The notes below the pieces were generated by a model. That model was not told the origin of the DNA. It saw only the letters and a list, made by a program, of their open reading frames with translations, and did not search any database. Shown here in pieces: positions 1 to 64,000 of a stretch of 64,000 nt of DNA. Both the position numbers and the translations under genes were made by a program. Every line of letters starts with the position of its first letter. Positions within the stretch are counted from its first letter, which is position 1. This DNA is from Cloacimonetes bacterium SCGC AAA252-N17 (GTDB lineage: Bacteria > Cloacimonadota > Cloacimonadia > JGIOTU-2): assembly GCA_000404785.1 (NCBI GenBank), contig ASNI01000006.1:3037-67036 (forward strand), given 5' to 3'.

Positions 1-45
1 TCCAGAGAAACTTGTATTTATAGGAAGTAATGTAAAAAAGTAGAA

Positions 46-474
46 ATGACTATTAATAAAGAAAAAATTATAACTCTGATTGGCGAAGCAAGAAACGCAT
101 TAGGTCAACTCGCTCGATATGAGGATGTATCTCTTGATGCATTACTTAAAGATGATGAGAAATTAGGAAATATAAAATATCAACTTATCATTCTGATAGA
201 AGCTTGTATCGATATGTGTGCCCATATTACAGCGAAATCTCTTAACGTCGCTCCGGAAAGTTATTCCCATTGTTTTCAATTGTTGCAAGAAAATAATTTT
301 ATTGATGAAGGATTAGCTGATAAAATGTCTGAGATGGCAAAATTCAGAAATCTTTTGGTGCATTTGTATTGGAAAGTTGATAATATACGTGTTATTGAAA
401 TAGCTCAAACTAAAATGGATATATGCAATGAATTTATTCATTCGATTGTTAGAATCGTGAAACGTGAGTCATGA
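46..474 (+). CDS. HepT-like ribonuclease toxin (DUF86/HEPN)
   Basis: HEPN R-x4-H-x-Y motif RNLLVHLY; the MNT partner probably lies upstream of the window. Confidence 0.9.
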   Translation: MTINKEKIITLIGEARNALGQLARYEDVSLDALLKDDEKLGNIKYQLIILIEACIDMCAHITAKSLNVAPESYSHCFQLLQENNFIDEGLADKMSEMAKFRNLLVHLYWKVDNIRVIEIAQTKMDICNEFIHSIVRIVKRES

Positions 475-566
475 AAAGTGAAATGTGAATTTCACAGAAA
501 ATTAGTTGTCACTCTGATTCACTAGCTTAAGGATTGGGTATCGGAAATCTAATAAATTTAGAGTTT

Positions 567-836
567 ATGAATAATCCGGAAATTAAACAATTCATAAGAG
601 AAAACAGCTATCTTTTCTGGTGGATCAGGGAAGATGCAAAAGCGGAAATTAGCTTAAATCTATTGATAGAAACAATCTTGAATTATGGTGATATAGAAAG
701 CATAAAAAATTTATTTACACTTATCGGAATAAAAAAAGTTGCTGAAATTTTCTATCAGAGTATTCATCGAAAACGTGTTAACTATCATCCACGAACTATT
801 AATTTTTTTACACTTTATTTTACACGAAATGCATAA
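567..836 (+). CDS. Small putative antitoxin of the AbiEii-type nucleotidyltransferase pair
   Basis: About 89 aa from ATG 567; YLFWW..ETILNYG pattern; stop overlaps the start of the AbiEii-type gene. Confidence 0.6.
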   Translation: MNNPEIKQFIRENSYLFWWIREDAKAEISLNLLIETILNYGDIESIKNLFTLIGIKKVAEIFYQSIHRKRVNYHPRTINFFTLYFTRNA

Positions 837-1446
837 AGAGATACTTACAAAAAATCAACAGAAATTACTGCCCTTTGTTAAGGATTTTTCAAATAACTAT
901 TATCTTGTTGGTGGAACAGCAGTCGCATTATATATAGGACACCGAAGATCTATAGATTTTGACCTTTTTTCAGATAAAGCAATTGATAGAGGTGATATCA
1001 AACGTTTGATTGAACATAATGATTTATCAATCCAGAAGACTATATTCGAAGCTCATGATCAGCTTCATTTAATTATTGAAGACGTGAAATTTACATTTAT
1101 GCAATTTCCCTTTAAGATTGAAGCGAATACGAATTTTAATACTATAATTAACTTGCCTGCATTGATCGACCTGGCAACAATGAAATCCTATGCACTTGGC
1201 GGAAGAGCAAAATGGAAAGACTATGTTGATCTGTACTTTCTTCTTAAATTTCATTTCAATCTGGATGAGATTATTTCAAGAGCAAAAAAAATATTTTGTA
1301 ATTATTTTAATGAGAAGCTTTTTCTGGAACAGCTTTCGTATTTTGATGATATAGACGAAAGTGAAAAAATCGAGTTTATGTGTGAACCTGTAAATGATGA
1401 TGAGATCAAAAATTTCTTGATTGATGTGGCGACCCAAACTTTTTAA
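829..1446 (+). CDS. AbiEii/AbiGii-family nucleotidyltransferase toxin
   Basis: YLVGGTAVAL..HRRSIDFDLF and K..A..GRAKWKDYVDLY motifs; ATG 829 in frame with the track ORF. Confidence 0.85.
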   Translation: MHKEILTKNQQKLLPFVKDFSNNYYLVGGTAVALYIGHRRSIDFDLFSDKAIDRGDIKRLIEHNDLSIQKTIFEAHDQLHLIIEDVKFTFMQFPFKIEANTNFNTIINLPALIDLATMKSYALGGRAKWKDYVDLYFLLKFHFNLDEIISRAKKIFCNYFNEKLFLEQLSYFDDIDESEKIEFMCEPVNDDEIKNFLIDVATQTF

Positions 1447-1542
1447 TAAACGTAATCATAATGAATAAAAAAATTGTGTTTATTTATCTCATTGTTTTTA
1501 ATGCTTAATTCTTCATTATGAAAACAAATGTTGTTCTTGAAA

Positions 1543-1617
1543 AAAGTAGAAATTAAAAAGCAGAAAGCAGAAATTAAAAAGCAGAAAGTTTACCCCGTGA
1601 AATCTTTTGTTACTAAT
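1543..1617. repeat. Heptamer array (GCAGAAA-type) plus left arm of a palindromic REP-like element
   Basis: gtagaaattaaaaagcagaaagcagaaattaaaaagcagaaagttt followed by ccccgtgaaat (1593-1603); near-identical context at 9655-9740. Confidence 0.7.
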
Positions 1618-1619
1618 TA

Positions 1620-3169
1620 GTCGACCCTGAAAAACTCTGTTTTTGTGCATTAGATTATTTACATTTTCATTACATTTAAGCATAAGATTTACAATATGAA
1701 TTGAGATATGGGTCAGATTGTATAATTTTAACATAATTTTCCAAGAAATTGAGCATTTTTTTGATAAAAACAGTAAAGACAAAAAAAGCAGACGCAATTC
1801 GCCTATAGATCATCCGTAAATTATATCCACAGGCTGAGAATACTACATTTAATGAATCTCCCTCTTTACCTTTAAGATAGTTGCGATCAAGACGATGTTC
1901 GCCTTTCATATGTCCAATATCCGCTTCAATGACGCTACGCCGATTATACCACCTCCGCTGTGAACGTGTAAGACGCTTTCTACTTCTTCCTACAATATGA
2001 ATCTCTGCTTCACCTTCATAATCATGCTTCCGATACCCAAGATCTACATACACATCTTCCAGGTTGCCAACCGAACGCACATTGCTCTTCGCTTGATGTA
2101 AAGTCTCTTGTAAAGTATGACCATCATAAGGATTCCCATGAAAAGCTACTGCCGACAATATAAAACCTTCTTTAGACGTTCCCGTAAATCCAACCTTGTT
2201 GCCAAATTCATAACGCTTATGTGCCTTCCCTTTGCAGATACATTCCACATGTGGCTCATGAACACTATAAAGTTTATGCTTACTCGTTTTCGTTTGACTC
2301 AAACCCTTATCCACTAACTGTCTTAATGCCTCGAAATCTTTATCCATAAGAAGTTCCGGTGTCGCTTTCCGAAGAATATCTCGATACAATCTCCCAAGTG
2401 AGGTCCTTAACTTACTCTTAACGCTCATGGCTCGTTTCATCTGTTTCGCATGCACATAACCGCCATGTCTACGAAGCAAAGTCTTACCTGATCTCTCATA
2501 GGTCTGTTTCATTGGAATATCATGTGATTTCGCTTTTCTAACAAGATGTTGGATTAATCTGTAATACAACTTTACATCTGTAGGAAAGGTGATGTTCTTC
2601 TCCTGTACTGTTGTATCAACATTTACCTTCTTGATGCTCTGCTTCCTTATCGTTTTCGTCTTTAAACCCGACTTGATCGTTGTCTCAAGAAGCTCTTGTA
2701 AATGTGAATCTTTAAGTCGATTACGCCACTTGGTCATGCTGGTAGGATGAATCGGGAACTCTGTCTGAAAATATTCTTCTCCGCAGAAATACTGCCAGTA
2801 GGGGTTCTCGATCCATTGCTCCACAAGAACTTCATCACTCAGGTTTTTCATATACTTCAGGAAATGAAGACCCACCATTAAACGCACCGATTTCGCAGGA
2901 CGCCCCATATCTTCTGAATACAATACCTTGAATGATTCATTAAGATCATCCCAAGATATACTATTCGCTAATCTACAGAGCGGATGTGGAAGATTTAGAA
3001 TATTTGGAAGATACATTTGAAACATATTTGGTTCATTTACTTTATTTTTTATCATCATAAACTCTCAGACTTTTAAGCATTTCTGCACCTTTTTTGGGAG
3101 TTTATTACGTACTAAAATCCTCGTAGTCAAGTTATTTATCAAGGCCTTAACAACTTTTTCAGGGGGAAC
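1620..3169 (-). mobile_element. IS5-family insertion sequence
   Basis: Imperfect terminal inverted repeats gtcgaccctgaaaaa / tttttcagggggaac; TA on both flanks (1618-1619, 3170-3171) as probable target duplication; single transposase inside. Confidence 0.8.
1676..3058 (-). CDS. IS5-family DDE transposase
   Basis: GRP..RLMVGL..LSDE..W.ENPYWQYFCG N-terminal domain; VDTTVQEK, D.GYR, RRSVIE..IGHMK DDE segments. Confidence 0.92.
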   Translation of the reverse strand: MMIKNKVNEPNMFQMYLPNILNLPHPLCRLANSISWDDLNESFKVLYSEDMGRPAKSVRLMVGLHFLKYMKNLSDEVLVEQWIENPYWQYFCGEEYFQTEFPIHPTSMTKWRNRLKDSHLQELLETTIKSGLKTKTIRKQSIKKVNVDTTVQEKNITFPTDVKLYYRLIQHLVRKAKSHDIPMKQTYERSGKTLLRRHGGYVHAKQMKRAMSVKSKLRTSLGRLYRDILRKATPELLMDKDFEALRQLVDKGLSQTKTSKHKLYSVHEPHVECICKGKAHKRYEFGNKVGFTGTSKEGFILSAVAFHGNPYDGHTLQETLHQAKSNVRSVGNLEDVYVDLGYRKHDYEGEAEIHIVGRSRKRLTRSQRRWYNRRSVIEADIGHMKGEHRLDRNYLKGKEGDSLNVVFSACGYNLRMIYRRIASAFFVFTVFIKKMLNFLENYVKIIQSDPYLNSYCKSYA

Positions 3170-3174
3170 TACTT

Positions 3175-3300
3175 ATCCCGTTAAATCTCATCTTTTTGTA
3201 TTTAACTGGGACCTGTCCCGTTAAATCTCATCTTTTTGTATTTAACTGGGACCTGTCCCGTTAAATCTGTTTTATTTATTTAACTGGGATTTCACTGGGG
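3175..3300. repeat. Three tandem 40-bp hairpin repeats inside an outer palindromic arm
   Basis: cccgttaaat..atttaactggg-acctgt units starting at 3177, 3217 and 3257; closes with atttcactgggg (3289-3300). Confidence 0.9.
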
Positions 3301-3325
3301 CAGAAAGATAAAAGATTAAAAAGAA

Positions 3326-3721
3326 ATGAAAATTGACATAGATAGAATTAGCAAAGAACTTTTTAATACTATTCCAGAAGCTGAATTTGCATATATTTTT
3401 GGATCTACACAAGATGGGAATATAGGCAAAAACTCAGATATTGATATTGCATTTTATTTTTCTAAAAATATTGAAATATCTGAAACTTTAATATTAAAAA
3501 TTTTTAAAAGTTTCGAAAAAATCTATCCTAACCTAACCTTGGATATTTGTAATTTAAATACTGCTTCTCTGATCTTACGGTTCGAAGCTTTAAGGGGAAC
3601 ATTGTTATTTGTAAGAGATAGTTTTAAAGATAAGTTTGCAGAATTTTTTTCTCTGACAGCTCGTGAATACGAAGATGAAATGTATAGAAGAAAACTTCAG
3701 TTGAAGTATAGAGGTTATTAA
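3326..3721 (+). CDS. Minimal nucleotidyltransferase (MntA-type antitoxin)
   Basis: FGS-x10-DIDIA motif; stop overlaps the HepT start. Confidence 0.88.
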   Translation: MKIDIDRISKELFNTIPEAEFAYIFGSTQDGNIGKNSDIDIAFYFSKNIEISETLILKIFKSFEKIYPNLTLDICNLNTASLILRFEALRGTLLFVRDSFKDKFAEFFSLTAREYEDEMYRRKLQLKYRGY

Positions 3722-4137
3722 TGGAATATAATGGTGTAATTGAAAATAAAATTCGATTACTTGAAAATAAAATCGAAGAAATCAGATCGTGGGATATTAC
3801 TTCTTTAAATAAAATTAAAAAGAGTACTCTAATTAGAAATGCTGTTGAGCGAGCATTGCAAGTATCAATTGAAATTATGTTGGATATAGCTGAAAGAATC
3901 TTGGCTTTAGAAAATTGCAAACCCACCATGAGTTCATCTGAAGCTATTGCAAAATTGGAAGATTTAGGCATAATAAAAGAATCTGAAAAATATATTGATA
4001 TGATAAGATTTCGCAATTTTATTGTTCATCGTTATGAATATGTTGATATTAATATTCTCTTTACTATTGTTACTAAAAAACTGCATTATTTTGAATATTA
4101 TGTTGATGAAATAAGAAATGCGATTTCAATTGGTTAA
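3721..4137 (+). CDS. HepT-like ribonuclease toxin (DUF86)
   Basis: RNFIVHRY HEPN motif; ERALQVSIEIMLDI helix. Confidence 0.9.
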   Translation: MEYNGVIENKIRLLENKIEEIRSWDITSLNKIKKSTLIRNAVERALQVSIEIMLDIAERILALENCKPTMSSSEAIAKLEDLGIIKESEKYIDMIRFRNFIVHRYEYVDINILFTIVTKKLHYFEYYVDEIRNAISIG

Positions 4138-4177
4138 TACGCCATGACAAGACGCCGTGATAAGAAAGAAGAAAGAT

Positions 4178-4300
4178 AAACCACCCGTCTTCGTTACACT
4201 TCAGTCTTTGCTACGCTACGCCCAGACAGGACGCCGAGGCAGGCGAAATACACCAGTCTTCGCTACGATTCGCCGAGGCAGGCGAAATAACACGAAAAAT
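4178..4300. repeat. CACGAAA-type array interrupted by nested CCGTCTTCG/CAGTCTTCG palindromic units
   Basis: aaccac[ccgtcttcg..gcagg]cgaaatacac[cagtcttcg..gcagg]cgaaataacacgaaaaa. Confidence 0.65.
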
Positions 4301-4394
4301 TAAAGAAATTGAATAAAGAAAAAAGAATCTCCCAAAAACAAGTTGTCATTCATCCGTCTTCGTTGCACTACGCCATGATATGAAAGCAAAAAGT

Positions 4395-4580
4395 TTACCC
4401 CGTGAAATACGAAAGTATATTTCACAGGGTGAACCCCTTGAAATCTGTTACTATTTATCCCGTTAAATCTCATCTTTTTGTATTTAACTGGGACCTGTCC
4501 CGTTAAATTTGTTTTATTTATTTAACTGGGACCTGTCCCGTTAAATCTGTTTTATTTATTTAACTGGGATTTAACTGGGG
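4395..4580. repeat. REP-like hairpin plus three tandem cccgttaaat..atttaactggg units
   Basis: Near-identical to the block at 3175-3300; preceded by ccccgtgaaat..atttcacagggtg. Confidence 0.88.
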
Positions 4581-4600
4581 AAGAAAGATAAAAAGAAAAA

Positions 4601-5346
4601 ATGAATCCATTTCAATATGGCAATATTGTATCAGGAGATTTCTTTTATGACCGCAAGGAAGAGTTGTTGCGCATTAAGCAAACACTGAAGGGGGGAAACA
4701 ACTTAATGCTTTATGCTCCCAGGCGCTACGGGAAATCTTCTTTGGTAGCAAAGGCTATGAACACCATCAGAATGTATCATATTTGTTTCTCGGAAGCCGG
4801 ACACATCTTTTGAAAAATATGTTTAACAACAAAAACAGGGCTTTTTATAATGCAGCAATGCTTATGAATATTAGAGCAATGGATACTGAACATTCTATTA
4901 ATTTTTTATCTGATCGTTTTGCAAAAGATAATATTGACATATTAAGAAACACTGCCTTATACCTTATTAAAAAAGTTGATAGTATTCCTTATTATATTCA
5001 ATTTGTAGCAGCAGAGATCTGGCAACAGATTATTAACAATAAACAAAAAATCACTAATTACCACGTTGATAAAGCATTAGAACATATTATTGATTTAAAA
5101 TCTGATTATTATTGGGAATTAACAAATAAACAAACAAATTATAGAAAAAAAGTTTTGTATGCCATCAGTAAATCTGTTGAAGAGTTGTTTTCAAAAAAAA
5201 CAACAAATGATTATAATCTCGGACCTGTCTCAACAACTCAAAAAGCTGTTAAATCTTTTATTAATGAGGGCATTATAGAACGTTTTAATAATCAATACAA
5301 ATTTTCCGACCCTATCTATAAATTGTTTTTAATCAAAAATTTATGA
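4601..5346 (+). pseudogene. AAA/archaeal-ATPase-family protein with internal deletion and frameshift
   Basis: NPF.YG..V..FYDRKEEL and Walker A APRRYGKSSL in one frame; at about 4765 the match switches frame to HQNVSYLFLGSRTHLL; the Walker B region is missing. Confidence 0.75.
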
Positions 5347-5387
5347 TTATACCTAAAGGCGTAACGCTCACGGACGTAGTCAGGGGA

Positions 5388-5459
5388 AAAGCAACCCAGT
5401 TCACCCCGTTAAATCCCTTCAGGATCCCGATATATCGGGATATTTAACAGGGTGAAATA
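5388..5459. repeat. 72-bp palindromic repeat, copy 1
   Basis: caccccgttaaat..cccgatatatcggg..atttaacagggtg; differs from 6208-6279 at 2 positions. Confidence 0.9.
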
Positions 5460-5541
5460 TAAAAATAAAGCCATTTCACCCATGTGTAATAACAGATAAA
5501 AGAGATTACACCCCGATTAAATAAAGGTGAAAAAGGAAAAT

Positions 5542-5838
5542 ATGAATTTATATGATATAATTAACTTCATAAAAAATAATAAAAAATTTCTAAAAAAACA
5601 ATATGGGGTTGAAAAAATTGGGATTTTCGGCAGTTATGTTAAAAATAATATTAAAGATGACAGTGATATAGATATTGCGATAGAAATGGCTAAAGAGAGT
5701 AAAACCCTTCATAATTTTTTGGAACTCAAAAGGTATTTAGAAAAGAATCTACAAAGGGAAGTTGACTTAGGTATTGAATCAAATTTAAAAAAAGCTGTTA
5801 AAAAAAAAATAAAAAGTGAAATTATATATGCCTACTAA
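5542..5838 (+). CDS. Minimal nucleotidyltransferase (MntA-type antitoxin)
   Basis: YGVEKIGIFGSY..DSDIDI; ATG 5542 follows an AAGGA SD-like sequence (the track uses GTG 5527). Confidence 0.9.
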   Translation: MNLYDIINFIKNNKKFLKKQYGVEKIGIFGSYVKNNIKDDSDIDIAIEMAKESKTLHNFLELKRYLEKNLQREVDLGIESNLKKAVKKKIKSEIIYAY

Positions 5839-6163
5839 AGATCGACTATACCTCGAAGATATCATCGCATCAATAGAAGCGATAAAAATATATACTAAAG
5901 ATATAGAATATAAAGAATTTGTAAAAGACCGCAAAACACATTCTGCAACAATAAGAGAATTAGAAATTGTTGGTGAAGCAGTAAGCAAGCTGTCTGAAAA
6001 TATAAAAAATAAAGCCCCTGAGGTTCATTGGAGAGATATTAAGGATTTACGAAACCTCCTAATTCATGAATATTTTGGTGTAGACCTTGAAATCTTATGG
6101 AATATTGTAAATAATGATATTCCAATACTCCATAAAGCGATAAAAACTATTTTAAGTGATTAA
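5828..6163 (+). CDS. HepT-like ribonuclease toxin (DUF86)
   Basis: YLEDI..IE, ELEIVGEA, W..IKDLRNLLIHEYFGVD. Confidence 0.92.
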   Translation: MPTKDRLYLEDIIASIEAIKIYTKDIEYKEFVKDRKTHSATIRELEIVGEAVSKLSENIKNKAPEVHWRDIKDLRNLLIHEYFGVDLEILWNIVNNDIPILHKAIKTILSD

Positions 6164-6207
6164 GATTTTTGCGGAATGACATTAGTGTTTCAAAAGACCA
6201 AAGACTT

Positions 6208-6279
6208 AAAGCAACCCAGTTCACCCCGTTAAATCCCTTCGGGATCTCGATATATCGGGATATTTAACAGGGTGAAATA
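6208..6279. repeat. 72-bp palindromic repeat, copy 2
   Basis: Direct repeat of 5388-5459 at an offset of 820 bp. Confidence 0.9.
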
Positions 6280-6294
6280 AAAGAAAAAGAAGAT

Positions 6295-6765
6295 TCCACC
6301 CCGATTAACCCGGTGAAATAAAAGACAGATTTCACAGGTTAAAAATAAAAGAAAGAATTTAATGGGGTAAACAGGGCAGGCCGAGAACACCGAATAACAC
6401 AGAAAAGGCTGAGATGATTTATAAAAAAGTAATTGTCATTCTGAATCCGCCAGCCGGCGGAGAAGAATCTCCTAAAAGTAATTGTCATCCCAGTTGAATA
6501 GAAAAGAAAGATTCAACGGGATAAATTCTGAAGCACATTCGCCTTGCTCAGTATAAACTCCGCGAAGTTTACAATCCCGATTTATCGGGGAATCTCGCAA
6601 GAAGAACGTTAATCAATCCTTCTGAGAGATCCTTCCCGTCTTTATTTCACTTCAGTCTTCTCCGCCAGCTGGCGGATACGCCCAGACAGGACGCCGTGAC
6701 AGGTCCGTCTTCGTTGCACTTCGCCGTGACAGGCGCTCACTTAGTTCACTCGAGGATGACAAAGA
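6295..6765. repeat. Composite nested REP-like array (TTGTCATTCTG..GAAGAATCTC / GAGATCCTTC..AGGATGACAA with inserted hairpins)
   Basis: Same units as those around 52480-52773 and at 55870-56170. Confidence 0.8.
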
Positions 6766-6800
6766 AAAAAGAAATTAGAAAACGGTTAAAATGTAAAACA

Positions 6801-7190
6801 ATGAAAAAAGATATCATAAACATAATAAAAGAAATGCTATTTGCAAGAAAGGAAATTATTGCCGCATTTATCTACGGCTCATTCCTTAATACCGAAGATT
6901 ACGATGATATTGATGTTGGGGTATTTACAAATTGTGCATTTCAAGGTTTAGAAAAACCGGATTATGAATTTGAATTAGAGCAATTATTATCAAAGAAACT
7001 AACAGGTAGCAAAATCGATCTTAGAGTAATTGATGATGCTCCGGATAAATTTTTATATAATGTTTTCAAGGGTTGCTATCTATTTTCTAAAGACGAAAAA
7101 ATTGAAAAAATAATAGAGCATGTAATACAAAAAAGCATGGATCAACAATATTATCAAATCCAATATGTGCAACAAGCTTATGGAGTTTAA
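6801..7190 (+). CDS. Minimal nucleotidyltransferase (orphan MNT)
   Basis: IYGSF..DDIDVGV; the track N-terminal extension from 6696 is repeat-derived; the overlapping downstream frame stops after MEFN. Confidence 0.8.
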   Translation: MKKDIINIIKEMLFARKEIIAAFIYGSFLNTEDYDDIDVGVFTNCAFQGLEKPDYEFELEQLLSKKLTGSKIDLRVIDDAPDKFLYNVFKGCYLFSKDEKIEKIIEHVIQKSMDQQYYQIQYVQQAYGV

Positions 7191-7209
7191 TTAATGATAG
7201 ATAAACAAC

Positions 7210-7395
7210 ATGAAAAGAATAATTTTTTTAACTAAGTTAAAAGAACAAAAAAAACAGGATTTGAAATTCAGACGTTCAATGAGTTCGGAAGAGCGCTTGA
7301 GCGAAGTAGAAAGTCTCAGAATTCAAGCTGGTAAATTTTTATATGAATATCCAACAAGATTTCGAAGAATTATTAGAATTGCTCATAGAGCATAA
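7210..7395 (+). CDS. Small basic hypothetical protein, putative partner of the downstream nucleotidyltransferase
   Basis: 61 aa containing MSSEERL..VESLR; overlaps the next gene. Confidence 0.55.
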   Translation: MKRIIFLTKLKEQKKQDLKFRRSMSSEERLSEVESLRIQAGKFLYEYPTRFRRIIRIAHRA

Positions 7396-7789
7396 GGTAA
7401 AATACCTTATCGTTGGGGGATATGCTGTTGCTTTCCATGGATATCCGAGATTTACAAATGATATTGATATTTTTTATGAAATGAGTGAAGAAAATGTAAA
7501 AAAAATTACCGATTGCCTGGTGGATTTCGGATTTTCTAACTCAGAAGTTAACGGGAAACTATTTTTGGAAAAAGGTAATATCATTGTTATTGGAGTTGAA
7601 CCGCTGAGAGTGGATTTTATTAACGATATTGATGGAGTAGAGTTTGCAGCTGCTTGGGAAAATAGAATCAAGGGTAAATATGGTTCTGTTGAAGTAAATT
7701 TTATTTCAAAAACTGATCTGATAAAGAACAAATCAAAAACTAAAAGATCTGAAGATAAACTTGATGTAGAAAAGCTTACAGAAATTTGA
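7343..7789 (+). CDS. Nucleotidyltransferase-fold protein (putative toxin)
   Basis: YLIVGGYAVAFHGYPRFTNDIDIF; C-terminal DLIKNK..KR.ED..DVE. Confidence 0.8.
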   Translation: MNIQQDFEELLELLIEHKVKYLIVGGYAVAFHGYPRFTNDIDIFYEMSEENVKKITDCLVDFGFSNSEVNGKLFLEKGNIIVIGVEPLRVDFINDIDGVEFAAAWENRIKGKYGSVEVNFISKTDLIKNKSKTKRSEDKLDVEKLTEI

Positions 7790-7816
7790 AAGAAATATAA
7801 GGTTGTTACGAAGATA

Positions 7817-8146
7817 ATGCTGCATACCGGTCTCACTTCAGATAAATGGAAAACTTTTAGTATTGATAAGCAGATACTTATGATCGCTAATGAAATGAAT
7901 CGGGCAAAGAATTGGATTGAGAAGAAGGATTTTGAGAAGGTTTTGCATTGCTATGAGCGCGCTTTTGAGCTTATTGATCTCACTGTTGATTCGTCAAAGA
8001 ATAGAAGTTTGATTAATGAGTTAATGAGGGTTCGTGAACTTCTTGCAACAGAATACATTCATAGAGCTGATAATTCCGAGCAGAATATGAAAATATTTAA
8101 AGTTTTGCTTTCCTTAAATTTAGAAAGTTATAATATCTATAACTAA
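7817..8146 (+). CDS. Hypothetical all-helical protein
   Basis: 109-aa ORF (QILMIANEMNRA..YERAFELIDLT); stop overlaps the MNT start. Confidence 0.65.
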   Translation: MLHTGLTSDKWKTFSIDKQILMIANEMNRAKNWIEKKDFEKVLHCYERAFELIDLTVDSSKNRSLINELMRVRELLATEYIHRADNSEQNMKIFKVLLSLNLESYNIYN

Positions 8147-8415
8147 TGAAAAGAGAAAAAATACTACATACACTAAAAGATTTTAAAGAAAATAATACTG
8201 ATAAATATGGTATTTTGACTTTAGGAATTTTCGGCTCTTACGCAAGAGGAGAAGCTAAATCTGACAGTGATCTTGATATTGTAGTTGAAATTTCAAATGT
8301 AGATATGTTTTTATTGGTTCATATGAAAGATGATTTAGAAAAAATCTTTAATACCAAAATAGATATTGTGGTTAGAAAAGGGGAAAGAAGAGGTTCATAT
8401 TACGAATTAATATGA
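8146..8415 (+). CDS. Minimal nucleotidyltransferase, C-terminus apparently altered
   Basis: YGI..LGIFGSYARGEA..DSDLDIVV. Confidence 0.8.
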   Translation: MKREKILHTLKDFKENNTDKYGILTLGIFGSYARGEAKSDSDLDIVVEISNVDMFLLVHMKDDLEKIFNTKIDIVVRKGERRGSYYELI

Positions 8416-8416
8416 T

Positions 8417-8449
8417 ATGCCAACTTTATGCCAACTTTATGCCAACTTT
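8417..8449. repeat. 11-bp tandem repeat x3
   Basis: atgccaacttt repeated three times. Confidence 0.9.
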
Positions 8450-8605
8450 GAAATAGAGCTATAGGGAGCACAAGAAGGGTTCATTAAATTTCAGAGGTAA
8501 TACTAAACAAAGTTTCAAATAAAACAGCGAGTTTAGAACTTAAAAATTTGGAGAAAGAATTAAGAGTTTAATTAAAGAAAAACATGAATATGTGATGTCT
8601 AAACA

Positions 8606-8710
8606 GTTAAAACAAGGTAAAAGGGTAAAAGATAAAAGGTATCCGTCTTCATTACACTTCGCCGCGACAAGAAGGTAAAAGGTAAAAGATAAAAGGCAAA
8701 AATAAAATAA
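8606..8710 (+). repeat. AAAAGGT/AAAAGAT heptamer array with an inserted CCGTCTTC hairpin
   Basis: aaagggt aaaagat aaaaggt [atccgtcttc..gacaag] aaggt aaaaggt aaaagat aaaaggc, directly before ATG 8711. Confidence 0.75.
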
Positions 8711-8890
8711 ATGAAAAAATACGAAATTGACCTTAACGAAAGATTAATTCAATTCGCAATAAATACTTTCAAATTCCTGAAATCATTACCAAAAGATAAA
8801 GAATATGATGTTTTTACCCTGTGAACCCCCCGACGAGAGGGGGAGAAGTGTAACTTCTGTTTCACTGGGTGAAGATATAAACTATTAATA
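8711..8890 (+). pseudogene. Four-helix-bundle protein remnant disrupted by a 57-bp hairpin insertion
   Basis: MKKYEIDLNERLIQFAINTFKFLKSLPKDKEYDVF aligns with DLSERLLNF..LPHNKEYDVFRYQL of the gene at 9861; after the insert at 8816-8872 it resumes RYKL. Confidence 0.75.
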
Positions 8891-8976
8891 TCATTTATTT
8901 TAAAAATAAAGACATTATGGAAATAATTAATGTTATATTTTTTAAGCAACAATAAATGTATAAAAAAGGAGATGCG

Positions 8977-9189
8977 ATGCAAAAAATTACTTTAAATATT
9001 AAAGACGAATCAAAATTAGATATTTTTATACGGTTTCTTCGTGAAATAAGTTTCATTGAAATATCTAAAATAGAAAAATCAACAAACGATTTTGAAACAA
9101 AAAGTTTTAATTATTTGTTTGGTATTTGGAAAAACCGCTCCATTTCATTATCCGATATTAGGGAAAAAGCTTGGGGAAGGAGTCTATAA
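8977..9189 (+). CDS. Putative VapB-type antitoxin
   Basis: Short ORF ending LFGIWK..IREKAWGR; SD AAGGAG; directly abuts the PIN gene. Confidence 0.7.
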   Translation: MQKITLNIKDESKLDIFIRFLREISFIEISKIEKSTNDFETKSFNYLFGIWKNRSISLSDIREKAWGRSL

Positions 9190-9564
9190 ATGGTTTTATG
9201 TGATACCAATGTTATTATTGAATTCTTCAAAGGTAATAATAAAACACTTAAAGAACTTGAGCAAATTGGTTTTGATAATATAGTTATAAGTACAATTACT
9301 GTTATGGAATTATACTATGGGGCTTTAAATAAGAAAGAATTAAGTAAGATTAAAAAATGTATTCATTCTTTAAATGTTCATCAAATTGATTCCTATATCT
9401 CAGAAATTTCAGTTGAATTGATTGAAAAGTATTCTAAGAGTCATAACCTAATGATTCCAGATGCTATTATAGCTGCGACAGCAATTTCAATTAAAATGGA
9501 CCTCTATACTTACAATCTCAAAGATTTCTCTTTCATTAAAGAACTTAAGCTATATAATTTATAA
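9190..9564 (+). CDS. vapC: VapC PIN-domain ribonuclease toxin
   Basis: VLCDTNVII, TVMELYYG, IPDAIIAATA, TYNLKDF. Confidence 0.92.
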   Translation: MVLCDTNVIIEFFKGNNKTLKELEQIGFDNIVISTITVMELYYGALNKKELSKIKKCIHSLNVHQIDSYISEISVELIEKYSKSHNLMIPDAIIAATAISIKMDLYTYNLKDFSFIKELKLYNL

Positions 9565-9607
9565 GAGTTAACAAATTGAGGATGCAATTGAACCCATGGA
9601 AAATTCT

Positions 9608-9742
9608 AAAGATAAAAGGGAAGACAAAAGATAAAAGAAAAAAGACGAAAGATTAAAAGCAGAAAGTAGAAATTGTAAAGCAGAAAGTTTACCCCGTGAA
9701 ATCTTTTGTTACTATTTCACCGGGGTAGAAAGCAGAAAGGTA
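9608..9742 (+). repeat. AAAGAT/GCAGAAA heptamer array with an inserted ccccgtgaaat..atttcaccgggg hairpin
   Basis: Repeat read directly from the sequence; same architecture as 1543-1617. Confidence 0.75.
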
Positions 9743-9860
9743 TAATATGATAGAAAAATTAGATATTGACGATCATATAAAGAATAATCCTTTATTATAT
9801 AAATCATTTTTTTAGCATTAGAAATTATCAAATTGTATAAATATTTAACTGAAGAAAAGC

Positions 9861-10262
9861 ATGGAATACAAGATTAAAGACGAAAGACAAAAGAGCAAAG
9901 AAAAGAAGATTAATCGTGATCTTTCAGAAAGACTTCTTAATTTCGTTGTAAAGACTATGCAATTTCTACGATCACTTCCACATAACAAAGAGTACGATGT
10001 CTTTAGGTATCAACTATCAAAATCATCTTCGTCCATAGGCGCCAACTACGAGGAATCTCAAGCATGCACTGAAAATGAATTCAAGCAGCGAATAGCCATC
10101 TGTCTTCGTGAAGCTCGTGAAACAAATTATTGGTACAGAGTAATTGATAAACTGGACATTGGTGATAGCGAACAAAGAAAATATTTATTACAAGAATCCT
10201 ATGAATTAAAGTTAATATTTGGATCAATATACTCCAAATGCTACAAGAAGGCAAAAATATGA
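9861..10262 (+). CDS. Four-helix-bundle protein (23S rRNA IVS protein/Avd-like family)
   Basis: QLSKSSSSIGANYEE, F...IAICLREARETNYW. Confidence 0.9.
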   Translation: MEYKIKDERQKSKEKKINRDLSERLLNFVVKTMQFLRSLPHNKEYDVFRYQLSKSSSSIGANYEESQACTENEFKQRIAICLREARETNYWYRVIDKLDIGDSEQRKYLLQESYELKLIFGSIYSKCYKKAKI

Positions 10263-11800
10263 ATAATAAAATTTTAATCTTTATTCTTTGCTCTTTAATC
10301 TTTTTTACTATAACTTTCTGCTCAAACACAGGACCTCAGACAGGAACATTATCCGGCACTATTAATTTAGAAGGTCAATCCGACCACTCCGGAATAATTA
10401 TAGGCATTTACAAACTTGCCGAGTTAGATCCCGACATCGTCGAAGCTAATCAGAAATGGCCCCACATTGGCGTAATAATTAATCAGATGACTGAATTCGA
10501 CCACCGCTTCGGCACATTAATTAAAACCGGAGAAACCGATGCATCCGGTTACTTTGAAATTAAAGACATCCCAACGGGTGTTTATAATGTAGTTGCAATA
10601 AAAGACTCTTTCGGTTTTCGTTATATTTACAATGTACAAATAAATGATGGAAATAATGAGCTTTCAGCAAAGAATAAAGACAAAAGATCAAAGATCAAAA
10701 GTGAAAATTCTACCGATGTCCTTAATCTTTCTTCTTTAGTCTTTGATCTTAATAATCGCACTAGCGATTTAACTCTTTTTCCCGAAACAACAATCTCCTC
10801 CGACATCTCCACCCCAACTACCTTTCTCTCCCACCATCATTACATAATTGAACAAGACATTATAGTTGATGACGAACTCATCATACAACCCGGTGCAGTT
10901 GTACGTTTGAACGAAGGCAAAGAAATAACCAGCTATGGTACCTTTAATGCAGTAGGAGAATATGAAAACTTCATCTGGTTTACCAAGAATGATGGATTTT
11001 CCGAAAACTTGAGTACAATAGAACCTGACTCAAATTATATTTGGGATAGAGTTACCCTAGAGCCATATTCACAAGCGCAGGTCCAATGGAGTAAATTCGA
11101 TTGTGCGAATATTGGATTGTTAAATCATGTGAATGGATTTGGGATTTCGGATTGTATTTTTAGTGCTAGTCAGTGTGGATTTAAAGCTGTGGATGTTGAT
11201 TCGATGTTTTGTAGTAATTTGTTGTGTGAAGCGATTACAAATGAAACTGAAGGTGGGATTTATTTTGTAAATTGTAATTCAGGTAAAATTAATAATAACC
11301 TGTTAGTAAAAAACTCTACAGGTATAAAAGTAAAGGATTTATCTAATCCCTTAATGAAGAATAATTACTTTACTCAAAATGAATTTGGTGCAGAATTATG
11401 GAGTAGTAATTCTTCTTTTATCAATAATGAATTTTCATACAATTCTAACGGTTTAAGGATTTGTGGAACCACTTCTCCCACAATATATCTTAATAACATT
11501 CAATCGGATATCGGAATATATATAGGATTTAACGATACCTATCCAAACGCAAATCCTGAAATTAATTTTAACAATTTAATCAATTGCGGCTATACGATTT
11601 ATGAAACGTTTTTTAATAGTAATGTTATAAATGCAGAGAATAACTATTTTGGCACTACTGATCCACTCATTATTGAAGAATTAATTCATGATAAAAATGA
11701 TCTATCATCAACGGCACCATATTATAACACTTATGGAATAATTAATTATATTCCATTTTTATTATCGGAATATCCAAATGCAGGAATACAGGATGAATAA
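10259..11800 (+). CDS. Secreted or lipoprotein with carboxypeptidase-regulatory-like domain and right-handed parallel beta-helix
   Basis: Signal peptide ending TFC; GTLSGTINLEG..G.YNVVA; repeated N..(I/F)..N..GI turns; C-terminal NAENNYFG. Confidence 0.65.
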   Translation: MNNKILIFILCSLIFFTITFCSNTGPQTGTLSGTINLEGQSDHSGIIIGIYKLAELDPDIVEANQKWPHIGVIINQMTEFDHRFGTLIKTGETDASGYFEIKDIPTGVYNVVAIKDSFGFRYIYNVQINDGNNELSAKNKDKRSKIKSENSTDVLNLSSLVFDLNNRTSDLTLFPETTISSDISTPTTFLSHHHYIIEQDIIVDDELIIQPGAVVRLNEGKEITSYGTFNAVGEYENFIWFTKNDGFSENLSTIEPDSNYIWDRVTLEPYSQAQVQWSKFDCANIGLLNHVNGFGISDCIFSASQCGFKAVDVDSMFCSNLLCEAITNETEGGIYFVNCNSGKINNNLLVKNSTGIKVKDLSNPLMKNNYFTQNEFGAELWSSNSSFINNEFSYNSNGLRICGTTSPTIYLNNIQSDIGIYIGFNDTYPNANPEINFNNLINCGYTIYETFFNSNVINAENNYFGTTDPLIIEELIHDKNDLSSTAPYYNTYGIINYIPFLLSEYPNAGIQDE

Positions 11801-12042
11801 AAGAAGAAAGCATTAATAACAGGACAGGATGGTTCATATCTTGCTGAATTATTATTGGACAAAGGATATGAAGTACATGGGATTATCCGTAGGGCATCAA
11901 CTTTTAATACAGAAAGAATTGATCATTTATTCAATAATCCTGAAATCCATGATAAAAAATTATTTTTACACTATGGCGATCTAACGGATTCCAGTAATTT
12001 AAACCGTATATTGGGAAAAGTTAAACCCAATGAAATATACAA
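11793..12042 (+). pseudogene. gmd: Truncated GDP-mannose 4,6-dehydratase
   Basis: [48 protein letters not shown]; start out of frame; one ITG of ITGITG missing; similarity ends after EIYN. Confidence 0.85.
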
Positions 12043-12222
12043 TATTGGCTTCCAGCTGTTGATGTATATGCTGAGAATAACTATTTTTATGCAAATGATG
12101 AAAATGAAATATCGGTTATTATATATGACAAAAATGATGTTGTAAATAATCAGGAAAATATTGGACTAATATTTTATGATCCATGGGAAGACACTCAAAT
12201 TGATAGCTGTGGAATTTATTAG
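12040..12222 (+). pseudogene. 3-prime fragment of a beta-helix protein paralogous to 10259-11800
   Basis: [31 protein letters not shown] resembles INAENNYFGTTDPLIIEELIHDKNDL..NYIPF. Confidence 0.65.
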
Positions 12223-12243
12223 TCAAAAATGAAATAATTTGAT

Positions 12244-13710
12244 ATGTTGAAAAAAAAAGAATATTCATTAACTTCACAAGCAGTATATGTGTTTTTAGGA
12301 AAGTTTATACAATTTCTTTTTCAAATTATTGTGCCAGTAATATTAGTACGTTTATTCACAACAGAACAATATGGTCTATATCGGCAAGTAATTTTTATGT
12401 GTCTTTTAATTGTTCCGATATTAAGGTTTCATTTCACAAATAGTCTTTTTTATCTTTATCCAAATAAAAATAATCATGAAGAACAGAGTGAATTAATTTC
12501 ACAAACTTTTTTTATTTTAATTTGTGTAGGTATATTTTTCTGCTTAATAGTTTTCATATTCCACAAATCTTTTATTTCATTAATTAATACTGAGAATTTT
12601 AATAAGATGGTTGTTCCTGCCGTATTTCTTATTACTTTATATGTATTTTCTTCAATTGTTGAGAATATATTTATTATTGAAAAAAAATCTAAACTAGTAA
12701 TAAGTTTTTTATCAATTGATACATTTATTAGAACATTATTTTTACTTGCATTTGTATTTTTTTATCGAACTATTTATGCGGCATTAATTGCATTAGTAAT
12801 ACATGGTGTATTGAAGTTTATTTTCCTTGTAATATATCTTCTACATTATTATAAGCTAAATATTTTTAAGATACATTTAGGGGGAGTGAAAGAACAGTTG
12901 AAGTATGTCATTCCAATGGGATTGAGTACTGTGATAGGTACAATCGGAAAAAATGTTGATAAAATTATATTGATTTATTTATTAACATCACAAGATTTTG
13001 CCTTATATTCTGTTGGTAACTTAAGTATTCCTTTTATAGCAATATTGTATTTGTCAGTTGGTAATGTAATACTACCACAAATTAGTAGATTTTCTAAAAA
13101 AAAAGAAAACAATAAAACAATTCAATTATGGAAAAAAATGATAATAAAAAATGCTACTTTTACGATACCGACTTTGATTTTTTTCTTTGTTCAGGCAAAT
13201 CATGTTTTTATTATTCTTTTTACTGAGAAGTATTTAGCAAGTGTTGGTGTTTTTCGGATATATATATTAGTTTTACTGATTCAAATGTTGGGTTATGGAT
13301 ATATACTAAGGGGGTATGGTAAAACGAAAAGTGTTTTTTATGCAAATTTAATAAAAACATTGTTCAGTATTGTATTCGGATTTCTTTTTATCAAGTATTT
13401 TGGAATTATAGGCGCAGCTGTTACATATGTCATTGCTTTTTCAATTAATGGTATATTTCAACTCTTTAGAACAAAATGTATGTTAAATATAAGTTGGTTA
13501 AACCTTTTGCCGTGGATGGATATTTTAAAATTATTTTTGGTTTCTCTACCACCAATTATACTGATAATATTAATTAATCAATGTAATTATTCGGATATTG
13601 TTTTAATTATTATAACTGGTATTGTATATTTTTCTATTGTATTTATGGCATTTGTGAAATTGGGGTACTTAAATATTAGAAATATTAAAGATTTAGCTAA
13701 ACTAAATTAG
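12244..13710 (+). CDS. wzx: Polysaccharide flippase (Wzx/MOP family)
   Basis: Many TM segments; RLFTTEQYGLY, DKIIL..ALYSVG, GIIGAAV. Confidence 0.88.
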   Translation: MLKKKEYSLTSQAVYVFLGKFIQFLFQIIVPVILVRLFTTEQYGLYRQVIFMCLLIVPILRFHFTNSLFYLYPNKNNHEEQSELISQTFFILICVGIFFCLIVFIFHKSFISLINTENFNKMVVPAVFLITLYVFSSIVENIFIIEKKSKLVISFLSIDTFIRTLFLLAFVFFYRTIYAALIALVIHGVLKFIFLVIYLLHYYKLNIFKIHLGGVKEQLKYVIPMGLSTVIGTIGKNVDKIILIYLLTSQDFALYSVGNLSIPFIAILYLSVGNVILPQISRFSKKKENNKTIQLWKKMIIKNATFTIPTLIFFFVQANHVFIILFTEKYLASVGVFRIYILVLLIQMLGYGYILRGYGKTKSVFYANLIKTLFSIVFGFLFIKYFGIIGAAVTYVIAFSINGIFQLFRTKCMLNISWLNLLPWMDILKLFLVSLPPIILIILINQCNYSDIVLIIITGIVYFSIVFMAFVKLGYLNIRNIKDLAKLN

Positions 13711-13718
13711 TTTAATAA

Positions 13719-14747
13719 ATGAAAATATTAATTATTATATCAAACTTACCTCCTTCTGGGGGAGCAGAGAAAGTGGCTTGGGATCTGGCCGTTAATTTAA
13801 AATACAAGCATGAAGTTCATGTTATCACATTTTGCAAAGAAAGTAAAACTGTTTATATTAATGAGGTCGCTGTACATTGTTTAAAACAAAGATCACATGC
13901 CCTTTGGTATTACATGACAATTGGCAGGAAACAAATTTTAGATATTGTAGACCAGATAAAACCGGACGTGATCAATGCACACATGCCTTCCATTATTGCA
14001 TTTGTTCTGAGACATTATCCAGCAAAAAAGGTGTTAACACTTCATAATAGTGAATATAAATTTTATGTGAAGAGTTTGTCTCAAAAACTGGAACATAAAT
14101 TTACCTTGAGAACGATTAATAGATTTGATCATGTAACCACTGTTTCTAGGCACATGCAGGCGTACTTCATTGAATTCTTAAAAAGAAATATCGAATTAAT
14201 CACCAATGGAATTGATTTAAATTTATTTAAACATAATGAAAAATGCCTTAGACAACGAAATACAATTTTGTATGTAGGCAGATTAGTTGAATTTAAAGGT
14301 GTGAAAATTATTTTTGAAATGGCGACTAAACTTCAAAAATTCAATTTTGTTTTAATAGGCCAGGGTCCATTATATAAAAGTATTGATCTTCCAAATGTTT
14401 TTTTTGAAGGTAGAAAACAAGCCCATGAGGTTGCTATATACTATAATGAATCTTTTCTTTCCATATTTCCAAGTATTTACGAGAATTTTCCACTAGTTGG
14501 TCTTGAAGCAATGGCTTGCGGTTCAATAGTATTGGCAAATGACATAAAAGGATTTAGAGAATATATCGAAAATGGAGTTAACGGATTTTTAATTGATATG
14601 AAAAACCAAGATCAAGTTATCAAAAAAATTGAAGAAATTGAAAACTCAGATAATTTAGATTGCATAAAAGAGAATGCATTCGATACTGCAAGAAAATATT
14701 CTTGGGAAAAAATTAAAAACAGTTATGTGGAATTGTATTCATCGTAA
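13719..14747 (+). CDS. Glycosyltransferase family 4
   Basis: GGAEKV, ILYVGRL..KG, PS.YENFPLVGLEAMACG. Confidence 0.9.
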   Translation: MKILIIISNLPPSGGAEKVAWDLAVNLKYKHEVHVITFCKESKTVYINEVAVHCLKQRSHALWYYMTIGRKQILDIVDQIKPDVINAHMPSIIAFVLRHYPAKKVLTLHNSEYKFYVKSLSQKLEHKFTLRTINRFDHVTTVSRHMQAYFIEFLKRNIELITNGIDLNLFKHNEKCLRQRNTILYVGRLVEFKGVKIIFEMATKLQKFNFVLIGQGPLYKSIDLPNVFFEGRKQAHEVAIYYNESFLSIFPSIYENFPLVGLEAMACGSIVLANDIKGFREYIENGVNGFLIDMKNQDQVIKKIEEIENSDNLDCIKENAFDTARKYSWEKIKNSYVELYSS

Positions 14748-14779
14748 GTAAAATATAAATATTGGGGCGATAGAATAAA

Positions 14780-15703
14780 ATGTTAGAAGAAACTATTTCG
14801 ATTAATCAATTGAGAAAAAAATCAGTAGTCATGCTTTTTGATATAAAAAATTCTCTGGATAAATGGAATGTAACTTATTGGTTAGATTTTGGATCGTTGT
14901 TAGGAGCCTTTAGAAGTGGTAAATCTATGCCGTGGGACGGTGATTTTGACCTTAGTACATTGGACTTGGACATAAATAAGAAAGAAGGACTTTGGCAGGA
15001 ATTAAAGAAAAAAGGTTATCTGCTAGATTTTTCTCATAGCAATATCAAAATAATAAAAAATGATTGGAGAATTGGACAATATCGACTTGATCTTCATAGA
15101 TATCATACTAATGAAAAAGATGATGCTGAATATGAATATGGTCGTAAGTATGTAAGAAAAATCGATTTCTTTTTGAATAATTTTATCCAGGTTTTAGATT
15201 TCCTCATGGTCCCTAATATTAAATCAAAGATAAAATATCCTACTTTTGGTATTCTATGCAGGCTCTTGCTGCAGAATGGAGTTGACCCAAATGAACTTGA
15301 AACTTTAGAACCTTTTAAGGTTATAAAAGGAAAATTTAATAGTCATTATGATTTAGTCATCCAAACTTCTCAAGTAGAAATTTTTAGTTCACCTCTACAG
15401 AGATTAACTAAATCCAGCAAACTATTTTATCATATTATTAAGATTTCACCTAATTTTTTAATAACAGGATTGTTCTCATTGCTAAATAATCATCTTCTCA
15501 GGTCTCCGAAAATTCCATCACGTAGAGTGTTCTTTCCTAAACGTTTTTATAATGCATTTACACCTATAGATTTTTTTGGTATGAAATTTAATGCTCCAAG
15601 TCCTACAGAAGAATATCTTGAAAGAATTTATGGAAATAATTGGAAAACTCCATTAGTTACTAAAAATAAAAAATATTTAAATAGGATAACTTATAAAAAA
15701 TGA
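14780..15703 (+). CDS. LicD-family phosphotransferase
   Basis: YWLDFGSLLGAFR..PWDGDFD; C-terminal F.GMKFNAP..YLERIYG.NW. Confidence 0.88.
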   Translation: MLEETISINQLRKKSVVMLFDIKNSLDKWNVTYWLDFGSLLGAFRSGKSMPWDGDFDLSTLDLDINKKEGLWQELKKKGYLLDFSHSNIKIIKNDWRIGQYRLDLHRYHTNEKDDAEYEYGRKYVRKIDFFLNNFIQVLDFLMVPNIKSKIKYPTFGILCRLLLQNGVDPNELETLEPFKVIKGKFNSHYDLVIQTSQVEIFSSPLQRLTKSSKLFYHIIKISPNFLITGLFSLLNNHLLRSPKIPSRRVFFPKRFYNAFTPIDFFGMKFNAPSPTEEYLERIYGNNWKTPLVTKNKKYLNRITYKK

Positions 15704-16911
15704 ATACCACACCTTCAAATTACCAGGGAAAACTCGCAATTGTATGTATTCATGGCCTTGGAGAAAACGGCTTAAATACTGTCAGATCATTAGGAAGAGC
15801 AGGAATCCCCGTTGTGGTTATAGGTATACAAGGAGAACTTAATCTTGCAAAATATAGCAAATACTGTTCACGATTTGAAGAAATAAATTCATTTGATAAG
15901 AAACAATTGCTTGATAAATTATTTCAACTTCGGGATGAATTGACATATAATCCAATTCTTTTTTTTGATAATGATTATATGCTGGCTCTATTAAATGATT
16001 CAGAAGAAGTATTGAAATCTAAATTCAAGCTTACACAAGGAATCAAAGATTTTTCATTTAAAGATTATCAAATGAAAATGGCTGATGAAGCTGACGTAAA
16101 TGTGCCAAAAACCTGGAAACCGAAGAGTTGGAATGGCTTAATGGAAATGAAAATTCCCCTCAATATTAAGCTTATTGCCAAACCTTCACAAGACGAAGGC
16201 AAAAAACCTTTTAAAACAATAGTTGCTAGTAATTTAGAAAAACTAATTGATTTAATTAAAAAGAAAACAGAATCAATAGATAAAATTATTATTCAAGAAT
16301 ATATTGAAGGTAAACAAGACAGCATATGGGCTGTATTAGGTTACTATTCATCTGATATGCAATTTTCCCCAATTTTAACAGCTGTAAAATATTCAATGTG
16401 CCCTCCACAAGGTGGAGTTATGGCTATTGGCAAAGTATTAGAGAATAACACTTTGACTGAAATTTCCAAGCGATATATAAGAAAATCTAATTATTTTGGT
16501 ATTTTTGGTTTAGAATTTAAATACTCAATTTCTGATGGTAGTTATTATTTCATTGAAATGAGTCCTCGAACTGAAGGTTTTCACAATATTACAAAACTTA
16601 TTGGTATTGATTTGCCGCTATGTGCTTATTGGGACTTAGTATTAAAAAAGAAACCATTTTACCAAAAGAGCAACAAATTGGGCATTTATTCTGGTTACTG
16701 GATAAATATTAGATATTTTGTGGAATCATTAGTGATTCAAAAGAGTGTTTCTGATCTTAGCAAACTTTTTATTGCATTAGCATCAAAAAGCCAGTTTCAA
16801 CACTTTGATATAAAGGATCTTAAACCATTCTTTGTGGCATCACGATGGTATATCAATACTGCTTGGAAACATCGAATTAAAAAACTAATTATAGGTAAGA
16901 TGAATGGCTAA
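15700..16911 (+). CDS. ATP-grasp carboxylate-amine ligase (D-aspartate ligase-like)
   Basis: L.TVRSLGRAGI; K..Q...A....VPKTW; IAKP; IIQEYIEG; GLEFK..YFIEMSPR; LPL.AY. Confidence 0.75.
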   Translation: MNTTPSNYQGKLAIVCIHGLGENGLNTVRSLGRAGIPVVVIGIQGELNLAKYSKYCSRFEEINSFDKKQLLDKLFQLRDELTYNPILFFDNDYMLALLNDSEEVLKSKFKLTQGIKDFSFKDYQMKMADEADVNVPKTWKPKSWNGLMEMKIPLNIKLIAKPSQDEGKKPFKTIVASNLEKLIDLIKKKTESIDKIIIQEYIEGKQDSIWAVLGYYSSDMQFSPILTAVKYSMCPPQGGVMAIGKVLENNTLTEISKRYIRKSNYFGIFGLEFKYSISDGSYYFIEMSPRTEGFHNITKLIGIDLPLCAYWDLVLKKKPFYQKSNKLGIYSGYWINIRYFVESLVIQKSVSDLSKLFIALASKSQFQHFDIKDLKPFFVASRWYINTAWKHRIKKLIIGKMNG

Positions 16912-18829
16912 AGGTATAAACATTTTATTAGGTGGAATAGGAGATGATGCCCATTCAGTAGGAATTACACTTTTATCTTTAGGATTATCTGAAGCAGGAT
17001 TTGAAGTAGACAATATAGGTATTCAAAATCCGATTAATGATTTTTTCAAATCAGAACAAGACGTCCAGATAATAATGATATCCAGCAAAAACGGACATAG
17101 TGAATTGTATTTAAATAATTATGGAAAAGAAATATATGAACACACACAAAGCAATAAAAAACAAATATGGTATATAGGTGGTCATTTATCAATATGTGAA
17201 AAAGATGATGTTATAATTAACAAATATAAGAGAATGGGTTTTACTAGAGTTTTTCCAAATTTCATTACAATGGAAAATATCATAGAATACCTGAAAAAAG
17301 ATATATATTTAAAAAAAATAACTCCTGGTATAGTTAGAACTTCACAAGCTGAAGTGATTGAAGATGAAGGATTAGAAAGGGTCTCAGATTCAAAATGGCC
17401 AATTGAAAAATTAATTAAAATTAGACCGAATGTTTTAAGAACTTGGAAAACAGGATTAGATATCGACTGGGGTATTATAAAAAAAGTTCACTCATTTCCA
17501 AATAAAAATCTCAATTTTGTTCAGAACAATAGAGGTAAAACACCTTTACTTCAACCAAGAACAGGAGTGGCCAGCATCTCAAAACAAATAAGAAAATTAA
17601 TTGATTTGCAATCTTTAGGAATTGATGTTGCCTCAGTGCAACTTGATGCATCGACAAGAATTAAGAATTATAAGAAGGCTGAGGAAGGTGTACAGATAAG
17701 CGAATATAGGAAAAAATCATTTTTAAATGGTTTTCCAGTTCCAATATATGGTCAGGAAGGTGTAAAAAAAATTGTTGATTAATTAAAAATCCCATTTCAA
17801 ATCAGGGGTGGAGCACCTGATCATAGGTTAACCTATGAAATTGCATTAGCTGGAGGTGCATCAGCTGTTGAAGGGGGCTTTTTATGTTATCTTTTTCCTT
17901 ATGATAAAGATACACCACCTAGTGAAAGCTTGAAGAACTGGCAATATATTGATAGGTTAGCTGGATTTTATTATGAAGAACATCGCATAGTTATAAATAG
18001 AGAGTGGTTTGGCGTTCTTACTGCAAACTTAATTCCACCTTCTTTAGCAATAGTTATAAATATAATTCAGACAATTTTAAGTGCAAAACAAGGTGTAAAA
18101 AGCATATCTGTAGGTTATGCTGAACAGGGAAACAGATCACAGGACATTGCTGCAATGCAGGCTTTAAGGGAACTGAATCTAAAATACTTAAATGATTTTG
18201 GCTTTTATGATGTAAGTCTAACAACAGTTTTCCATCAATATATGGCTGCTTTTCCAAGTGATATTGAAAAAGCAGAAATGTTAATTTTCGAGTCAGCAAT
18301 TACAGCGCAATTAGCCAAATCAGATAGAATGATGATGAAATCACCTGTTGAAGCAATCAAGATTCCATCGACAAAAGAAAATGAATTGGGTGTGAAGATT
18401 TGCAGGAATGGGTTTCTACACGCCAATGATATCCACTATTATGATGCAAAAGTAAACTTTGAAAAAAAGTATATATTTAAAGAAGTTGATGCAATAATTC
18501 AAAAGGTGATACAACTTGGGAAAGGTGATATAGCAAAAGGAGCAATAAAAGCATTCTCAAAAGGTGTCCTGGATATCCCATTTTCACCCAGTAGGTATAA
18601 CAAGGGAGAAGTGATTTGCATTAGAGATGTTTCGGGTGCTATAAGATATGCTAAATTTGGGAATATGCCCTTTAGTGATGAGATTAAAGAATTTCATTTT
18701 GAGAAAATTGAAGAAAGAAAAACCAAACAACGAAAAAATAGCTTATTTCAAATGGTTGAAGATGATCTACAAAGAATTGCTCTGAATGATTTCAGTACGT
18801 GGCCATTAGACGATAATTATATTATTTAA
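16904..18829 (+). pseudogene. Fused B12-dependent glutamate (methylaspartate) mutase S+E subunits with one in-frame TAA at 17780-17782
   Basis: DAHSVG (DxHxxG) B12 domain; LQPRTGV, LDASTR, LNGFP, EGG..Y..PY, WQYIDRL, REWFG.LT..LIPPS match GlmE; the reading frame continues past the TAA. Confidence 0.88.
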
Positions 18830-19495
18830 ATGTTTTTAAAAATAAATAATCTTATTCTTAAGATATTTAGAAAATTAATTAGCTACTTAAAAATCAGAAT
18901 TCATTATGGTTTAGTTTTTTGTTATGATATTAATATAATTAAGAAGATTACAAATTCGAAGAGCAATGCAGAATTAATAAAGTCACCAATCAAAATTGTT
19001 CAATGTAATAACTCAATTGATATTTATAATTATTATAATAAAAATGGTAAATATATTCCTGAAGAAGTAATTGCTGATTGGCTGTTAAATGATTATAGGT
19101 GCTGGCTAGCATATAGCTCAAATGAAATAGCTGGGATTTCTTGGACATGGACAGGAAAAGTACATTTACAGGGTTTAAGTGGTAGAGCTTTTTCGAAAAA
19201 GAAGACAATCGAATTTGAAGAAGACACATTCTATATTTGTCATGTACATGTCGACCGAAAATACAGAGGACAGAATATAATGGCAAAACTTGAAATTGAA
19301 CAGCTTAAATTTCATCTTATTGAGAATAATTATAGCAAAGGGGTCATTACAATGGGTATAGATAATATACCCAGTGTTAAAACTCAAACAAAATTAGGTG
19401 GTAAGTTAATTGTTGTATCTTTTATGTTGTTTTTATTGAATATTCAGTTTCGAAAGTATTTGTACTTTGATAGAAAAGAAAAATGTTGGAATTAA
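18830..19495 (+). CDS. GNAT-family acyltransferase
   Basis: YICHVHVDRKYRGQNIM acetyl-CoA motif; DNIPS...KLGG. Confidence 0.75.
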   Translation: MFLKINNLILKIFRKLISYLKIRIHYGLVFCYDINIIKKITNSKSNAELIKSPIKIVQCNNSIDIYNYYNKNGKYIPEEVIADWLLNDYRCWLAYSSNEIAGISWTWTGKVHLQGLSGRAFSKKKTIEFEEDTFYICHVHVDRKYRGQNIMAKLEIEQLKFHLIENNYSKGVITMGIDNIPSVKTQTKLGGKLIVVSFMLFLLNIQFRKYLYFDRKEKCWN

Positions 19496-19728
19496 CTGAC
19501 TTGAACTAATCTCATATTAAGTTTATTAAATGATTTATAGTAACATTTTATTTGTCTGTAAATTAATTAAAAACTGTTTCTGATCGAGTTTGATCGCAAT
19601 CAATTGATAAATTAATGTTGGCTTTTAGCAGGTTAGGTAAAAAAAAGTTCTATGAAATTTGTTTGATATTATCATTGTGTTTCAATAAACAATTGAATAT
19701 CATTAACTTTTAACTTGATGGAGAAAAG

Positions 19729-20487
19729 ATGATTGAGATTAAGAATACTGTGTTAATTATTGCGGCTGGTATGGGAAGTAGGTTGAGACCTTATACATCA
19801 CAAACTCCTAAATCAATAATAGATATTAATGGAATGACAATGTTAGGTCAATCCTTATTCAACCTTAATGAAATAAATAATTCTGATAATATCATTATTG
19901 ATAAAGTGCTTATTTGTATTGGATATTTAAAAGAAAAGATCAAGCAATATGTGAATTCACTTGAGTTAAAGAATATCAACGTTGAATTCATAGAAAACCC
20001 GTTATATGCAACTCTAAATAATAACTTTAGTGTATGGTTAGCACATTCTCATATTACAGACCAGCAATTGGTGTTAATTAATGGTGATATTTTTTATGAT
20101 AAACAGATACTAATAAGTACTTTTCTTTCAAGATATGAGAACCTGTCTGTTATAGACTCCACAAAACCTTTACCAGAGGATGGAATGAAGGTTTTGGTTA
20201 ATGATGAAAATAGAATTATTGCTTTTAGCAAAACATATTACAATGGATTTGGATGTACAGTAGGCATTCATAAATTCTCAACTGAAGGGACCTCATTATT
20301 TTTGAAAAAGATATATGATCATTTGGAAAATGGTATAAACACTTTTCATCATAAAGCGATTGATGACTTGATTAAATCAAATGAGTTAGATCATTATGCC
20401 TTGGATGTAAATGGCTTTGAATGGATTGAAATTGATGATGTTACAGATTTGCAATCAGCTAAGGAGAATTATTTTGAAGAATTATGA
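19729..20487 (+). CDS. Phosphocholine-cytidylyltransferase-like NTP transferase (LicC-like)
   Basis: IIAAGMGSRLRP..PK; ENP.Y..NN..S; LINGDI; W.EIDD..DL. Confidence 0.85.
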   Translation: MIEIKNTVLIIAAGMGSRLRPYTSQTPKSIIDINGMTMLGQSLFNLNEINNSDNIIIDKVLICIGYLKEKIKQYVNSLELKNINVEFIENPLYATLNNNFSVWLAHSHITDQQLVLINGDIFYDKQILISTFLSRYENLSVIDSTKPLPEDGMKVLVNDENRIIAFSKTYYNGFGCTVGIHKFSTEGTSLFLKKIYDHLENGINTFHHKAIDDLIKSNELDHYALDVNGFEWIEIDDVTDLQSAKENYFEEL

Positions 20488-21688
20488 GATAATTCTAAAT
20501 ACCATAAAAAAACGACGAAGCGTGAGATCATTTATCAGAGACTTTGAAATCGGGGATGATGTCTTGATGAAAATTCTTGAGGCTGCAAAGCATATACCTT
20601 CAGCAAGGAATATTCAGCCTTTAGAATTTATTATAGTTAGAGATAAAAATATTCTAGAATCACTAAATACCGCTTGCCAGCAAAATCAAACTTCACAAGT
20701 AGATGTGGCAATTGTTATAGTGGGTGATTTGATTTTAGCCAGGAAAGTTGGCTCAATAAGTTCACATTCATACACAACTGCTGATAAAGGAAGTAATATT
20801 TTTATTTTTATGGATGCAGCAGCCTCAGCGCAGAATATTCTATTGGCAGCCTGCTCGCTGGGTATAGACACACTTTGGATAAGTAGTTTTGATGAAAAAG
20901 AAATTTCAAGAGTATTGAATATTCCAGAAACATATATTCCCTTGGTAATTATCCCATTAGGCAAAAGAAAGAATGAACCTTTTACCCCGCAGAAGAGACC
21001 GTTGATTGAAAGAATTCATCATGATACATTCCAAGTAATTAATCACGATTTCAGTTATCTTGAAATGTCGAAAAAGATAAATGAGGATAATGGTGAACTA
21101 CAAAATTACACTCATGTAAATCTTCAGACTGCACGTAAGGAATTAACTAAACTTTTAGCTGCTAATTGTAACACTAAACAATCGGAGGAATTCTTACATT
21201 ATGCCAACTCAATAGCAAAGAAATGTAAACTGATTAGCGAACAAATTAACAAAAGAAATAGCTTGCCTGTTAGTCCCAGCAAGCTAGAAGCTATAGGATT
21301 GTTATGTAGAATTGGGCTTATTCTTTCAGATAATATTGAATATGAAGAACTATATTGCTTTGACTACTTGAATAAAAATGGATTTAGCACAATTTCAAAC
21401 ATAATAGTTAGTCCAGTTATTGGATTAGAAAAAATCAGTTTTTATGTTTCGAAAACAAGTATAGAAATTGGTAATATTAGAAATTATGCTATAGATAGTG
21501 TTGAAAAAAAAATATTAACTTTTGTGTTACTTTCCACTAATTCAGATGGTGGTGATATTTATTTTGGAGACAAGATAAATGAGCTTGAAAGTAATTGCTC
21601 AAATATTGTTATTAAAAGCATGTACAATAAAAAACGGAACGAATTAACTGAAATCTGTTTAGAGATTGAAACTCTAGTTAATAAATAA
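20474..21688 (+). CDS. Nitroreductase-family protein fused to a degenerate HD-like domain
   Basis: IKKRRSVRSF, PSARNIQP, DAAASAQNILLAA..LG; TTG start after AAGGAG; C-terminal LEAIGLLCRIG resembles HD-domain A.LLHDIG. Confidence 0.75.
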   Translation: MKNYEIILNTIKKRRSVRSFIRDFEIGDDVLMKILEAAKHIPSARNIQPLEFIIVRDKNILESLNTACQQNQTSQVDVAIVIVGDLILARKVGSISSHSYTTADKGSNIFIFMDAAASAQNILLAACSLGIDTLWISSFDEKEISRVLNIPETYIPLVIIPLGKRKNEPFTPQKRPLIERIHHDTFQVINHDFSYLEMSKKINEDNGELQNYTHVNLQTARKELTKLLAANCNTKQSEEFLHYANSIAKKCKLISEQINKRNSLPVSPSKLEAIGLLCRIGLILSDNIEYEELYCFDYLNKNGFSTISNIIVSPVIGLEKISFYVSKTSIEIGNIRNYAIDSVEKKILTFVLLSTNSDGGDIYFGDKINELESNCSNIVIKSMYNKKRNELTEICLEIETLVNK

Positions 21689-21719
21689 GATGAAGCTGTA
21701 TTAAAAGGATAAACTTAAT

Positions 21720-22673
21720 TTGCAATACTTCACTTTGACTGTAGATACTGAAGCTGATAATGCATGGACTTCACCCGAGAAAATTGAGATGAAAAATTTC
21801 AAAGAGTTAATTCGTTTCCAAGAATTATGTGAGAAGTACAATATTATTCCGACATATTTACTAACATATGAATATGCTACATATAAACCTGCAATTGATT
21901 ATCTAAAACCGAAAGCTTATCAGAGAAAATGTGAAATTGGTCATCACCTACATGTTTGGACTACACCTCCCCTCCAGAAGGAACAGAAAGGTATTGATAT
22001 TGAATGGTTACATGCATATCAGTATGAATTACCAGACAATCTGTTTTACGATAAAGCAAATATGCTTTATAATACAATAGAAAAAAATTTTGGTTTAAAA
22101 CCAAAATCTCATAGAGCTGGTAGATGGGGAATTGATAATCGTACAATTGATTGGTTGGTCAACAAAAATTTTCTCGTAGATACTTCAGTTGTTCCAGGGA
22201 AAGATTATACTGATAGTAAGGGTGTTTTTAGTAGTGGACCAAATTTTCAAAATCAATCTAGTAATTTTTTTTTTTGGAAAACTAATAAAAGCAAAATACT
22301 TGAAGTTCCTGTATCAGTCTATAATAATTTTTTTATTTTTAATAAAGCCTTTATTAAAAATATTTATAAATTTATTCCCAATAATAAAAAAGGGAGTAAA
22401 CTATCCAACATTTCAATATTACGCTTAGATCCAGCTTATTCTTATTCTTTTTATAAAAATGCGATATCAGGAAAATTACAAAAACAATACATCGTAAATA
22501 TGATGCTTCATTCTTCAGAGCTTGCTCTTAATTGTAGTCCCAAATCAAAAATAATGAAATATTATAAAAAAAACTGGCTTGTAATTGAACACGTTTTTAG
22601 AATTGTGAGAAAACTTAAATTAATTTCATGTTCTTTATCTGAAATTTCATTATTATATAAGAAATATGAATAA
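21720..22673 (+). CDS. Polysaccharide deacetylase-like protein (WalW-like)
   Basis: FTLTVDTEAD, EIGHHLH.W, SHRAGRWG, VDTSV.P, LEVPVS, MLHSSEL. Confidence 0.8.
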   Translation: MQYFTLTVDTEADNAWTSPEKIEMKNFKELIRFQELCEKYNIIPTYLLTYEYATYKPAIDYLKPKAYQRKCEIGHHLHVWTTPPLQKEQKGIDIEWLHAYQYELPDNLFYDKANMLYNTIEKNFGLKPKSHRAGRWGIDNRTIDWLVNKNFLVDTSVVPGKDYTDSKGVFSSGPNFQNQSSNFFFWKTNKSKILEVPVSVYNNFFIFNKAFIKNIYKFIPNNKKGSKLSNISILRLDPAYSYSFYKNAISGKLQKQYIVNMMLHSSELALNCSPKSKIMKYYKKNWLVIEHVFRIVRKLKLISCSLSEISLLYKKYE

Positions 22674-22699
22674 ATTTATTACTTTTAAGGAAATTTATT

Positions 22700-24055
22700 T
22701 TGTCTTCTAATAAGGATTTCTTTTTAGCGTTATTTTTTATTTTAATTCTACTCGCTATAATTATAATATTTGCTCACTATGGAATATTAAATTATTTGTA
22801 TCTATTTTTACTAATTTTTTTTATTTTTTTGCTTATAATAAGACCTGAGTTAATAATTTATAGTTATTTAGTAATATTACCTACTAACGGAATTGTTCCC
22901 GCCAAATACAACTTTGTTTTGTTTTTGGGGCTTGATGATATAATAAGCATTCTGGTATTACTTTATTTAATTTTTTATCGAAATTTAAGAAACCCCAAAA
23001 AGAATGTTCTTCAAAAATATAATATTTCATTGATTATAATTATGATAGTAATATACTTTCTTACTAATATAAAAAATTCATATTTTAATATTTATAATGG
23101 GGATTATTTTACAACAATTAAAATTTTATTATCCCTAATACTAAAATATGTTCCTTTAATATATATTTTGGTTAATCTCAATCGTGAAGATGTTAAACTG
23201 TTAACTTGTGTAAGATATGGTATTTATTGTAGCATGATTTTTCTTGTTATTTGTCAGTTTATAACACCCTATTTAGGAGGATTAGATCTATTTACCATGG
23301 TTGATTCTGAATATGCTGGACTTGCTAAAAACGTTACTAATGTTGAAAGATTTGCTGGATTCTATAATGGAGATTCAAATAGCTTCGGGGCATTTTTAGT
23401 AATGAATATTGGATTCCTATTTCTACAATTAAATACAAAAAATACAAAAAAATATTTAATTTATTTTTTTATAGGTATTGCTGTATTAGGAGTTTTACAA
23501 ACGGCATCTAGATCTGCAGAAATTTCTTTAGTAATTATTACCTTAATGTTTTTATATAATAATAGAAGTAGTAAGAATTTTATTCAACTATTAATTCTTC
23601 TTCTATTAATTATTTTTAGTTTTGCTGGTTTTATTTCAAATCAAATATCAAGATTTCATAATGCATCATTCCAGCTTAATACTAATCTTGAAGGAAATAG
23701 AATAATGATCTGGGCAAATTATTTTAATTTTTTTAATATAAATCCTCAATATTTAATAACTGGTTCCCATGAAGAAATATATTTTTATGCAGCTCATAAT
23801 GTGTACATTCAAACGATATTCAATGTAGGTATTTTTCCTCTTTTATATATGTTATATATACTTTATAGAATAATTATTAATGTAATTAAGGAAAATAGAT
23901 ATTTGTTGTACATCATTATTCCATTTGTGATTATTACAATGTATGTGGGCCAAATGTCAGAATTTGCCTTTTTTGTTCTGTTAATCACAGTATCCATAGT
24001 TGATTTTAGAAGAAAAGTGAATTTGAATGTAAAACAAACAAAGGATGAAAGTTAA
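22700..24055 (+). CDS. wzy: O-antigen polymerase/ligase-family membrane protein (Wzy)
   Basis: Many TM helices; RFAG..GDSNSFG, TASRS, R..IW, AHNVY. Confidence 0.75.
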
Positions 24056-24056
24056 T

Positions 24057-25088
24057 ATGAAAAAAGCACTTATTACAGGAATTAGTGGCCAAGATGGTTC
24101 TTATTTAGCAGAATTATTACTAAATAAAGGTTACGAAGTACATGGAATTATTAGAAGGTCTAGTTTAGAAACTCGAACTAGGATTGATCATTTATACCAA
24201 GACCCTCACTTGAAAGGAAGGAAATTCTTTTTACATTATGGAGATATGACGGATTCTTCTGGATTATCACATCTTATTAAAGCCATATCACCCGACGAAA
24301 TTTATAATCTTGCAGCTCAAAGCCATGTAAGGGTATCTTTCGAGACGCCGGAATATACTGAAAACGTTGATGCCGCTGGAGCATTAAGGATATTAGAAGC
24401 AATAAGGACTCATGGATTTATAGGTAAAACAAAATATTACCAAGCATCAACGAGTGAATTATTTGGTAAAGTTAAAGAAGTCCCTCAAAAAGAAACTACT
24501 CCTTTCTATCCCAGAAGTCCATATGCAGCAGCAAAGATCTATTCCTATTGGATAACTGTTAATTATAGAGAAGCATATAATATATTTGCCACAAATGGAA
24601 TATTATTTAATCATGAATCACCTCGTAGAGGTGATAGTTTTGTAACTAAAAAAATTGTAAATTCAGTTGCAGGAATTGAAAAAGGTAAGTTAAAGAAATT
24701 CTATATGGGCAATATAAACTCGAAACGCGATTGGGGTTATGCGCCAGATTATGTTGATGCTATGTGGAGAATGCTGCAAACAGAATATCCACACGATATT
24801 GTTATTGCAACAGGAGAAACAAATACTGTTCGTGATTTTATAGAACGTGCTTTTAAATATGTTGATATTGAGATTGAATGGCAGGGAAATGGAGTTGATG
24901 AAAAAGGCATTAATCCTAAGAATGACGATGTTTTGCTAGAAATAGATCCTTGGTATTTTAGACCTACAGAAGTAGATATACTTGTTGGTGATGCATCAAA
25001 AGCAAAAAAAATATTAAATTGGGAACCCTCTGTTCGTTATGAAGAACTTATTGAAATTATGATGAAAGACGCATTAGAAACAACATAA
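24057..25088 (+). CDS. gmd: GDP-mannose 4,6-dehydratase
   Basis: [53 protein letters not shown]. Confidence 0.97.
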
Positions 25089-25122
25089 GGTAGATTTACA
25101 TCTGATAATTAAGGATTATCAA

Positions 25123-26229
25123 GTGAATAATAAATATTTCGAAATTCCGATAACCATTCCAGACCTTTCAGGAAATGAATACAAATACTTATGTGATGCT
25201 TTTCAATCAACTTGGATCTCTAGTAGTGGAGAATATATTAATAAATTTGAGAATAAATTTTCCAGTTTTTGCGAAAGTGATTATGGTATAGCTGTATCAA
25301 ACGGTACAGTTGCAATACACTTGGCTTTGGTTTCTCTAGGAATTAAATCAGGTGACGAGGTTATTGTTCCTGATCTCACTTTTGCTGCAACAATTAATGC
25401 AGTGTTACATGCTAACGCAATACCTGTTATAGTTGATATTGAGAAAGATAGCTGGTGTATATCTCCCGTAGAGATTGAAAAGGCAATTACTCCTAAAACC
25501 AAAGCTATAATTCCTGTACATCTATATGGGCAACCTGCAGATATGGATAACATCATGAAGATTGCAAAAGCAAATAATTTATTTGTTATCGAAGATTGTG
25601 CAGAAGCACATGGAGCAAAATTCAATAATCGCAAAGTAGGTTCTTTTGGAGATATTGGCTGTTACTCTTTTTTTGCGAACAAGATTATTACAACCGGTGA
25701 AGGTGGAATGTGTGTTACAAATAACCAGAAATATTATTCTAAAATGAGGAAACTTAGAGATCATGGGATGAGTAAAAACCAAAAATATTGGCATGATGAA
25801 ATCGGATTTAATTATAGGATGACAAATTTGCAAGCTGCAATTGGTGTTGCGCAACTTGAGCGAATCGAAGCAATATTAGAGGAAAAAAAAGCTCTTGAAG
25901 CAAGATATAGAAAAGTCCTTGATGTATGTGAAAATATTCGTTTTCAAGAAAATGATTTAAACGAAAGAGAAAAAATTACTTGGTTAGTATCAATATTGGT
26001 TAATGGTAATAGAGATAATTATTTAACCAATTTGCATGAGAAAGGAATTGATGCCAGACCATTTTTCTATCCTTTGAGTATAATGCCTCCATATAAAGAT
26101 TATTTATTCAGTAATAAAAATAGCGTTGAAATTTCACAAAAAGGTATAAATTTACCAACAAGCAAGAATGTAACTAATAGTATTCTTAAACAAGTTAAAC
26201 AGTTATTTCTGGAGTATCCAAATGATTAA
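25123..26229 (+). CDS. per: DegT-family aminotransferase, perosamine synthase-like
   Basis: SNGTVAIHLAL, VHLYGQP, EDCAEAHGA, SFFANKIITTGEGG; directly follows gmd. Confidence 0.8.
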   Translation: MNNKYFEIPITIPDLSGNEYKYLCDAFQSTWISSSGEYINKFENKFSSFCESDYGIAVSNGTVAIHLALVSLGIKSGDEVIVPDLTFAATINAVLHANAIPVIVDIEKDSWCISPVEIEKAITPKTKAIIPVHLYGQPADMDNIMKIAKANNLFVIEDCAEAHGAKFNNRKVGSFGDIGCYSFFANKIITTGEGGMCVTNNQKYYSKMRKLRDHGMSKNQKYWHDEIGFNYRMTNLQAAIGVAQLERIEAILEEKKALEARYRKVLDVCENIRFQENDLNEREKITWLVSILVNGNRDNYLTNLHEKGIDARPFFYPLSIMPPYKDYLFSNKNSVEISQKGINLPTSKNVTNSILKQVKQLFLEYPND

Positions 26230-26938
26230 TTCAAAAAGAGTACTTGCCCTTATCCCCGCGAGAGGAGGAAGTAAAGGTTTACCAGGTAAAAACATTAAAG
26301 TAATAAATGGAAAACCTCTAATCAACTGGACTATTAATACAGCTCTTAATACAAAAGAAATTGATAAAGTTATTGTCTCAACTGATGATAAAGCGATTGC
26401 TGACATTGCTAAAAAAGCAGGGGCATCTATTCCTTTTTTAAGACCAAAATATTTAGCACAAGATAATTCAGGTTCTGTGGACGTCTTATTACATGCGATT
26501 AATTATTTAGAGAGAAAAAATGAGGACTATGATTTGATTATGTTGTTAGAACCAACATCGCCTTTACGGAAAAAAGAAGATTTATCTTTAGCAATTAATA
26601 AATTCACTTCAAATTTTGAAAACTTTGACGGCATTGTATCCTTAGGGGAAATTCATTTAGAAAATCCTGTGATTACAAAGATTATCAAGAATGGATTTGT
26701 TTCACCATTCTTCGAATATAAATCAATATCGCAAAGACAGCAATACCCACGGGTTTTTTTCCCTTATGGTGTAATATATGCAGTAAAAATTGAATTACTG
26801 AAAAAAAATAAAACAATATATAATAAACACTCAATGCCATATATAATCGAAAGATGGCAAAACTATGAAATTGATGACTATTATGATTTTATTTGCATTG
26901 AACAAATACTTAAGTTAAAAGAAAAGGAAATATTGTGA
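26222..26938 (+). CDS. neuA: Acylneuraminate cytidylyltransferase (CMP-nonulosonate synthetase)
   Basis: LIPARGGSKGLPGKN, VSTDD, LEPTSPLR, EIDD. Confidence 0.9.
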   Translation: MINSKRVLALIPARGGSKGLPGKNIKVINGKPLINWTINTALNTKEIDKVIVSTDDKAIADIAKKAGASIPFLRPKYLAQDNSGSVDVLLHAINYLERKNEDYDLIMLLEPTSPLRKKEDLSLAINKFTSNFENFDGIVSLGEIHLENPVITKIIKNGFVSPFFEYKSISQRQQYPRVFFPYGVIYAVKIELLKKNKTIYNKHSMPYIIERWQNYEIDDYYDFICIEQILKLKEKEIL

Positions 26939-27924
26939 AATTTTTAGTAATTGGATTAGGCTCAATGGGTAGAAGACGGATTAGATGTTTGCAAGCACTT
27001 GGCTATAAAGATATTGTCGGTATTGATCCTAGGAATGATCGTCGATCAGAATCCCTATCTAATTATTCAATAGATTCCTACAGTACAATATCGGACATTA
27101 ATGTCTCAGATTTTGATATAATGATTATTTCAACACCTCCAGATATACATAAGACTTACTTGAAGATTGCCATCAAATACAATAAACCTACTTTTGTAGA
27201 AGCTGGGGTGATTTTGGATGATGCAATAACTATCTTGAATACTAATAGAAATGACACGTATATTGCTCCAAGTTGTACACTAAAATTTCATCCTCTTATA
27301 AAAGATTTGAAACATTTAATCAACTCTAAAAAATATGGAAAACTTTCAAATTTCACTTACCATTCTGGCAATTATCTGCCAGATTGGCATCCTTGGGAAA
27401 AAGTTTCTGATTTTTATGTTTCAAATAGAATAACTGGGGGGGCAAGAGAAATAGTACCGTTTGAATTGACTTGGTTGATTGACATATTTGAAAATCCTAT
27501 TGATTTGAAAGCTTATTTTCAGAAAACCATTAATATGGGTGCTGATATTGAAGACACGTATTTATTTCAGTTAAAATTTGTGGAGGGATTAGGATCAGTA
27601 ATTATAGACGTTACTTCTAGATTTAGCACAAGAAGCTTGATAGTAAATTTGGAAGAAGCGCAGATAAGATGGAATTGGGAAGAGAATAAATTAAAAGTTT
27701 ATGAAGCAGAAAATAGGAGATGGGTAGAGTATTATCAATATACCGGTGAAGCTGAAAAGGGTTATAATAAGAATATCATCGAGCAAATGTATATTGATGA
27801 AATTGCAGCTTTTTTACTAGGAATCAGCGATAAAAGTAAATTTCCTAATAGCTTAAATGATGACGTGAAAATTCTAAAAATACTCGAAAAAATTGAAAAA
27901 TCGGATGGAGGATTTAGCAGATGA
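26935..27924 (+). CDS. Gfo/Idh/MocA-family oxidoreductase
   Basis: LVIGLGSMGRR, ISTPP..H, YLPDWHPWE. Confidence 0.85.
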   Translation: MKFLVIGLGSMGRRRIRCLQALGYKDIVGIDPRNDRRSESLSNYSIDSYSTISDINVSDFDIMIISTPPDIHKTYLKIAIKYNKPTFVEAGVILDDAITILNTNRNDTYIAPSCTLKFHPLIKDLKHLINSKKYGKLSNFTYHSGNYLPDWHPWEKVSDFYVSNRITGGAREIVPFELTWLIDIFENPIDLKAYFQKTINMGADIEDTYLFQLKFVEGLGSVIIDVTSRFSTRSLIVNLEEAQIRWNWEENKLKVYEAENRRWVEYYQYTGEAEKGYNKNIIEQMYIDEIAAFLLGISDKSKFPNSLNDDVKILKILEKIEKSDGGFSR

Positions 27925-29213
27925 ACTATAGTGAAAAACTAAATAATTTAATACCAGGTGGAGCACATACTTATAGTAGAGGTGATGATCAATATCCATC
28001 TAATGCACCTAAAATATTAGCAAAAGGAAAAGGCTGTTATGTTTGGGATACAGAAGGTAACAAGTATCTCGATTATGGTATGGCGTTAAGAGCAAATACG
28101 ATAGGCTATTCATATGAACCCATAGATAATGCAGCTATTAAAGAAATACAAAATGGTAATAATTTAACGAGAGCGTCAATGATTGAATTAAAGGCTGCAG
28201 AAGTGATTACAGCATTAATCCCTTCTGCTGATATGGTTAAGTTTGCTAAAAACGGTTCAACTGCTACGTCAGCTGCGGTCAAATTGGCTCGAGCCTATAC
28301 TGGAAGGAAAATGATTGCACGCTGTGTTGACCATCCATTCTTTTCTTATGATGATTGGTTCATTGGTGACACACCTCTTATCAAGGGAATTCCTCAAGAG
28401 ATTTATAAATTAACACTAAATTTTCATTATAATGATCTACCTTCGTTGAAAAAACTATTTGACGAGTACCCAAATGAAATTGCATGTATTATTTTACAAC
28501 CAGCTGTAAACGAAAAACCTAAAGATGGTTTCTTGCACAAAGCAAAAGAGCTATGTCACCAAAATGGTACTCTATTCATATTGGACGAGATGATCACAGG
28601 TTTTAGATGGCATCTTAACGGAGCCGAATCCTATTATGATATCAAACCGGACCTCTCAACTTTTGGCAAAGGTATGGCAAACGGATTTTCCGTGGCAGCA
28701 CTTACTGGTAAAAGAGAGATTATGAATCTTGGCGGGATTAAAGAAGTTGGTAAAGAGAGAGTATTTCTAGTATCTACGACACATGGAGCTGAAATGTCTG
28801 GCCTGGGTGCATTCGTAAAAACTGTAGATTGTTACAAAGAACTAAAAGTGGTAGAACACCTCTGGGATTATGGTAGAAAAATGATAGATGGCATGAACAA
28901 TATTGCCAAAGATTTTGGTTTAGAAAACTATTTCATTGCTAAAGGTTATCCCTGCTCCCCTGAGTATTGTACCTTAGATCAATCGGGCAATAATTCTCTA
29001 GATTTTAGAACACTTTTTTCTCAGGAAATGATAAAAAATGGTGTGCTGATTCCCTGGATTGCTCTTAGTTACGCTCACAATGAGCTTGAACTTGAACTTA
29101 CATTTGAAGCTACCAGGAAATCGTTGCAGATTTACGAACAAGCTCTTGATAAAGGATTAAAAAGATATTTAGTTGGTGATTCTATAAAACCAGTTTTCAG
29201 GAAATATAATTGA
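27921..29213 (+). CDS. Class III PLP aminotransferase (glutamate-1-semialdehyde aminomutase-like)
   Basis: KGCYVWD..YLDY, FAKNGSTATSAAVKLARAYTG, DEMITGFR, TFGKGMANG. Confidence 0.88.
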   Translation: MNYSEKLNNLIPGGAHTYSRGDDQYPSNAPKILAKGKGCYVWDTEGNKYLDYGMALRANTIGYSYEPIDNAAIKEIQNGNNLTRASMIELKAAEVITALIPSADMVKFAKNGSTATSAAVKLARAYTGRKMIARCVDHPFFSYDDWFIGDTPLIKGIPQEIYKLTLNFHYNDLPSLKKLFDEYPNEIACIILQPAVNEKPKDGFLHKAKELCHQNGTLFILDEMITGFRWHLNGAESYYDIKPDLSTFGKGMANGFSVAALTGKREIMNLGGIKEVGKERVFLVSTTHGAEMSGLGAFVKTVDCYKELKVVEHLWDYGRKMIDGMNNIAKDFGLENYFIAKGYPCSPEYCTLDQSGNNSLDFRTLFSQEMIKNGVLIPWIALSYAHNELELELTFEATRKSLQIYEQALDKGLKRYLVGDSIKPVFRKYN

Positions 29214-29998
29214 TAAAAATTGCTTTAGTATCATTGAATCATGTATGGGAAAACAAACAAAAAAACAAGCAGAATTGTATTACATATATAAAAAAAGCTG
29301 CAGATCAAAAGGCAGAAATTGTAATATTCCCGGAAATGACTTTAACTGGATTTTCCATGAAGAGCCGTGAAATAGCAGAGGATATAGATGGATCAGAAAC
29401 AATTGAATTCTTTCGGAAAATGGCCTTGGAATATTTTATAACAATAGTATTTGGTATAGTACTGTTTTCCTCAGAAAATCCCACAAACAATCTATTTGCT
29501 ATATCTCCCGAAGGGAAAATACTGGTTAAATATACAAAGATTCATCCTTTTACATATTCATCGGAAGATAAGTATTATACCAAGGGGAATGAGCTTGCAG
29601 AGTGTACGATCGGAGGAATTACTTTTGGATATGCAATTTGCTATGATCTTCGTTTTCCAGAACTTTATCAAGCTCTATCCAAACAATCTAAAATAATAAT
29701 AACAATTGCTAACTGGCCAAAAGCTAGAGTTGGCCACTGGAAAGTTCTTCTTAGGGCAAGGGCAATAGAAAACCAGTCTGTTTGCATTGGCGTAAATAGA
29801 GTTGGTGAAGATGGAAATGGTATCGAATATGTTAAAAGCTCTTTCGTTTTTGATCAATCCGGAAACATGATACTTCCAGAATTCTCTGAAAATGAATTTG
29901 ATGTTTTCGATATTGATGTAGCAAAAGTTAATGAAGAAAGAGATAGATTTCCAATAAAAAATGATAGGCGTATAGATTTGTATAAAAAGGTACTATAA
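29210..29998 (+). CDS. Carbon-nitrogen hydrolase (nitrilase family)
   Basis: E-K-C triad: FPEM, YTKIH, ICYDLRFPE. Confidence 0.9.
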   Translation: MIKIALVSLNHVWENKQKNKQNCITYIKKAADQKAEIVIFPEMTLTGFSMKSREIAEDIDGSETIEFFRKMALEYFITIVFGIVLFSSENPTNNLFAISPEGKILVKYTKIHPFTYSSEDKYYTKGNELAECTIGGITFGYAICYDLRFPELYQALSKQSKIIITIANWPKARVGHWKVLLRARAIENQSVCIGVNRVGEDGNGIEYVKSSFVFDQSGNMILPEFSENEFDVFDIDVAKVNEERDRFPIKNDRRIDLYKKVL

Positions 29999-30792
29999 TG
30001 ATAGATGGAAAGATAGTCATTGTAACTGGGGGAGCAGGTTTATTAGGATTTGAATTTGTCAAAGCCATAGTAAATAATGGCGGGACAGCAATAATTGGAG
30101 ATATAAACGAAGATGTTGGTAAACAGCGGCTGCAGGAAATATCGCAATCATCTGGCAAAAACAAAGCAGAGTTCCTGAAATTAGATGTTACTTCTAAATC
30201 TTCCATTAATGCTATGATTGAATTCGTTAAAAACAAATATGGTAAAATCGATACCTGGGTAAATAATGCTTATGCCAAGATTAAAAGTTTTAATATTGAG
30301 AAGAAGAGAGAATATTCAAACTCTTTTTTTGACGTAGATGTAGATGATTTATGTGAGAGCGTGAGTTTAAATATTGGTTCATATTTTCTCTGTTCTCAAC
30401 TCATTGCCAAATATTTTATTGATCAGGGTTATGGAAATATTGTGAATATTTCTTCAATATATGGAGTAATCTCTCCCAGATTTGAAATATATTCCGATAC
30501 TAAAATGACTATGCCTGTTGATTATGCTTTGAATAAATCTTCAATGATCCATTTTACTCGTTATCTAGCAAAATTTTTAAGAGATAAAAACATTATAGTC
30601 AATACAATAAGTCCGGGAGGGATATTTAATAATCAACCCGTATCTTTTGTTAATGCATATAACCAATTTGCTCTAAACAAAGGTATGTTAGATAAAGATG
30701 ATATTAGCGGAACTTTAATCTTTCTTATTTCTGATTATTCAAAATTTGTGAATGGACAAAATATTATAGTTGATGATGGTTGGACATTATGA
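29998..30792 (+). CDS. SDR oxidoreductase (PtmA-like)
   Basis: VTGGAGLLG, VNNA, SSIYG, Y..NK, N.ISPGG. Confidence 0.85.
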   Translation: MIDGKIVIVTGGAGLLGFEFVKAIVNNGGTAIIGDINEDVGKQRLQEISQSSGKNKAEFLKLDVTSKSSINAMIEFVKNKYGKIDTWVNNAYAKIKSFNIEKKREYSNSFFDVDVDDLCESVSLNIGSYFLCSQLIAKYFIDQGYGNIVNISSIYGVISPRFEIYSDTKMTMPVDYALNKSSMIHFTRYLAKFLRDKNIIVNTISPGGIFNNQPVSFVNAYNQFALNKGMLDKDDISGTLIFLISDYSKFVNGQNIIVDDGWTL

Positions 30793-31841
30793 TAAGTTTT
30801 AATAAAAAGATTCAAATAGGTAACAAAGAAATTTCTAATGATTCTCCCGTGTTCATTATTGCTGAAGCTGGAGTAAACCATAATGGCGATATTCATGTTG
30901 CAAAACAACTTATTGACGTTGCTGTGGAATCTGGAGTTGATGCAGTAAAATTTCAAGCTTTCAAGACAGAAAACTTGATTTTAGCTAATGTGGAAAAAGC
31001 AGATTATCAGAAAAAAACTACAGGAAGCAGTGAATCACAATACAACATGCTGAAAAAACTGGAGATTTCTAAACAACAAACTAGAGAATTAATGGATTAT
31101 TGTATTAAGAATAGAATCCTATTCTTATCAACTCCATTCGATGAAACAAGTCTTTTGGAACTGGAATCATTGGGAATATATGCTTACAAGATTGCATCTA
31201 CCGATACAACCAACTTGCCATTTCTAAAAAAGATTGCAAAGTTAGGAAAACCAATGATTTTATCATCTGGCATGAGTTATATGTCGGAGGTAAAAATGGC
31301 TCTCGAAGAAATTTATCCATATAATAAAAATGTGATATTACTGCAATGTACTGCCAACTATCCAATAAAAAATAACGAGGCAAATTTAAATGTATTGAAG
31401 ACGTATCATAATGAACTTGATATTCTGCTGGGATATTCCGACCATTCGGAAGGTCTTGGCGCATCACCATATGCTGTACCGTTAGGAGCTAAAGTAGTTG
31501 AGAAACATTTTACTTTAGATATACAAAATGAAGGACCTGATCACCTGGCTTCACTTTCTCCACAAGAACTAAAGCTGTATGTAAAGGAAATCAGAAAGGT
31601 AGAGGAGTATCTTGGTTCAAAGATAAAAAAACCATCTTTTGAAGAAATCGAAACGAGAAGATCTCTGCAGAAATGTTTGGTTGCAGCCAGACGTATAAAA
31701 AAGGGTGAGTTGTTTAGTTTGGATAATATTGTAGCAAAAAGAACTAATGGGAATGGAATTTCTCCGATATATTATAAAAGTATTATAGGTAAACCAGCTA
31801 AATACAATATCTCTAAAAATGAGATAATCTATGAAAAATGA
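30789..31841 (+). CDS. neuB: Nonulosonic acid synthase (NeuB family)
   Basis: IIAEAGVNHNGD, AVKFQ, GYSDHSEG, EKHFTLD; C-terminal AFP-like domain. Confidence 0.95.
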   Translation: MISFNKKIQIGNKEISNDSPVFIIAEAGVNHNGDIHVAKQLIDVAVESGVDAVKFQAFKTENLILANVEKADYQKKTTGSSESQYNMLKKLEISKQQTRELMDYCIKNRILFLSTPFDETSLLELESLGIYAYKIASTDTTNLPFLKKIAKLGKPMILSSGMSYMSEVKMALEEIYPYNKNVILLQCTANYPIKNNEANLNVLKTYHNELDILLGYSDHSEGLGASPYAVPLGAKVVEKHFTLDIQNEGPDHLASLSPQELKLYVKEIRKVEEYLGSKIKKPSFEEIETRRSLQKCLVAARRIKKGELFSLDNIVAKRTNGNGISPIYYKSIIGKPAKYNISKNEIIYEK

Positions 31842-32445
31842 AATAATAATTATCGGTGCTGGTGGACATGTAACATCAGTTTTAAACTTGCTGAAGTACA
31901 CCGAATATACTGTAATTGGAATATATGACAACTCTTATCAGGAAGGAAAAAATGAATTGATCAATGCAATTCCGGTTAAAGGTAGAATTGATTCGATTCC
32001 TTCAAGATATCAGATTTTATTATCGATTGGTGATAACCATGAAAGAAGAAGACTTTTTCACAGGTTTTCAAATCAAATCTTAGCAGATAACCTTATACAT
32101 GAGCTATCATTTATAGAAGATCATATTGAGATGGGAATAGCAAATCAGATCCTAGCAAATTCGTACTTAAATGCAAATACAGTTATCGGCAATAATAATA
32201 TTATCAATTCCAGTTCAACCATAGAGCATGAAGTCAGAATTGGTTCTCATAACCATATATCAGTGAATACTACGATTTGTGGAAGAGTTACGATCGGTGA
32301 TTCATGTTTTATCGGAGCCGGTACTGTAATCATAGATAAAATAAATATTTGTAGCGATGTAACTATTGGAGCAGGATCTGTTGTTATCAGAAGTATTGAA
32401 GAACCAGGTGTATATGTTGGCAATCCATTGAGGAAAATCAAGTGA
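31831..32445 (+). CDS. NeuD/PglD-family acetyltransferase
   Basis: IIGAGGH; hexapeptide repeats; IEHE..IG..HI; YVGNP. Confidence 0.88.
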   Translation: MKNEIIIIGAGGHVTSVLNLLKYTEYTVIGIYDNSYQEGKNELINAIPVKGRIDSIPSRYQILLSIGDNHERRRLFHRFSNQILADNLIHELSFIEDHIEMGIANQILANSYLNANTVIGNNNIINSSSTIEHEVRIGSHNHISVNTTICGRVTIGDSCFIGAGTVIIDKINICSDVTIGAGSVVIRSIEEPGVYVGNPLRKIK

Positions 32446-33299
32446 TTTTTGTTTCATCATCTTGTGTTAAACATTCAAAAATTTCTCATTCTGTCAAAGA
32501 ATTAGCAGAGCATGGTTTCAAAAATATAGAACTTTCTGGTGGAACAGATTACTATAAAAATTATATTAAAGATCTAATAGATTTGAAGAAAAAGTACAAT
32601 CTTAATTATTTTATTCATAATTATTTTCCTCCACCTGAACAGCATTTTGTCTTGAACTTAGCTTCCTTAAACCAAACGATATTTGATAATACAATCAACC
32701 ATTTCAAGATATCTATAGATCTTGCCAAGAAACTGGATATTGACAGAATAGGTGTTCACGCTGGATTCTATATTGATCCAAATGTGAATGAATTAGGGCA
32801 TAATATAAGCAAGACCACAATAAACAATAGACGTAAGGCTATCGATAGATTCATAAATGGTTATTCTAGTTTGAAAAGATATGGAGATGATGTAATAATC
32901 TATGTTGAAAATAATGTGATTTCTAAAAGAAATTTTAAAACTTATAAGACAAATCCATTTATGTTAACAAATCTTGCAGATTATCATGAACTGAAAGACA
33001 GGATAGATTTTCCACTTTTATTAGACGTAGCTCATCTAAAGGTAAGTTGCAAAACTTTAGATTTAGGTTTCGAGTATGAATTGAGCGAATTGCTAGAACA
33101 TTCTGATTATATACATATTAGCGATAATAATGGTGAAAGTGACACTAATAATCCAATAGATGAAAATAGTTATATGTTGCAGTATCTAAAAACAAGTAGA
33201 TTAGACAATAAGAAAATTACTTTAGAAATTTACGATGATATTTATAAGTTAAGGAAAAGTTTTAAAATTATTGCGAATATGGAGGATTTTATTAAGTGA
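32442..33299 (+). CDS. Sugar-phosphate isomerase/epimerase-family TIM barrel (AP endonuclease 2 type)
   Basis: IELSGG, HNYFPP, YVENN, LLDVAHLK, YIHISDN, LEIY. Confidence 0.8.
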   Translation: MIFVSSSCVKHSKISHSVKELAEHGFKNIELSGGTDYYKNYIKDLIDLKKKYNLNYFIHNYFPPPEQHFVLNLASLNQTIFDNTINHFKISIDLAKKLDIDRIGVHAGFYIDPNVNELGHNISKTTINNRRKAIDRFINGYSSLKRYGDDVIIYVENNVISKRNFKTYKTNPFMLTNLADYHELKDRIDFPLLLDVAHLKVSCKTLDLGFEYELSELLEHSDYIHISDNNGESDTNNPIDENSYMLQYLKTSRLDNKKITLEIYDDIYKLRKSFKIIANMEDFIK

Positions 33300-34432
33300 C
33301 TGAAAAAAAGAATGGAGTTCTTTTTATAATTTTTTCACTAGGAAATGGTGGCACTGAAAGAATGATGATGAATGTATTGAATAAATGTGAGTTACCTCAC
33401 AATGATAAAATCCTATATTTGTATAGTTATATTGATAATAATTCTTATGAAAAATTATTAAACAGTAATATTACAATATACAAACATCCGCGAACCCAAA
33501 AAAAATATAAACATTTTGTCCAAATCAGTAAATTAATAAAAATTATTAAAAATCATAATGTAGAAACAATTGTATGTTTCTCTTCAAAATCTGCATTATT
33601 GGCTGTAATTATAAAAAAAATATTCTTCTTTAAAAAGATAAAAGTAATTTCCCGACTCGGAGCTTTTTTCTTAAAGCAATACAGCGATACGAAAAACATG
33701 ATAAAATATCACTTTTGGACTCATGTTACCCTTCATTTCTCCTATAGATATTCAGATAAAGTAATTTGTCTTACAAATGCTATGAAGAATGATTTAGTTA
33801 GTAAATCAGAAAAACTATTTGATAAAATTGTCATAATAAATAATTATATTGATACTGATAGAATTGAATTAGCACTTAAAAATCCCTTACCAGTAAAATA
33901 TCAAAACTACTTTATTGCGGTGGGAAGATTAGAGAAACAGAAAAATTATTTTGGTTTGATTGAAGCTTTTAATATAATAAAAGACGAAATTAAAGAGAAT
34001 TTATTAATTCTAGGAGACGGAGGTCACAAAACTATTTTAGAAGATTATATCAATCAAATCCAATGCTCGAATCGGATAAAATTATTAGGGTTTAAAGAAA
34101 ATCCATATAAGTACATAAGTAATGCTAATTTTTATATTCTTAATTCTTATTTTGAAGGGATGTCAAATTCATTGCTAGAGGCAATGATCTGTAAAATTCC
34201 AATTATTGTTACTAATCATCCAGGTGTAGAAGATGTGATAACTAATGAAAAAAATGGATTAATCGTACCAATGGGTGATGATGCAACTCTTGCTAAAACT
34301 ATTGTAAGATTATCAAATGACAAAGAATTACAATCAAATCTAGCTAAAGCGAGTTTTAAATCTGCAGTTAGGTTTACAAATACAATAGAGAAATATAGTG
34401 AATTAATTGATGAATTAAGAGATAACAAATGA
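33296..34432 (+). CDS. Glycosyltransferase family 4
   Basis: GGTERMM, VGRLEKQKN, SYFEGMSNSLLEAM. Confidence 0.9.
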   Translation: MTEKKNGVLFIIFSLGNGGTERMMMNVLNKCELPHNDKILYLYSYIDNNSYEKLLNSNITIYKHPRTQKKYKHFVQISKLIKIIKNHNVETIVCFSSKSALLAVIIKKIFFFKKIKVISRLGAFFLKQYSDTKNMIKYHFWTHVTLHFSYRYSDKVICLTNAMKNDLVSKSEKLFDKIVIINNYIDTDRIELALKNPLPVKYQNYFIAVGRLEKQKNYFGLIEAFNIIKDEIKENLLILGDGGHKTILEDYINQIQCSNRIKLLGFKENPYKYISNANFYILNSYFEGMSNSLLEAMICKIPIIVTNHPGVEDVITNEKNGLIVPMGDDATLAKTIVRLSNDKELQSNLAKASFKSAVRFTNTIEKYSELIDELRDNK

Positions 34433-35643
34433 AGATAGGTTTTTTTATAGTCAGCTTAAATGCTTATCATGCCCACATAAAGCCCTTTATTGATTACTTA
34501 TCAGATGCAGATTATTCTTTTGTTATTTTTCACTTAAATAATTTATATACACCAGAATTTTCTATTGATGAATTGCCATGTTCAACAGTTAGCTTGTCAA
34601 AGATGTGTAATATAAAAAAAATATTATGTTATCATTCAATAGATTTTATGGTTTTTATAAATCCAGGTAGTTTATTCGACCTCTTTTTGATTGCCTGTTG
34701 TAAACAATTGAATATTACAACTATATATTATCAGCATGGAATTCAATTAGATTTTTCTTCGTTTAATCCAAACTCTTTAAATAGAAATAAAACGTTAAAG
34801 GCTTTTCTAATAAGAATAAAAAAATACTTTTATATCTATTTTTTTATTCTTAATAATATTTTTTTTTTTAAAAGAGCAAAAAATATTTTAAAAACTGTAA
34901 CAATCAAAACATTACATTTACTAAATAAAAAAAATAAGAATGTTTTACCCAAATATGGTCTTAAATTCATGCATATAGATTATGCATTTGTATATGGAAA
35001 ATTAGATAAAAAATATTTAATTTCAAGTATGGATATGTGTAATAAAAATATAATTTTATCAGGATATCCATTTATTCAACAATCTGAAAAGCTTAAGTTT
35101 TTAAGTAGGATTAAATATATTTTATATATTTCTTCTGGATTAAGAAAAGCTGGTGTCATTCCAATTGCTGAAAAAGAAGAAAGGGAGTTTTACTTAAATA
35201 TAAATGAAATTGCATTTCAAAACAATTTCAAACTAATAATTAAAATTCATCCACAAGAAAACATAAAGTTATTTGAAAAAAATTTTGAGAATAATAAAAA
35301 CATAATTGTTTATAAACATAAAAACTTAGCTGATTTGACTATTAATTCTGAATGCGTATTAGGAGACTATTCAACAGCCTTATTTTACGCAATTAAATAT
35401 TACAAACCCATTTTGATCATTAGAAATAGATTTTTTCATACTTATCCTTTTGATTTAACTAAATATGATATAGGCAAAAAAATAGATTTAACTAATTTAG
35501 ATATAGAATTAAAAAGATTAGGTTTAACTAGATATGAGAAAAAGAAATATCAAGATTTTCTACATAATCACTTACTAAGTCCATTTAGTGAAACATTATA
35601 TAAGATTTTTTATGATCATTTAGAAAAAATAAGAAAGGCATGA
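34429..35643 (+). CDS. GT-B-fold capsule protein, candidate nonulosonate transferase
   Basis: YYQHG, SGYP, KIHPQE, DYSTALFYA motifs resemble sialyl-/glycerophosphotransferase families. Confidence 0.55.
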   Translation: MKIGFFIVSLNAYHAHIKPFIDYLSDADYSFVIFHLNNLYTPEFSIDELPCSTVSLSKMCNIKKILCYHSIDFMVFINPGSLFDLFLIACCKQLNITTIYYQHGIQLDFSSFNPNSLNRNKTLKAFLIRIKKYFYIYFFILNNIFFFKRAKNILKTVTIKTLHLLNKKNKNVLPKYGLKFMHIDYAFVYGKLDKKYLISSMDMCNKNIILSGYPFIQQSEKLKFLSRIKYILYISSGLRKAGVIPIAEKEEREFYLNINEIAFQNNFKLIIKIHPQENIKLFEKNFENNKNIIVYKHKNLADLTINSECVLGDYSTALFYAIKYYKPILIIRNRFFHTYPFDLTKYDIGKKIDLTNLDIELKRLGLTRYEKKKYQDFLHNHLLSPFSETLYKIFYDHLEKIRKA

Positions 35644-36968
35644 AAATTAGGTTAATTGAATTTGTTATGAAGCACGTATTCATTAAACTATTAGATTTAC
35701 TTATTTCTACAAATATTTTGAAATGGTATAAACTAATAGCTGAATTGCGAGGAAAAAAAACATCTGAAATTTGCGACTGGCAATTCAAAAGATTAAAATT
35801 TTTATTAAAACATGCATACAATAATACAGTCTATTATCGAAGACTATTTGACAATTTAAATTTGCAACCCAATGATATCCTTTCTTTAAATGATTTAAAT
35901 AAAATTCCACCTCTTTCAAAACAAGACATAAAAAAGAATTTTGAAAACATAAAAGCTCGAAATATAAAAAAAATTCCTCATTTTTTCAAATCTACGGGTG
36001 GTTCTACTGGAGATCCATTGCAGTACATTTTAGATAGAGATTCGTGGAGTTTTATTTTTGCTAATCGATTACAAGCATGGGAAAAAATAGGATATACTAT
36101 TGGGCAAAGATATGTTGCTTTAGGGAGCTCTTCATTGTTTCCAATAAATAAACGATCAATTAAAAATCGACTATATAATTTACTTATTGGAAGAATTCCT
36201 GTTAATGCTGTTAATTTATCAGACCAAAAATTAGAAATTATTGTAACTTTGTTACAGAAAAGAAAAATTAGATACATTTTCGGATATTCCTCAGCATTAT
36301 ATTTGCTTGCAAAATACGTTATTACTAATAATATATATCTTAAACACATAAAAGGTTGCATATCAACATCAGAGATTTTATTGGAAAATTATAGGGAAAC
36401 AATTATTCAAGCATTTAATTGTAAAATAATTGATGCTTACGGAGCTTATGATGGAGGCATTAACGCATACAAAATCTTTGATGATTTTTATAAAGTGGGT
36501 TATAATTGTTATATTGAAACAAAGAAAACAAATATTGAAAAAATAGACAATGAATTGTTAACAACAGATCTATTAAATTTTGCATTTCCGTTTATTAGAT
36601 ATAGTATAGGGGATGAAGCAATAATATCGAATAAAGGGATTAAAAATTACAAAGGTCAAACCATAACTAAGCTGATGGGACGAACACCTGATATTATTAA
36701 ACTTAGTAATGGAAACATTCTTACAGGACCTGGATTTACAATACTATTTAAAGATCTCAATGTTGATGCTTATAGGATAGTACAAAAAACTGAATTAGAA
36801 ATAACTTGTCAGATATTAGTAAATAAAAGTTTTGTAAAAAAGGAAGAAATCTTGATTTTGAATACATTAAAAAAACATGCGGGAAAGGAATGTATTATTA
36901 ATATTGAATATGTTAAAGATTTTAAGATATTAGATAGTGGTAAATTAGGGTATTTTATTTCAAATTAA
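35640..36968 (+). CDS. Phenylacetate-CoA ligase-like protein (CapK family)
   Basis: AY.NTVYYR, STGGSTGDP, TSE.L, DAYG..DGG, FPFIRYSIGD, GR. Confidence 0.85.
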   Translation: MKIRLIEFVMKHVFIKLLDLLISTNILKWYKLIAELRGKKTSEICDWQFKRLKFLLKHAYNNTVYYRRLFDNLNLQPNDILSLNDLNKIPPLSKQDIKKNFENIKARNIKKIPHFFKSTGGSTGDPLQYILDRDSWSFIFANRLQAWEKIGYTIGQRYVALGSSSLFPINKRSIKNRLYNLLIGRIPVNAVNLSDQKLEIIVTLLQKRKIRYIFGYSSALYLLAKYVITNNIYLKHIKGCISTSEILLENYRETIIQAFNCKIIDAYGAYDGGINAYKIFDDFYKVGYNCYIETKKTNIEKIDNELLTTDLLNFAFPFIRYSIGDEAIISNKGIKNYKGQTITKLMGRTPDIIKLSNGNILTGPGFTILFKDLNVDAYRIVQKTELEITCQILVNKSFVKKEEILILNTLKKHAGKECIINIEYVKDFKILDSGKLGYFISN

Positions 36969-37077
36969 ATTGAGAAAATCTTAGAATTTATCAGGAATTT
37001 TTACTTGATAAGAATCTATTTGTTAGAGTTTATTAATAGAGCCTGTCCAATTATGGAGTAGTATTTACTTAGTACCA

Positions 37078-37602
37078 ATGAAAATAATAAGCATGTTTTT
37101 ATATTACTTAATTTTTTGCAAACTTCCCAGTAGCTATTTCCCTTTTGGCAAAGTGTTTAACAATTTAAGAATATTTTTTCTCAAGAATTTTGTTAATATT
37201 GGAAAATTTAATAAAATACAAAGTAGAGTATATTTAGGTGATGGATCAGATGTGTTTATAGGTAGTAATTGTCAAATTAATGAGAATGTTAAATTGGATA
37301 ATGTTAAAATTGGAAATTACGTTATGATTTCTCCTGGGGTTACAATTTTGGGTAAATTGCATAAAACGGATAATGTAGATATCCCGATGGTAAAACAAGG
37401 TCAGTTGAAAGCAGAACAAACGATAATTGGTAATGATGTATGGATTGGTACGAATGCAATATTGATGCCTGGGATAAAAATAGGTGATGGTGTAATAGTT
37501 GCAGCTGGTGCAGTTGTTACAAAAGATTGTGAAGCTTTTTCCGTTTATGCTGGCGTTCCAGCGAAACTAATAAAGAAAAGAATACTAAATAATGAAAAAT
37601 AA
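37078..37602 (+). CDS. Hexapeptide-repeat O-acyltransferase
   Basis: IGNDVWIGTNAILMPGIKIG..VAAGAVVTKD..YAGVPA. Confidence 0.88.
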   Translation: MKIISMFLYYLIFCKLPSSYFPFGKVFNNLRIFFLKNFVNIGKFNKIQSRVYLGDGSDVFIGSNCQINENVKLDNVKIGNYVMISPGVTILGKLHKTDNVDIPMVKQGQLKAEQTIIGNDVWIGTNAILMPGIKIGDGVIVAAGAVVTKDCEAFSVYAGVPAKLIKKRILNNEK

Positions 37603-38632
37603 AATTTGGTTTGATTTAGATAATTTACCTCATGTTTCTCTTTTTCGTCCGGTTTTCGAGGAATTAGAAACACGAAATATTAAATATCTCGTAACAGCAA
37701 GGGATTTTAATCATACATTGGAACAACTTAAGTATTGGAATATTAATCATACTGCTATTGGCTGTCATGGAGGAAAGAATAAGTTTAAAAAGATATTAAA
37801 CTTGTTTGAAAGGTCATATCACTTAAAAAGGTATATCAAAAGTTTTGATAATATTAGTTTAGCTGTAAGCCACGGATCAAGAACACAATTAATTGCAGCT
37901 AAACTAATGGGAATTAATTCTATTGTTATGATGGATTATGAATATACTGAAACAAAAATATTTAATTATTTATCAACGTATATGCTTATTCCAAAATTTA
38001 TTCCAAAACATAGACTTTCTTCGGTTGGTATTAATCTTAAGAAAGTAATTAGATATAATGGTTTTAAAGAGCAAATATATTTAAATAATTTTAAGCCGGA
38101 TAAAAATTTTAGAGATCAAATTAATATTTCAGATGAAGCAATATTAGTTGTTATAAGACCGCCTGCTTTAGCAGGTAATTATCATGATCCTAAAAGTGAA
38201 GAATTGTTGATTAGTGGATTGAATTATTTTTCAAATATTGAAAATACTATTTGTTTAATTTTAAGTCGTACTTCTGAGGATAAAGATTTCATTTTATCCC
38301 AAATTGCTACTAGTAATAAAATTAGATTCTTGGACAAACAGGTTGATGGACTCCAACTTCTTTATTCAGCTGATATTACTGTAAGCGGTGGTGGAACCAT
38401 GAATAGAGAGTCAGCGCTTTTAGGAACAGAATCTTACAGTATATTTACTGGCAGAAGACCGTATTTGGATGAATATCTTGAAAAGCAAGGGAAATTAACA
38501 TTTATCAATAAACCCGATGATTTTTATAATATTCATATAAAAAGAGATGGGGGAAAGAAATTTTTCAAAAATAGCATTCAATTAAATTTAACCAAAGAAA
38601 TTGTTGATATAATTATAGAGAGAATGGATTAA
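37592..38632 (+). CDS. DUF354-family protein (GT-B/epimerase-like fold)
   Basis: IWFDL.N.PHV.LF, TARD, SHGS, DYEY, GGTMNRE.ALLG. Confidence 0.8.
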   Translation: MKNKIWFDLDNLPHVSLFRPVFEELETRNIKYLVTARDFNHTLEQLKYWNINHTAIGCHGGKNKFKKILNLFERSYHLKRYIKSFDNISLAVSHGSRTQLIAAKLMGINSIVMMDYEYTETKIFNYLSTYMLIPKFIPKHRLSSVGINLKKVIRYNGFKEQIYLNNFKPDKNFRDQINISDEAILVVIRPPALAGNYHDPKSEELLISGLNYFSNIENTICLILSRTSEDKDFILSQIATSNKIRFLDKQVDGLQLLYSADITVSGGGTMNRESALLGTESYSIFTGRRPYLDEYLEKQGKLTFINKPDDFYNIHIKRDGGKKFFKNSIQLNLTKEIVDIIIERMD

Positions 38633-40051
38633 ATGAAACTACCACTCCACAAATCTCTCCTTTTCATCCATGATATAATAATTATAATTGCTGGGATAAT
38701 TATTTCTAATTATTTCTATTTCCATCATAGATTATTAAATTATAGTGAGATCTCTTATGGGCATTTATGGGGATATGTTATATTATTTTTTACTATTATG
38801 GTATTTTTACAGGGGAATCATCTTTATCAATATCAAATCATTCTTGACCGTTCACGCCATACCCTTGCTCTGCTCAAGTCACTTTTTACAAGTTTGATTG
38901 TCTTAGTATTTATGTCCTTTATATTGAAGATAACTGAAATTACTATGAGCAGAATTCTTTTAGGGATAACATTTACAATCCTGTTTATATTATTTTTCAT
39001 TAGCCGAGTTATAATTGTTCCACAAATTTACTATTTGCTGGTAAAAACTAAAAAAATAAATCGCAACTTACTTATTATTGGTGCAGGTGAATTAAGCATA
39101 AAAAAGGCACGATATCTGAAGGTAGATAAAAGATCTTATTATAATATTTGTGGATTTCTCGATGATGATGAATCCAAACAAGGGAATTCTTTTATAGATA
39201 TTCCTGTTTGGGGAAATACAAAGGATTTGAAAAAAATTGTTGATTTAAATAAAATTAAAGAAATTCTTATTTCTATAAATAATATTTGCTATGAAAGGTT
39301 ACAAGCAATTATTGATTTGTGCAAAGAAACGCAATGTACAACTCATATAATATCCGAATTATATAATATTGTATCTGAAAAATTAGAAATTGAGGAAATC
39401 GCCGGTATTTCTGCGTTTAGGTTGCAACCATATAATCAGAAATCTGGCTATGAGATTATTAAAAGAATTGTTGATGTTGTAATTACCGTTTTGCTAATTA
39501 TAGTTTTGTCTCCTATTTGGATTGTAATTGCATTTTTTATAAAGATTTCCTCAAGAGGACCTGTTTTTTATAAGGCAAGAGTAATTGGAAAAGATGGTAA
39601 AGAATTTGATATGTTTAAATTCCGTTCAATGTATCATAATTGTAATCCAAAACCTCACAAAGACAAAGTTAAAGAAATGATTAATGGGAATGGAAATACA
39701 AAAAAATTAAGAGGAGATTCGAGAATTACACCCATCGGTAAATTCCTTAGGAAATACTCTATTGATGAATTTACACAATTATGGAATGTTTTAAAAGGAG
39801 ATATGAGTTTAGTTGGTCCTCGTCCTAATGTAAGATATGAATATGATTTAATGGAAAATTGGCAAAAGAAGAGACAAACTGTTTTACCGGGCATGACCGG
39901 TTTATGGCAGGTAAGAGGTAGAGATGAAGTTACATTTAATGACCAGGTTATCTTGGATTTGTATTATATTGAAAATAGGTCGTTAAAACTTGACTTGGAA
40001 ATACTACTTAAGACCATTCCTGCAGTAATTTTTGGGAAGGGAGGAGTATGA
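38633..40051 (+). CDS. Initiating polyprenyl-phosphate sugar-1-phosphate transferase (WcaJ/WbaP family)
   Basis: N-terminal TMs, CoA-binding-like domain, FKFRSM, SIDEF.QL.NV..GDMSLVGPRP, PGMTGLWQV. Confidence 0.92.
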   Translation: MKLPLHKSLLFIHDIIIIIAGIIISNYFYFHHRLLNYSEISYGHLWGYVILFFTIMVFLQGNHLYQYQIILDRSRHTLALLKSLFTSLIVLVFMSFILKITEITMSRILLGITFTILFILFFISRVIIVPQIYYLLVKTKKINRNLLIIGAGELSIKKARYLKVDKRSYYNICGFLDDDESKQGNSFIDIPVWGNTKDLKKIVDLNKIKEILISINNICYERLQAIIDLCKETQCTTHIISELYNIVSEKLEIEEIAGISAFRLQPYNQKSGYEIIKRIVDVVITVLLIIVLSPIWIVIAFFIKISSRGPVFYKARVIGKDGKEFDMFKFRSMYHNCNPKPHKDKVKEMINGNGNTKKLRGDSRITPIGKFLRKYSIDEFTQLWNVLKGDMSLVGPRPNVRYEYDLMENWQKKRQTVLPGMTGLWQVRGRDEVTFNDQVILDLYYIENRSLKLDLEILLKTIPAVIFGKGGV

Positions 40052-40097
40052 GAGATATTGTTGTTTTAGAATTTATAAAAAAACTTAGGAGTACATT

Positions 40098-40391
40098 ATG
40101 TCCAAAGAATTAATTATTCAGATCGTTATTAAGTGTGTTGATGAATATTTTGATTCTCAAGATATTTCAGAATCTGCCAGTAAAAATACTGTGCTATTTG
40201 GAAACAAATCAATGCTCGATTCGATTGGTTTGGTAAGTGTTATTGTTGATATTGAATCAAAATTTTCAGATGATGATATTGAAATATCTCTAACTTCTGA
40301 AAAAGCAATGTCTCGCCGAAATAGCCCTTTCAGAACCATTTCAACTTTAGCTGAATTTATTAAAGAACAAATTGAGGGGAATGATGAATAA
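40098..40391 (+). CDS. Acyl carrier protein
   Basis: LFG..LDSIGLV phosphopantetheine motif; acidic, 97 aa. Confidence 0.8.
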   Translation: MSKELIIQIVIKCVDEYFDSQDISESASKNTVLFGNKSMLDSIGLVSVIVDIESKFSDDDIEISLTSEKAMSRRNSPFRTISTLAEFIKEQIEGNDE

Positions 40392-41082
40392 AGTAATTGT
40401 AATAACAGGTTCAAGACAAGGTATTGGTCGATATTTAGCTGAGTACTACTTGAATAAAGGATTTGTTGTAATTGGCTGTGATCTTTTCGAAACCGACTTG
40501 GAGCATCTGAATTATGAACATTTCTGCCTAGATGTTGCAAATGAAAATGAAGTAAAGAAAATGGTCTCTAAAATTGCAAAGAAATATAAACGAATTGATT
40601 ATCTTGTTAATAATGCAGGCATTGCTTCTATGAATCACAGTCTTTTAACACCACTATCCACTGTTGAGAAGGTTTTTAGAACTAATGTATTTGGCACATT
40701 TCTTTTTTGCCGTGAAGTAGCTAAAGTAATGATTAAAAACAAATTTGGTAGAATTATTAATTTTAGCTCAGTAGCAGTCCCACTTGATCTCGAAGGAGAA
40801 GCTATTTATGCTGCATCGAAATCTGCAATCGAGAAATTAACAACAATTTTATCAAAGGAATTTGGGAAAAATGGAATTACAGTAAATGCAATAGGACCTT
40901 CTCCAATTAGAACCGCACTACTAAAAAATGTGAATGAAACAAAACTAAATGATCTTCTTAAGCAACAAGCAATATCCAAATTTGGTTCCTTTGAAGATGT
41001 TGCTAATGTTATTGATTTTTATATTTCAGAAAAAAGTGATATGATAACTGGACAAATAATTTATTTGGGAGGAGTATTTTAA
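40381..41082 (+). CDS. FabG-like SDR ketoreductase
   Basis: ITGSRQGIG, NNAGI, Y.ASK, VNAIGP. Confidence 0.85.
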   Translation: MMNKVIVITGSRQGIGRYLAEYYLNKGFVVIGCDLFETDLEHLNYEHFCLDVANENEVKKMVSKIAKKYKRIDYLVNNAGIASMNHSLLTPLSTVEKVFRTNVFGTFLFCREVAKVMIKNKFGRIINFSSVAVPLDLEGEAIYAASKSAIEKLTTILSKEFGKNGITVNAIGPSPIRTALLKNVNETKLNDLLKQQAISKFGSFEDVANVIDFYISEKSDMITGQIIYLGGVF

Positions 41083-42413
41083 TGTTTTTAGATTTCTTGT
41101 TTAATATTTTCGAAGAAAATAAAGAGAATAATGCTTTTTTCTGGCGGGGAGAGGAATTTACATATGAATGGTTAAAGTCGCAAATTGTTAAGGCTCAGTC
41201 ATTTTTGAAAAGACATGACATCAAATTTGGCGATGTTGCAGCAATCCGTTCTGATTTTAACCCATTTTCGGTTGCATATTTAATAGCTTTAATTGAGAAT
41301 GGGAATATAGTTGTTCCTATTAGTTTTGCTGTAAAAACGTTAGAAGAATTCTATGATATTGCAGAAGTAGAATCTGTGATTGAAATGAAAGAAGAAAAAC
41401 CGACTGTAATGATAAGAAACATAAAACCATCTCATTCAACATTAATATACTTAAAAGAAAAAAAACATCCAGGTTTGATTTTGTTTTCCTCAGGTTCAAC
41501 TGGAAAAAGTAAAGCAGCTGTTCATGATTTTGTGCCATTGTTAGAAAAATTCAAAGTAAAAAGAAAATTATTAAAGACGATTACTTTTTTACTATTCGAT
41601 CACATAGGTGGAGTTAATACTTTATTCTATATTTTATCTAATGCAGGAACAGTAATTTCAGTAGAAGACCGAAGCCCTGAAAATGTGTGCCTCATGATTG
41701 AAAAATATAAAGTTGAATTGTTACCGACATCACCGACTTTTATAAACATGATTTTGATGAGTAGAGCTTATGAAAAATATGATATTTCTTCCTTAAAAAT
41801 GGTGACTTATGGAACAGAGTCAATGCAAGAACAAACATTGAAAACATTTCACAATCTTTTCCCAAATATAAGACTAAAACAAACCTATGGTCTTTCCGAA
41901 CTTGGTATTCTACGCTCAAAATCGCGTTCTGACGACTCTCTATGGGTTAAAGTTGGTGGTGAGGACTATGAAATAAAAGTAATTGATGATATTCTTTATA
42001 TTAAGGCAAAAACGGCAATGTTGGGTTATCTAAATGCCCCATCCCCATTTGATGAAAATGGTTGGTTTAATACTCAAGATAAAGTTGAAGTTGATGGCGA
42101 GTGGATAAAGATCTTAGGAAGAGAAACTGATATAATAAATGTTGGTGGTCAGAAAGTATATCCCGTTGAAGTTGAATCAATACTTCTTGAAATGGATAAT
42201 ATAATTGACGTAACAGTTTATAGTAAAAAGAATCCAATTATGGGTAATGTCGTTGCAGCAAAGATAAATTTACATAACGAAGAATCATCTGTGGAATTAA
42301 AGAAAAGAATAAGAAAATATTGTAAGGATAAATTAGAATCCTATAAAATTCCTATTTATATAGAAATTACACGGGAAAAGCAGATTTCAGGTAGATTTAA
42401 AAAAATACGATAA
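41082..42413 (+). CDS. AMP-binding acyl-activating enzyme (acyl-CoA/ACP ligase)
   Basis: FSSGSTGKSK, QTYGLSE, WFNTQD, GRETD.INVGGQKV.P.EVE, YKIP. Confidence 0.9.
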   Translation: MFLDFLFNIFEENKENNAFFWRGEEFTYEWLKSQIVKAQSFLKRHDIKFGDVAAIRSDFNPFSVAYLIALIENGNIVVPISFAVKTLEEFYDIAEVESVIEMKEEKPTVMIRNIKPSHSTLIYLKEKKHPGLILFSSGSTGKSKAAVHDFVPLLEKFKVKRKLLKTITFLLFDHIGGVNTLFYILSNAGTVISVEDRSPENVCLMIEKYKVELLPTSPTFINMILMSRAYEKYDISSLKMVTYGTESMQEQTLKTFHNLFPNIRLKQTYGLSELGILRSKSRSDDSLWVKVGGEDYEIKVIDDILYIKAKTAMLGYLNAPSPFDENGWFNTQDKVEVDGEWIKILGRETDIINVGGQKVYPVEVESILLEMDNIIDVTVYSKKNPIMGNVVAAKINLHNEESSVELKKRIRKYCKDKLESYKIPIYIEITREKQISGRFKKIR

Positions 42414-42417
42414 AGGG

Positions 42418-43185
42418 ATGTTGGAAATGAAAGGTAAAATATCATCAAAAGCTGTTATTGGTGAAAATGTTAGTATTGGTGAATATACAATTATTCATGA
42501 TAATGTAATTATAGGTAATAACTCAATAATAGAAGATTTTTGTATACTAGGTTATCCAACAAATCTATCAAACGAAAAACCTTTAATAATTGGAGAAGAT
42601 TCTCATATAAGAAGCCATTGTGTTTTTTATGAAGGTTCCATATTAGGGAATAACTTGGTGACAGGTCATTCAGTTCTAGTAAGAGGAAATACTAAAGCTG
42701 GCAAATATTTACAAATCGGTAGTCAGAGTGAAATTGAGGGTGCTTGTCATATCGGTAACTATGTTAAAATACATACTGGAGTACAGATTTCAAAAAAAAC
42801 AAAAATTGGAGATTTTGTTTGGTTATATCCCCACGTTCAATTTACAAACGATCCATTACCTCCATCTATTTATTGTGAAGGTGTAATAATAAAAGATTTA
42901 GCAGTAATTGCTACTTCTTCATTATTGCTACCTGGCATCGTGGTTGGATTAGGTAGTTTTGTAGCTGCTGGTAGTTTAGTTAATTCTGATGTGCCAGATA
43001 TTATGTGTGTATATGGAAATCCCGCTAAAACATTTGCTCGTATAGATCAACTTGTAAATTATAAATACAAAATATCTAATCCGTGGCCAAAACATTTTAG
43101 AGATGGATATCCGGAAGAAAGTTTTCCATTAATGGATAAATTATTAAAAAGAATTGAGAACTTAATAAAAGAAAAGAAAGATTAG
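42418..43185 (+). CDS. Hexapeptide-repeat N-acyltransferase (FdtC/WxcM-like)
   Basis: Multiple hexapeptide turns; PHVQFTND..P; YGNPA. Confidence 0.8.
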   Translation: MLEMKGKISSKAVIGENVSIGEYTIIHDNVIIGNNSIIEDFCILGYPTNLSNEKPLIIGEDSHIRSHCVFYEGSILGNNLVTGHSVLVRGNTKAGKYLQIGSQSEIEGACHIGNYVKIHTGVQISKKTKIGDFVWLYPHVQFTNDPLPPSIYCEGVIIKDLAVIATSSLLLPGIVVGLGSFVAAGSLVNSDVPDIMCVYGNPAKTFARIDQLVNYKYKISNPWPKHFRDGYPEESFPLMDKLLKRIENLIKEKKD

Positions 43186-43194
43186 GAGTGTATT

Positions 43195-44115
43195 ATGTAC
43201 AATTTTATTGTAACTGGGGGATGTGGATTTATTGGGAGTCATTTTATTGAATTATTATTATCAAAAGGATATTCGGTTCTTAATATTGATAAAATGACCT
43301 ATGTCTCATGGGATAATATTGGTTTTGAAAATTACAAGAATTACGATTTTTGGAAACAGGATATTTGTGAAATTACTAATCTTCCAAAATCAGATTATCT
43401 AGTAAATTTTGCTGCAGAGAGTTTTGTGGATAATTCAATCGAAAATAGTGAAGTTTTTTTCAAATCCAATGTCCAGGGTGTCCATAATTTACTTGAACAT
43501 ATTAGAATGAAAGCAAAATTTGATCGACCTGTTTTTGTTCAAATTAGCACTGATGAGGTTTATGGAGATACTGAAGATGGGAAATTTACAGAGAAAGATA
43601 TATTGCGCCCAAGTAATCCATATTCGGCTACAAAAGCAGCAGCCGAAAAGTTCTTGATCGCATACAATCGTACTTATGGAATTGATTATATTACTACTAG
43701 ATGTAGCAACAATTATGGCAATCGCCAATATCCTGAAAAATTAATTCCCAAAACTATAGAAAGTGCGCTGAATAATCGTAAAATGACTATACAGGGGGAT
43801 GGATCCTATATAAGATCATGGATTCACGTAAAAGATCATTGTGAAGCAATTTTGAGTTTAATAGAGAATAATTGTTATAATGAAATTTTTAATATATGCT
43901 CTGGTACTGAATTTTCAAATCTTGAAATTGTGAACATGGTTTTTGATGCTATGGGCATTCAACCGAATTTACAGTTTGTTGAAAATAGATGGGGACAAGA
44001 TGTAAGGTATGCTATTTCAACAGAGAAGTTAAATAAAAGAATATCCTGGAAACCTAAATATGATATTAGAAAAAGTATGCATGAGATGATCAAATTTTAT
44101 AAGGATCATAAATGA
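43195..44115 (+). CDS. rmlB: dTDP-glucose 4,6-dehydratase
   Basis: VTGGCGFIGS, FAAESFVDNSI, ISTDEVYG, NPYSATKAA, SNNYG.RQYPEKLIP. Confidence 0.92.
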   Translation: MYNFIVTGGCGFIGSHFIELLLSKGYSVLNIDKMTYVSWDNIGFENYKNYDFWKQDICEITNLPKSDYLVNFAAESFVDNSIENSEVFFKSNVQGVHNLLEHIRMKAKFDRPVFVQISTDEVYGDTEDGKFTEKDILRPSNPYSATKAAAEKFLIAYNRTYGIDYITTRCSNNYGNRQYPEKLIPKTIESALNNRKMTIQGDGSYIRSWIHVKDHCEAILSLIENNCYNEIFNICSGTEFSNLEIVNMVFDAMGIQPNLQFVENRWGQDVRYAISTEKLNKRISWKPKYDIRKSMHEMIKFYKDHK

Positions 44116-44513
44116 AATTAAATACAATCCCTAAGCATTCTGATCAAAGGGGTTTTTTAATAGAGTTTATTCGGGAAGATGAGAATTTATTAAATTTTAA
44201 AGGGCAAATATATGCATCAACTATCAGTCCTGGAGATATACGAGGAAATCATTATCATAACGAGAAAACAGAAATTTTCTGTGTTATGAAAGGTAAACTA
44301 AAAGTATTGGTTCAACAAATTGATTCAAACAAGATTAATGAGTATATATTAGACAGCAATAAAGATGAATTAGATAGAATACTGGTGTCACCCAAATACG
44401 CTCATGCTTTTATTAATATTGGTAATGAAGAAGTAATTTTGTTGGCTTATGGTGATAAAGTTCATGACCATGGCAATCCCGATCAGTATAAATTTATTAT
44501 TTGTTCAAATTAA
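44112..44513 (+). CDS. Cupin sugar 3,4-ketoisomerase/epimerase (FdtA/WxcM-like)
   Basis: D.RG.L, RGNHYH, P.YAHAF. Confidence 0.8.
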   Translation: MKLNTIPKHSDQRGFLIEFIREDENLLNFKGQIYASTISPGDIRGNHYHNEKTEIFCVMKGKLKVLVQQIDSNKINEYILDSNKDELDRILVSPKYAHAFINIGNEEVILLAYGDKVHDHGNPDQYKFIICSN

Positions 44514-44619
44514 AGATTTAATGATGAAGAATTACTAATGGATACATAATACACTCGACACCACTTACTCCTTCCGAAGCTTCTCAGGCTGTGTGAAGAT
44601 GATTTATTTAATTTATAAC

Positions 44620-44725
44620 GACCCCCATCCCTTAACCCTTCCCCCTATCGAAGGGGAAGGGAACTGCCTGCGGCAAAAGGAGATAGATTCTCCCCCTATT
44701 TAGGGGGAGTTAGAGGGGGTTGAGA
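44620..44725. repeat. Purine/pyrimidine-tract double hairpin (ccccatcccttaacccttccccct..aggggaaggg; tccccctatttaggggga)
   Basis: Two GC-rich inverted repeats in an intergenic region. Confidence 0.75.
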
Positions 44726-45089
44726 AAATATCGAGCATTTCATCAGTTTTCACACAAGCTGTTTTGCTTCGGAAACTAATAGGATTTGAAGTGTTTGCTC
44801 CGGCATTGAAAGCTTCTACTTCGCTATTGAGAGAAGCAGAAGCTTCTGGAGTTAGCGTCTTCCGAAATGAAAAGTTCGGAAGGAGAAAATCAATATGTCA
44901 GGAATTTAATGTACTCATTAGTATATCTGTTGGTTCAACATATCTATATTGGATTTTGCATAGTTTTTTCCAAACCAAATCTTTCTAATAAATAAACAAT
45001 AAAATTAAGAAAATGAGTATCTTAAAGAATAGATATATAATTAAAATCAGTGTTAATCAGTTTAATCTGCGCAATCTGTGTTCTAAACA

Positions 45090-46202
45090 ATGAAAGTTAA
45101 ATTTTTAGATTTAAAATCACAATATTTGTCAATCAAAGAAGAAATAGATAATGCAATTCAGAATGTTTTATTGGATTCTGCATTTACTTCTGGTCCTTAT
45201 GTAAGATCATTTGAAGATAATTTTGCAAAACGTCATACTGCTAAATATTGTGTTGCAGTTAATTCTGGGACTGCTGCCCTGCATGCCTCTTTAATGGCTT
45301 TGGATATCAAAGCTGGTGACGAAGTTATTGTTCCTGCCAATACTTTTTTTTCAACTCCTCTTTCAGTAACATTGACTGGAGCCACTCCAGTTTTTGTTGA
45401 TTGTGAAAGCGATTATTTTAATATCGATGTAAATGAGATTGAAAATGCAATTACAGGTAAAACAAAAGCAATTATTGCAGTGCATCTTTATGGTCAACCA
45501 TCACAAATAGATAAAATTAAAGCGATTGCAGATAAACATGGTTTATATCTAATTGAAGATTGTGCTCAAGCACATATTGCAAAGTATAAAGAAGGATTTG
45601 TCGGAAATTTTGGAAAATGTGGTTGTTTCAGTTTCTATTGTGGCAAAAACTTAGGTGCTTATGGCGAAGGCGGAGCGATTATTACTAATGATGAAACTCT
45701 ATATGAAAAATTGTTAATGATTAGAAATATTGGTATGTCTCGAAAATACTATCATGATTTGATAGGTCATAATTACAGAATGTCAGGTATGCAAGGTGCA
45801 ATCCTCGATGTTAAGTTGAAACATTTAGATGAATGGACTGATACACGCAGAAAAAATGCTGATTTGTACAGAAGATATTTAGCTGATTGCAGTGAGATAA
45901 TATTACCAAATGAAATGGATAATATTAAGCACGTATATCATCTTTTTGTTATTAGAACTCAAAAGAGAGATAAGCTCATGCATTTCCTTGATAATAATCA
46001 AATACAAACCGGCATTCACTATCCAATACCTTGTCATCTGCAAAAAGCGTATGATTATTTAAACTATAAAATAGGAGATTTCCTTATAACTGATAAATTG
46101 GCTAATGAAATAATTTCTCTTCCAATGTCTGAGCAATTAAAAGAAGAAGAAATTAGGTATGTCTCTTGGAAAATAAAGGAATTTTTTAGTAATAGAGTTT
46201 GA
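45090..46202 (+). CDS. DegT-family aminotransferase (FdtB-like)
   Basis: VNSGTAALH, VHLYGQP, EDCAQAH, SFYCGKNLGAYGEGG, YHLFVI. Confidence 0.88.
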   Translation: MKVKFLDLKSQYLSIKEEIDNAIQNVLLDSAFTSGPYVRSFEDNFAKRHTAKYCVAVNSGTAALHASLMALDIKAGDEVIVPANTFFSTPLSVTLTGATPVFVDCESDYFNIDVNEIENAITGKTKAIIAVHLYGQPSQIDKIKAIADKHGLYLIEDCAQAHIAKYKEGFVGNFGKCGCFSFYCGKNLGAYGEGGAIITNDETLYEKLLMIRNIGMSRKYYHDLIGHNYRMSGMQGAILDVKLKHLDEWTDTRRKNADLYRRYLADCSEIILPNEMDNIKHVYHLFVIRTQKRDKLMHFLDNNQIQTGIHYPIPCHLQKAYDYLNYKIGDFLITDKLANEIISLPMSEQLKEEEIRYVSWKIKEFFSNRV

Positions 46203-46311
46203 TCTGTGGTATATAGAAAATTGGACTTTCTGGCTTGATGTTAAAATTATTTTTATGACAGTATTTAGCAGGCAATCTAAATTAAATGCGTTTTAATATA
46301 TTTTAGTTTGG

Positions 46312-46353
46312 GGGTTTAGGAGTTTAGAGGTTTAGAGGGTTAGAGGTTTAGAA
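46312..46353 (+). repeat. Octamer array (AGGTTTAG), left flank of a four-helix-bundle gene
   Basis: gggtttag gagtttag aggtttag agggttag aggtttag. Confidence 0.85.
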
Positions 46354-46716
46354 GTGCATACATATTCATTTGAAAAACTTTAAGTATGGAAATTAGCAAA
46401 AGATTTTGTTATTAAAATTTACAGGATAACAGAGAAATTTCCAAAATCAGAAAAATTTGGAATAGTAGATCAAATAAGACGTTCTTCAGTTTCTGTACCT
46501 ACCAATTTATCCGAGGGAAGTGGAAGGCAAACAGGAAGAGATAAAGCACATTTCACACAAATTGCTTATGGCAGCATAATGGAGTGCTTGAATCTATTAA
46601 TTATTTCTCGTGATTTGGAGTATATTTCTCAAGATGAATTAGATGATTTAAGATCTGATATCGAAAGAATTACAAAGAAACTTTCAAATTTACGCCTATC
46701 ACAACTAAACAACTAA
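46354..46716 (+). pseudogene. Four-helix-bundle protein with in-frame TAA at 46381-46383 (not in the ORF track)
   Basis: MHTYSFEKL*VWKLAK..FPKSEKFGIVDQIRRSSVSVPTNLSEGSGR..F.QIAYGSIME. Confidence 0.85.
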
Positions 46717-46719
46717 GAT

Positions 46720-46860
46720 AAGTTTAGAAGGTTAGGTGTGTAGAGTTTTATGTGTTTATTGGGTTAGAAGGTTATGGATTTTTTCTAAACTTCTAAACTT
46801 TTTTCCTAAACTTCTAAACTGTTTTTTCTAAACTTCTAAACTTTTTTTCTAAACTTCTAT
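46720..46860. repeat. Direct then inverted octamer arrays (GTTTAGAA / TTCTAAAC) forming a long potential hairpin
   Basis: agtttagaaggttagg.. followed by about seven ctaaact units. Confidence 0.85.
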
Positions 46861-46879
46861 AACAAAAAAAAGAGCCATC

Positions 46880-48427
46880 ATGAAAAAACTCCTCTTAACA
46901 ATAATAGTCTTAACAACCCTCACTACAATCTCCTTCGCAGACTATATCATCTCACCCAACGATCCCGTCTATTCATTTCTCGAAACAGCTCAAAACTTAG
47001 GTTATACAGAACAGTTAATATCTGTCTATCCCCAATATCATGATAAGGTCATTAATGACCTTACTCAATTGCTATCATTGGATATTGCAGTAAGTTATAA
47101 GAAACTTGCTGAATATCATTTAAAAAGAATTTCGCTTATCACTTCTTATGGATTTGAGTCAGCACTCTATCCGATAAAGAAAATTCCACAATCCTTCATC
47201 TCGATATTCAAGAATCGATCTCCGAAAAAAAGATTATTCCGATTTAAAAAAGGAGATACTGATCTATTTCTTTCCGGAATCATTGGAATAGATTATGATT
47301 TATTGAAATCAGATGCTGAAGATAAGCATCGTTTGCTAAAATATTATGGATTAGAGTTTGGTGGTAACATATCAGAGACTATTGGAATATTCTCTATATT
47401 CCGCAAAGGGCATTATACCTGCGATGCCTATTTTACTCGAGCGGATTCTGTACAACTCATTTCTGATAATTGGGAAAATCCTGAAAAGGTAGAGATTCAG
47501 ACAGAGTGCTTTTTGCAAACAAATTTATTAGATTTTTCTATTGGATATGGAAATTTTCAGTTTGGTAATGCCATAACTTCTTCAATTATTCTCAACAAGG
47601 ATATTTCACCTTTTCCTTATATAAAAGTTTCAAAACAGTTCGGTGATTTCTCATACATATCTTTATATAGCCAATTAGTTCCGGATAGTCTGAAAGATGA
47701 AATAGAATATGAATCCAAATCCTATGCGCTACAAATGCTATCTTATCAAACCGATAAATTGTTCTTAGCCATTGGTGAATGCTCAATTTATGGTGACAGG
47801 AATTTTGATATTTCCTATTCCACACCCTTAATTATGTACAAGCTGGTAGATTTTGCAAATCAATCCAGAGATAATGTAAATGCTTTTTTAATCACAAATT
47901 ATTCTCCATTCAATGGTTTTCTTATTTATAATAATTTATTTATTGATGATGTAAAGTTGAGTAGATTAACAACTAATGAATATTTGTCAGGATTCGCTGA
48001 ACAGCTTGGAGTAAGTTATTCATTTGAAAAGTTACCATTAAATATCACTTTTGAAGGAACCGCTATTGGACCGAGAACATATTGCCACCGCAGGGATTTA
48101 GTTTACAGTCATAGAAATCAATTACTCGGTTATCCGAATGGCTCTAATCAACTTAATCTTGCGATTCAGGCTCAATATTTATTACCAGGTCTGGAATGTA
48201 AAGTGCTATATTCAAATATGCAGCAGGGCAGTATTAGTAATGATCCTTTCAAGCCGCAGCCCAATACTAAATTCTTAGCTGGTGAAATCAGCAGGACACA
48301 AAATATTGTTGCTTCGATAAATTATAGTTTTACACCGGAATTGAAGTTTCATCTCAGATATGAATATGAGAATACAGATGATAAGGTGAAGAATTATGTT
48401 TATTCGGGAATTGAGTTGAAATATTAG
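46880..48427 (+). CDS. Outer-membrane beta-barrel, capsule assembly Wzi-like
   Basis: Signal peptide; DP.Y.FLE N-terminus; alternating aromatic strands; C-terminal ..GIELKY. Confidence 0.6.
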   Translation: MKKLLLTIIVLTTLTTISFADYIISPNDPVYSFLETAQNLGYTEQLISVYPQYHDKVINDLTQLLSLDIAVSYKKLAEYHLKRISLITSYGFESALYPIKKIPQSFISIFKNRSPKKRLFRFKKGDTDLFLSGIIGIDYDLLKSDAEDKHRLLKYYGLEFGGNISETIGIFSIFRKGHYTCDAYFTRADSVQLISDNWENPEKVEIQTECFLQTNLLDFSIGYGNFQFGNAITSSIILNKDISPFPYIKVSKQFGDFSYISLYSQLVPDSLKDEIEYESKSYALQMLSYQTDKLFLAIGECSIYGDRNFDISYSTPLIMYKLVDFANQSRDNVNAFLITNYSPFNGFLIYNNLFIDDVKLSRLTTNEYLSGFAEQLGVSYSFEKLPLNITFEGTAIGPRTYCHRRDLVYSHRNQLLGYPNGSNQLNLAIQAQYLLPGLECKVLYSNMQQGSISNDPFKPQPNTKFLAGEISRTQNIVASINYSFTPELKFHLRYEYENTDDKVKNYVYSGIELKY

Positions 48428-48520
48428 ATGGGGGAAACGTTGAGAGAAAGAGACGTTGTGAAGGAGAGACTGGGGGACTTGGTGAAGGGGAGTTTGGACT
48501 AATAGGCGGTAGGGTGATAA
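48428..48520 (+). repeat. G-rich octamer array (NNAGAGAC/NNGGTGAA), left flank
   Basis: gttgagag aaagagac gttgtgaa ggagagac tgggggac ttggtgaa. Confidence 0.7.
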
Positions 48521-48538
48521 GGCGAAAAATAGAGTATT

Positions 48539-48910
48539 ATGAAAATAAGAACGCATAAAGATCTTGTAGTTTATCAATTAGCTTTTGATGCAGCAATGGA
48601 AATATTTGAAATTACAAAATTATTTCCTAAAGAAGAACGATATTCTTTAGTTGATCAAATGCGCAGAAGTTCTCGTTCTGTAGCAGCAAATATTGCAGAA
48701 GCTTTTAGGAAAAGAAAGTATCCAAAAGCTTTTATATCAAAATTATCAGATAGCGAATCTGAAGCTGCAGAAACTCAGGTGTGGTTAGAATTTACTTTGA
48801 AATGCAGATATATTGATGAAATTACATTTGATGATTTGTTTAATAATTATGATCATATAATTGGCAAACTTGTAAATATGAGTAGAGAGCCACAGAATTG
48901 GAGCATATGA
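48539..48910 (+). CDS. Four-helix-bundle protein
   Basis: FPKEERYSLVDQMRRSSRSVAANIAEAFRKR..KLSDSESEAAETQVW. Confidence 0.92.
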   Translation: MKIRTHKDLVVYQLAFDAAMEIFEITKLFPKEERYSLVDQMRRSSRSVAANIAEAFRKRKYPKAFISKLSDSESEAAETQVWLEFTLKCRYIDEITFDDLFNNYDHIIGKLVNMSREPQNWSI

Positions 48911-48927
48911 AATTTCAAGGCAGTCAA

Positions 48928-48966
48928 TGATTTCTCACATTCTCTCTATCTCTAAGTCTCTTATTC
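48928..48966 (-). repeat. Inverted octamer array, right flank
   Basis: atttctca cattctct ctatctct aagtctct. Confidence 0.65.
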
Positions 48967-49026
48967 GTTTAAATATCTTTGAACAATGTAAATAATCTAA
49001 TAAACAAAATAAATTGAGGTTTACAT

Positions 49027-50565
49027 ATGATGAAAGCATCCCTCTCGCCCAACGGAACGGAATATAAACTTCCAACCGAATCTGAATCAGCGAATGAATT
49101 AAAAGAACTCAAGAAAATAACTGCCGAGCAACGAAAATTAGGACGCAAGATCGTAGCTGTGCAGGGGATGGGTTTTGTCGGCTGCGTGATGGCAGCAGTT
49201 GTTGCAGATGCAGTTGATGAAAAAGGAGAACCGCTCTATTTTGTGCATGGTCAGCAAAGAGCTTCTCTGCGTTCCTTTTGGAAAGTGCCGGTTATCAATC
49301 GAGGAATCCCACCGGTAAGTTCCTCCGATGTAGAAGTGCCAAAAATATTTCATAGAACTGTAGTTGAAAAGAAAACACTGAGAGCAACATGGCTCAATTA
49401 TGCATATGAGGTGGCAGATATTGTGGTTGTAGATATTCAGTTGGATGCTACGAAACCTACTTTTGGAGATGCCTCTCAGGGCTATTGTGATATGTCTGCC
49501 TTTAGAGATGGCATGAAAAATCTTGGTATGCATATTTCTCCTGAATGTCTTATTCTTGTAGAAACAACTGTTCCGCCCGGAACATGCGAGAATGTCGTTA
49601 AGCCACTTATTGAAGAGGAATTTAATAAACGTGGAATTGACATTGCAAAGAATCCTCCTTTGATCGCACATTCTTATGAGCGAGTTATGCCCGGTGCAAA
49701 GTATGTAAGCTCAATCCGAGATTTCTGGCGTGTATTTTCGGGAGTGAATGAAAAGAGTAAGTATATTGCTCGAGAGTTTTTAAACAATATTCTCGATACT
49801 GAGAAATATCCCCTTACTGAATTGGATAACACAAATGCATCCGAACTTTCCAAGGTTATGGAAAATTCATATCGTGCAACGAATATTGCACTTACACTTG
49901 AATGGGCAAAGTGTGCGGAAAAGATAGGTGTCGATATTCATAAAGTACGTGCTGCGATCCGCAAACGTAAAGGTACTCACGATAATTTATTGCGTCCAAG
50001 TTTAGGGGTGGGTGGATATTGTCTGACGAAAGATCCTGTTCTGGCAAACTGGGCAATGGGTGCTATTTTTAATATTGATGATAAGCTGAAAATTGCAATA
50101 AATTCTGTTGATATTAATGATACAATGCCATTACATACTATCGATCTTATCAAAGAAGAATATCCTGATTTGAAGGATGTAAAGATAGCTGTTTTGGGTG
50201 TTTCTTATTTAGAAAATTTAGGAGACACGAGACATTCACCGTCCGAAACTCTGATAAAATTCTTGAATGAATATTGGGCAATTGTCAAAACCCACGATCC
50301 TTATGTGGAATATTGGGCAGAAATGGAGAATGTGCCGATTGAAAAATCACTATCCGATGCGCTAAAAGATGCAGATGTGGTCATTTTTGCTGTAGGTCAT
50401 ACGCAATACCTCGAGCTCGACCCGGATGAGGTTGTTGCGATGACAGGGAAAAAACCTCTTATTATAGACTGCTCAAATTTTCTTAATGATGAGAAGATAA
50501 AGGCATATTTGAGAGCAGGATGTAAAGTCAAAGGTGTTGGGAAGGGACATATTGGGAAGCTGTGA
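49027..50565 (+). CDS. Nucleotide-sugar dehydrogenase (UDP-HexNAc 6-dehydrogenase family)
   Basis: GMGFVG, ETTVPPGT, SYERVMPG, K..ENSYRA.NIA, GVGGYCL.KDP. Confidence 0.88.
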   Translation: MMKASLSPNGTEYKLPTESESANELKELKKITAEQRKLGRKIVAVQGMGFVGCVMAAVVADAVDEKGEPLYFVHGQQRASLRSFWKVPVINRGIPPVSSSDVEVPKIFHRTVVEKKTLRATWLNYAYEVADIVVVDIQLDATKPTFGDASQGYCDMSAFRDGMKNLGMHISPECLILVETTVPPGTCENVVKPLIEEEFNKRGIDIAKNPPLIAHSYERVMPGAKYVSSIRDFWRVFSGVNEKSKYIAREFLNNILDTEKYPLTELDNTNASELSKVMENSYRATNIALTLEWAKCAEKIGVDIHKVRAAIRKRKGTHDNLLRPSLGVGGYCLTKDPVLANWAMGAIFNIDDKLKIAINSVDINDTMPLHTIDLIKEEYPDLKDVKIAVLGVSYLENLGDTRHSPSETLIKFLNEYWAIVKTHDPYVEYWAEMENVPIEKSLSDALKDADVVIFAVGHTQYLELDPDEVVAMTGKKPLIIDCSNFLNDEKIKAYLRAGCKVKGVGKGHIGKL

Positions 50566-50642
50566 CAGGGCGACGGGGTGACTTGGTGAGGGAGAGACTG
50601 AGAGAGACAGGCTGACTGGGTGAGATTGAGATAAGATGAGAA
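50563..50642 (+). repeat. Octamer array (NNNGTGAC), left flank
   Basis: gtgacagg gcgacggg gtgacttg gtgaggga gagactga. Confidence 0.75.
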
Positions 50643-50666
50643 ATAATAAAAAAGGAGGAGGGTATA

Positions 50667-51038
50667 ATGAAAATAAGAGATCATAATGAATTGGATGTTT
50701 TTAATTTGTCTTTTGATAATGCGATGAAAATATTTGAACTTTCTAAGAATTTCCCAAAAGAAGAAAAGTTTTCATTAACTGATCAGATTAGAAGAGCTTC
50801 GAGATCAGTTGCTACGAATATTGCTGAAGCATTTAGAAAAAGACGTTATCCTAAAGCGTTTGTAGCAAAACTTTCAGATTCTGAAGCAGAAGCTGCAGAA
50901 ACTCAGGTCTGGTTAAAATTTTCCTATGAATGCAGCTATATAGACAAACAGGTTTTCAACGAATTAATCCAAAGTTATGATTTTGTTCTGGGGAAATTGG
51001 TAAATATGAGCCGGCAACCAGAGCAATGGACAACGTAA
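50667..51038 (+). CDS. Four-helix-bundle protein, close paralog of 48539-48910
   Basis: FPKEEKFSLTDQIRRASRSVATNIAEAFRKRRYPKAF. Confidence 0.92.
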   Translation: MKIRDHNELDVFNLSFDNAMKIFELSKNFPKEEKFSLTDQIRRASRSVATNIAEAFRKRRYPKAFVAKLSDSEAEAAETQVWLKFSYECSYIDKQVFNELIQSYDFVLGKLVNMSRQPEQWTT

Positions 51039-51061
51039 TATCCATCAGACTTTTTATAAAT

Positions 51062-51142
51062 CTCAAAGTCACTTGGTCACTTAGTCACAAAGTCCCCAAA
51101 TCACATAGTCCCAAAGTCTCTATGTCATAAAGTTACTAAATC
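51062..51142 (-). repeat. Inverted octamer array (GTCACNNN), right flank, about 10 units
   Basis: ctcaaagt cacttggt cacttagt cacaaagt ccccaaat cacatagt cccaaagt ctctatgt cataaagt. Confidence 0.85.
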
Positions 51143-51192
51143 ATTTAATACCACGAAAATACAATCCTTAATCCATTATACTTAACAAGCAT

Positions 51193-52218
51193 ATGATAAT
51201 CTTATACTTTTTTTCCTTCTTCCTTATTTTATTTGGAGTTTCATTATTCATTTCTTTTAAGAAAAAAAACTCAATTCAGCATTCTTACTCCATCATAATT
51301 CCTTGCAGAAACGAGGAGCACACCCTTCCAGTTCTTCTACACTCATTAGAAAATCTCAATTATCCGGAAAAATTATTTGAAGTGATCCTTATTGATGATG
51401 CTTCGAGTGACAGTACTTCTAAAATAATTCAGGAATTCTGTAAAAATAGATCCAATTATACAGCAGTGCATATTGCCAATAAAAGTGAAGAGTATAAAGG
51501 CAAGAAGTATGCTCTTAAGAAGGGAATTGAAAAAGCACAATTTGAAAATCTTCTTTTTACTGATGCTGATTGCATGATGCCTTCGAACTGGATAGACTCG
51601 TTTAATAAATTCATTTGCAAAAATGTTGGAATGGTAGTAGGATACTCACCCGAAAAAGGAGTTTCTTCTTTTCGGAGATTTTCACAGATCATTACTGCAG
51701 ATTTTTATTGTGCCACGATAAATCTTGGAGTTCCCTTCAGTAACAATGGGAGGAATCTCTATATTAATAAAAAAGCTTACGAGCAGGTTGATGGATTCGA
51801 GAAGATAAAGAGCTTCACATGCGGAGAGGATAAGTTATTACTTAATCTCATTAAAAATACCCAGTTTAAAATCATATATAATTCTGACTGCAAGGTTTAT
51901 ACTCATCCTCAAATAAACGATTTTGCCAATCAGCAAAAACGCAGATACGGTCAATTTCCTTTATCGTCTCCGCTTTACAAAGTAGTTTCATTATTTATTC
52001 TTTTATTCTTTCTTTATATGCCATTCCATGTAATTTTTTATAAAGATTTGCTTGGTTTGTCGATATACTATGTTTCATTCTTGATTTTCTGGATTTCAGG
52101 TTTGATCAAACACAGGGAGTCCTTTCATTTCTTTGATCTGTTTTATATAATATTTTATCCATATTATTTGATTTATTATTCTCTGTTAGGGATGTTCAGC
52201 AAGTGGACGTGGAAATAA
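51193..52218 (+). CDS. Glycosyltransferase family 2 with membrane anchors
   Basis: SIIIPCRNEE, IDDASSD, GKKYAL, FTDADC, Q.KRR. Confidence 0.9.
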   Translation: MIILYFFSFFLILFGVSLFISFKKKNSIQHSYSIIIPCRNEEHTLPVLLHSLENLNYPEKLFEVILIDDASSDSTSKIIQEFCKNRSNYTAVHIANKSEEYKGKKYALKKGIEKAQFENLLFTDADCMMPSNWIDSFNKFICKNVGMVVGYSPEKGVSSFRRFSQIITADFYCATINLGVPFSNNGRNLYINKKAYEQVDGFEKIKSFTCGEDKLLLNLIKNTQFKIIYNSDCKVYTHPQINDFANQQKRRYGQFPLSSPLYKVVSLFILLFFLYMPFHVIFYKDLLGLSIYYVSFLIFWISGLIKHRESFHFFDLFYIIFYPYYLIYYSLLGMFSKWTWK

Positions 52219-52224
52219 TAGTTG

Positions 52225-52465
52225 ATTGTCACTCTGATCAGCCAGTGGGCGGAGAAGAGTCTCCCAAAAGTAATTGTCATTCTGGAGCACATTCGCTTTG
52301 CTCAGTATAAGCCATGTGCTGAGCGTAGCGAATGCATCCGCGAAGAATCTCCCGAAAGTAATTGTCATTCTGGAGCGCAGCGAAGAATCTCCCGAAAGCG
52401 TTAATTTATCCTCTTTTGAGATCCTTCGTCAGGAATTAAAATTCCTTCCTCGAGGATGACAAGAA
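52225..52465. repeat. REP-like doublet array upstream of the GIY-YIG gene
   Basis: Three TTGTCA(C/T)TCTG..GAAGA(A/G)TCTC units, then inverted GAGATCCTTC..AGGATGACAA. Confidence 0.88.
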
Positions 52466-52479
52466 AGTAGTAAAAAAAG

Positions 52480-52773
52480 ATGCCACTCACCAAAACCTAT
52501 TATGTGTATATAATGACTAATAACTCAAAGACTCTTTACACAGGTGTAACAAATAATCTGGAAAGAAGAGTCTTTGAGCATAAACATGGTACTGTTAGAG
52601 GTTTCACAAAAAAGTATAATATTGATCAACTTGTGCATTATGAATCCTGTCCTGACATAAATGGAGCAATAAATAGAGAAAAGCAAATCAAAGGTTGGCT
52701 TAGAATCAAAAAGATCGAGTTAATTGAAAGTGTTAATCCAGAATGGAAGGACCTTAGTTATGGCTGGTTTTAG
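52480..52773 (+). CDS. Small GIY-YIG nuclease
   Basis: YYVYIMTN..LYTGVTNNLERRVFEHK..FTKKY..LVHYE..AINREKQIKGW. Confidence 0.93.
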   Translation: MPLTKTYYVYIMTNNSKTLYTGVTNNLERRVFEHKHGTVRGFTKKYNIDQLVHYESCPDINGAINREKQIKGWLRIKKIELIESVNPEWKDLSYGWF

Positions 52774-52796
52774 TGATTAATAGGTTAAAAAGCAAG

Positions 52797-53245
52797 ATTG
52801 TCATTCTGGAGGAGCACATTCGCTTTGCTCAGTATAAACTCCGCGAAGAATCTGGCAAAAACATTGATCTATCCTCTTGGGGAGATCCTTCGTCACCCCA
52901 ATGAATTGGGGATTCCTCGAGGATGACAAGGAAGGGGAAATTGTCATTCTGGTGAATGTCAGTTTCAACTGACTGAAGAAGAATCTCCCGAAAGTAATTG
53001 TCATCCCAGTTAAATAAAAAAAAGATTTAACGGGATAAATTCTGGAGCACTTTCGCTTTGTTCAGTATAAGCCATGTGCTGAGCGTAGCGAATGCATCCG
53101 CGAAGAATCTCCCGAAAACATTAATTTATCCTCTTGGGAGATCCTTTCCGTCTTCATTTCAGTCTTCGCTACACTACGCCCAGACATGACGCCGTGACAG
53201 GCGGTCACTTCACTCAGACAGCTGGCTGATGACAAAGTAATGTGT
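52797..53245. repeat. REP-like doublet array downstream of the GIY-YIG gene
   Basis: Same unit pair repeated twice, with different nested hairpins in the loops. Confidence 0.88.
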
Positions 53246-53262
53246 ATGACAATCAAAATTAA

Positions 53263-54156
53263 ATGAAATTATCAAACTCATCCAAAACCATAATTTTTGT
53301 CCTTAAGATAATCATAACAGCACTAATACTCTATTTCATTTTCAAAAAAATTCAATTTGACCAATTAATTGCTGATTTCCTGACAATAAAATTATGGGTA
53401 ATACTATTAATTATTATCACAACAATTATTAAACTCTTTATTCAGGCATATAATTGGGGAAAATATCTCAAAATGAATTCTGATTACACACCTAAGAAAT
53501 ATGAAGTGTTGAAATCATATTTTGTCGGACTGGCACTACGATTTGTTGGTCCTGGCGGTATCGGTGTCGTTGGCAAAATATATTTTGTGAATAACAAAAA
53601 GAAAGCCACATTAGCTTCAATAGGCGTTGAGCGAATATTCCTTACATGGAAAAATATTTTTTTTGCAGCTTTTGCAGCGATTTTCTTTTTCACCAACATT
53701 AATATGATCATAAAGGTAGCGGTCTTGATCGCAGTGATCTTTCTTCCTTTTATAATTTATCTTTTTTCTTTCTTAACCAAAAATGAGAATATCCAGTCAT
53801 ACTCATTAAATTATTTAAAGAAAACACCCGAAATAATGCTTGCACAGATAATTTTTGTGTTTATAACATTCTACCAATATTTTATTCTTCTGAGAAATTT
53901 CGTTGATATTAGTTTTTTTAAAATTATGATCTCTGTCCCACTCATTCATATCTCTCACATTATTCCCCTTTCATTTAATGGATTTGGGCTTCGTGAAACC
54001 TTTGCAATCGAGGTTTTCTCGAAGTATGGAATAAGTCCTGAACTTGCGGTCACTGCTACGTTCTTAATATTTTTCTTTAATTCGGTTGTTCCGGCAATAA
54101 TCGGTGTATATTACATTTTCAGGATAAAACATAGCAAAGAAGCGATAAGAATATGA
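53263..54156 (+). CDS. Lysylphosphatidylglycerol-synthase TM-region (UPF0104) membrane protein
   Basis: K..I..LILYFIF, P.G.G..GK, ER, PLSFNGFGLRE. Confidence 0.8.
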   Translation: MKLSNSSKTIIFVLKIIITALILYFIFKKIQFDQLIADFLTIKLWVILLIIITTIIKLFIQAYNWGKYLKMNSDYTPKKYEVLKSYFVGLALRFVGPGGIGVVGKIYFVNNKKKATLASIGVERIFLTWKNIFFAAFAAIFFFTNINMIIKVAVLIAVIFLPFIIYLFSFLTKNENIQSYSLNYLKKTPEIMLAQIIFVFITFYQYFILLRNFVDISFFKIMISVPLIHISHIIPLSFNGFGLRETFAIEVFSKYGISPELAVTATFLIFFFNSVVPAIIGVYYIFRIKHSKEAIRI

Positions 54157-54543
54157 AAAAAGTAATACTCTTACTTATTGTCCTGTTGCTCGCTAATCTA
54201 ATTTATGCAGATTTTACCATTCCCCTTGATGATGATGTTTACGAGTATCTGCCCCGATAAATCGGGGGAAATATTGGGGAAAATCCCATCAATTGCTGTA
54301 TATCCATAATATTTTGATCGTATAGAAAATTATCTTAACAATATTGCTGATTACGAGAATATTGCGAGAAGCTAGTAAGAATCTGAGTTCCTCTCTGGAG
54401 AATTCACTCGTACTCAAAGAATAAGTGGGAAAGTATCCTTCTATTTGAACCGGCATCTCAAAGCGAAAGTTCAATACACTCTGATTAATACGAATAATAA
54501 AACTACAAATTATCTCTTTTCCGGACTGGAATTCCAATTATAA
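54153..54543 (+). pseudogene. Collapsed remnant of a Wzi-like paralog of 46880-48427
   Basis: MKKVILL..ADFTIPLDDDVYEYL* at the start and EFLSGEFTRTQ..NYLFSGLEFQL* at the end match both ends of the 46880 protein. Confidence 0.7.
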
Positions 54544-54635
54544 AGCGATAGAATTATAAAACAAATTAAGAAAAACTTGACACATCCTTACCATAAAAAC
54601 AAGAAACATCTAAACATATTCTGAAAGGAGAACGT

Positions 54636-54905
54636 ATGGGAAAGAATATAATTAAGATCATATCTTTTTTATTGATTGCATTTTTTGTGCTTTCAGCGTG
54701 TTGTCATAAACCATCTCCGCCTATTTCCCAAGCAGAGCTGGTTGACCTTCGCGCGAAAGTGGAACAATTCGAAGCACAAGTTAGTGCACAAAGCGCAGAG
54801 ATTGAAGCACTCGAGAAGGAATTGCAACAAAAAAAAGTTGAACTTCAAAATCTTCAGGATTACGAACAACAGCTAAAAGACGACGGTTTTTTAGGGGAGG
54901 AGTAA
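54636..54905 (+). CDS. Small coiled-coil lipoprotein
   Basis: Lipobox-like LSACC; heptad-rich C-terminus. Confidence 0.7.
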   Translation: MGKNIIKIISFLLIAFFVLSACCHKPSPPISQAELVDLRAKVEQFEAQVSAQSAEIEALEKELQQKKVELQNLQDYEQQLKDDGFLGEE

Positions 54906-54906
54906 C

Positions 54907-55791
54907 ATGAAAAAGTATATCGCACTATTCGTTTTATTGATGATCCTATCTACTTTTCTGCAGGCGGAAGTCCGCTATTTGACAGAAGAGGAATACAAAG
55001 ACCTCTCCAAAGAAGAAACTCTCAAGTACTGGGAAGCTCTGGAAAATGAGCTGATGATGCTGCAGGTTCGCCAGGCAAATGCCGGTTCGCAAGTTACTGA
55101 GAATGAATTGAAAATTGTAGCTCTGGGTGAAGAAATCGCTCTTCTTGATCTGGAATATGATGTGATCTACACAAGAATCATGAATTCTATCGGAACTGTT
55201 TCGCATAGTGAACTTGTTGATTTCGAACAGAAATTGAATGAGATCAAGAACAAGCTTGATTACTATGATCAACTTCCTAATTCCGAACTGTATAAAAGTA
55301 ATCAGGAAATCAAGAATTTCATTGCTCAGTATGAAAGTCTGAAGGGTGAGGATATAGCAAAAGTCCCTCGGTTCCAGCAGGATTTTGCAGAGATTGATAG
55401 CAGAATTGATATGCTTCAGGAAAATATGTATCCTTATGGTGAGTACTATGAGGATGAATATACTGTGGTTAAAGGTGATTATTTAGTGAAGATCTCCGGC
55501 TATGAGCATATTTATAATGATCCTGCAAAGTGGGGGATCATATATCGTGCCAATAGAGATCAGATCAAAGATCCTGACTTGATCTATCCCAATCAGGTTT
55601 TCAAAATACCTCGTGGACTTCCTTCAAGTTGGAAGGTGTATGGAGGTGAATGCCTTTGGACAATTTCAAGCTATCCTGAGATTTACAATGATCCATTCCA
55701 ATGGCCCAAAATTTACCGAGCTAATACAGATCAGATCAAAGATCCTGATTTGATTTATCCAAACCAGATTCTTAGAATACCCCGAGACTGA
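54907..55791 (+). CDS. Secreted coiled-coil protein with two C-terminal LysM domains
   Basis: YTVVKGDYL.KIS..W..IYRANRDQIKDPDLIYPNQ pattern twice. Confidence 0.88.
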   Translation: MKKYIALFVLLMILSTFLQAEVRYLTEEEYKDLSKEETLKYWEALENELMMLQVRQANAGSQVTENELKIVALGEEIALLDLEYDVIYTRIMNSIGTVSHSELVDFEQKLNEIKNKLDYYDQLPNSELYKSNQEIKNFIAQYESLKGEDIAKVPRFQQDFAEIDSRIDMLQENMYPYGEYYEDEYTVVKGDYLVKISGYEHIYNDPAKWGIIYRANRDQIKDPDLIYPNQVFKIPRGLPSSWKVYGGECLWTISSYPEIYNDPFQWPKIYRANTDQIKDPDLIYPNQILRIPRD

Positions 55792-55804
55792 TATACATTC
55801 TTAG

Positions 55805-55848
55805 AAGCCCCTTATCTCTTTGTTCGGAATAAGGGGCTTTTTTATTTT
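55805..55848 (+). terminator. Rho-independent terminator
   Basis: aagccccttat-loop-ataaggggctt followed by a T tract, 14 bp after the LysM stop. Confidence 0.8.
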
Positions 55849-55869
55849 CAGTAAAATAACCTTGCGAAT

Positions 55870-56170
55870 GGTGAGCTAAAACTCACTTCTCAAGGATAAC
55901 AAGGAAGGGGGATTGTCATTCTGATCCGCCAGCTGGCTAAGAAAGAGAATCTCCCCAACAAGGATTGTCATTCTGGAATCCGATTTATCGGGTGAAGAAT
56001 CTCCCAAGAACATTAATTCATCCTTTTGGGAGATCCTTCGTCACCCCCAATGAATTGGGGATTCCTCGAGGATGACAATGAAGGGGAGATTGTCATTCTG
56101 GTGAATGTCAGTTTCAACTGACTGAAGAAGAGTCTCCCAAGATATTAATCTATCGTTATTGGATATCCTT
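55870..56170. repeat. Orphan REP-like doublet array (same family as around the GIY-YIG gene)
   Basis: gagatccttcgtcacccc(c)aatgaattggggattcctcgaggatgacaa and ttgtcattctggtgaatgtcagtttcaactgactgaagaa shared with 52878-52990. Confidence 0.88.
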
Positions 56171-56248
56171 TCAGTCTTCATTTCTCACTCATCCGTCTTC
56201 ATTTCTCACTCATCACTCTTCACTCTTTGCTCTTCACCCATTTATTGT

Positions 56249-56276
56249 TTGACAAAAGAATTGATGATTTTATATA
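56249..56276 (+). promoter_or_regulatory. Putative sigma70 promoter of the pgpH-ybeY operon
   Basis: TTGACA-16 bp-TATATA, 37 bp before ATG 56314. Confidence 0.45.
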
Positions 56277-56313
56277 TACATATCAAAATTCTCGAGTAAA
56301 TATTTAATAAGAC

Positions 56314-58443
56314 ATGAAAACATATATTCCAGCAAAAAGAATATCGCAGGCATTTATTGCGGTCGGTATCACCACAATACTCATCTTTCTTGTTAATTTC
56401 TTCTTTACAAGAGAAAAAATTATTATTAGGAAATCCACTTTCAATATCGGGCAGATTTCCAATCAGACTATCGTAGCTCCCTTTAATTTCCATATTTATG
56501 AAGATCCTGAAATTCTCAAAGACAAAAAAGCAAAAGCAGAAGAACGTGTTTTGCCCAAGTATCAATTTTCTGATGATGTCACTTTTGACGCACAGTCTCA
56601 TATAAATGATTTCTACAGCTTATTGGATAAGACATTTATACAGGATTCCCTTAATTCTGTAAGATTATTAAGTTTAAATCAAGACGGATACAGCTTAAAC
56701 GAACAGGAGTTGAAATTTCTTGAGAACAAAGATGCTCGCGAACAGCTCTTTGAATTTCTGCTTGTGCAGGTGAAAAGTGTTCTTGGTGTTGGAATCCTCA
56801 AAAGCGAACCCAATAATGAAAAAATCACTCTAATTGAGGGTAATACTGAAAAAGTAGTTTCTATAAAAGAGCTTTTTACAAAAGAAACTGCGATCAATTA
56901 TATTCTTGATCAACGCACTCCAAGGTTCGGTTCTGACGGGTGGAAAAGCATCATTGAGAAAATACTCAATAAAATCTTACAGCCCAATGTCATATATGAT
57001 AGAGAAGAAACTGATGTTGCAAAGAAAAGAGCCAGCGAAAGTGTTCCTCAGATTCTCGGTGAAGTCCTCAAAAATGAACTGATCGTGCCGGAGCATCAGA
57101 AAATAACTGGGGATATGCTACGAAAACTGAATGCTCTTGAACAAGCTGAGCAAAAAAGGATCGTTACAGAACAGGCAGGAAAACAGGTTCTTTCTCACAT
57201 TGCAGAATTTTTCTATATCTTCATTGTGCTTTCTCTATTCATCATATTGTCATATTTTATGTATCCTGAACTCCTTAGGACTGTTTCTTTCTTCAGAACC
57301 TTTCTATTTTTTACAGCATGTATTGCACTTTTACTCATTCTGATAACAAATCTCACTACTTGGTCAGCTTATATTCTTCCCTTTGGTTTGCCCATTATTC
57401 TTCTTGCATTTCTGATTGATGTTCCCGCTGCAATGATCTTTGGGTTTGTAAATTACTTTCTGATAGCTGGTTTGCTAGACTGGAAGATCGTTCCCTCTAT
57501 GATCATTTGCCTGTCCGGTATGAGCGCTGTGCTTCCCCTTGAGAATCCACGTAGCCGAAGAGATTTCTATAATGCTGCGTTCTATATGCTGATCTTTTTC
57601 ATCGCACTGGTCTTTATTTTTGGCGCAATACAGCACGCTAAGATTCTTACAATTCTGAATGATATCAAATGGGGTGTTCTGGGGGTATTAATTTCTCTCG
57701 TTGGTAGTATGACACTTCTTGCTCCGATCGAGCAGCGTTTGCCGGTGATCACAAATATCCATCTGCTCGAGTTGGCTGATTTCAGTAATCCTTTATTAAA
57801 ATTACTCACTGAAGCTGCGTCTGGAACATATCATCATTGCATCATTGTAGGAAATCTTGCAGCAGCAGCCGCAAAAGCCATAGAGGCAAATCCTATCCTT
57901 GCTCGTGTGGGAAGCTATTATCACGATATCGGAAAGACCAAAAATCCCGAATACTTTATTGAAAATACTACTGAAAAAGAAAGTATGCACAATCAATTAA
58001 CTGCAACTCAGAGTGCGCAGATAGTAAAGCGCCATGTTGAGGACGGAGTTAAGCTTGCTCGAGAGCGCCACATTCCTAAAGCAATAATTGATATTATGCA
58101 ACAGCATCATGGCACATCACAGATCAGCTTTTTTCTGAATGAAGCGCTTGAACAGGAAGAAGAGATCGATGAGAAAGATTTCTATTATGATGGTCCCAAA
58201 CCTCAAACAAAAGAAGCTGCTATCGTTATGATCGCTGATATTATAGAGTCCACTACCAAATCTCTGCATGAGCCGACTGTTGAAGAAATCGAAAGTGTTG
58301 TGAAAAAAACCATAAAGCGATTGATCGATACTGACCAGCTTTCAGAGAGTGGAATTTCTCTGAAGGAATTAAAAACTTTACAGGAAAGTATGATGCCAAT
58401 TTTACTTGGTATCTATCAAAAACGTATTGCATATCCGGAATAA
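56314..58443 (+). CDS. pgpH: 7TM-HD phosphohydrolase (PgpH-like cyclic-di-AMP phosphodiesterase)
   Basis: Extracellular 7TMR-HDED region, TM block, GTYHHC..YYHDIGK.KNPEYFIEN..HHGT..GPKPQTKEAAIVMIAD; adjacent to ybeY. Confidence 0.8.
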   Translation: MKTYIPAKRISQAFIAVGITTILIFLVNFFFTREKIIIRKSTFNIGQISNQTIVAPFNFHIYEDPEILKDKKAKAEERVLPKYQFSDDVTFDAQSHINDFYSLLDKTFIQDSLNSVRLLSLNQDGYSLNEQELKFLENKDAREQLFEFLLVQVKSVLGVGILKSEPNNEKITLIEGNTEKVVSIKELFTKETAINYILDQRTPRFGSDGWKSIIEKILNKILQPNVIYDREETDVAKKRASESVPQILGEVLKNELIVPEHQKITGDMLRKLNALEQAEQKRIVTEQAGKQVLSHIAEFFYIFIVLSLFIILSYFMYPELLRTVSFFRTFLFFTACIALLLILITNLTTWSAYILPFGLPIILLAFLIDVPAAMIFGFVNYFLIAGLLDWKIVPSMIICLSGMSAVLPLENPRSRRDFYNAAFYMLIFFIALVFIFGAIQHAKILTILNDIKWGVLGVLISLVGSMTLLAPIEQRLPVITNIHLLELADFSNPLLKLLTEAASGTYHHCIIVGNLAAAAAKAIEANPILARVGSYYHDIGKTKNPEYFIENTTEKESMHNQLTATQSAQIVKRHVEDGVKLARERHIPKAIIDIMQQHHGTSQISFFLNEALEQEEEIDEKDFYYDGPKPQTKEAAIVMIADIIESTTKSLHEPTVEEIESVVKKTIKRLIDTDQLSESGISLKELKTLQESMMPILLGIYQKRIAYPE

Positions 58444-58887
58444 ATGGAAGAAAATAATCAACAAATTATCAATGAAACTGACGCCGAGATAGACCAACGG
58501 CGCATACAAAAACTCATAACGCATATTTTTCAGAGTGAAGGATTACCCACTGAAACAATTCTAAATATTGTCTTTACTGATAATGCTACAATTCATGAAC
58601 TCAATAAGAAGTTCCTTGACCGTGACTGTCCAACAGATGTGCTTTCCTTTAATGTGCATACCGAGTATTTACCCGGCGAATTACCAATTCTTGGTGATGT
58701 ATACATCTCAGCAGAAGAAGCAAAAAATCAGGCGGAAAGTTATCTAGTAACATTTCAGGATGAACTTGAACGGCTTGTTACGCATGGGATTCTCCATCTC
58801 ATTGGATATGAGCATGATGATCCCGAACAGCAAGAGAAGATGAAAGCTTTGACCGAACAATACCTTGAGTTATCTAATGATAAATAA
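58444..58887 (+). CDS. ybeY: rRNA maturation endoribonuclease YbeY
   Basis: LNKKFL.RD.PTDVLSF, LGDVYIS, THGILHLIGYEH. Confidence 0.95.
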   Translation: MEENNQQIINETDAEIDQRRIQKLITHIFQSEGLPTETILNIVFTDNATIHELNKKFLDRDCPTDVLSFNVHTEYLPGELPILGDVYISAEEAKNQAESYLVTFQDELERLVTHGILHLIGYEHDDPEQQEKMKALTEQYLELSNDK

Positions 58888-58908
58888 GATTTAGGTATAA
58901 ATAGAAAA

Positions 58909-59352
58909 TTGAACATGAAAGAGTTAATTAAAACCACAGAGTTCACAGAGGGCACAGAGAAATTAGAGAGGGATCCGTTTACCGGAAAGATTATTGGCTG
59001 TGCAATAGAGGTACATCGCACTCTTGGACCTGGATTACTTGAATCGACTTATCAACAATGTTTAGCTCGAAAATTAGCAATTAATAAAATAAAATTTTCT
59101 TTAGAACATCCTTTACCGGTAGAGTATAAAGGCGTTCGTTTAGATTGTGGGTATCGTATTGATGTTCTTGTTGAAAGCGAAGGTGTGCCTTGTCGTCTTC
59201 TTATCCTTGAATTGAAATCAGTGGAAAAGATACAAGGAATTCATAGAGCTCAACTTCTCACGTATATGAAACTTTCAAATATTAAAACAGGTTTGTTAAT
59301 TAACTTTAATGTAAAGAGATTGAAAGATGGTATTGAAAGATTTAAATTATAA
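58909..59352 (+). CDS. GxxExxY protein (PD-(D/E)XK nuclease-like)
   Basis: IIGCAIEVHRTLGPGLLESTY, YRID..ELKSV, QLLTYMKL..GLLINFN. Confidence 0.93.
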   Translation: MNMKELIKTTEFTEGTEKLERDPFTGKIIGCAIEVHRTLGPGLLESTYQQCLARKLAINKIKFSLEHPLPVEYKGVRLDCGYRIDVLVESEGVPCRLLILELKSVEKIQGIHRAQLLTYMKLSNIKTGLLINFNVKRLKDGIERFKL

Positions 59353-59373
59353 ATCTCTGTGTTCTCTGTGGTT
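58932..59373. repeat. Inverted CACAGAG arrays bracketing the GxxExxY gene
   Basis: aaccacagagttcacagagggcacagaga (58932-58960) versus tctctgtgttctctgtggtt (59354-59373). Confidence 0.85.
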
Positions 59374-59409
59374 AGAAAAAAATATGTTTATAATTGTTAG
59401 CATTTTTGA

Positions 59410-60696
59410 ATGGAAGAAATAACGATGGCTTTTAAGATCATATTAATGGTTGTTTTTCTTGCACTTTCAGGATTTTTTTCATCCTCGGAAACAGCGATAT
59501 TCTCACTTTCCAGAATGTATCTTAAGAAGCTTGAGAATTCAAAAAAATGGTCGAGCAGATATGTTCCCCAACTTCTCAAACATCCTCAGCAGCTTTTGAT
59601 CACAATACTTCTTGGCAATACAATTGTGAACGTTACTTTTGCTTCTATAGCTGCAATGATGGCGCTTAATATCAGCCATTCCATACCGGGCTTTTCTACA
59701 GCTCTTGCACTAATAATAGAAATTTTTCTTGCAACAATGATCATACTCATTTTTGGTGAAGTCGTTCCAAAAGTCTTTGCTATCCAGTATGCTGAAAAGT
59801 ATTCGACTTTGGTCGCACTACCTGTTGGATTTTTTAAGATCATTCTATTTCCGATAGTTAAGATTTTAGAACTTTTCTCTAGTATTTTTACGAAAGGAAC
59901 AGATCATGGTTTGCTGGATTCCAATATAAAAATCACTTCTGATGATATAAAAAGCATTGTCTATGATGAAGCTCCAGACTTGGTTGATATTCATGAAGAA
60001 GAACGGGAGATGCTGAACAGCGCCTTCGAGTTTTCAGATACAAAAGTGAAAGAGATACTCACTCCAAGAATTGATATTACTGCAGTTGAGATAGAAGATG
60101 GCATTGAAAATCTTATTTATGTGATAAAGGAAAGTGGTTTTTCCCGCATTCCGATATATCGTGGAACAATAGATAACATTATCGGCATGGTTTATAGTAA
60201 GGATATCATACTGAACCTCGGCTCTCAGATGCGTATAAAAGACCTTATGCGAACATGCTATTTCATTCCGGAAAATATGAAACTGAGCTTCATTCTGAGT
60301 TATTTCAGAAAAAATAAGATCCACATGGCAGTTGTGGTGGATGAGTATGGCGGCACAACCGGCTTGGTTACACTGGAGGATGTGCTGGAAGAGATTGTTG
60401 GGGAAATTCTCGATGAAACAGATGTTGAAAAGATAGAGATCAAGTCCATTACAAAGAGCGAATATATTATTGATTGCTCGATCGATATTGACGATGTTTG
60501 CAAGAAGTTCGATCTGGAAGTCGATGATCAGTATGATAGTTTTTCAGGTTTCCTGTATCAGCTTTTTGGCAAGATACCTCAAAAAGGTGAAACTGTTATT
60601 TTTAAGGATAAATATAAGTTTATTATCGAGTCCATTGACGGACAGCGAATTACAAGTGTACGCCTGAATATACTGCAACCACAAAATGAAGAATAA
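59410..60696 (+). CDS. HlyC/CorC-family CNNM-CBS-CorC protein
   Basis: [56 protein letters not shown]. Confidence 0.93.
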
Positions 60697-61423
60697 GTTC
60701 CGGCTGATTTTATTTATTCTGATCCTACCCCTTGTGTGCTTTGCAGAAAAAACAGTCTGTGAATATAGTGTTCATTATGCAGGACTTCCTGTTGCACTCG
60801 TAAAGATCACACTGGATAGCACAGATTCATTACAGACTATTGCGCTTGAAAGCACCTCAAAAGGATTTGTCTCAGCACTCTTTTCTATAGAGAATACTTA
60901 TGTGAGTTCGTGCAATAATAGTTTTTTACCTTTCTATTTCTGGAAAACGATTTGCCAGCAAAATGTACAAGAAAAGAAAGTTGTTCTCTTCAATCAAAAA
61001 GAGGGTAGTATTGTTGTTCGAAATGTTTTAAGTAGTGAAGTCGATACACTTCGATGCGATAACCCAATTCATGACATTGTAAGCATGACCTTTTCACTGC
61101 TTTCTGATGTGCCGAAGCAAAAGTACTATACCTGTTATGGCAATTATCGTATCTGGCAGTTAGATGCAGAAAAGTCAAAAACAGTGACTCTCAGCTTCCA
61201 GAAGAAAAAATATGAGTGCTTTGAGTACGAGATCAAATCCGAGATTAAGTACGATTCCAAGATTGATTCAAAAACCGATATACTTACTAATAATATTTTT
61301 AAGAACAAGGGAACGACCTATTACTGGGTCAGCAAAGAAGCACCGCATTTGTTGTTAAAAGCAAAATATAAACGTTTTCCCTTCAGTATATATTTGTATA
61401 TGATTAATATCTATACACAATAA
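60686..61423 (+). CDS. DUF3108-like secreted protein
   Basis: Signal peptide; Y.V.YAG..VA, HDIVS, YWVSKE...LLK. Confidence 0.55.
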   Translation: MKNKFRLILFILILPLVCFAEKTVCEYSVHYAGLPVALVKITLDSTDSLQTIALESTSKGFVSALFSIENTYVSSCNNSFLPFYFWKTICQQNVQEKKVVLFNQKEGSIVVRNVLSSEVDTLRCDNPIHDIVSMTFSLLSDVPKQKYYTCYGNYRIWQLDAEKSKTVTLSFQKKKYECFEYEIKSEIKYDSKIDSKTDILTNNIFKNKGTTYYWVSKEAPHLLLKAKYKRFPFSIYLYMINIYTQ

Positions 61424-61486
61424 TTTTTCAAACACATTTTTTTTCAAAACTTGACACATTAATAAACAGCTTATTTTTCTAAAAAT

Positions 61487-61876
61487 ATGAAAATGGGATT
61501 CAGAATCGCTCTTATTATATGGACAATTCTTATGCTGACATTGTCCTCTTTACCGAATTTTCAAGCGCCGAACCTCTTTCCTAAATTTTCTGATAAAATC
61601 GCACATTTGATCGAATATGGGATTTGGGCTACTCTTTTCCTTCTGATGTTGAAACATGAAGACAGGATCAAGAACCTCTGGAGCGTCTTTGTTACTGTGC
61701 TCATTTGCGGAGGTATATTGGGTATTTTAGATGAAATTCATCAACGCTTTGTATCGGGTCGTTTTATGGATATTTATGATTTCTTCGCTGACGTGATAGG
61801 CATTACAGTTGCGATAATTATCTTCCGCATTTTTTACAGAAAACCACGATATTATATTCCTGAAAGAAAAAAATAA
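61487..61876 (+). CDS. VanZ-family membrane protein
   Basis: DKIAHLIEYG, LDEIHQ.FV.GR..D..D..AD..G. Confidence 0.9.
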   Translation: MKMGFRIALIIWTILMLTLSSLPNFQAPNLFPKFSDKIAHLIEYGIWATLFLLMLKHEDRIKNLWSVFVTVLICGGILGILDEIHQRFVSGRFMDIYDFFADVIGITVAIIIFRIFYRKPRYYIPERKK

Positions 61877-61898
61877 ATAATAGTTTTACAATAACATT

Positions 61899-63173
61899 AT
61901 GAAATACCAGGCACCACGCGGAACCTATGATATTTTGCCGGAAGATATTAAGAAATGGCATTATATTGAGAACATCATAAGAAAACTTACATCATTATAT
62001 AATTACTTTGAAGTTCGTGTCCCAATTTTTGAACAGCTCGAACTTTTTCAGCGAAGTGTGGGTGAAGACACAGATATCGTTGAAAAAGAGATGTATGCTT
62101 TTAAAGATAAGAAAGGACGTGAACTTGCTCTCCGACCTGAAGGTACTGCTTCGATAGCGAGAATGGTAGCAGAACACAATCTTAAATCATCAAAGAAAAA
62201 ACCTCTGCGCCTCTGGTATGAAGGTCCGATGTTCAGATATTCAAGACCTCAAAAAGGTCGGTACAGACAGTTCTATCAATTCGGTGTGGAGTGCATAGGA
62301 TCGTCCAATCCGATTGTAGATGCAGAAATTATTGCCATTGGCTGGCAGATACTACAAGAAGCAAAAGTGCCGGATGTATCTCTTGAGATCAACAGTGTGG
62401 GCTGCCCTGAATGCAGTAATGATTATAATATTTTACTGAAAGAGTTTTTATATAAAGATAAAGATAAATATTGTGCGGACTGCCAGCGCAGAATGGATCA
62501 GAATCCACTCAGAGTGTTTGACTGCAAGAATAATAGCTGTCGGCAACTCATAAAAAATGCACCACGCATGTTGGATAGCCTTTGTGAAGAGTGTGCCCTG
62601 CATTTCGAGGGTGTGAAGAATAATCTGGAAATGATGAAGGTGCCCTTTAATGTTAATCCTGAAATAGTCCGAGGATTGGATTATTATACAAAAACTGCAT
62701 TTGAATACAAGATCAATTATCTTGGAGCGCAGGACGCACTTGGTGGTGGCGGAAGGTATGATGAACTGATCGAATATCTTGGTGGAAAGCAAACACCGGC
62801 AGTAGGACTCTCAATGGGATTGGAAAGAATAATCCTTTCTCTGGAAAAATCGGGCTTTTCATTCCCTGAAGAAAATATCCTGGAAGTGCTTGTTATTCCT
62901 ATCGGGACTTGTGCACTTCAGGCATCCATCGAGATGATACAGGAACTTCATAAAGCAGATATTTCTGCAATAATAGCGGATGAAAGTTCATCTGTGGGAA
63001 ACAATTTAAAGTTTTGCGACAAAAACAATGTGTCTTTTGCTGTATTGATCGGCGATAACGAGCTGAAATCAGGTATGTATGTAGTAAAAGATATCAAAAA
63101 GAAAGCTCAATCAGAGATTAAAAGAGAAGAAGTTGTAAGCTTCATAAAAAAATATCTGAGTGGGGTAGTATAA
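61899..63173 (+). CDS. hisS: Histidine-tRNA ligase
   Basis: PRGTYD, LRPEGTA, GRYRQFYQFGVE, VRGLDYYT, GGGRYD. Confidence 0.97.
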   Translation: MKYQAPRGTYDILPEDIKKWHYIENIIRKLTSLYNYFEVRVPIFEQLELFQRSVGEDTDIVEKEMYAFKDKKGRELALRPEGTASIARMVAEHNLKSSKKKPLRLWYEGPMFRYSRPQKGRYRQFYQFGVECIGSSNPIVDAEIIAIGWQILQEAKVPDVSLEINSVGCPECSNDYNILLKEFLYKDKDKYCADCQRRMDQNPLRVFDCKNNSCRQLIKNAPRMLDSLCEECALHFEGVKNNLEMMKVPFNVNPEIVRGLDYYTKTAFEYKINYLGAQDALGGGGRYDELIEYLGGKQTPAVGLSMGLERIILSLEKSGFSFPEENILEVLVIPIGTCALQASIEMIQELHKADISAIIADESSSVGNNLKFCDKNNVSFAVLIGDNELKSGMYVVKDIKKKAQSEIKREEVVSFIKKYLSGVV

Positions 63174-64000
63174 TGATACTGGTAACAGGTGCAGCGGGTT
63201 TTATTGGTTCACATCTCGTGGAGCAACTTCTCAGTAAGGGTGAAGTGGTTATTGGGCTTGATAATATAAATGATTTTTATGATGTTGCATTAAAGCAACA
63301 CAATCTAAAACTGATTAAAGAACGCACTCAAGCAGAAAAGAATTTTACCTTTATTCGAGGAGATATCACTGATATGGCGTTGTTACAGATACTTTTCAAT
63401 GAATATGATATCAATAGTGTGATCCATTTCGCAGCAATGGCTGGAGTGCGACCCTCGATAGAAAATGCACCATATTATCAGAAGGTGAACATTGAAGGGA
63501 CACTGAATCTGCTCGAATGTTGTAAGGATCATAGTATTAAGAAGTTTATTTTCGCCTCCTCATCATCGGTGTATGGAAATAATGAGAAGATACCTTTCTC
63601 TGAAGATGATCCCGTTGAAAATCCGATCTCTCCCTATGCAGCGACTAAAAAAGCAGGTGAGCTTTTCTGTCATACATATCATTATCTCTATGATATGGAT
63701 ATTGTTTGCTTGAGATTTTTTACAGTGTACGGTCCTCGCCAGCGTCCTGATCTTGCGATCCATAAATTCTCTCAGTATATCATACATAAGAAATCGATAC
63801 CCTTTTATGGCGACGGTACTACCTCCAGAGATTACACCTATATTGATGATATAATCGATGGTGTTATGAAGGCATTTGCATGGCTCAAGAAAAATAAAGG
63901 TGTATTTGAGATCATCAATCTGGGCAATAATGAGCCCATAACACTCGAAGAGCTTGTAAAAGAAATTTCGGATAATTTTGAATACGAAATACTTACTAAT
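63173..64000 (+). CDS. NAD-dependent epimerase (UDP-glucuronate 4-epimerase-like), runs off the window end
   Basis: ILVTGAAGFIGSH, HFAAMAGVRPSIEN, ASSSSVYG, SPYAATKK, RFFTVYGPRQRPDLA. Confidence 0.88.
   Translation, partial: MILVTGAAGFIGSHLVEQLLSKGEVVIGLDNINDFYDVALKQHNLKLIKERTQAEKNFTFIRGDITDMALLQILFNEYDINSVIHFAAMAGVRPSIENAPYYQKVNIEGTLNLLECCKDHSIKKFIFASSSSVYGNNEKIPFSEDDPVENPISPYAATKKAGELFCHTYHYLYDMDIVCLRFFTVYGPRQRPDLAIHKFSQYIIHKKSIPFYGDGTTSRDYTYIDDIIDGVMKAFAWLKKNKGVFEIINLGNNEPITLEELVKEISDNFEYEILTN

Follow-up and report, generated by a model that had tools for sequence, protein, structure and literature searches.

Which process places small, unrelated genes, each enclosed by inverted repeats, at the junctions of housekeeping genes? 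The question is raised by a 64,000-nt stretch of DNA from Candidatus Cloacimonadota (the window), which carries four four-helix genes (PF05635), one GIY-YIG gene, and one GxxExxY/PD-(D/E)XK gene (cf. Table 1). All six lie at gene junctions with inverted repeats on either side, their neighbors are housekeeping genes, and both they and every neighboring gene are on the plus strand. A sequence-only reading of the window had taken the small genes for cargo of minimal elements without classical transposases, possibly moved by one shared trans-acting mobilizer. With a probability of roughly 0.55, we favor at least three (four in relatives) independent minimal selfish modules, in which the gene product would be the module's own specificity factor and which would be mobile via single-stranded DNA (ssDNA).

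Table 1. Positions of the small genes, their repeats, and related sites in the window
Feature	Position	Strand	Basis and details
Four-helix element d	9621-10303	+	PF05635 8.9e-12; AAGACAA arrays 9621-9666 and 9876-9899, ORF 9861-10262, TTTAATC array 10273-10303
Four-helix element a	46305-46859	+	PF05635 1.3e-35; GGTTTAGA array 46305-46355, ORF 46356-46716 (in-frame TAA 46381-46383), TTCTAAAC arrays 46779-46859; TRF period 8 at 46313-46352 and 46783-46843
Four-helix element b	48430-48970	+	PF05635 1.4e-31; purine array 48430-48530, ORF 48539-48910, complementary array ~48925-48970
5' purine-rich array of element c, 8-nt period, GTGAC/GAGAC units	50562-50641	+	Sequence; begins at UDP-sugar dehydrogenase stop codon
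Four-helix gene c (S23p/23S rRNA IVS protein family, Avd-related)	50667-51038	+	TIGR02436 1.8e-27, PF05635 1e-29
3' complementary array of element c, CAAAGTCA x 8.8	51060-51149	+	TRF 51064-51133, period 8; fold
Upstream SRM-like module cluster of GIY-YIG gene	52222-52467		Repeat searches; forward modules (TTGTCATTCTGG...GAAGAATCTCCC) 52226-52265, 52274-52353, 52362-52393; single reverse module, head at 52451-52462, pointing to the gene
Single-domain GIY-YIG nuclease gene, 97 aa, Ssn-like	52480-52773	+	PF01541 3.8e-14
Downstream SRM-like module cluster of GIY-YIG gene	52792-53147		Repeat searches; forward heads 52798, 52941, 52998; reverse heads or tails 52880, 52918
Orphan pyrimidine-rich array with short palindromes, SRM cluster to next gene	53145-53255	+	Sequence; TRF 53145-53167
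Orphan SRM-like cluster, LysM gene terminator to 7TM-HD gene	55886-56140		No GIY-YIG gene
Orphan 7-nt-period pyrimidine array, TTCACTC x 9.7	56160-56241	+	TRF 56170-56237
Segment absent from YbeY-CorC junction of L003-L009	58868-59399	+	Alignment by eye, synteny table
GxxExxY/PD-(D/E)XK nuclease gene	58909/58915-59352	+	TIGR04256 1e-39, PF13366 3e-38
GxxExxY left arm, ACCACAGAG tt CACAGAG gg CACAGAG	58932-58959	+	Inside ORF 5' end
Empty target site ttaatg^taaagag within GxxExxY ORF	59311-59312	+	Filled in L370/L374
GxxExxY right arm, CTCTGTG tt CTCTGTGGTT	59355-59373	+	Inverted-repeat search

Flanking repeats of the three protein families

In a survey of 240 loci from many phyla (80 per protein family), each family kept its own flank type: a 28-nt module, TGTCATTCTGAGCG.AGCGAAGAATCTC, around GIY-YIG genes, arms of three 9-nt units, ACCACAGAG..CACAGAG, around GxxExxY genes (left-arm type in about 65 of 78 loci), and 8-nt-period purine arrays with their complement around four-helix genes. 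No terminal motif was common to all three families, and the flank type tracked its own protein family also at loci without the other two. This census of gene family against flank motif bears out the earlier observation that unrelated small genes sit at junctions, co-oriented and each with a cognate repeat, with the reservation that the four-helix repeat is cognate by period and layout, not by any single sequence. Its unit varies between copies (GGTTTAGA, GAGAGAC, GTGAC.., and AAGACAA), while among arrays passing the threshold in the 80 loci, 24 of 29 upstream ones and 33 of 37 downstream ones had a period of 8; the family-specific trait is the 8-nt period together with the purine-then-complement layout. 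In element c, whose protein has 2gsc (Xcc0516) and 2rld as PDB relatives, the former reported to be a homopentamer (PMC4990558), the two arrays pair in predicted RNA structures, both minimum free energy (MFE) and centroid (z = -3.65). The array at 53145-53255, with its short palindromes, resembles a 3' array of four-helix type whose gene is missing.

More than 586 relatives of the GIY-YIG gene were found in many phyla, most of them with the same flanking module. In the window, SRM-like head and tail modules occur only in three clusters (6.4, 52.2-53.1, and 55.9-56.1 kb), the last of which is an orphan because no gene is present there, and ATTGTCATTCTG (repeat family D3) is found in eight copies in two clusters. 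The GxxExxY protein has E32, D83, E99, and K101 in invariant alignment columns, and its gene is bounded by a 19-nt inverted repeat (58932-58950 and 59355-59373, 89% complementary) whose termini pair in both MFE and centroid RNA folds; the repeat search gave three matches to CACAGAGNNCACAGAG versus 0.12 expected. The heptamer variant equaled that of the protein's nearest neighbor in 55 of 66 cases (41% expected; maximum of 1000 shuffles, 63%). The two arms also co-vary (49 double-change cells versus 23.3 +/- 3.6, a count reached in none of 500 shuffles), which could reflect merely the requirement for a stem.

Purifying selection acts on the small genes (dN/dS 0.04-0.16), with values of 0.04 for the GIY-YIG gene against its relative in genome L090 and 0.11-0.16 for the GxxExxY gene. 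Co-orientation with host genes was counted at 111 of 134 loci (p = 2.5e-15; 40:8, 32:6, and 39:9 in the three families) and, since no promoter is evident, may reflect a need for read-through transcription.

Filled sites, empty sites, and nesting

Comparison with relatives revealed empty sites and a history that is not vertical. Only 5 to 10 nt separate YbeY and CorC in genomes L003-L009, L002 carries a degraded remnant of the GxxExxY element at this junction, and the dS of the GxxExxY copy is 0.353, whereas its flanks have values of 0.058 and 0.045. The GIY-YIG lineage of the window has been relocated, as it sits at a different locus in L090, and the gene is missing from its junction in L001 (neighboring 7TM-HD protein 98% identical in amino acids) and in L379 (flanking DNA 99.7% identical). 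The GT2-LPG-synthase and LysM-7TM-HD sites are empty in more distant relatives. Both the orphan SRM-like cluster and the orphan TTCACTC array are absent in L003-L009; the former has one unit fewer in a strain of 99.7% identity, and the latter is shared with L001 and L002. Among the relatives compared, a single stop codon is the start point of four different four-helix elements. Thus, vertical inheritance at fixed positions does not describe these genes. Filled and empty sites did not, however, yield a target duplication of fixed length: the cases seen were of 0-1, ~12, and ~125 nt, and the two longer ones resemble recombination junctions more than they do the products of a transposase.

The proposal that orphan repeats nest into one another also held. 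A small palindrome, cccagttaaat..atttaacggg, sits within the SRM-like module at 52998-53113 and splits the GTCAT^TCTGG head of that module (52998-53046), and palindromic inserts were found inside further modules. Two near-identical strains, L370 and L374, carry a 66-67-nt palindromic hairpin inserted in the GxxExxY ORF; the terminal inverted repeat (TIR) of this hairpin is also the TIR of a second GIY-YIG gene, itself inserted within a four-helix ORF in L001. Gene-less hairpins are both dispersed and nested: 32 solo hairpins adjoin genes, versus 0 in 160 control loci, and others are present in at least 120 metagenome contigs, with no gene within 1 kb in 52 of the 54 determinable cases. As the sequence-only reading had supposed, classical transposases are lacking, a domain profile search detecting no transposase domain in 49-61 kb; the only transposases met were an IS5-like gene (1676-3058) and an IS110-family insertion sequence in a sister strain, which uses an SRM head as its insertion site.

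Proposed selfish modules and competing explanations

In the explanation that we favor, a module would consist of one small gene between two arms of its own repeat family, plus gene-less copies. The encoded protein looks like the element's own specificity factor because of the family-specific flanks, the co-variation, the purifying selection, and the Ssn precedent (see below), and the small genes are probably not the passive cargo that they had been called. The GIY-YIG protein would be an Ssn-like nuclease acting with an SRM-like hairpin module, the GxxExxY protein a PD-(D/E)XK nuclease with cognate hairpin arms of three 9-nt CACAGAG-type units ending in ACCAC/GTGGT, and the four-helix protein, from a pentamer-forming, Avd-like, noncatalytic family, would be paired with the 8-nt-period arrays. 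By analogy with Ssn homologs, each protein may bind or cut its own repeat. Gene-bearing units would then represent autonomous copies, and solo hairpins and arrays nonautonomous ones of the REP/MITE type, which would insert at intergenic junctions and into one another, be lost or replaced through recombination between repeats, and cross phylum boundaries (high cross-phylum identities depend on the taxonomy of metagenome-assembled genomes, which can be contaminated). We infer that movement proceeds via ssDNA, much as in IS200/IS605 or REPIN/RAYT: the encoded nuclease would cut the ssDNA, host replication and repair would finish the process, and recombination between copies and between strains would assist it; no transposition intermediate or activity was seen.

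Less probable, though the best of the alternatives, is that these are domesticated repeat-binding systems, now immobile, which serve the host through their repeats (control of DNA recombination or uptake, shaping of transcripts), their patchy presence resulting from loss, repeat recombination, and allele exchange between strains. Natural transformation in Neisseria is modulated by Ssn and its NTS repeats, a case for which the authors propose domestication (PMC11893778). In this species, each of the nine YbeY-identical contigs among the matches listed (24 read) carries the GxxExxY copy, and this fits a domesticated gene too, as do the strong purifying selection, the recombination-like duplication junctions, and the fact that near-identical strains differ by whole repeat units. 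An immobile host function is, however, difficult to reconcile with one gene lineage at non-orthologous sites, insertions within the ORFs of other elements, a single junction that holds different four-helix genes, degraded copies (the L002 remnant and four-helix gene a with its in-frame stop), and solo hairpins in thousands of unrelated contexts.

It is rather unlikely that the arms are selected for RNA pairing, as in 23S rRNA intervening sequences (IVS), so that a double-stranded stem in the operon transcript would be cut by RNase III, freeing the ORF and separating the cistrons. No strand-specific G:U bias is seen among the arm mismatches (45 versus 43, 22 versus 20, and 82 versus 88), published Ssn proteins act on ssDNA without RNA binding, none of the sampled loci was in rRNA, and such pairing would account for tolerance of the elements but not for their spread. 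On the other hand, the elements are co-oriented with operons, their termini are paired in predicted RNA folds, and the four-helix family is the ORF of the 23S rRNA IVS, the 28-bp terminal stem of which is cut by RNase III (PMC4990558).

The earlier proposal of passive cargo genes moved by one shared mobilizer that reads a common structural feature appears more doubtful still. All families do share one architecture and one site type, the elements nest in each other, and the four-helix protein has no catalytic domain and therefore needs outside help. A shared mobilizer is nevertheless unsupported because the repeat variants co-vary with the protein lineage; moreover, the families have no terminal motif in common, each flank type stays with its own protein also at loci lacking the other families, and no candidate gene is nearby. 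Integron-type gene cassettes or ordinary DDE-transposon MITEs, suggested by small promoterless co-oriented ORFs, hairpin-forming repeats, and TIRs, are contradicted by the element anatomy and highly improbable: arms lie on both sides of the gene instead of one attC after it, no RYYYAAC/GTTRRRY core sites were found by eye in the junction sequences read, the insertions are single and between housekeeping genes, not in integrase-adjacent arrays, and neither a DDE transposase nor a fixed-length target duplication is present.

Relation to known systems

The selfish modules proposed here share with REP/REPIN-RAYT and IS200/IS605 a gene between its own inverted hairpin repeats, dispersed and clustered (BIME-like) solo hairpins, protein-repeat co-evolution, and, in the case of the CCCCGTGAAAT hairpin element, insertion without target duplication beside a short conserved TRAA. 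Their proteins, however, are GIY-YIG, PD-(D/E)XK, and noncatalytic four-helix proteins, not HUH/Y1 transposases. Strand joining is not known for GIY-YIG and PD-(D/E)XK nucleases, which hydrolyze DNA, and we know of no strand-transfer chemistry for these or for four-helix proteins. Free-standing homing endonuclease genes (Seg/Mob) are likewise small, co-oriented nuclease genes between conserved genes, with variable presence among close relatives. As far as we know, they lack both flanking inverted repeats and solo copies of a repeat and use one allelic homing site, whereas the elements described here are found at many unrelated junctions. Bacterial MITEs (Correia, RPE, and similar) are also short TIR-bounded palindromes in intergenic DNA and in each other, but those known derive from DDE-transposase insertion sequences and make fixed-length target duplications, a parent and a signature that the window elements lack.

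The four-helix case resembles the 23S rRNA IVS elements with an S23p ORF (Ralph & McClelland 1993, as cited in PMC4990558; for the Coxiella IVS, PMC4990558), which are regarded as selfish and horizontally transferred (PMC4990558), in that a PF05635/TIGR02436 protein lies between terminal inverted repeats forming a long stem. It differs in (i) its location between protein-coding operon genes, not in 23S rRNA helix 25/45, (ii) arms that are long 8-nt-period arrays with a unit differing per copy, and (iii) the succession of several different elements at one junction.

The GIY-YIG gene with its repeat resembles the Ssn/SRM-NTS ssDNA-nuclease system (Chenal et al. 2025, Nat Commun, PMC11893778), in which small single-domain GIY-YIG proteins bind their own flanking hairpin repeat as ssDNA and cut beside it, upstream of the hairpin, and whose NTS-ssnA-NTS layout the authors term "identical to" insertion sequences. 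Common to both are a single-domain protein of ~95 aa, an oriented ~28-nt hairpin on both sides that begins GTCATTC and ends GAATC, numerous gene-less copies clustered in intergenic DNA, and occurrence in many phyla. The module of the window clade, TGTCATTCTGAGCG.AGCGAAGAATCTC, has a different stem, and the published degenerate (strict) SRM motif matched nowhere in the window and at 3 of 80 loci. For the pairing of GxxExxY proteins with a hairpin we found no description in the literature, and this kind of element seems undescribed. What is added here to the published Ssn work are filled and empty sites, gene relocation, and nesting: units and gene-less copies come, go, and nest among relatives, and they would therefore be minimal selfish elements.

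Three small-gene families and their repeats

The window comes from a Candidatus Cloacimonadota genome, and its G+C content is 24-39% in 2-kb windows. Between 46 and 61 kb, every gene lies on the plus strand, and small genes from three unrelated families are interspersed among housekeeping and envelope genes that encode a UDP-sugar dehydrogenase, a GT2 glycosyltransferase, an LPG-synthase-TM protein, a LysM lipoprotein, a 7TM-HD protein, YbeY and a CorC/GldE-like protein. The S23p/four-helix family, present in four copies, was identified by PF05635 (1e-29) and TIGR02436 (1.8e-27). The GIY-YIG protein consists of 97 aa, of which residues 7-76 match PF01541; no second domain was found in it, and its closest PDB relatives are UPF0213 proteins, matched weakly (5.7e-5). 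The GxxExxY protein scored 135.5 bits with TIGR04256 (cut-off 35) and 131 bits with PF13366 (cut-off 22), and its PD-(D/E)XK catalytic residues E32, D83, E99 and K101, together with G40xxE43xxY46, are invariant among 42 GxxExxY sequences. Neither sequence nor profile searching in the PDB returned a match for it, and its AlphaFold2 model was poor (pLDDT 47.5).

Features of the window, with positions, strand and profile
Feature	Positions	Strand	Profile or remark
Four-helix bundle gene	9861-10262		PF05635/TIGR02436
Four-helix bundle gene	46356-46716	+	PF05635/TIGR02436
Four-helix bundle gene	48539-48910	+	PF05635/TIGR02436
Four-helix bundle gene	50667-51038	+	PF05635/TIGR02436
GIY-YIG gene	52480-52773	+	PF01541
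SRM-like head	52451-52462	-	GTCAT-tagged
SRM-like head	52798-52809	+	GTCAT-tagged
GxxExxY gene	58915-59352	+	TIGR04256/PF13366
GIY-type module clusters without gene	6433-6762 (near 6.4-6.8 kb); 55886-56140
Orphan pyrimidine arrays	53145-53255; 56160-56241
HepT/nucleotidyltransferase pairs	46-474; 3326-4137; 5527-6163
AbiEii gene	739-1446
IS5-like DDE transposase gene	1676-3058	-
PIN gene	9190-9564
Tandem arrays	3176-3289; 4458-4569		period 38-40, ~2.9 copies
Single small palindromes	4398-4429; 5404-5452; 6224-6272; 9692-9724

The sequence-only reading had proposed that these unrelated genes share one architecture, each with its own repeats, and this was confirmed by the inverted repeats that bracket each gene in the window, by the orphan clusters and arrays, and by modules that are themselves interrupted. 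The GIY-YIG gene lies between modules TTGTCATTCTGG...GAAGAATCTCCC and their reverse complements (SRM-like modules, each with a head and a tail), whose heads both face the gene; smaller palindromes interrupt some of these modules. The arms of the GxxExxY element read ACCACAGAG-tt-CACAGAG-gg-CACAGAG upstream and CTCTGTG-tt-CTCTGTGGTT downstream. The four-helix genes are preceded by purine-rich arrays with an 8-nt period and followed by the complement of these arrays; here the idea of one cognate repeat per family held for the bracketing but not for the unit sequence, which varies from copy to copy. No Rfam family matched the window, the solo (gene-less) hairpins or the sampled low-ORF loci.

Several further observations concern the same repeats and their surroundings. 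Four-helix gene a contains an in-frame TAA at 46381-46383, ten codons past its GTG start (MHTYSFEKL*VWKLAKDF...), and is probably a recent pseudogene; its remainder matches PF05635 at 1.3e-35. Window positions 1-10300 form a dense block of toxin-antitoxin type, interleaved with small palindromes and one SRM-like cluster. The palindromes and arrays at 3-10 kb, TCCCGTTAAAT...ATTTAACTGGGA / CCCCGTGAAAT...ATTTCACAGGG, surround the toxin-antitoxin genes and belong to the family of terminal inverted repeats (TIRs) found on both sides of a second GIY-YIG gene (4567-4848) in the related locus L001, a gene absent from the window. The palindromes nested in SRM-like heads and the two tandem arrays look like variants of the CCCCGTGAAAT family. 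Compared with the related loci L002-L008, the window has ~300 bp more in the spacer that follows the LPG-synthase-TM gene (54157-54635). This spacer opens with a 35-codon ORF (MKKVILLLIVLLLANLIYADFTIPLDDDVYEYLPR), probably a gene remnant, that resembles the N terminus of a 515-aa protein encoded at 46880-48427.

Filled and empty sites among related genomes

A comparison of filled with empty sites had been proposed, and both states were found among nine related Cloacimonadota loci (L001-L009). At the YbeY/CorC junction, GxxExxY is present in the window and in L001, a degraded remnant is left in L002, and 5-10 nt separate the two genes in L003-L009. Between the window and L001, dS is 0.353 for GxxExxY vs 0.058 for YbeY and 0.045 for CorC, and the left junctions of the two GxxExxY copies are unrelated; therefore, the copy at this site was replaced or re-acquired. 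Among the matches listed (24 read), all nine contigs encoding an identical YbeY carry GxxExxY, so that it is fixed in the window species.

The GT2/LPG-synthase junction measures ~20 nt in L006-L008, is occupied by one or two repeat units in L002-L004 and contains gene-less units in L001. In L379 (GCA_000404885.1), 99.7% identical to window 50786-55976 in its flanking DNA, an IS110-family insertion sequence replaces the GIY-YIG gene. This insertion sequence (L379 1447-2660) encodes 320 aa with DEDD_Tnp_IS110 and Transposase_20 domains and lies within a conserved SRM-like head (attgtCATT / IS / CATTctgg), which seems to be its target. In the L002 genome, a GIY-YIG gene 86% identical to that of the window is found at a different locus, within a four-helix element. 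The dehydrogenase/GT2 junction is occupied by different four-helix elements in the window, L001/L002, L003 and L004, all of which begin at the dehydrogenase stop codon; one such element overwrites the 5' part of another in L002, and the second-type GIY-YIG gene of L001 is an additional insertion within a four-helix ORF. In L003, this junction is masked by an N run (5853-6493), and its element is legible only to the 5' array.

The clearest single event is a 66-67-nt palindrome within the GxxExxY ORF of L370 (3370-3436) and L374; their strains are otherwise almost the same in sequence as the window, where the corresponding site (59311^59312) is empty. The palindrome adjoins TAAA without target duplication, carries the TIR of the second GIY-YIG gene, (GTTTA)CCCCGTGAAAT, and shifts the GxxExxY frame to give a 162-aa product; related palindromes are present in the window. 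In all, the CCCCGTGAAAT family provided two filled/empty pairs, with insertion before TAAA/TAAG and 0-1 nt duplicated, and such pairs come from this family only, not from the three main ones.

Two rearrangements were seen beside four-helix elements. Upstream of the element in L001, positions 2204-2330 hold a truncated second copy of the start of the UDP-sugar dehydrogenase gene, which comprises the ribosome-binding site and the first ~42 codons and matches the window gene at 88.7% identity, and the complete gene restarts downstream (2781 onward); this is either a ~125-nt target duplication or a recombination junction. In L383 (single-cell assembly GCA_000397825.1, 3792-5846), only 65 aa of four-helix gene c are left, and the truncated gene runs into the DegT/FdtA genes, which sit upstream in the window but are inverted in this copy; either a true inversion at the element or a single-cell amplification chimera could account for the junction.

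Association of protein family and repeat type across phyla

For each family, 80 loci were fetched from species-representative genomes; the taxonomy of metagenome-assembled genomes may be imperfect. A significant inverted repeat of common design was found at ~65 of 78 GxxExxY loci from at least 10 phyla: each arm has three ~9-nt units, the outermost being ACCAC..../....GTGGT, and the compact element spans 420-450 bp. Its units occur as CACAGAG, CACGAAG, CACGGAG, CGCAGAG and CATGAAG. In most of the 80 GIY-YIG loci, TGTCATYCTGAGCG.AGCGAAGRATCTC is present together with its complement, with heads mostly outward and at times inward, as in the window. Arrays with a GnGA core and complementary downstream arrays occur at nearly all of the 80 four-helix loci, period 8 being by far the commonest. 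Therefore, the flank type belongs to the protein family and not to the window genome.

The GxxExxY heptamer variant tracks the nearest relative of the protein in 55 of 66 cases vs 41% expected, cross-phylum pairs included, and variation in one arm is matched in the other (49 double changes vs 23 ± 3.6 in shuffles). The 9-nt period was measured by a regular-expression census; for simple autocorrelation, the arms lack the necessary length and vary too much in their spacers. Solo CACAGAG hairpins accompany GxxExxY genes in 16 of 80 loci (32 hairpins; none in 160 control loci) and are also dispersed over at least 120 metagenome contigs, with no gene within 1 kb in 52 of 54 determinable cases. The element genes are under purifying selection (dN/dS 0.04-0.16). 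Of 134 loci at which the two neighbouring genes share an orientation, 111 have the element in that orientation too (p = 2.5e-15). At least 8000 relatives of GxxExxY are present in the databases, and the Ssn-like GIY-YIG clade and the S23p four-helix family are comparably widespread. No carriage of GxxExxY by phages was found, and only eight large plasmids or chromids carry it, so there is no obvious vector. The GxxExxY proteins of L012, L013, L014 and L015, encoded on 18-44-kb contigs assigned to Verrucomicrobiota, Victivallaceae and Desulfobacteraceae, are 75-80% identical to the Cloacimonadota copy, far above cross-phylum expectation, which points to horizontal transfer or mis-binned contigs.

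Known systems, candidate mechanism and significance

Ssn proteins are single-domain GIY-YIG proteins of ~94 aa that bind their flanking hairpin repeat (NTS/SRM) as ssDNA and cut upstream of it, being inactive on duplex DNA and RNA (PMC11893778); the NTS-ssnA-NTS unit was likened to an insertion sequence, and a parallel was drawn with IS200/IS605 and REP/RAYT (PMC11893778). The GIY-YIG protein of the window resembles them in its single domain and in its length (within the ~94-100 aa criterion), and its gene is flanked on both sides by oriented GTCAT-tagged repeats, a module shared by most of the 80 homologous loci. The window module has the GTCATTC...GAATC frame and 28-nt length of NTS, but its stem differs. 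The published SRM motif, HGTCWYN(0-2)YYVSBRHN(0-5)WNVSBRGN(0-2)RNCYNB, matches 3 of the 80 GIY-YIG loci, not above control loci, and nowhere in the window, so canonical SRM identity was rejected for the window repeat. Given the different stem and the lack of a motif match, we call the system Ssn-like, not a proven member.

Most likely, the elements are independent modules of a gene plus its cognate repeat, in which the encoded protein would act as specificity factor of its own module and the gene-less repeats would be non-autonomous copies. For GIY-YIG, this agrees with the published Ssn biochemistry (PMC11893778). By analogy, we infer that GxxExxY, as a PD-(D/E)XK nuclease, would recognize its own hairpin of 9-nt units, and that the four-helix protein, whose family forms pentamers (PDB 2gsc; PMC4990558), would bind the 8-nt arrays. 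Sequence comparison also suggests that the elements move: insertion beside TRAA without target duplication fits a single-strand, IS200/IS605-like route, whereas the host-sequence duplications of ~12 nt and ~125 nt in L001, as well as the turnover of whole units, fit recombination-mediated acquisition instead.

An RNA-level role like that of 23S rRNA intervening sequences (IVS), with RNase III stems, is plausible as an explanation of why the elements are tolerated. As in an IVS, an S23p/four-helix ORF lies between terminal inverted repeats predicted to form a long stem; the family is the ORF of rRNA IVS elements (PMC4990558), and element termini pair in predicted folds, the four-helix arms doing so in both MFE and centroid structures (z = -3.65). 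However, the window elements lie between protein-coding genes and not in 23S rRNA helix 25 or 45, no rRNA was found in the window, and none of the sampled loci, low-ORF loci among them, falls in rRNA. Moreover, arm mismatches show no strand-specific G:U bias, with no sense-strand excess over antisense, and thus an RNA-only explanation lacks support. Some copies may have been domesticated. Like REPIN/RAYT and IS200/IS605, the GxxExxY and GIY-YIG elements combine a gene with its own hairpins and dispersed solo hairpins; Pfam and NCBIfam scans found no HUH/Y1 (TnpA-like) transposase and yielded only GIY-YIG, PDDEXK_3 and 23S_rRNA_IVP. A trans-acting mobilizer common to all families, as once suggested, found no support. 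Anatomy excludes DDE-transposon insertion sequences and MITEs: the same scans detected no transposase in 49-61 kb, and target duplications (0-1, ~12 and ~125 nt) have no fixed length, no direct repeat occurring at the GxxExxY ends in 41 loci, where the inverted repeat extends as TTT[C/A]-ACCAC...GTGGT-[G/T]AAA. Integron cassettes were excluded because arms lie on both sides of the ORF and the insertions are single, between housekeeping genes; no attC R''/R' core sites were seen by eye. Chance and assembly artefact were rejected on anatomy and statistics.

The GIY-YIG-repeat pairing was published in 2025 (PMC11893778); the present comparison adds a repeat variant that the published motif does not cover, and direct evidence of turnover. 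The combination of a four-helix gene and inverted repeats was already known in 23S rRNA, and its occurrence at operon junctions with 8-nt arrays extends it. No description of GxxExxY-hairpin pairing or of the solo hairpins was found in the literature searched or in Rfam, nor any paper that connects either the four-helix or the GxxExxY family with mobile elements in intergenic DNA; of the articles that contain the term 'GxxExxY', those consulted mention it in passing only. Taken jointly, GxxExxY could be the nuclease partner of unrecognized, very widespread 60-70-nt hairpins built from 9-nt CACAGAG-type units, and S23p the array-binding partner of 8-nt-period repeats, both forming with Ssn a transposase-free class of elements. 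We give this tentative reading roughly three chances in ten. The whole account of the families is drawn from sequence comparison.

If it is true, GxxExxY and its hairpin would be the PD-(D/E)XK counterpart of Ssn/SRM and RAYT/REP, adding a new REP-like repeat with its partner, and single-gene mobile elements bounded by hairpins would form a general class, spreading without a transposase, by a site-specific nuclease or binding protein together with host replication and repair. The purpose of the rRNA intervening-sequence ORF, unexplained since 1993, would be accounted for by a testable role. Should GxxExxY cut beside its own hairpin, it would join Ssn as the second family of small sequence-programmed nucleases, with a specificity that could be legible from the flanks (CACAGAG, CACGAAG and CGCAGAG, among others). 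A common logic would emerge for three very large families of small proteins that are annotated as 'hypothetical' in thousands of genomes, each family being tied to its own repeat. Operon junctions in uncultured phyla would be marked as hot spots at which elements succeed and invade one another, which matters for annotation and for strain-level variation in metagenomes.
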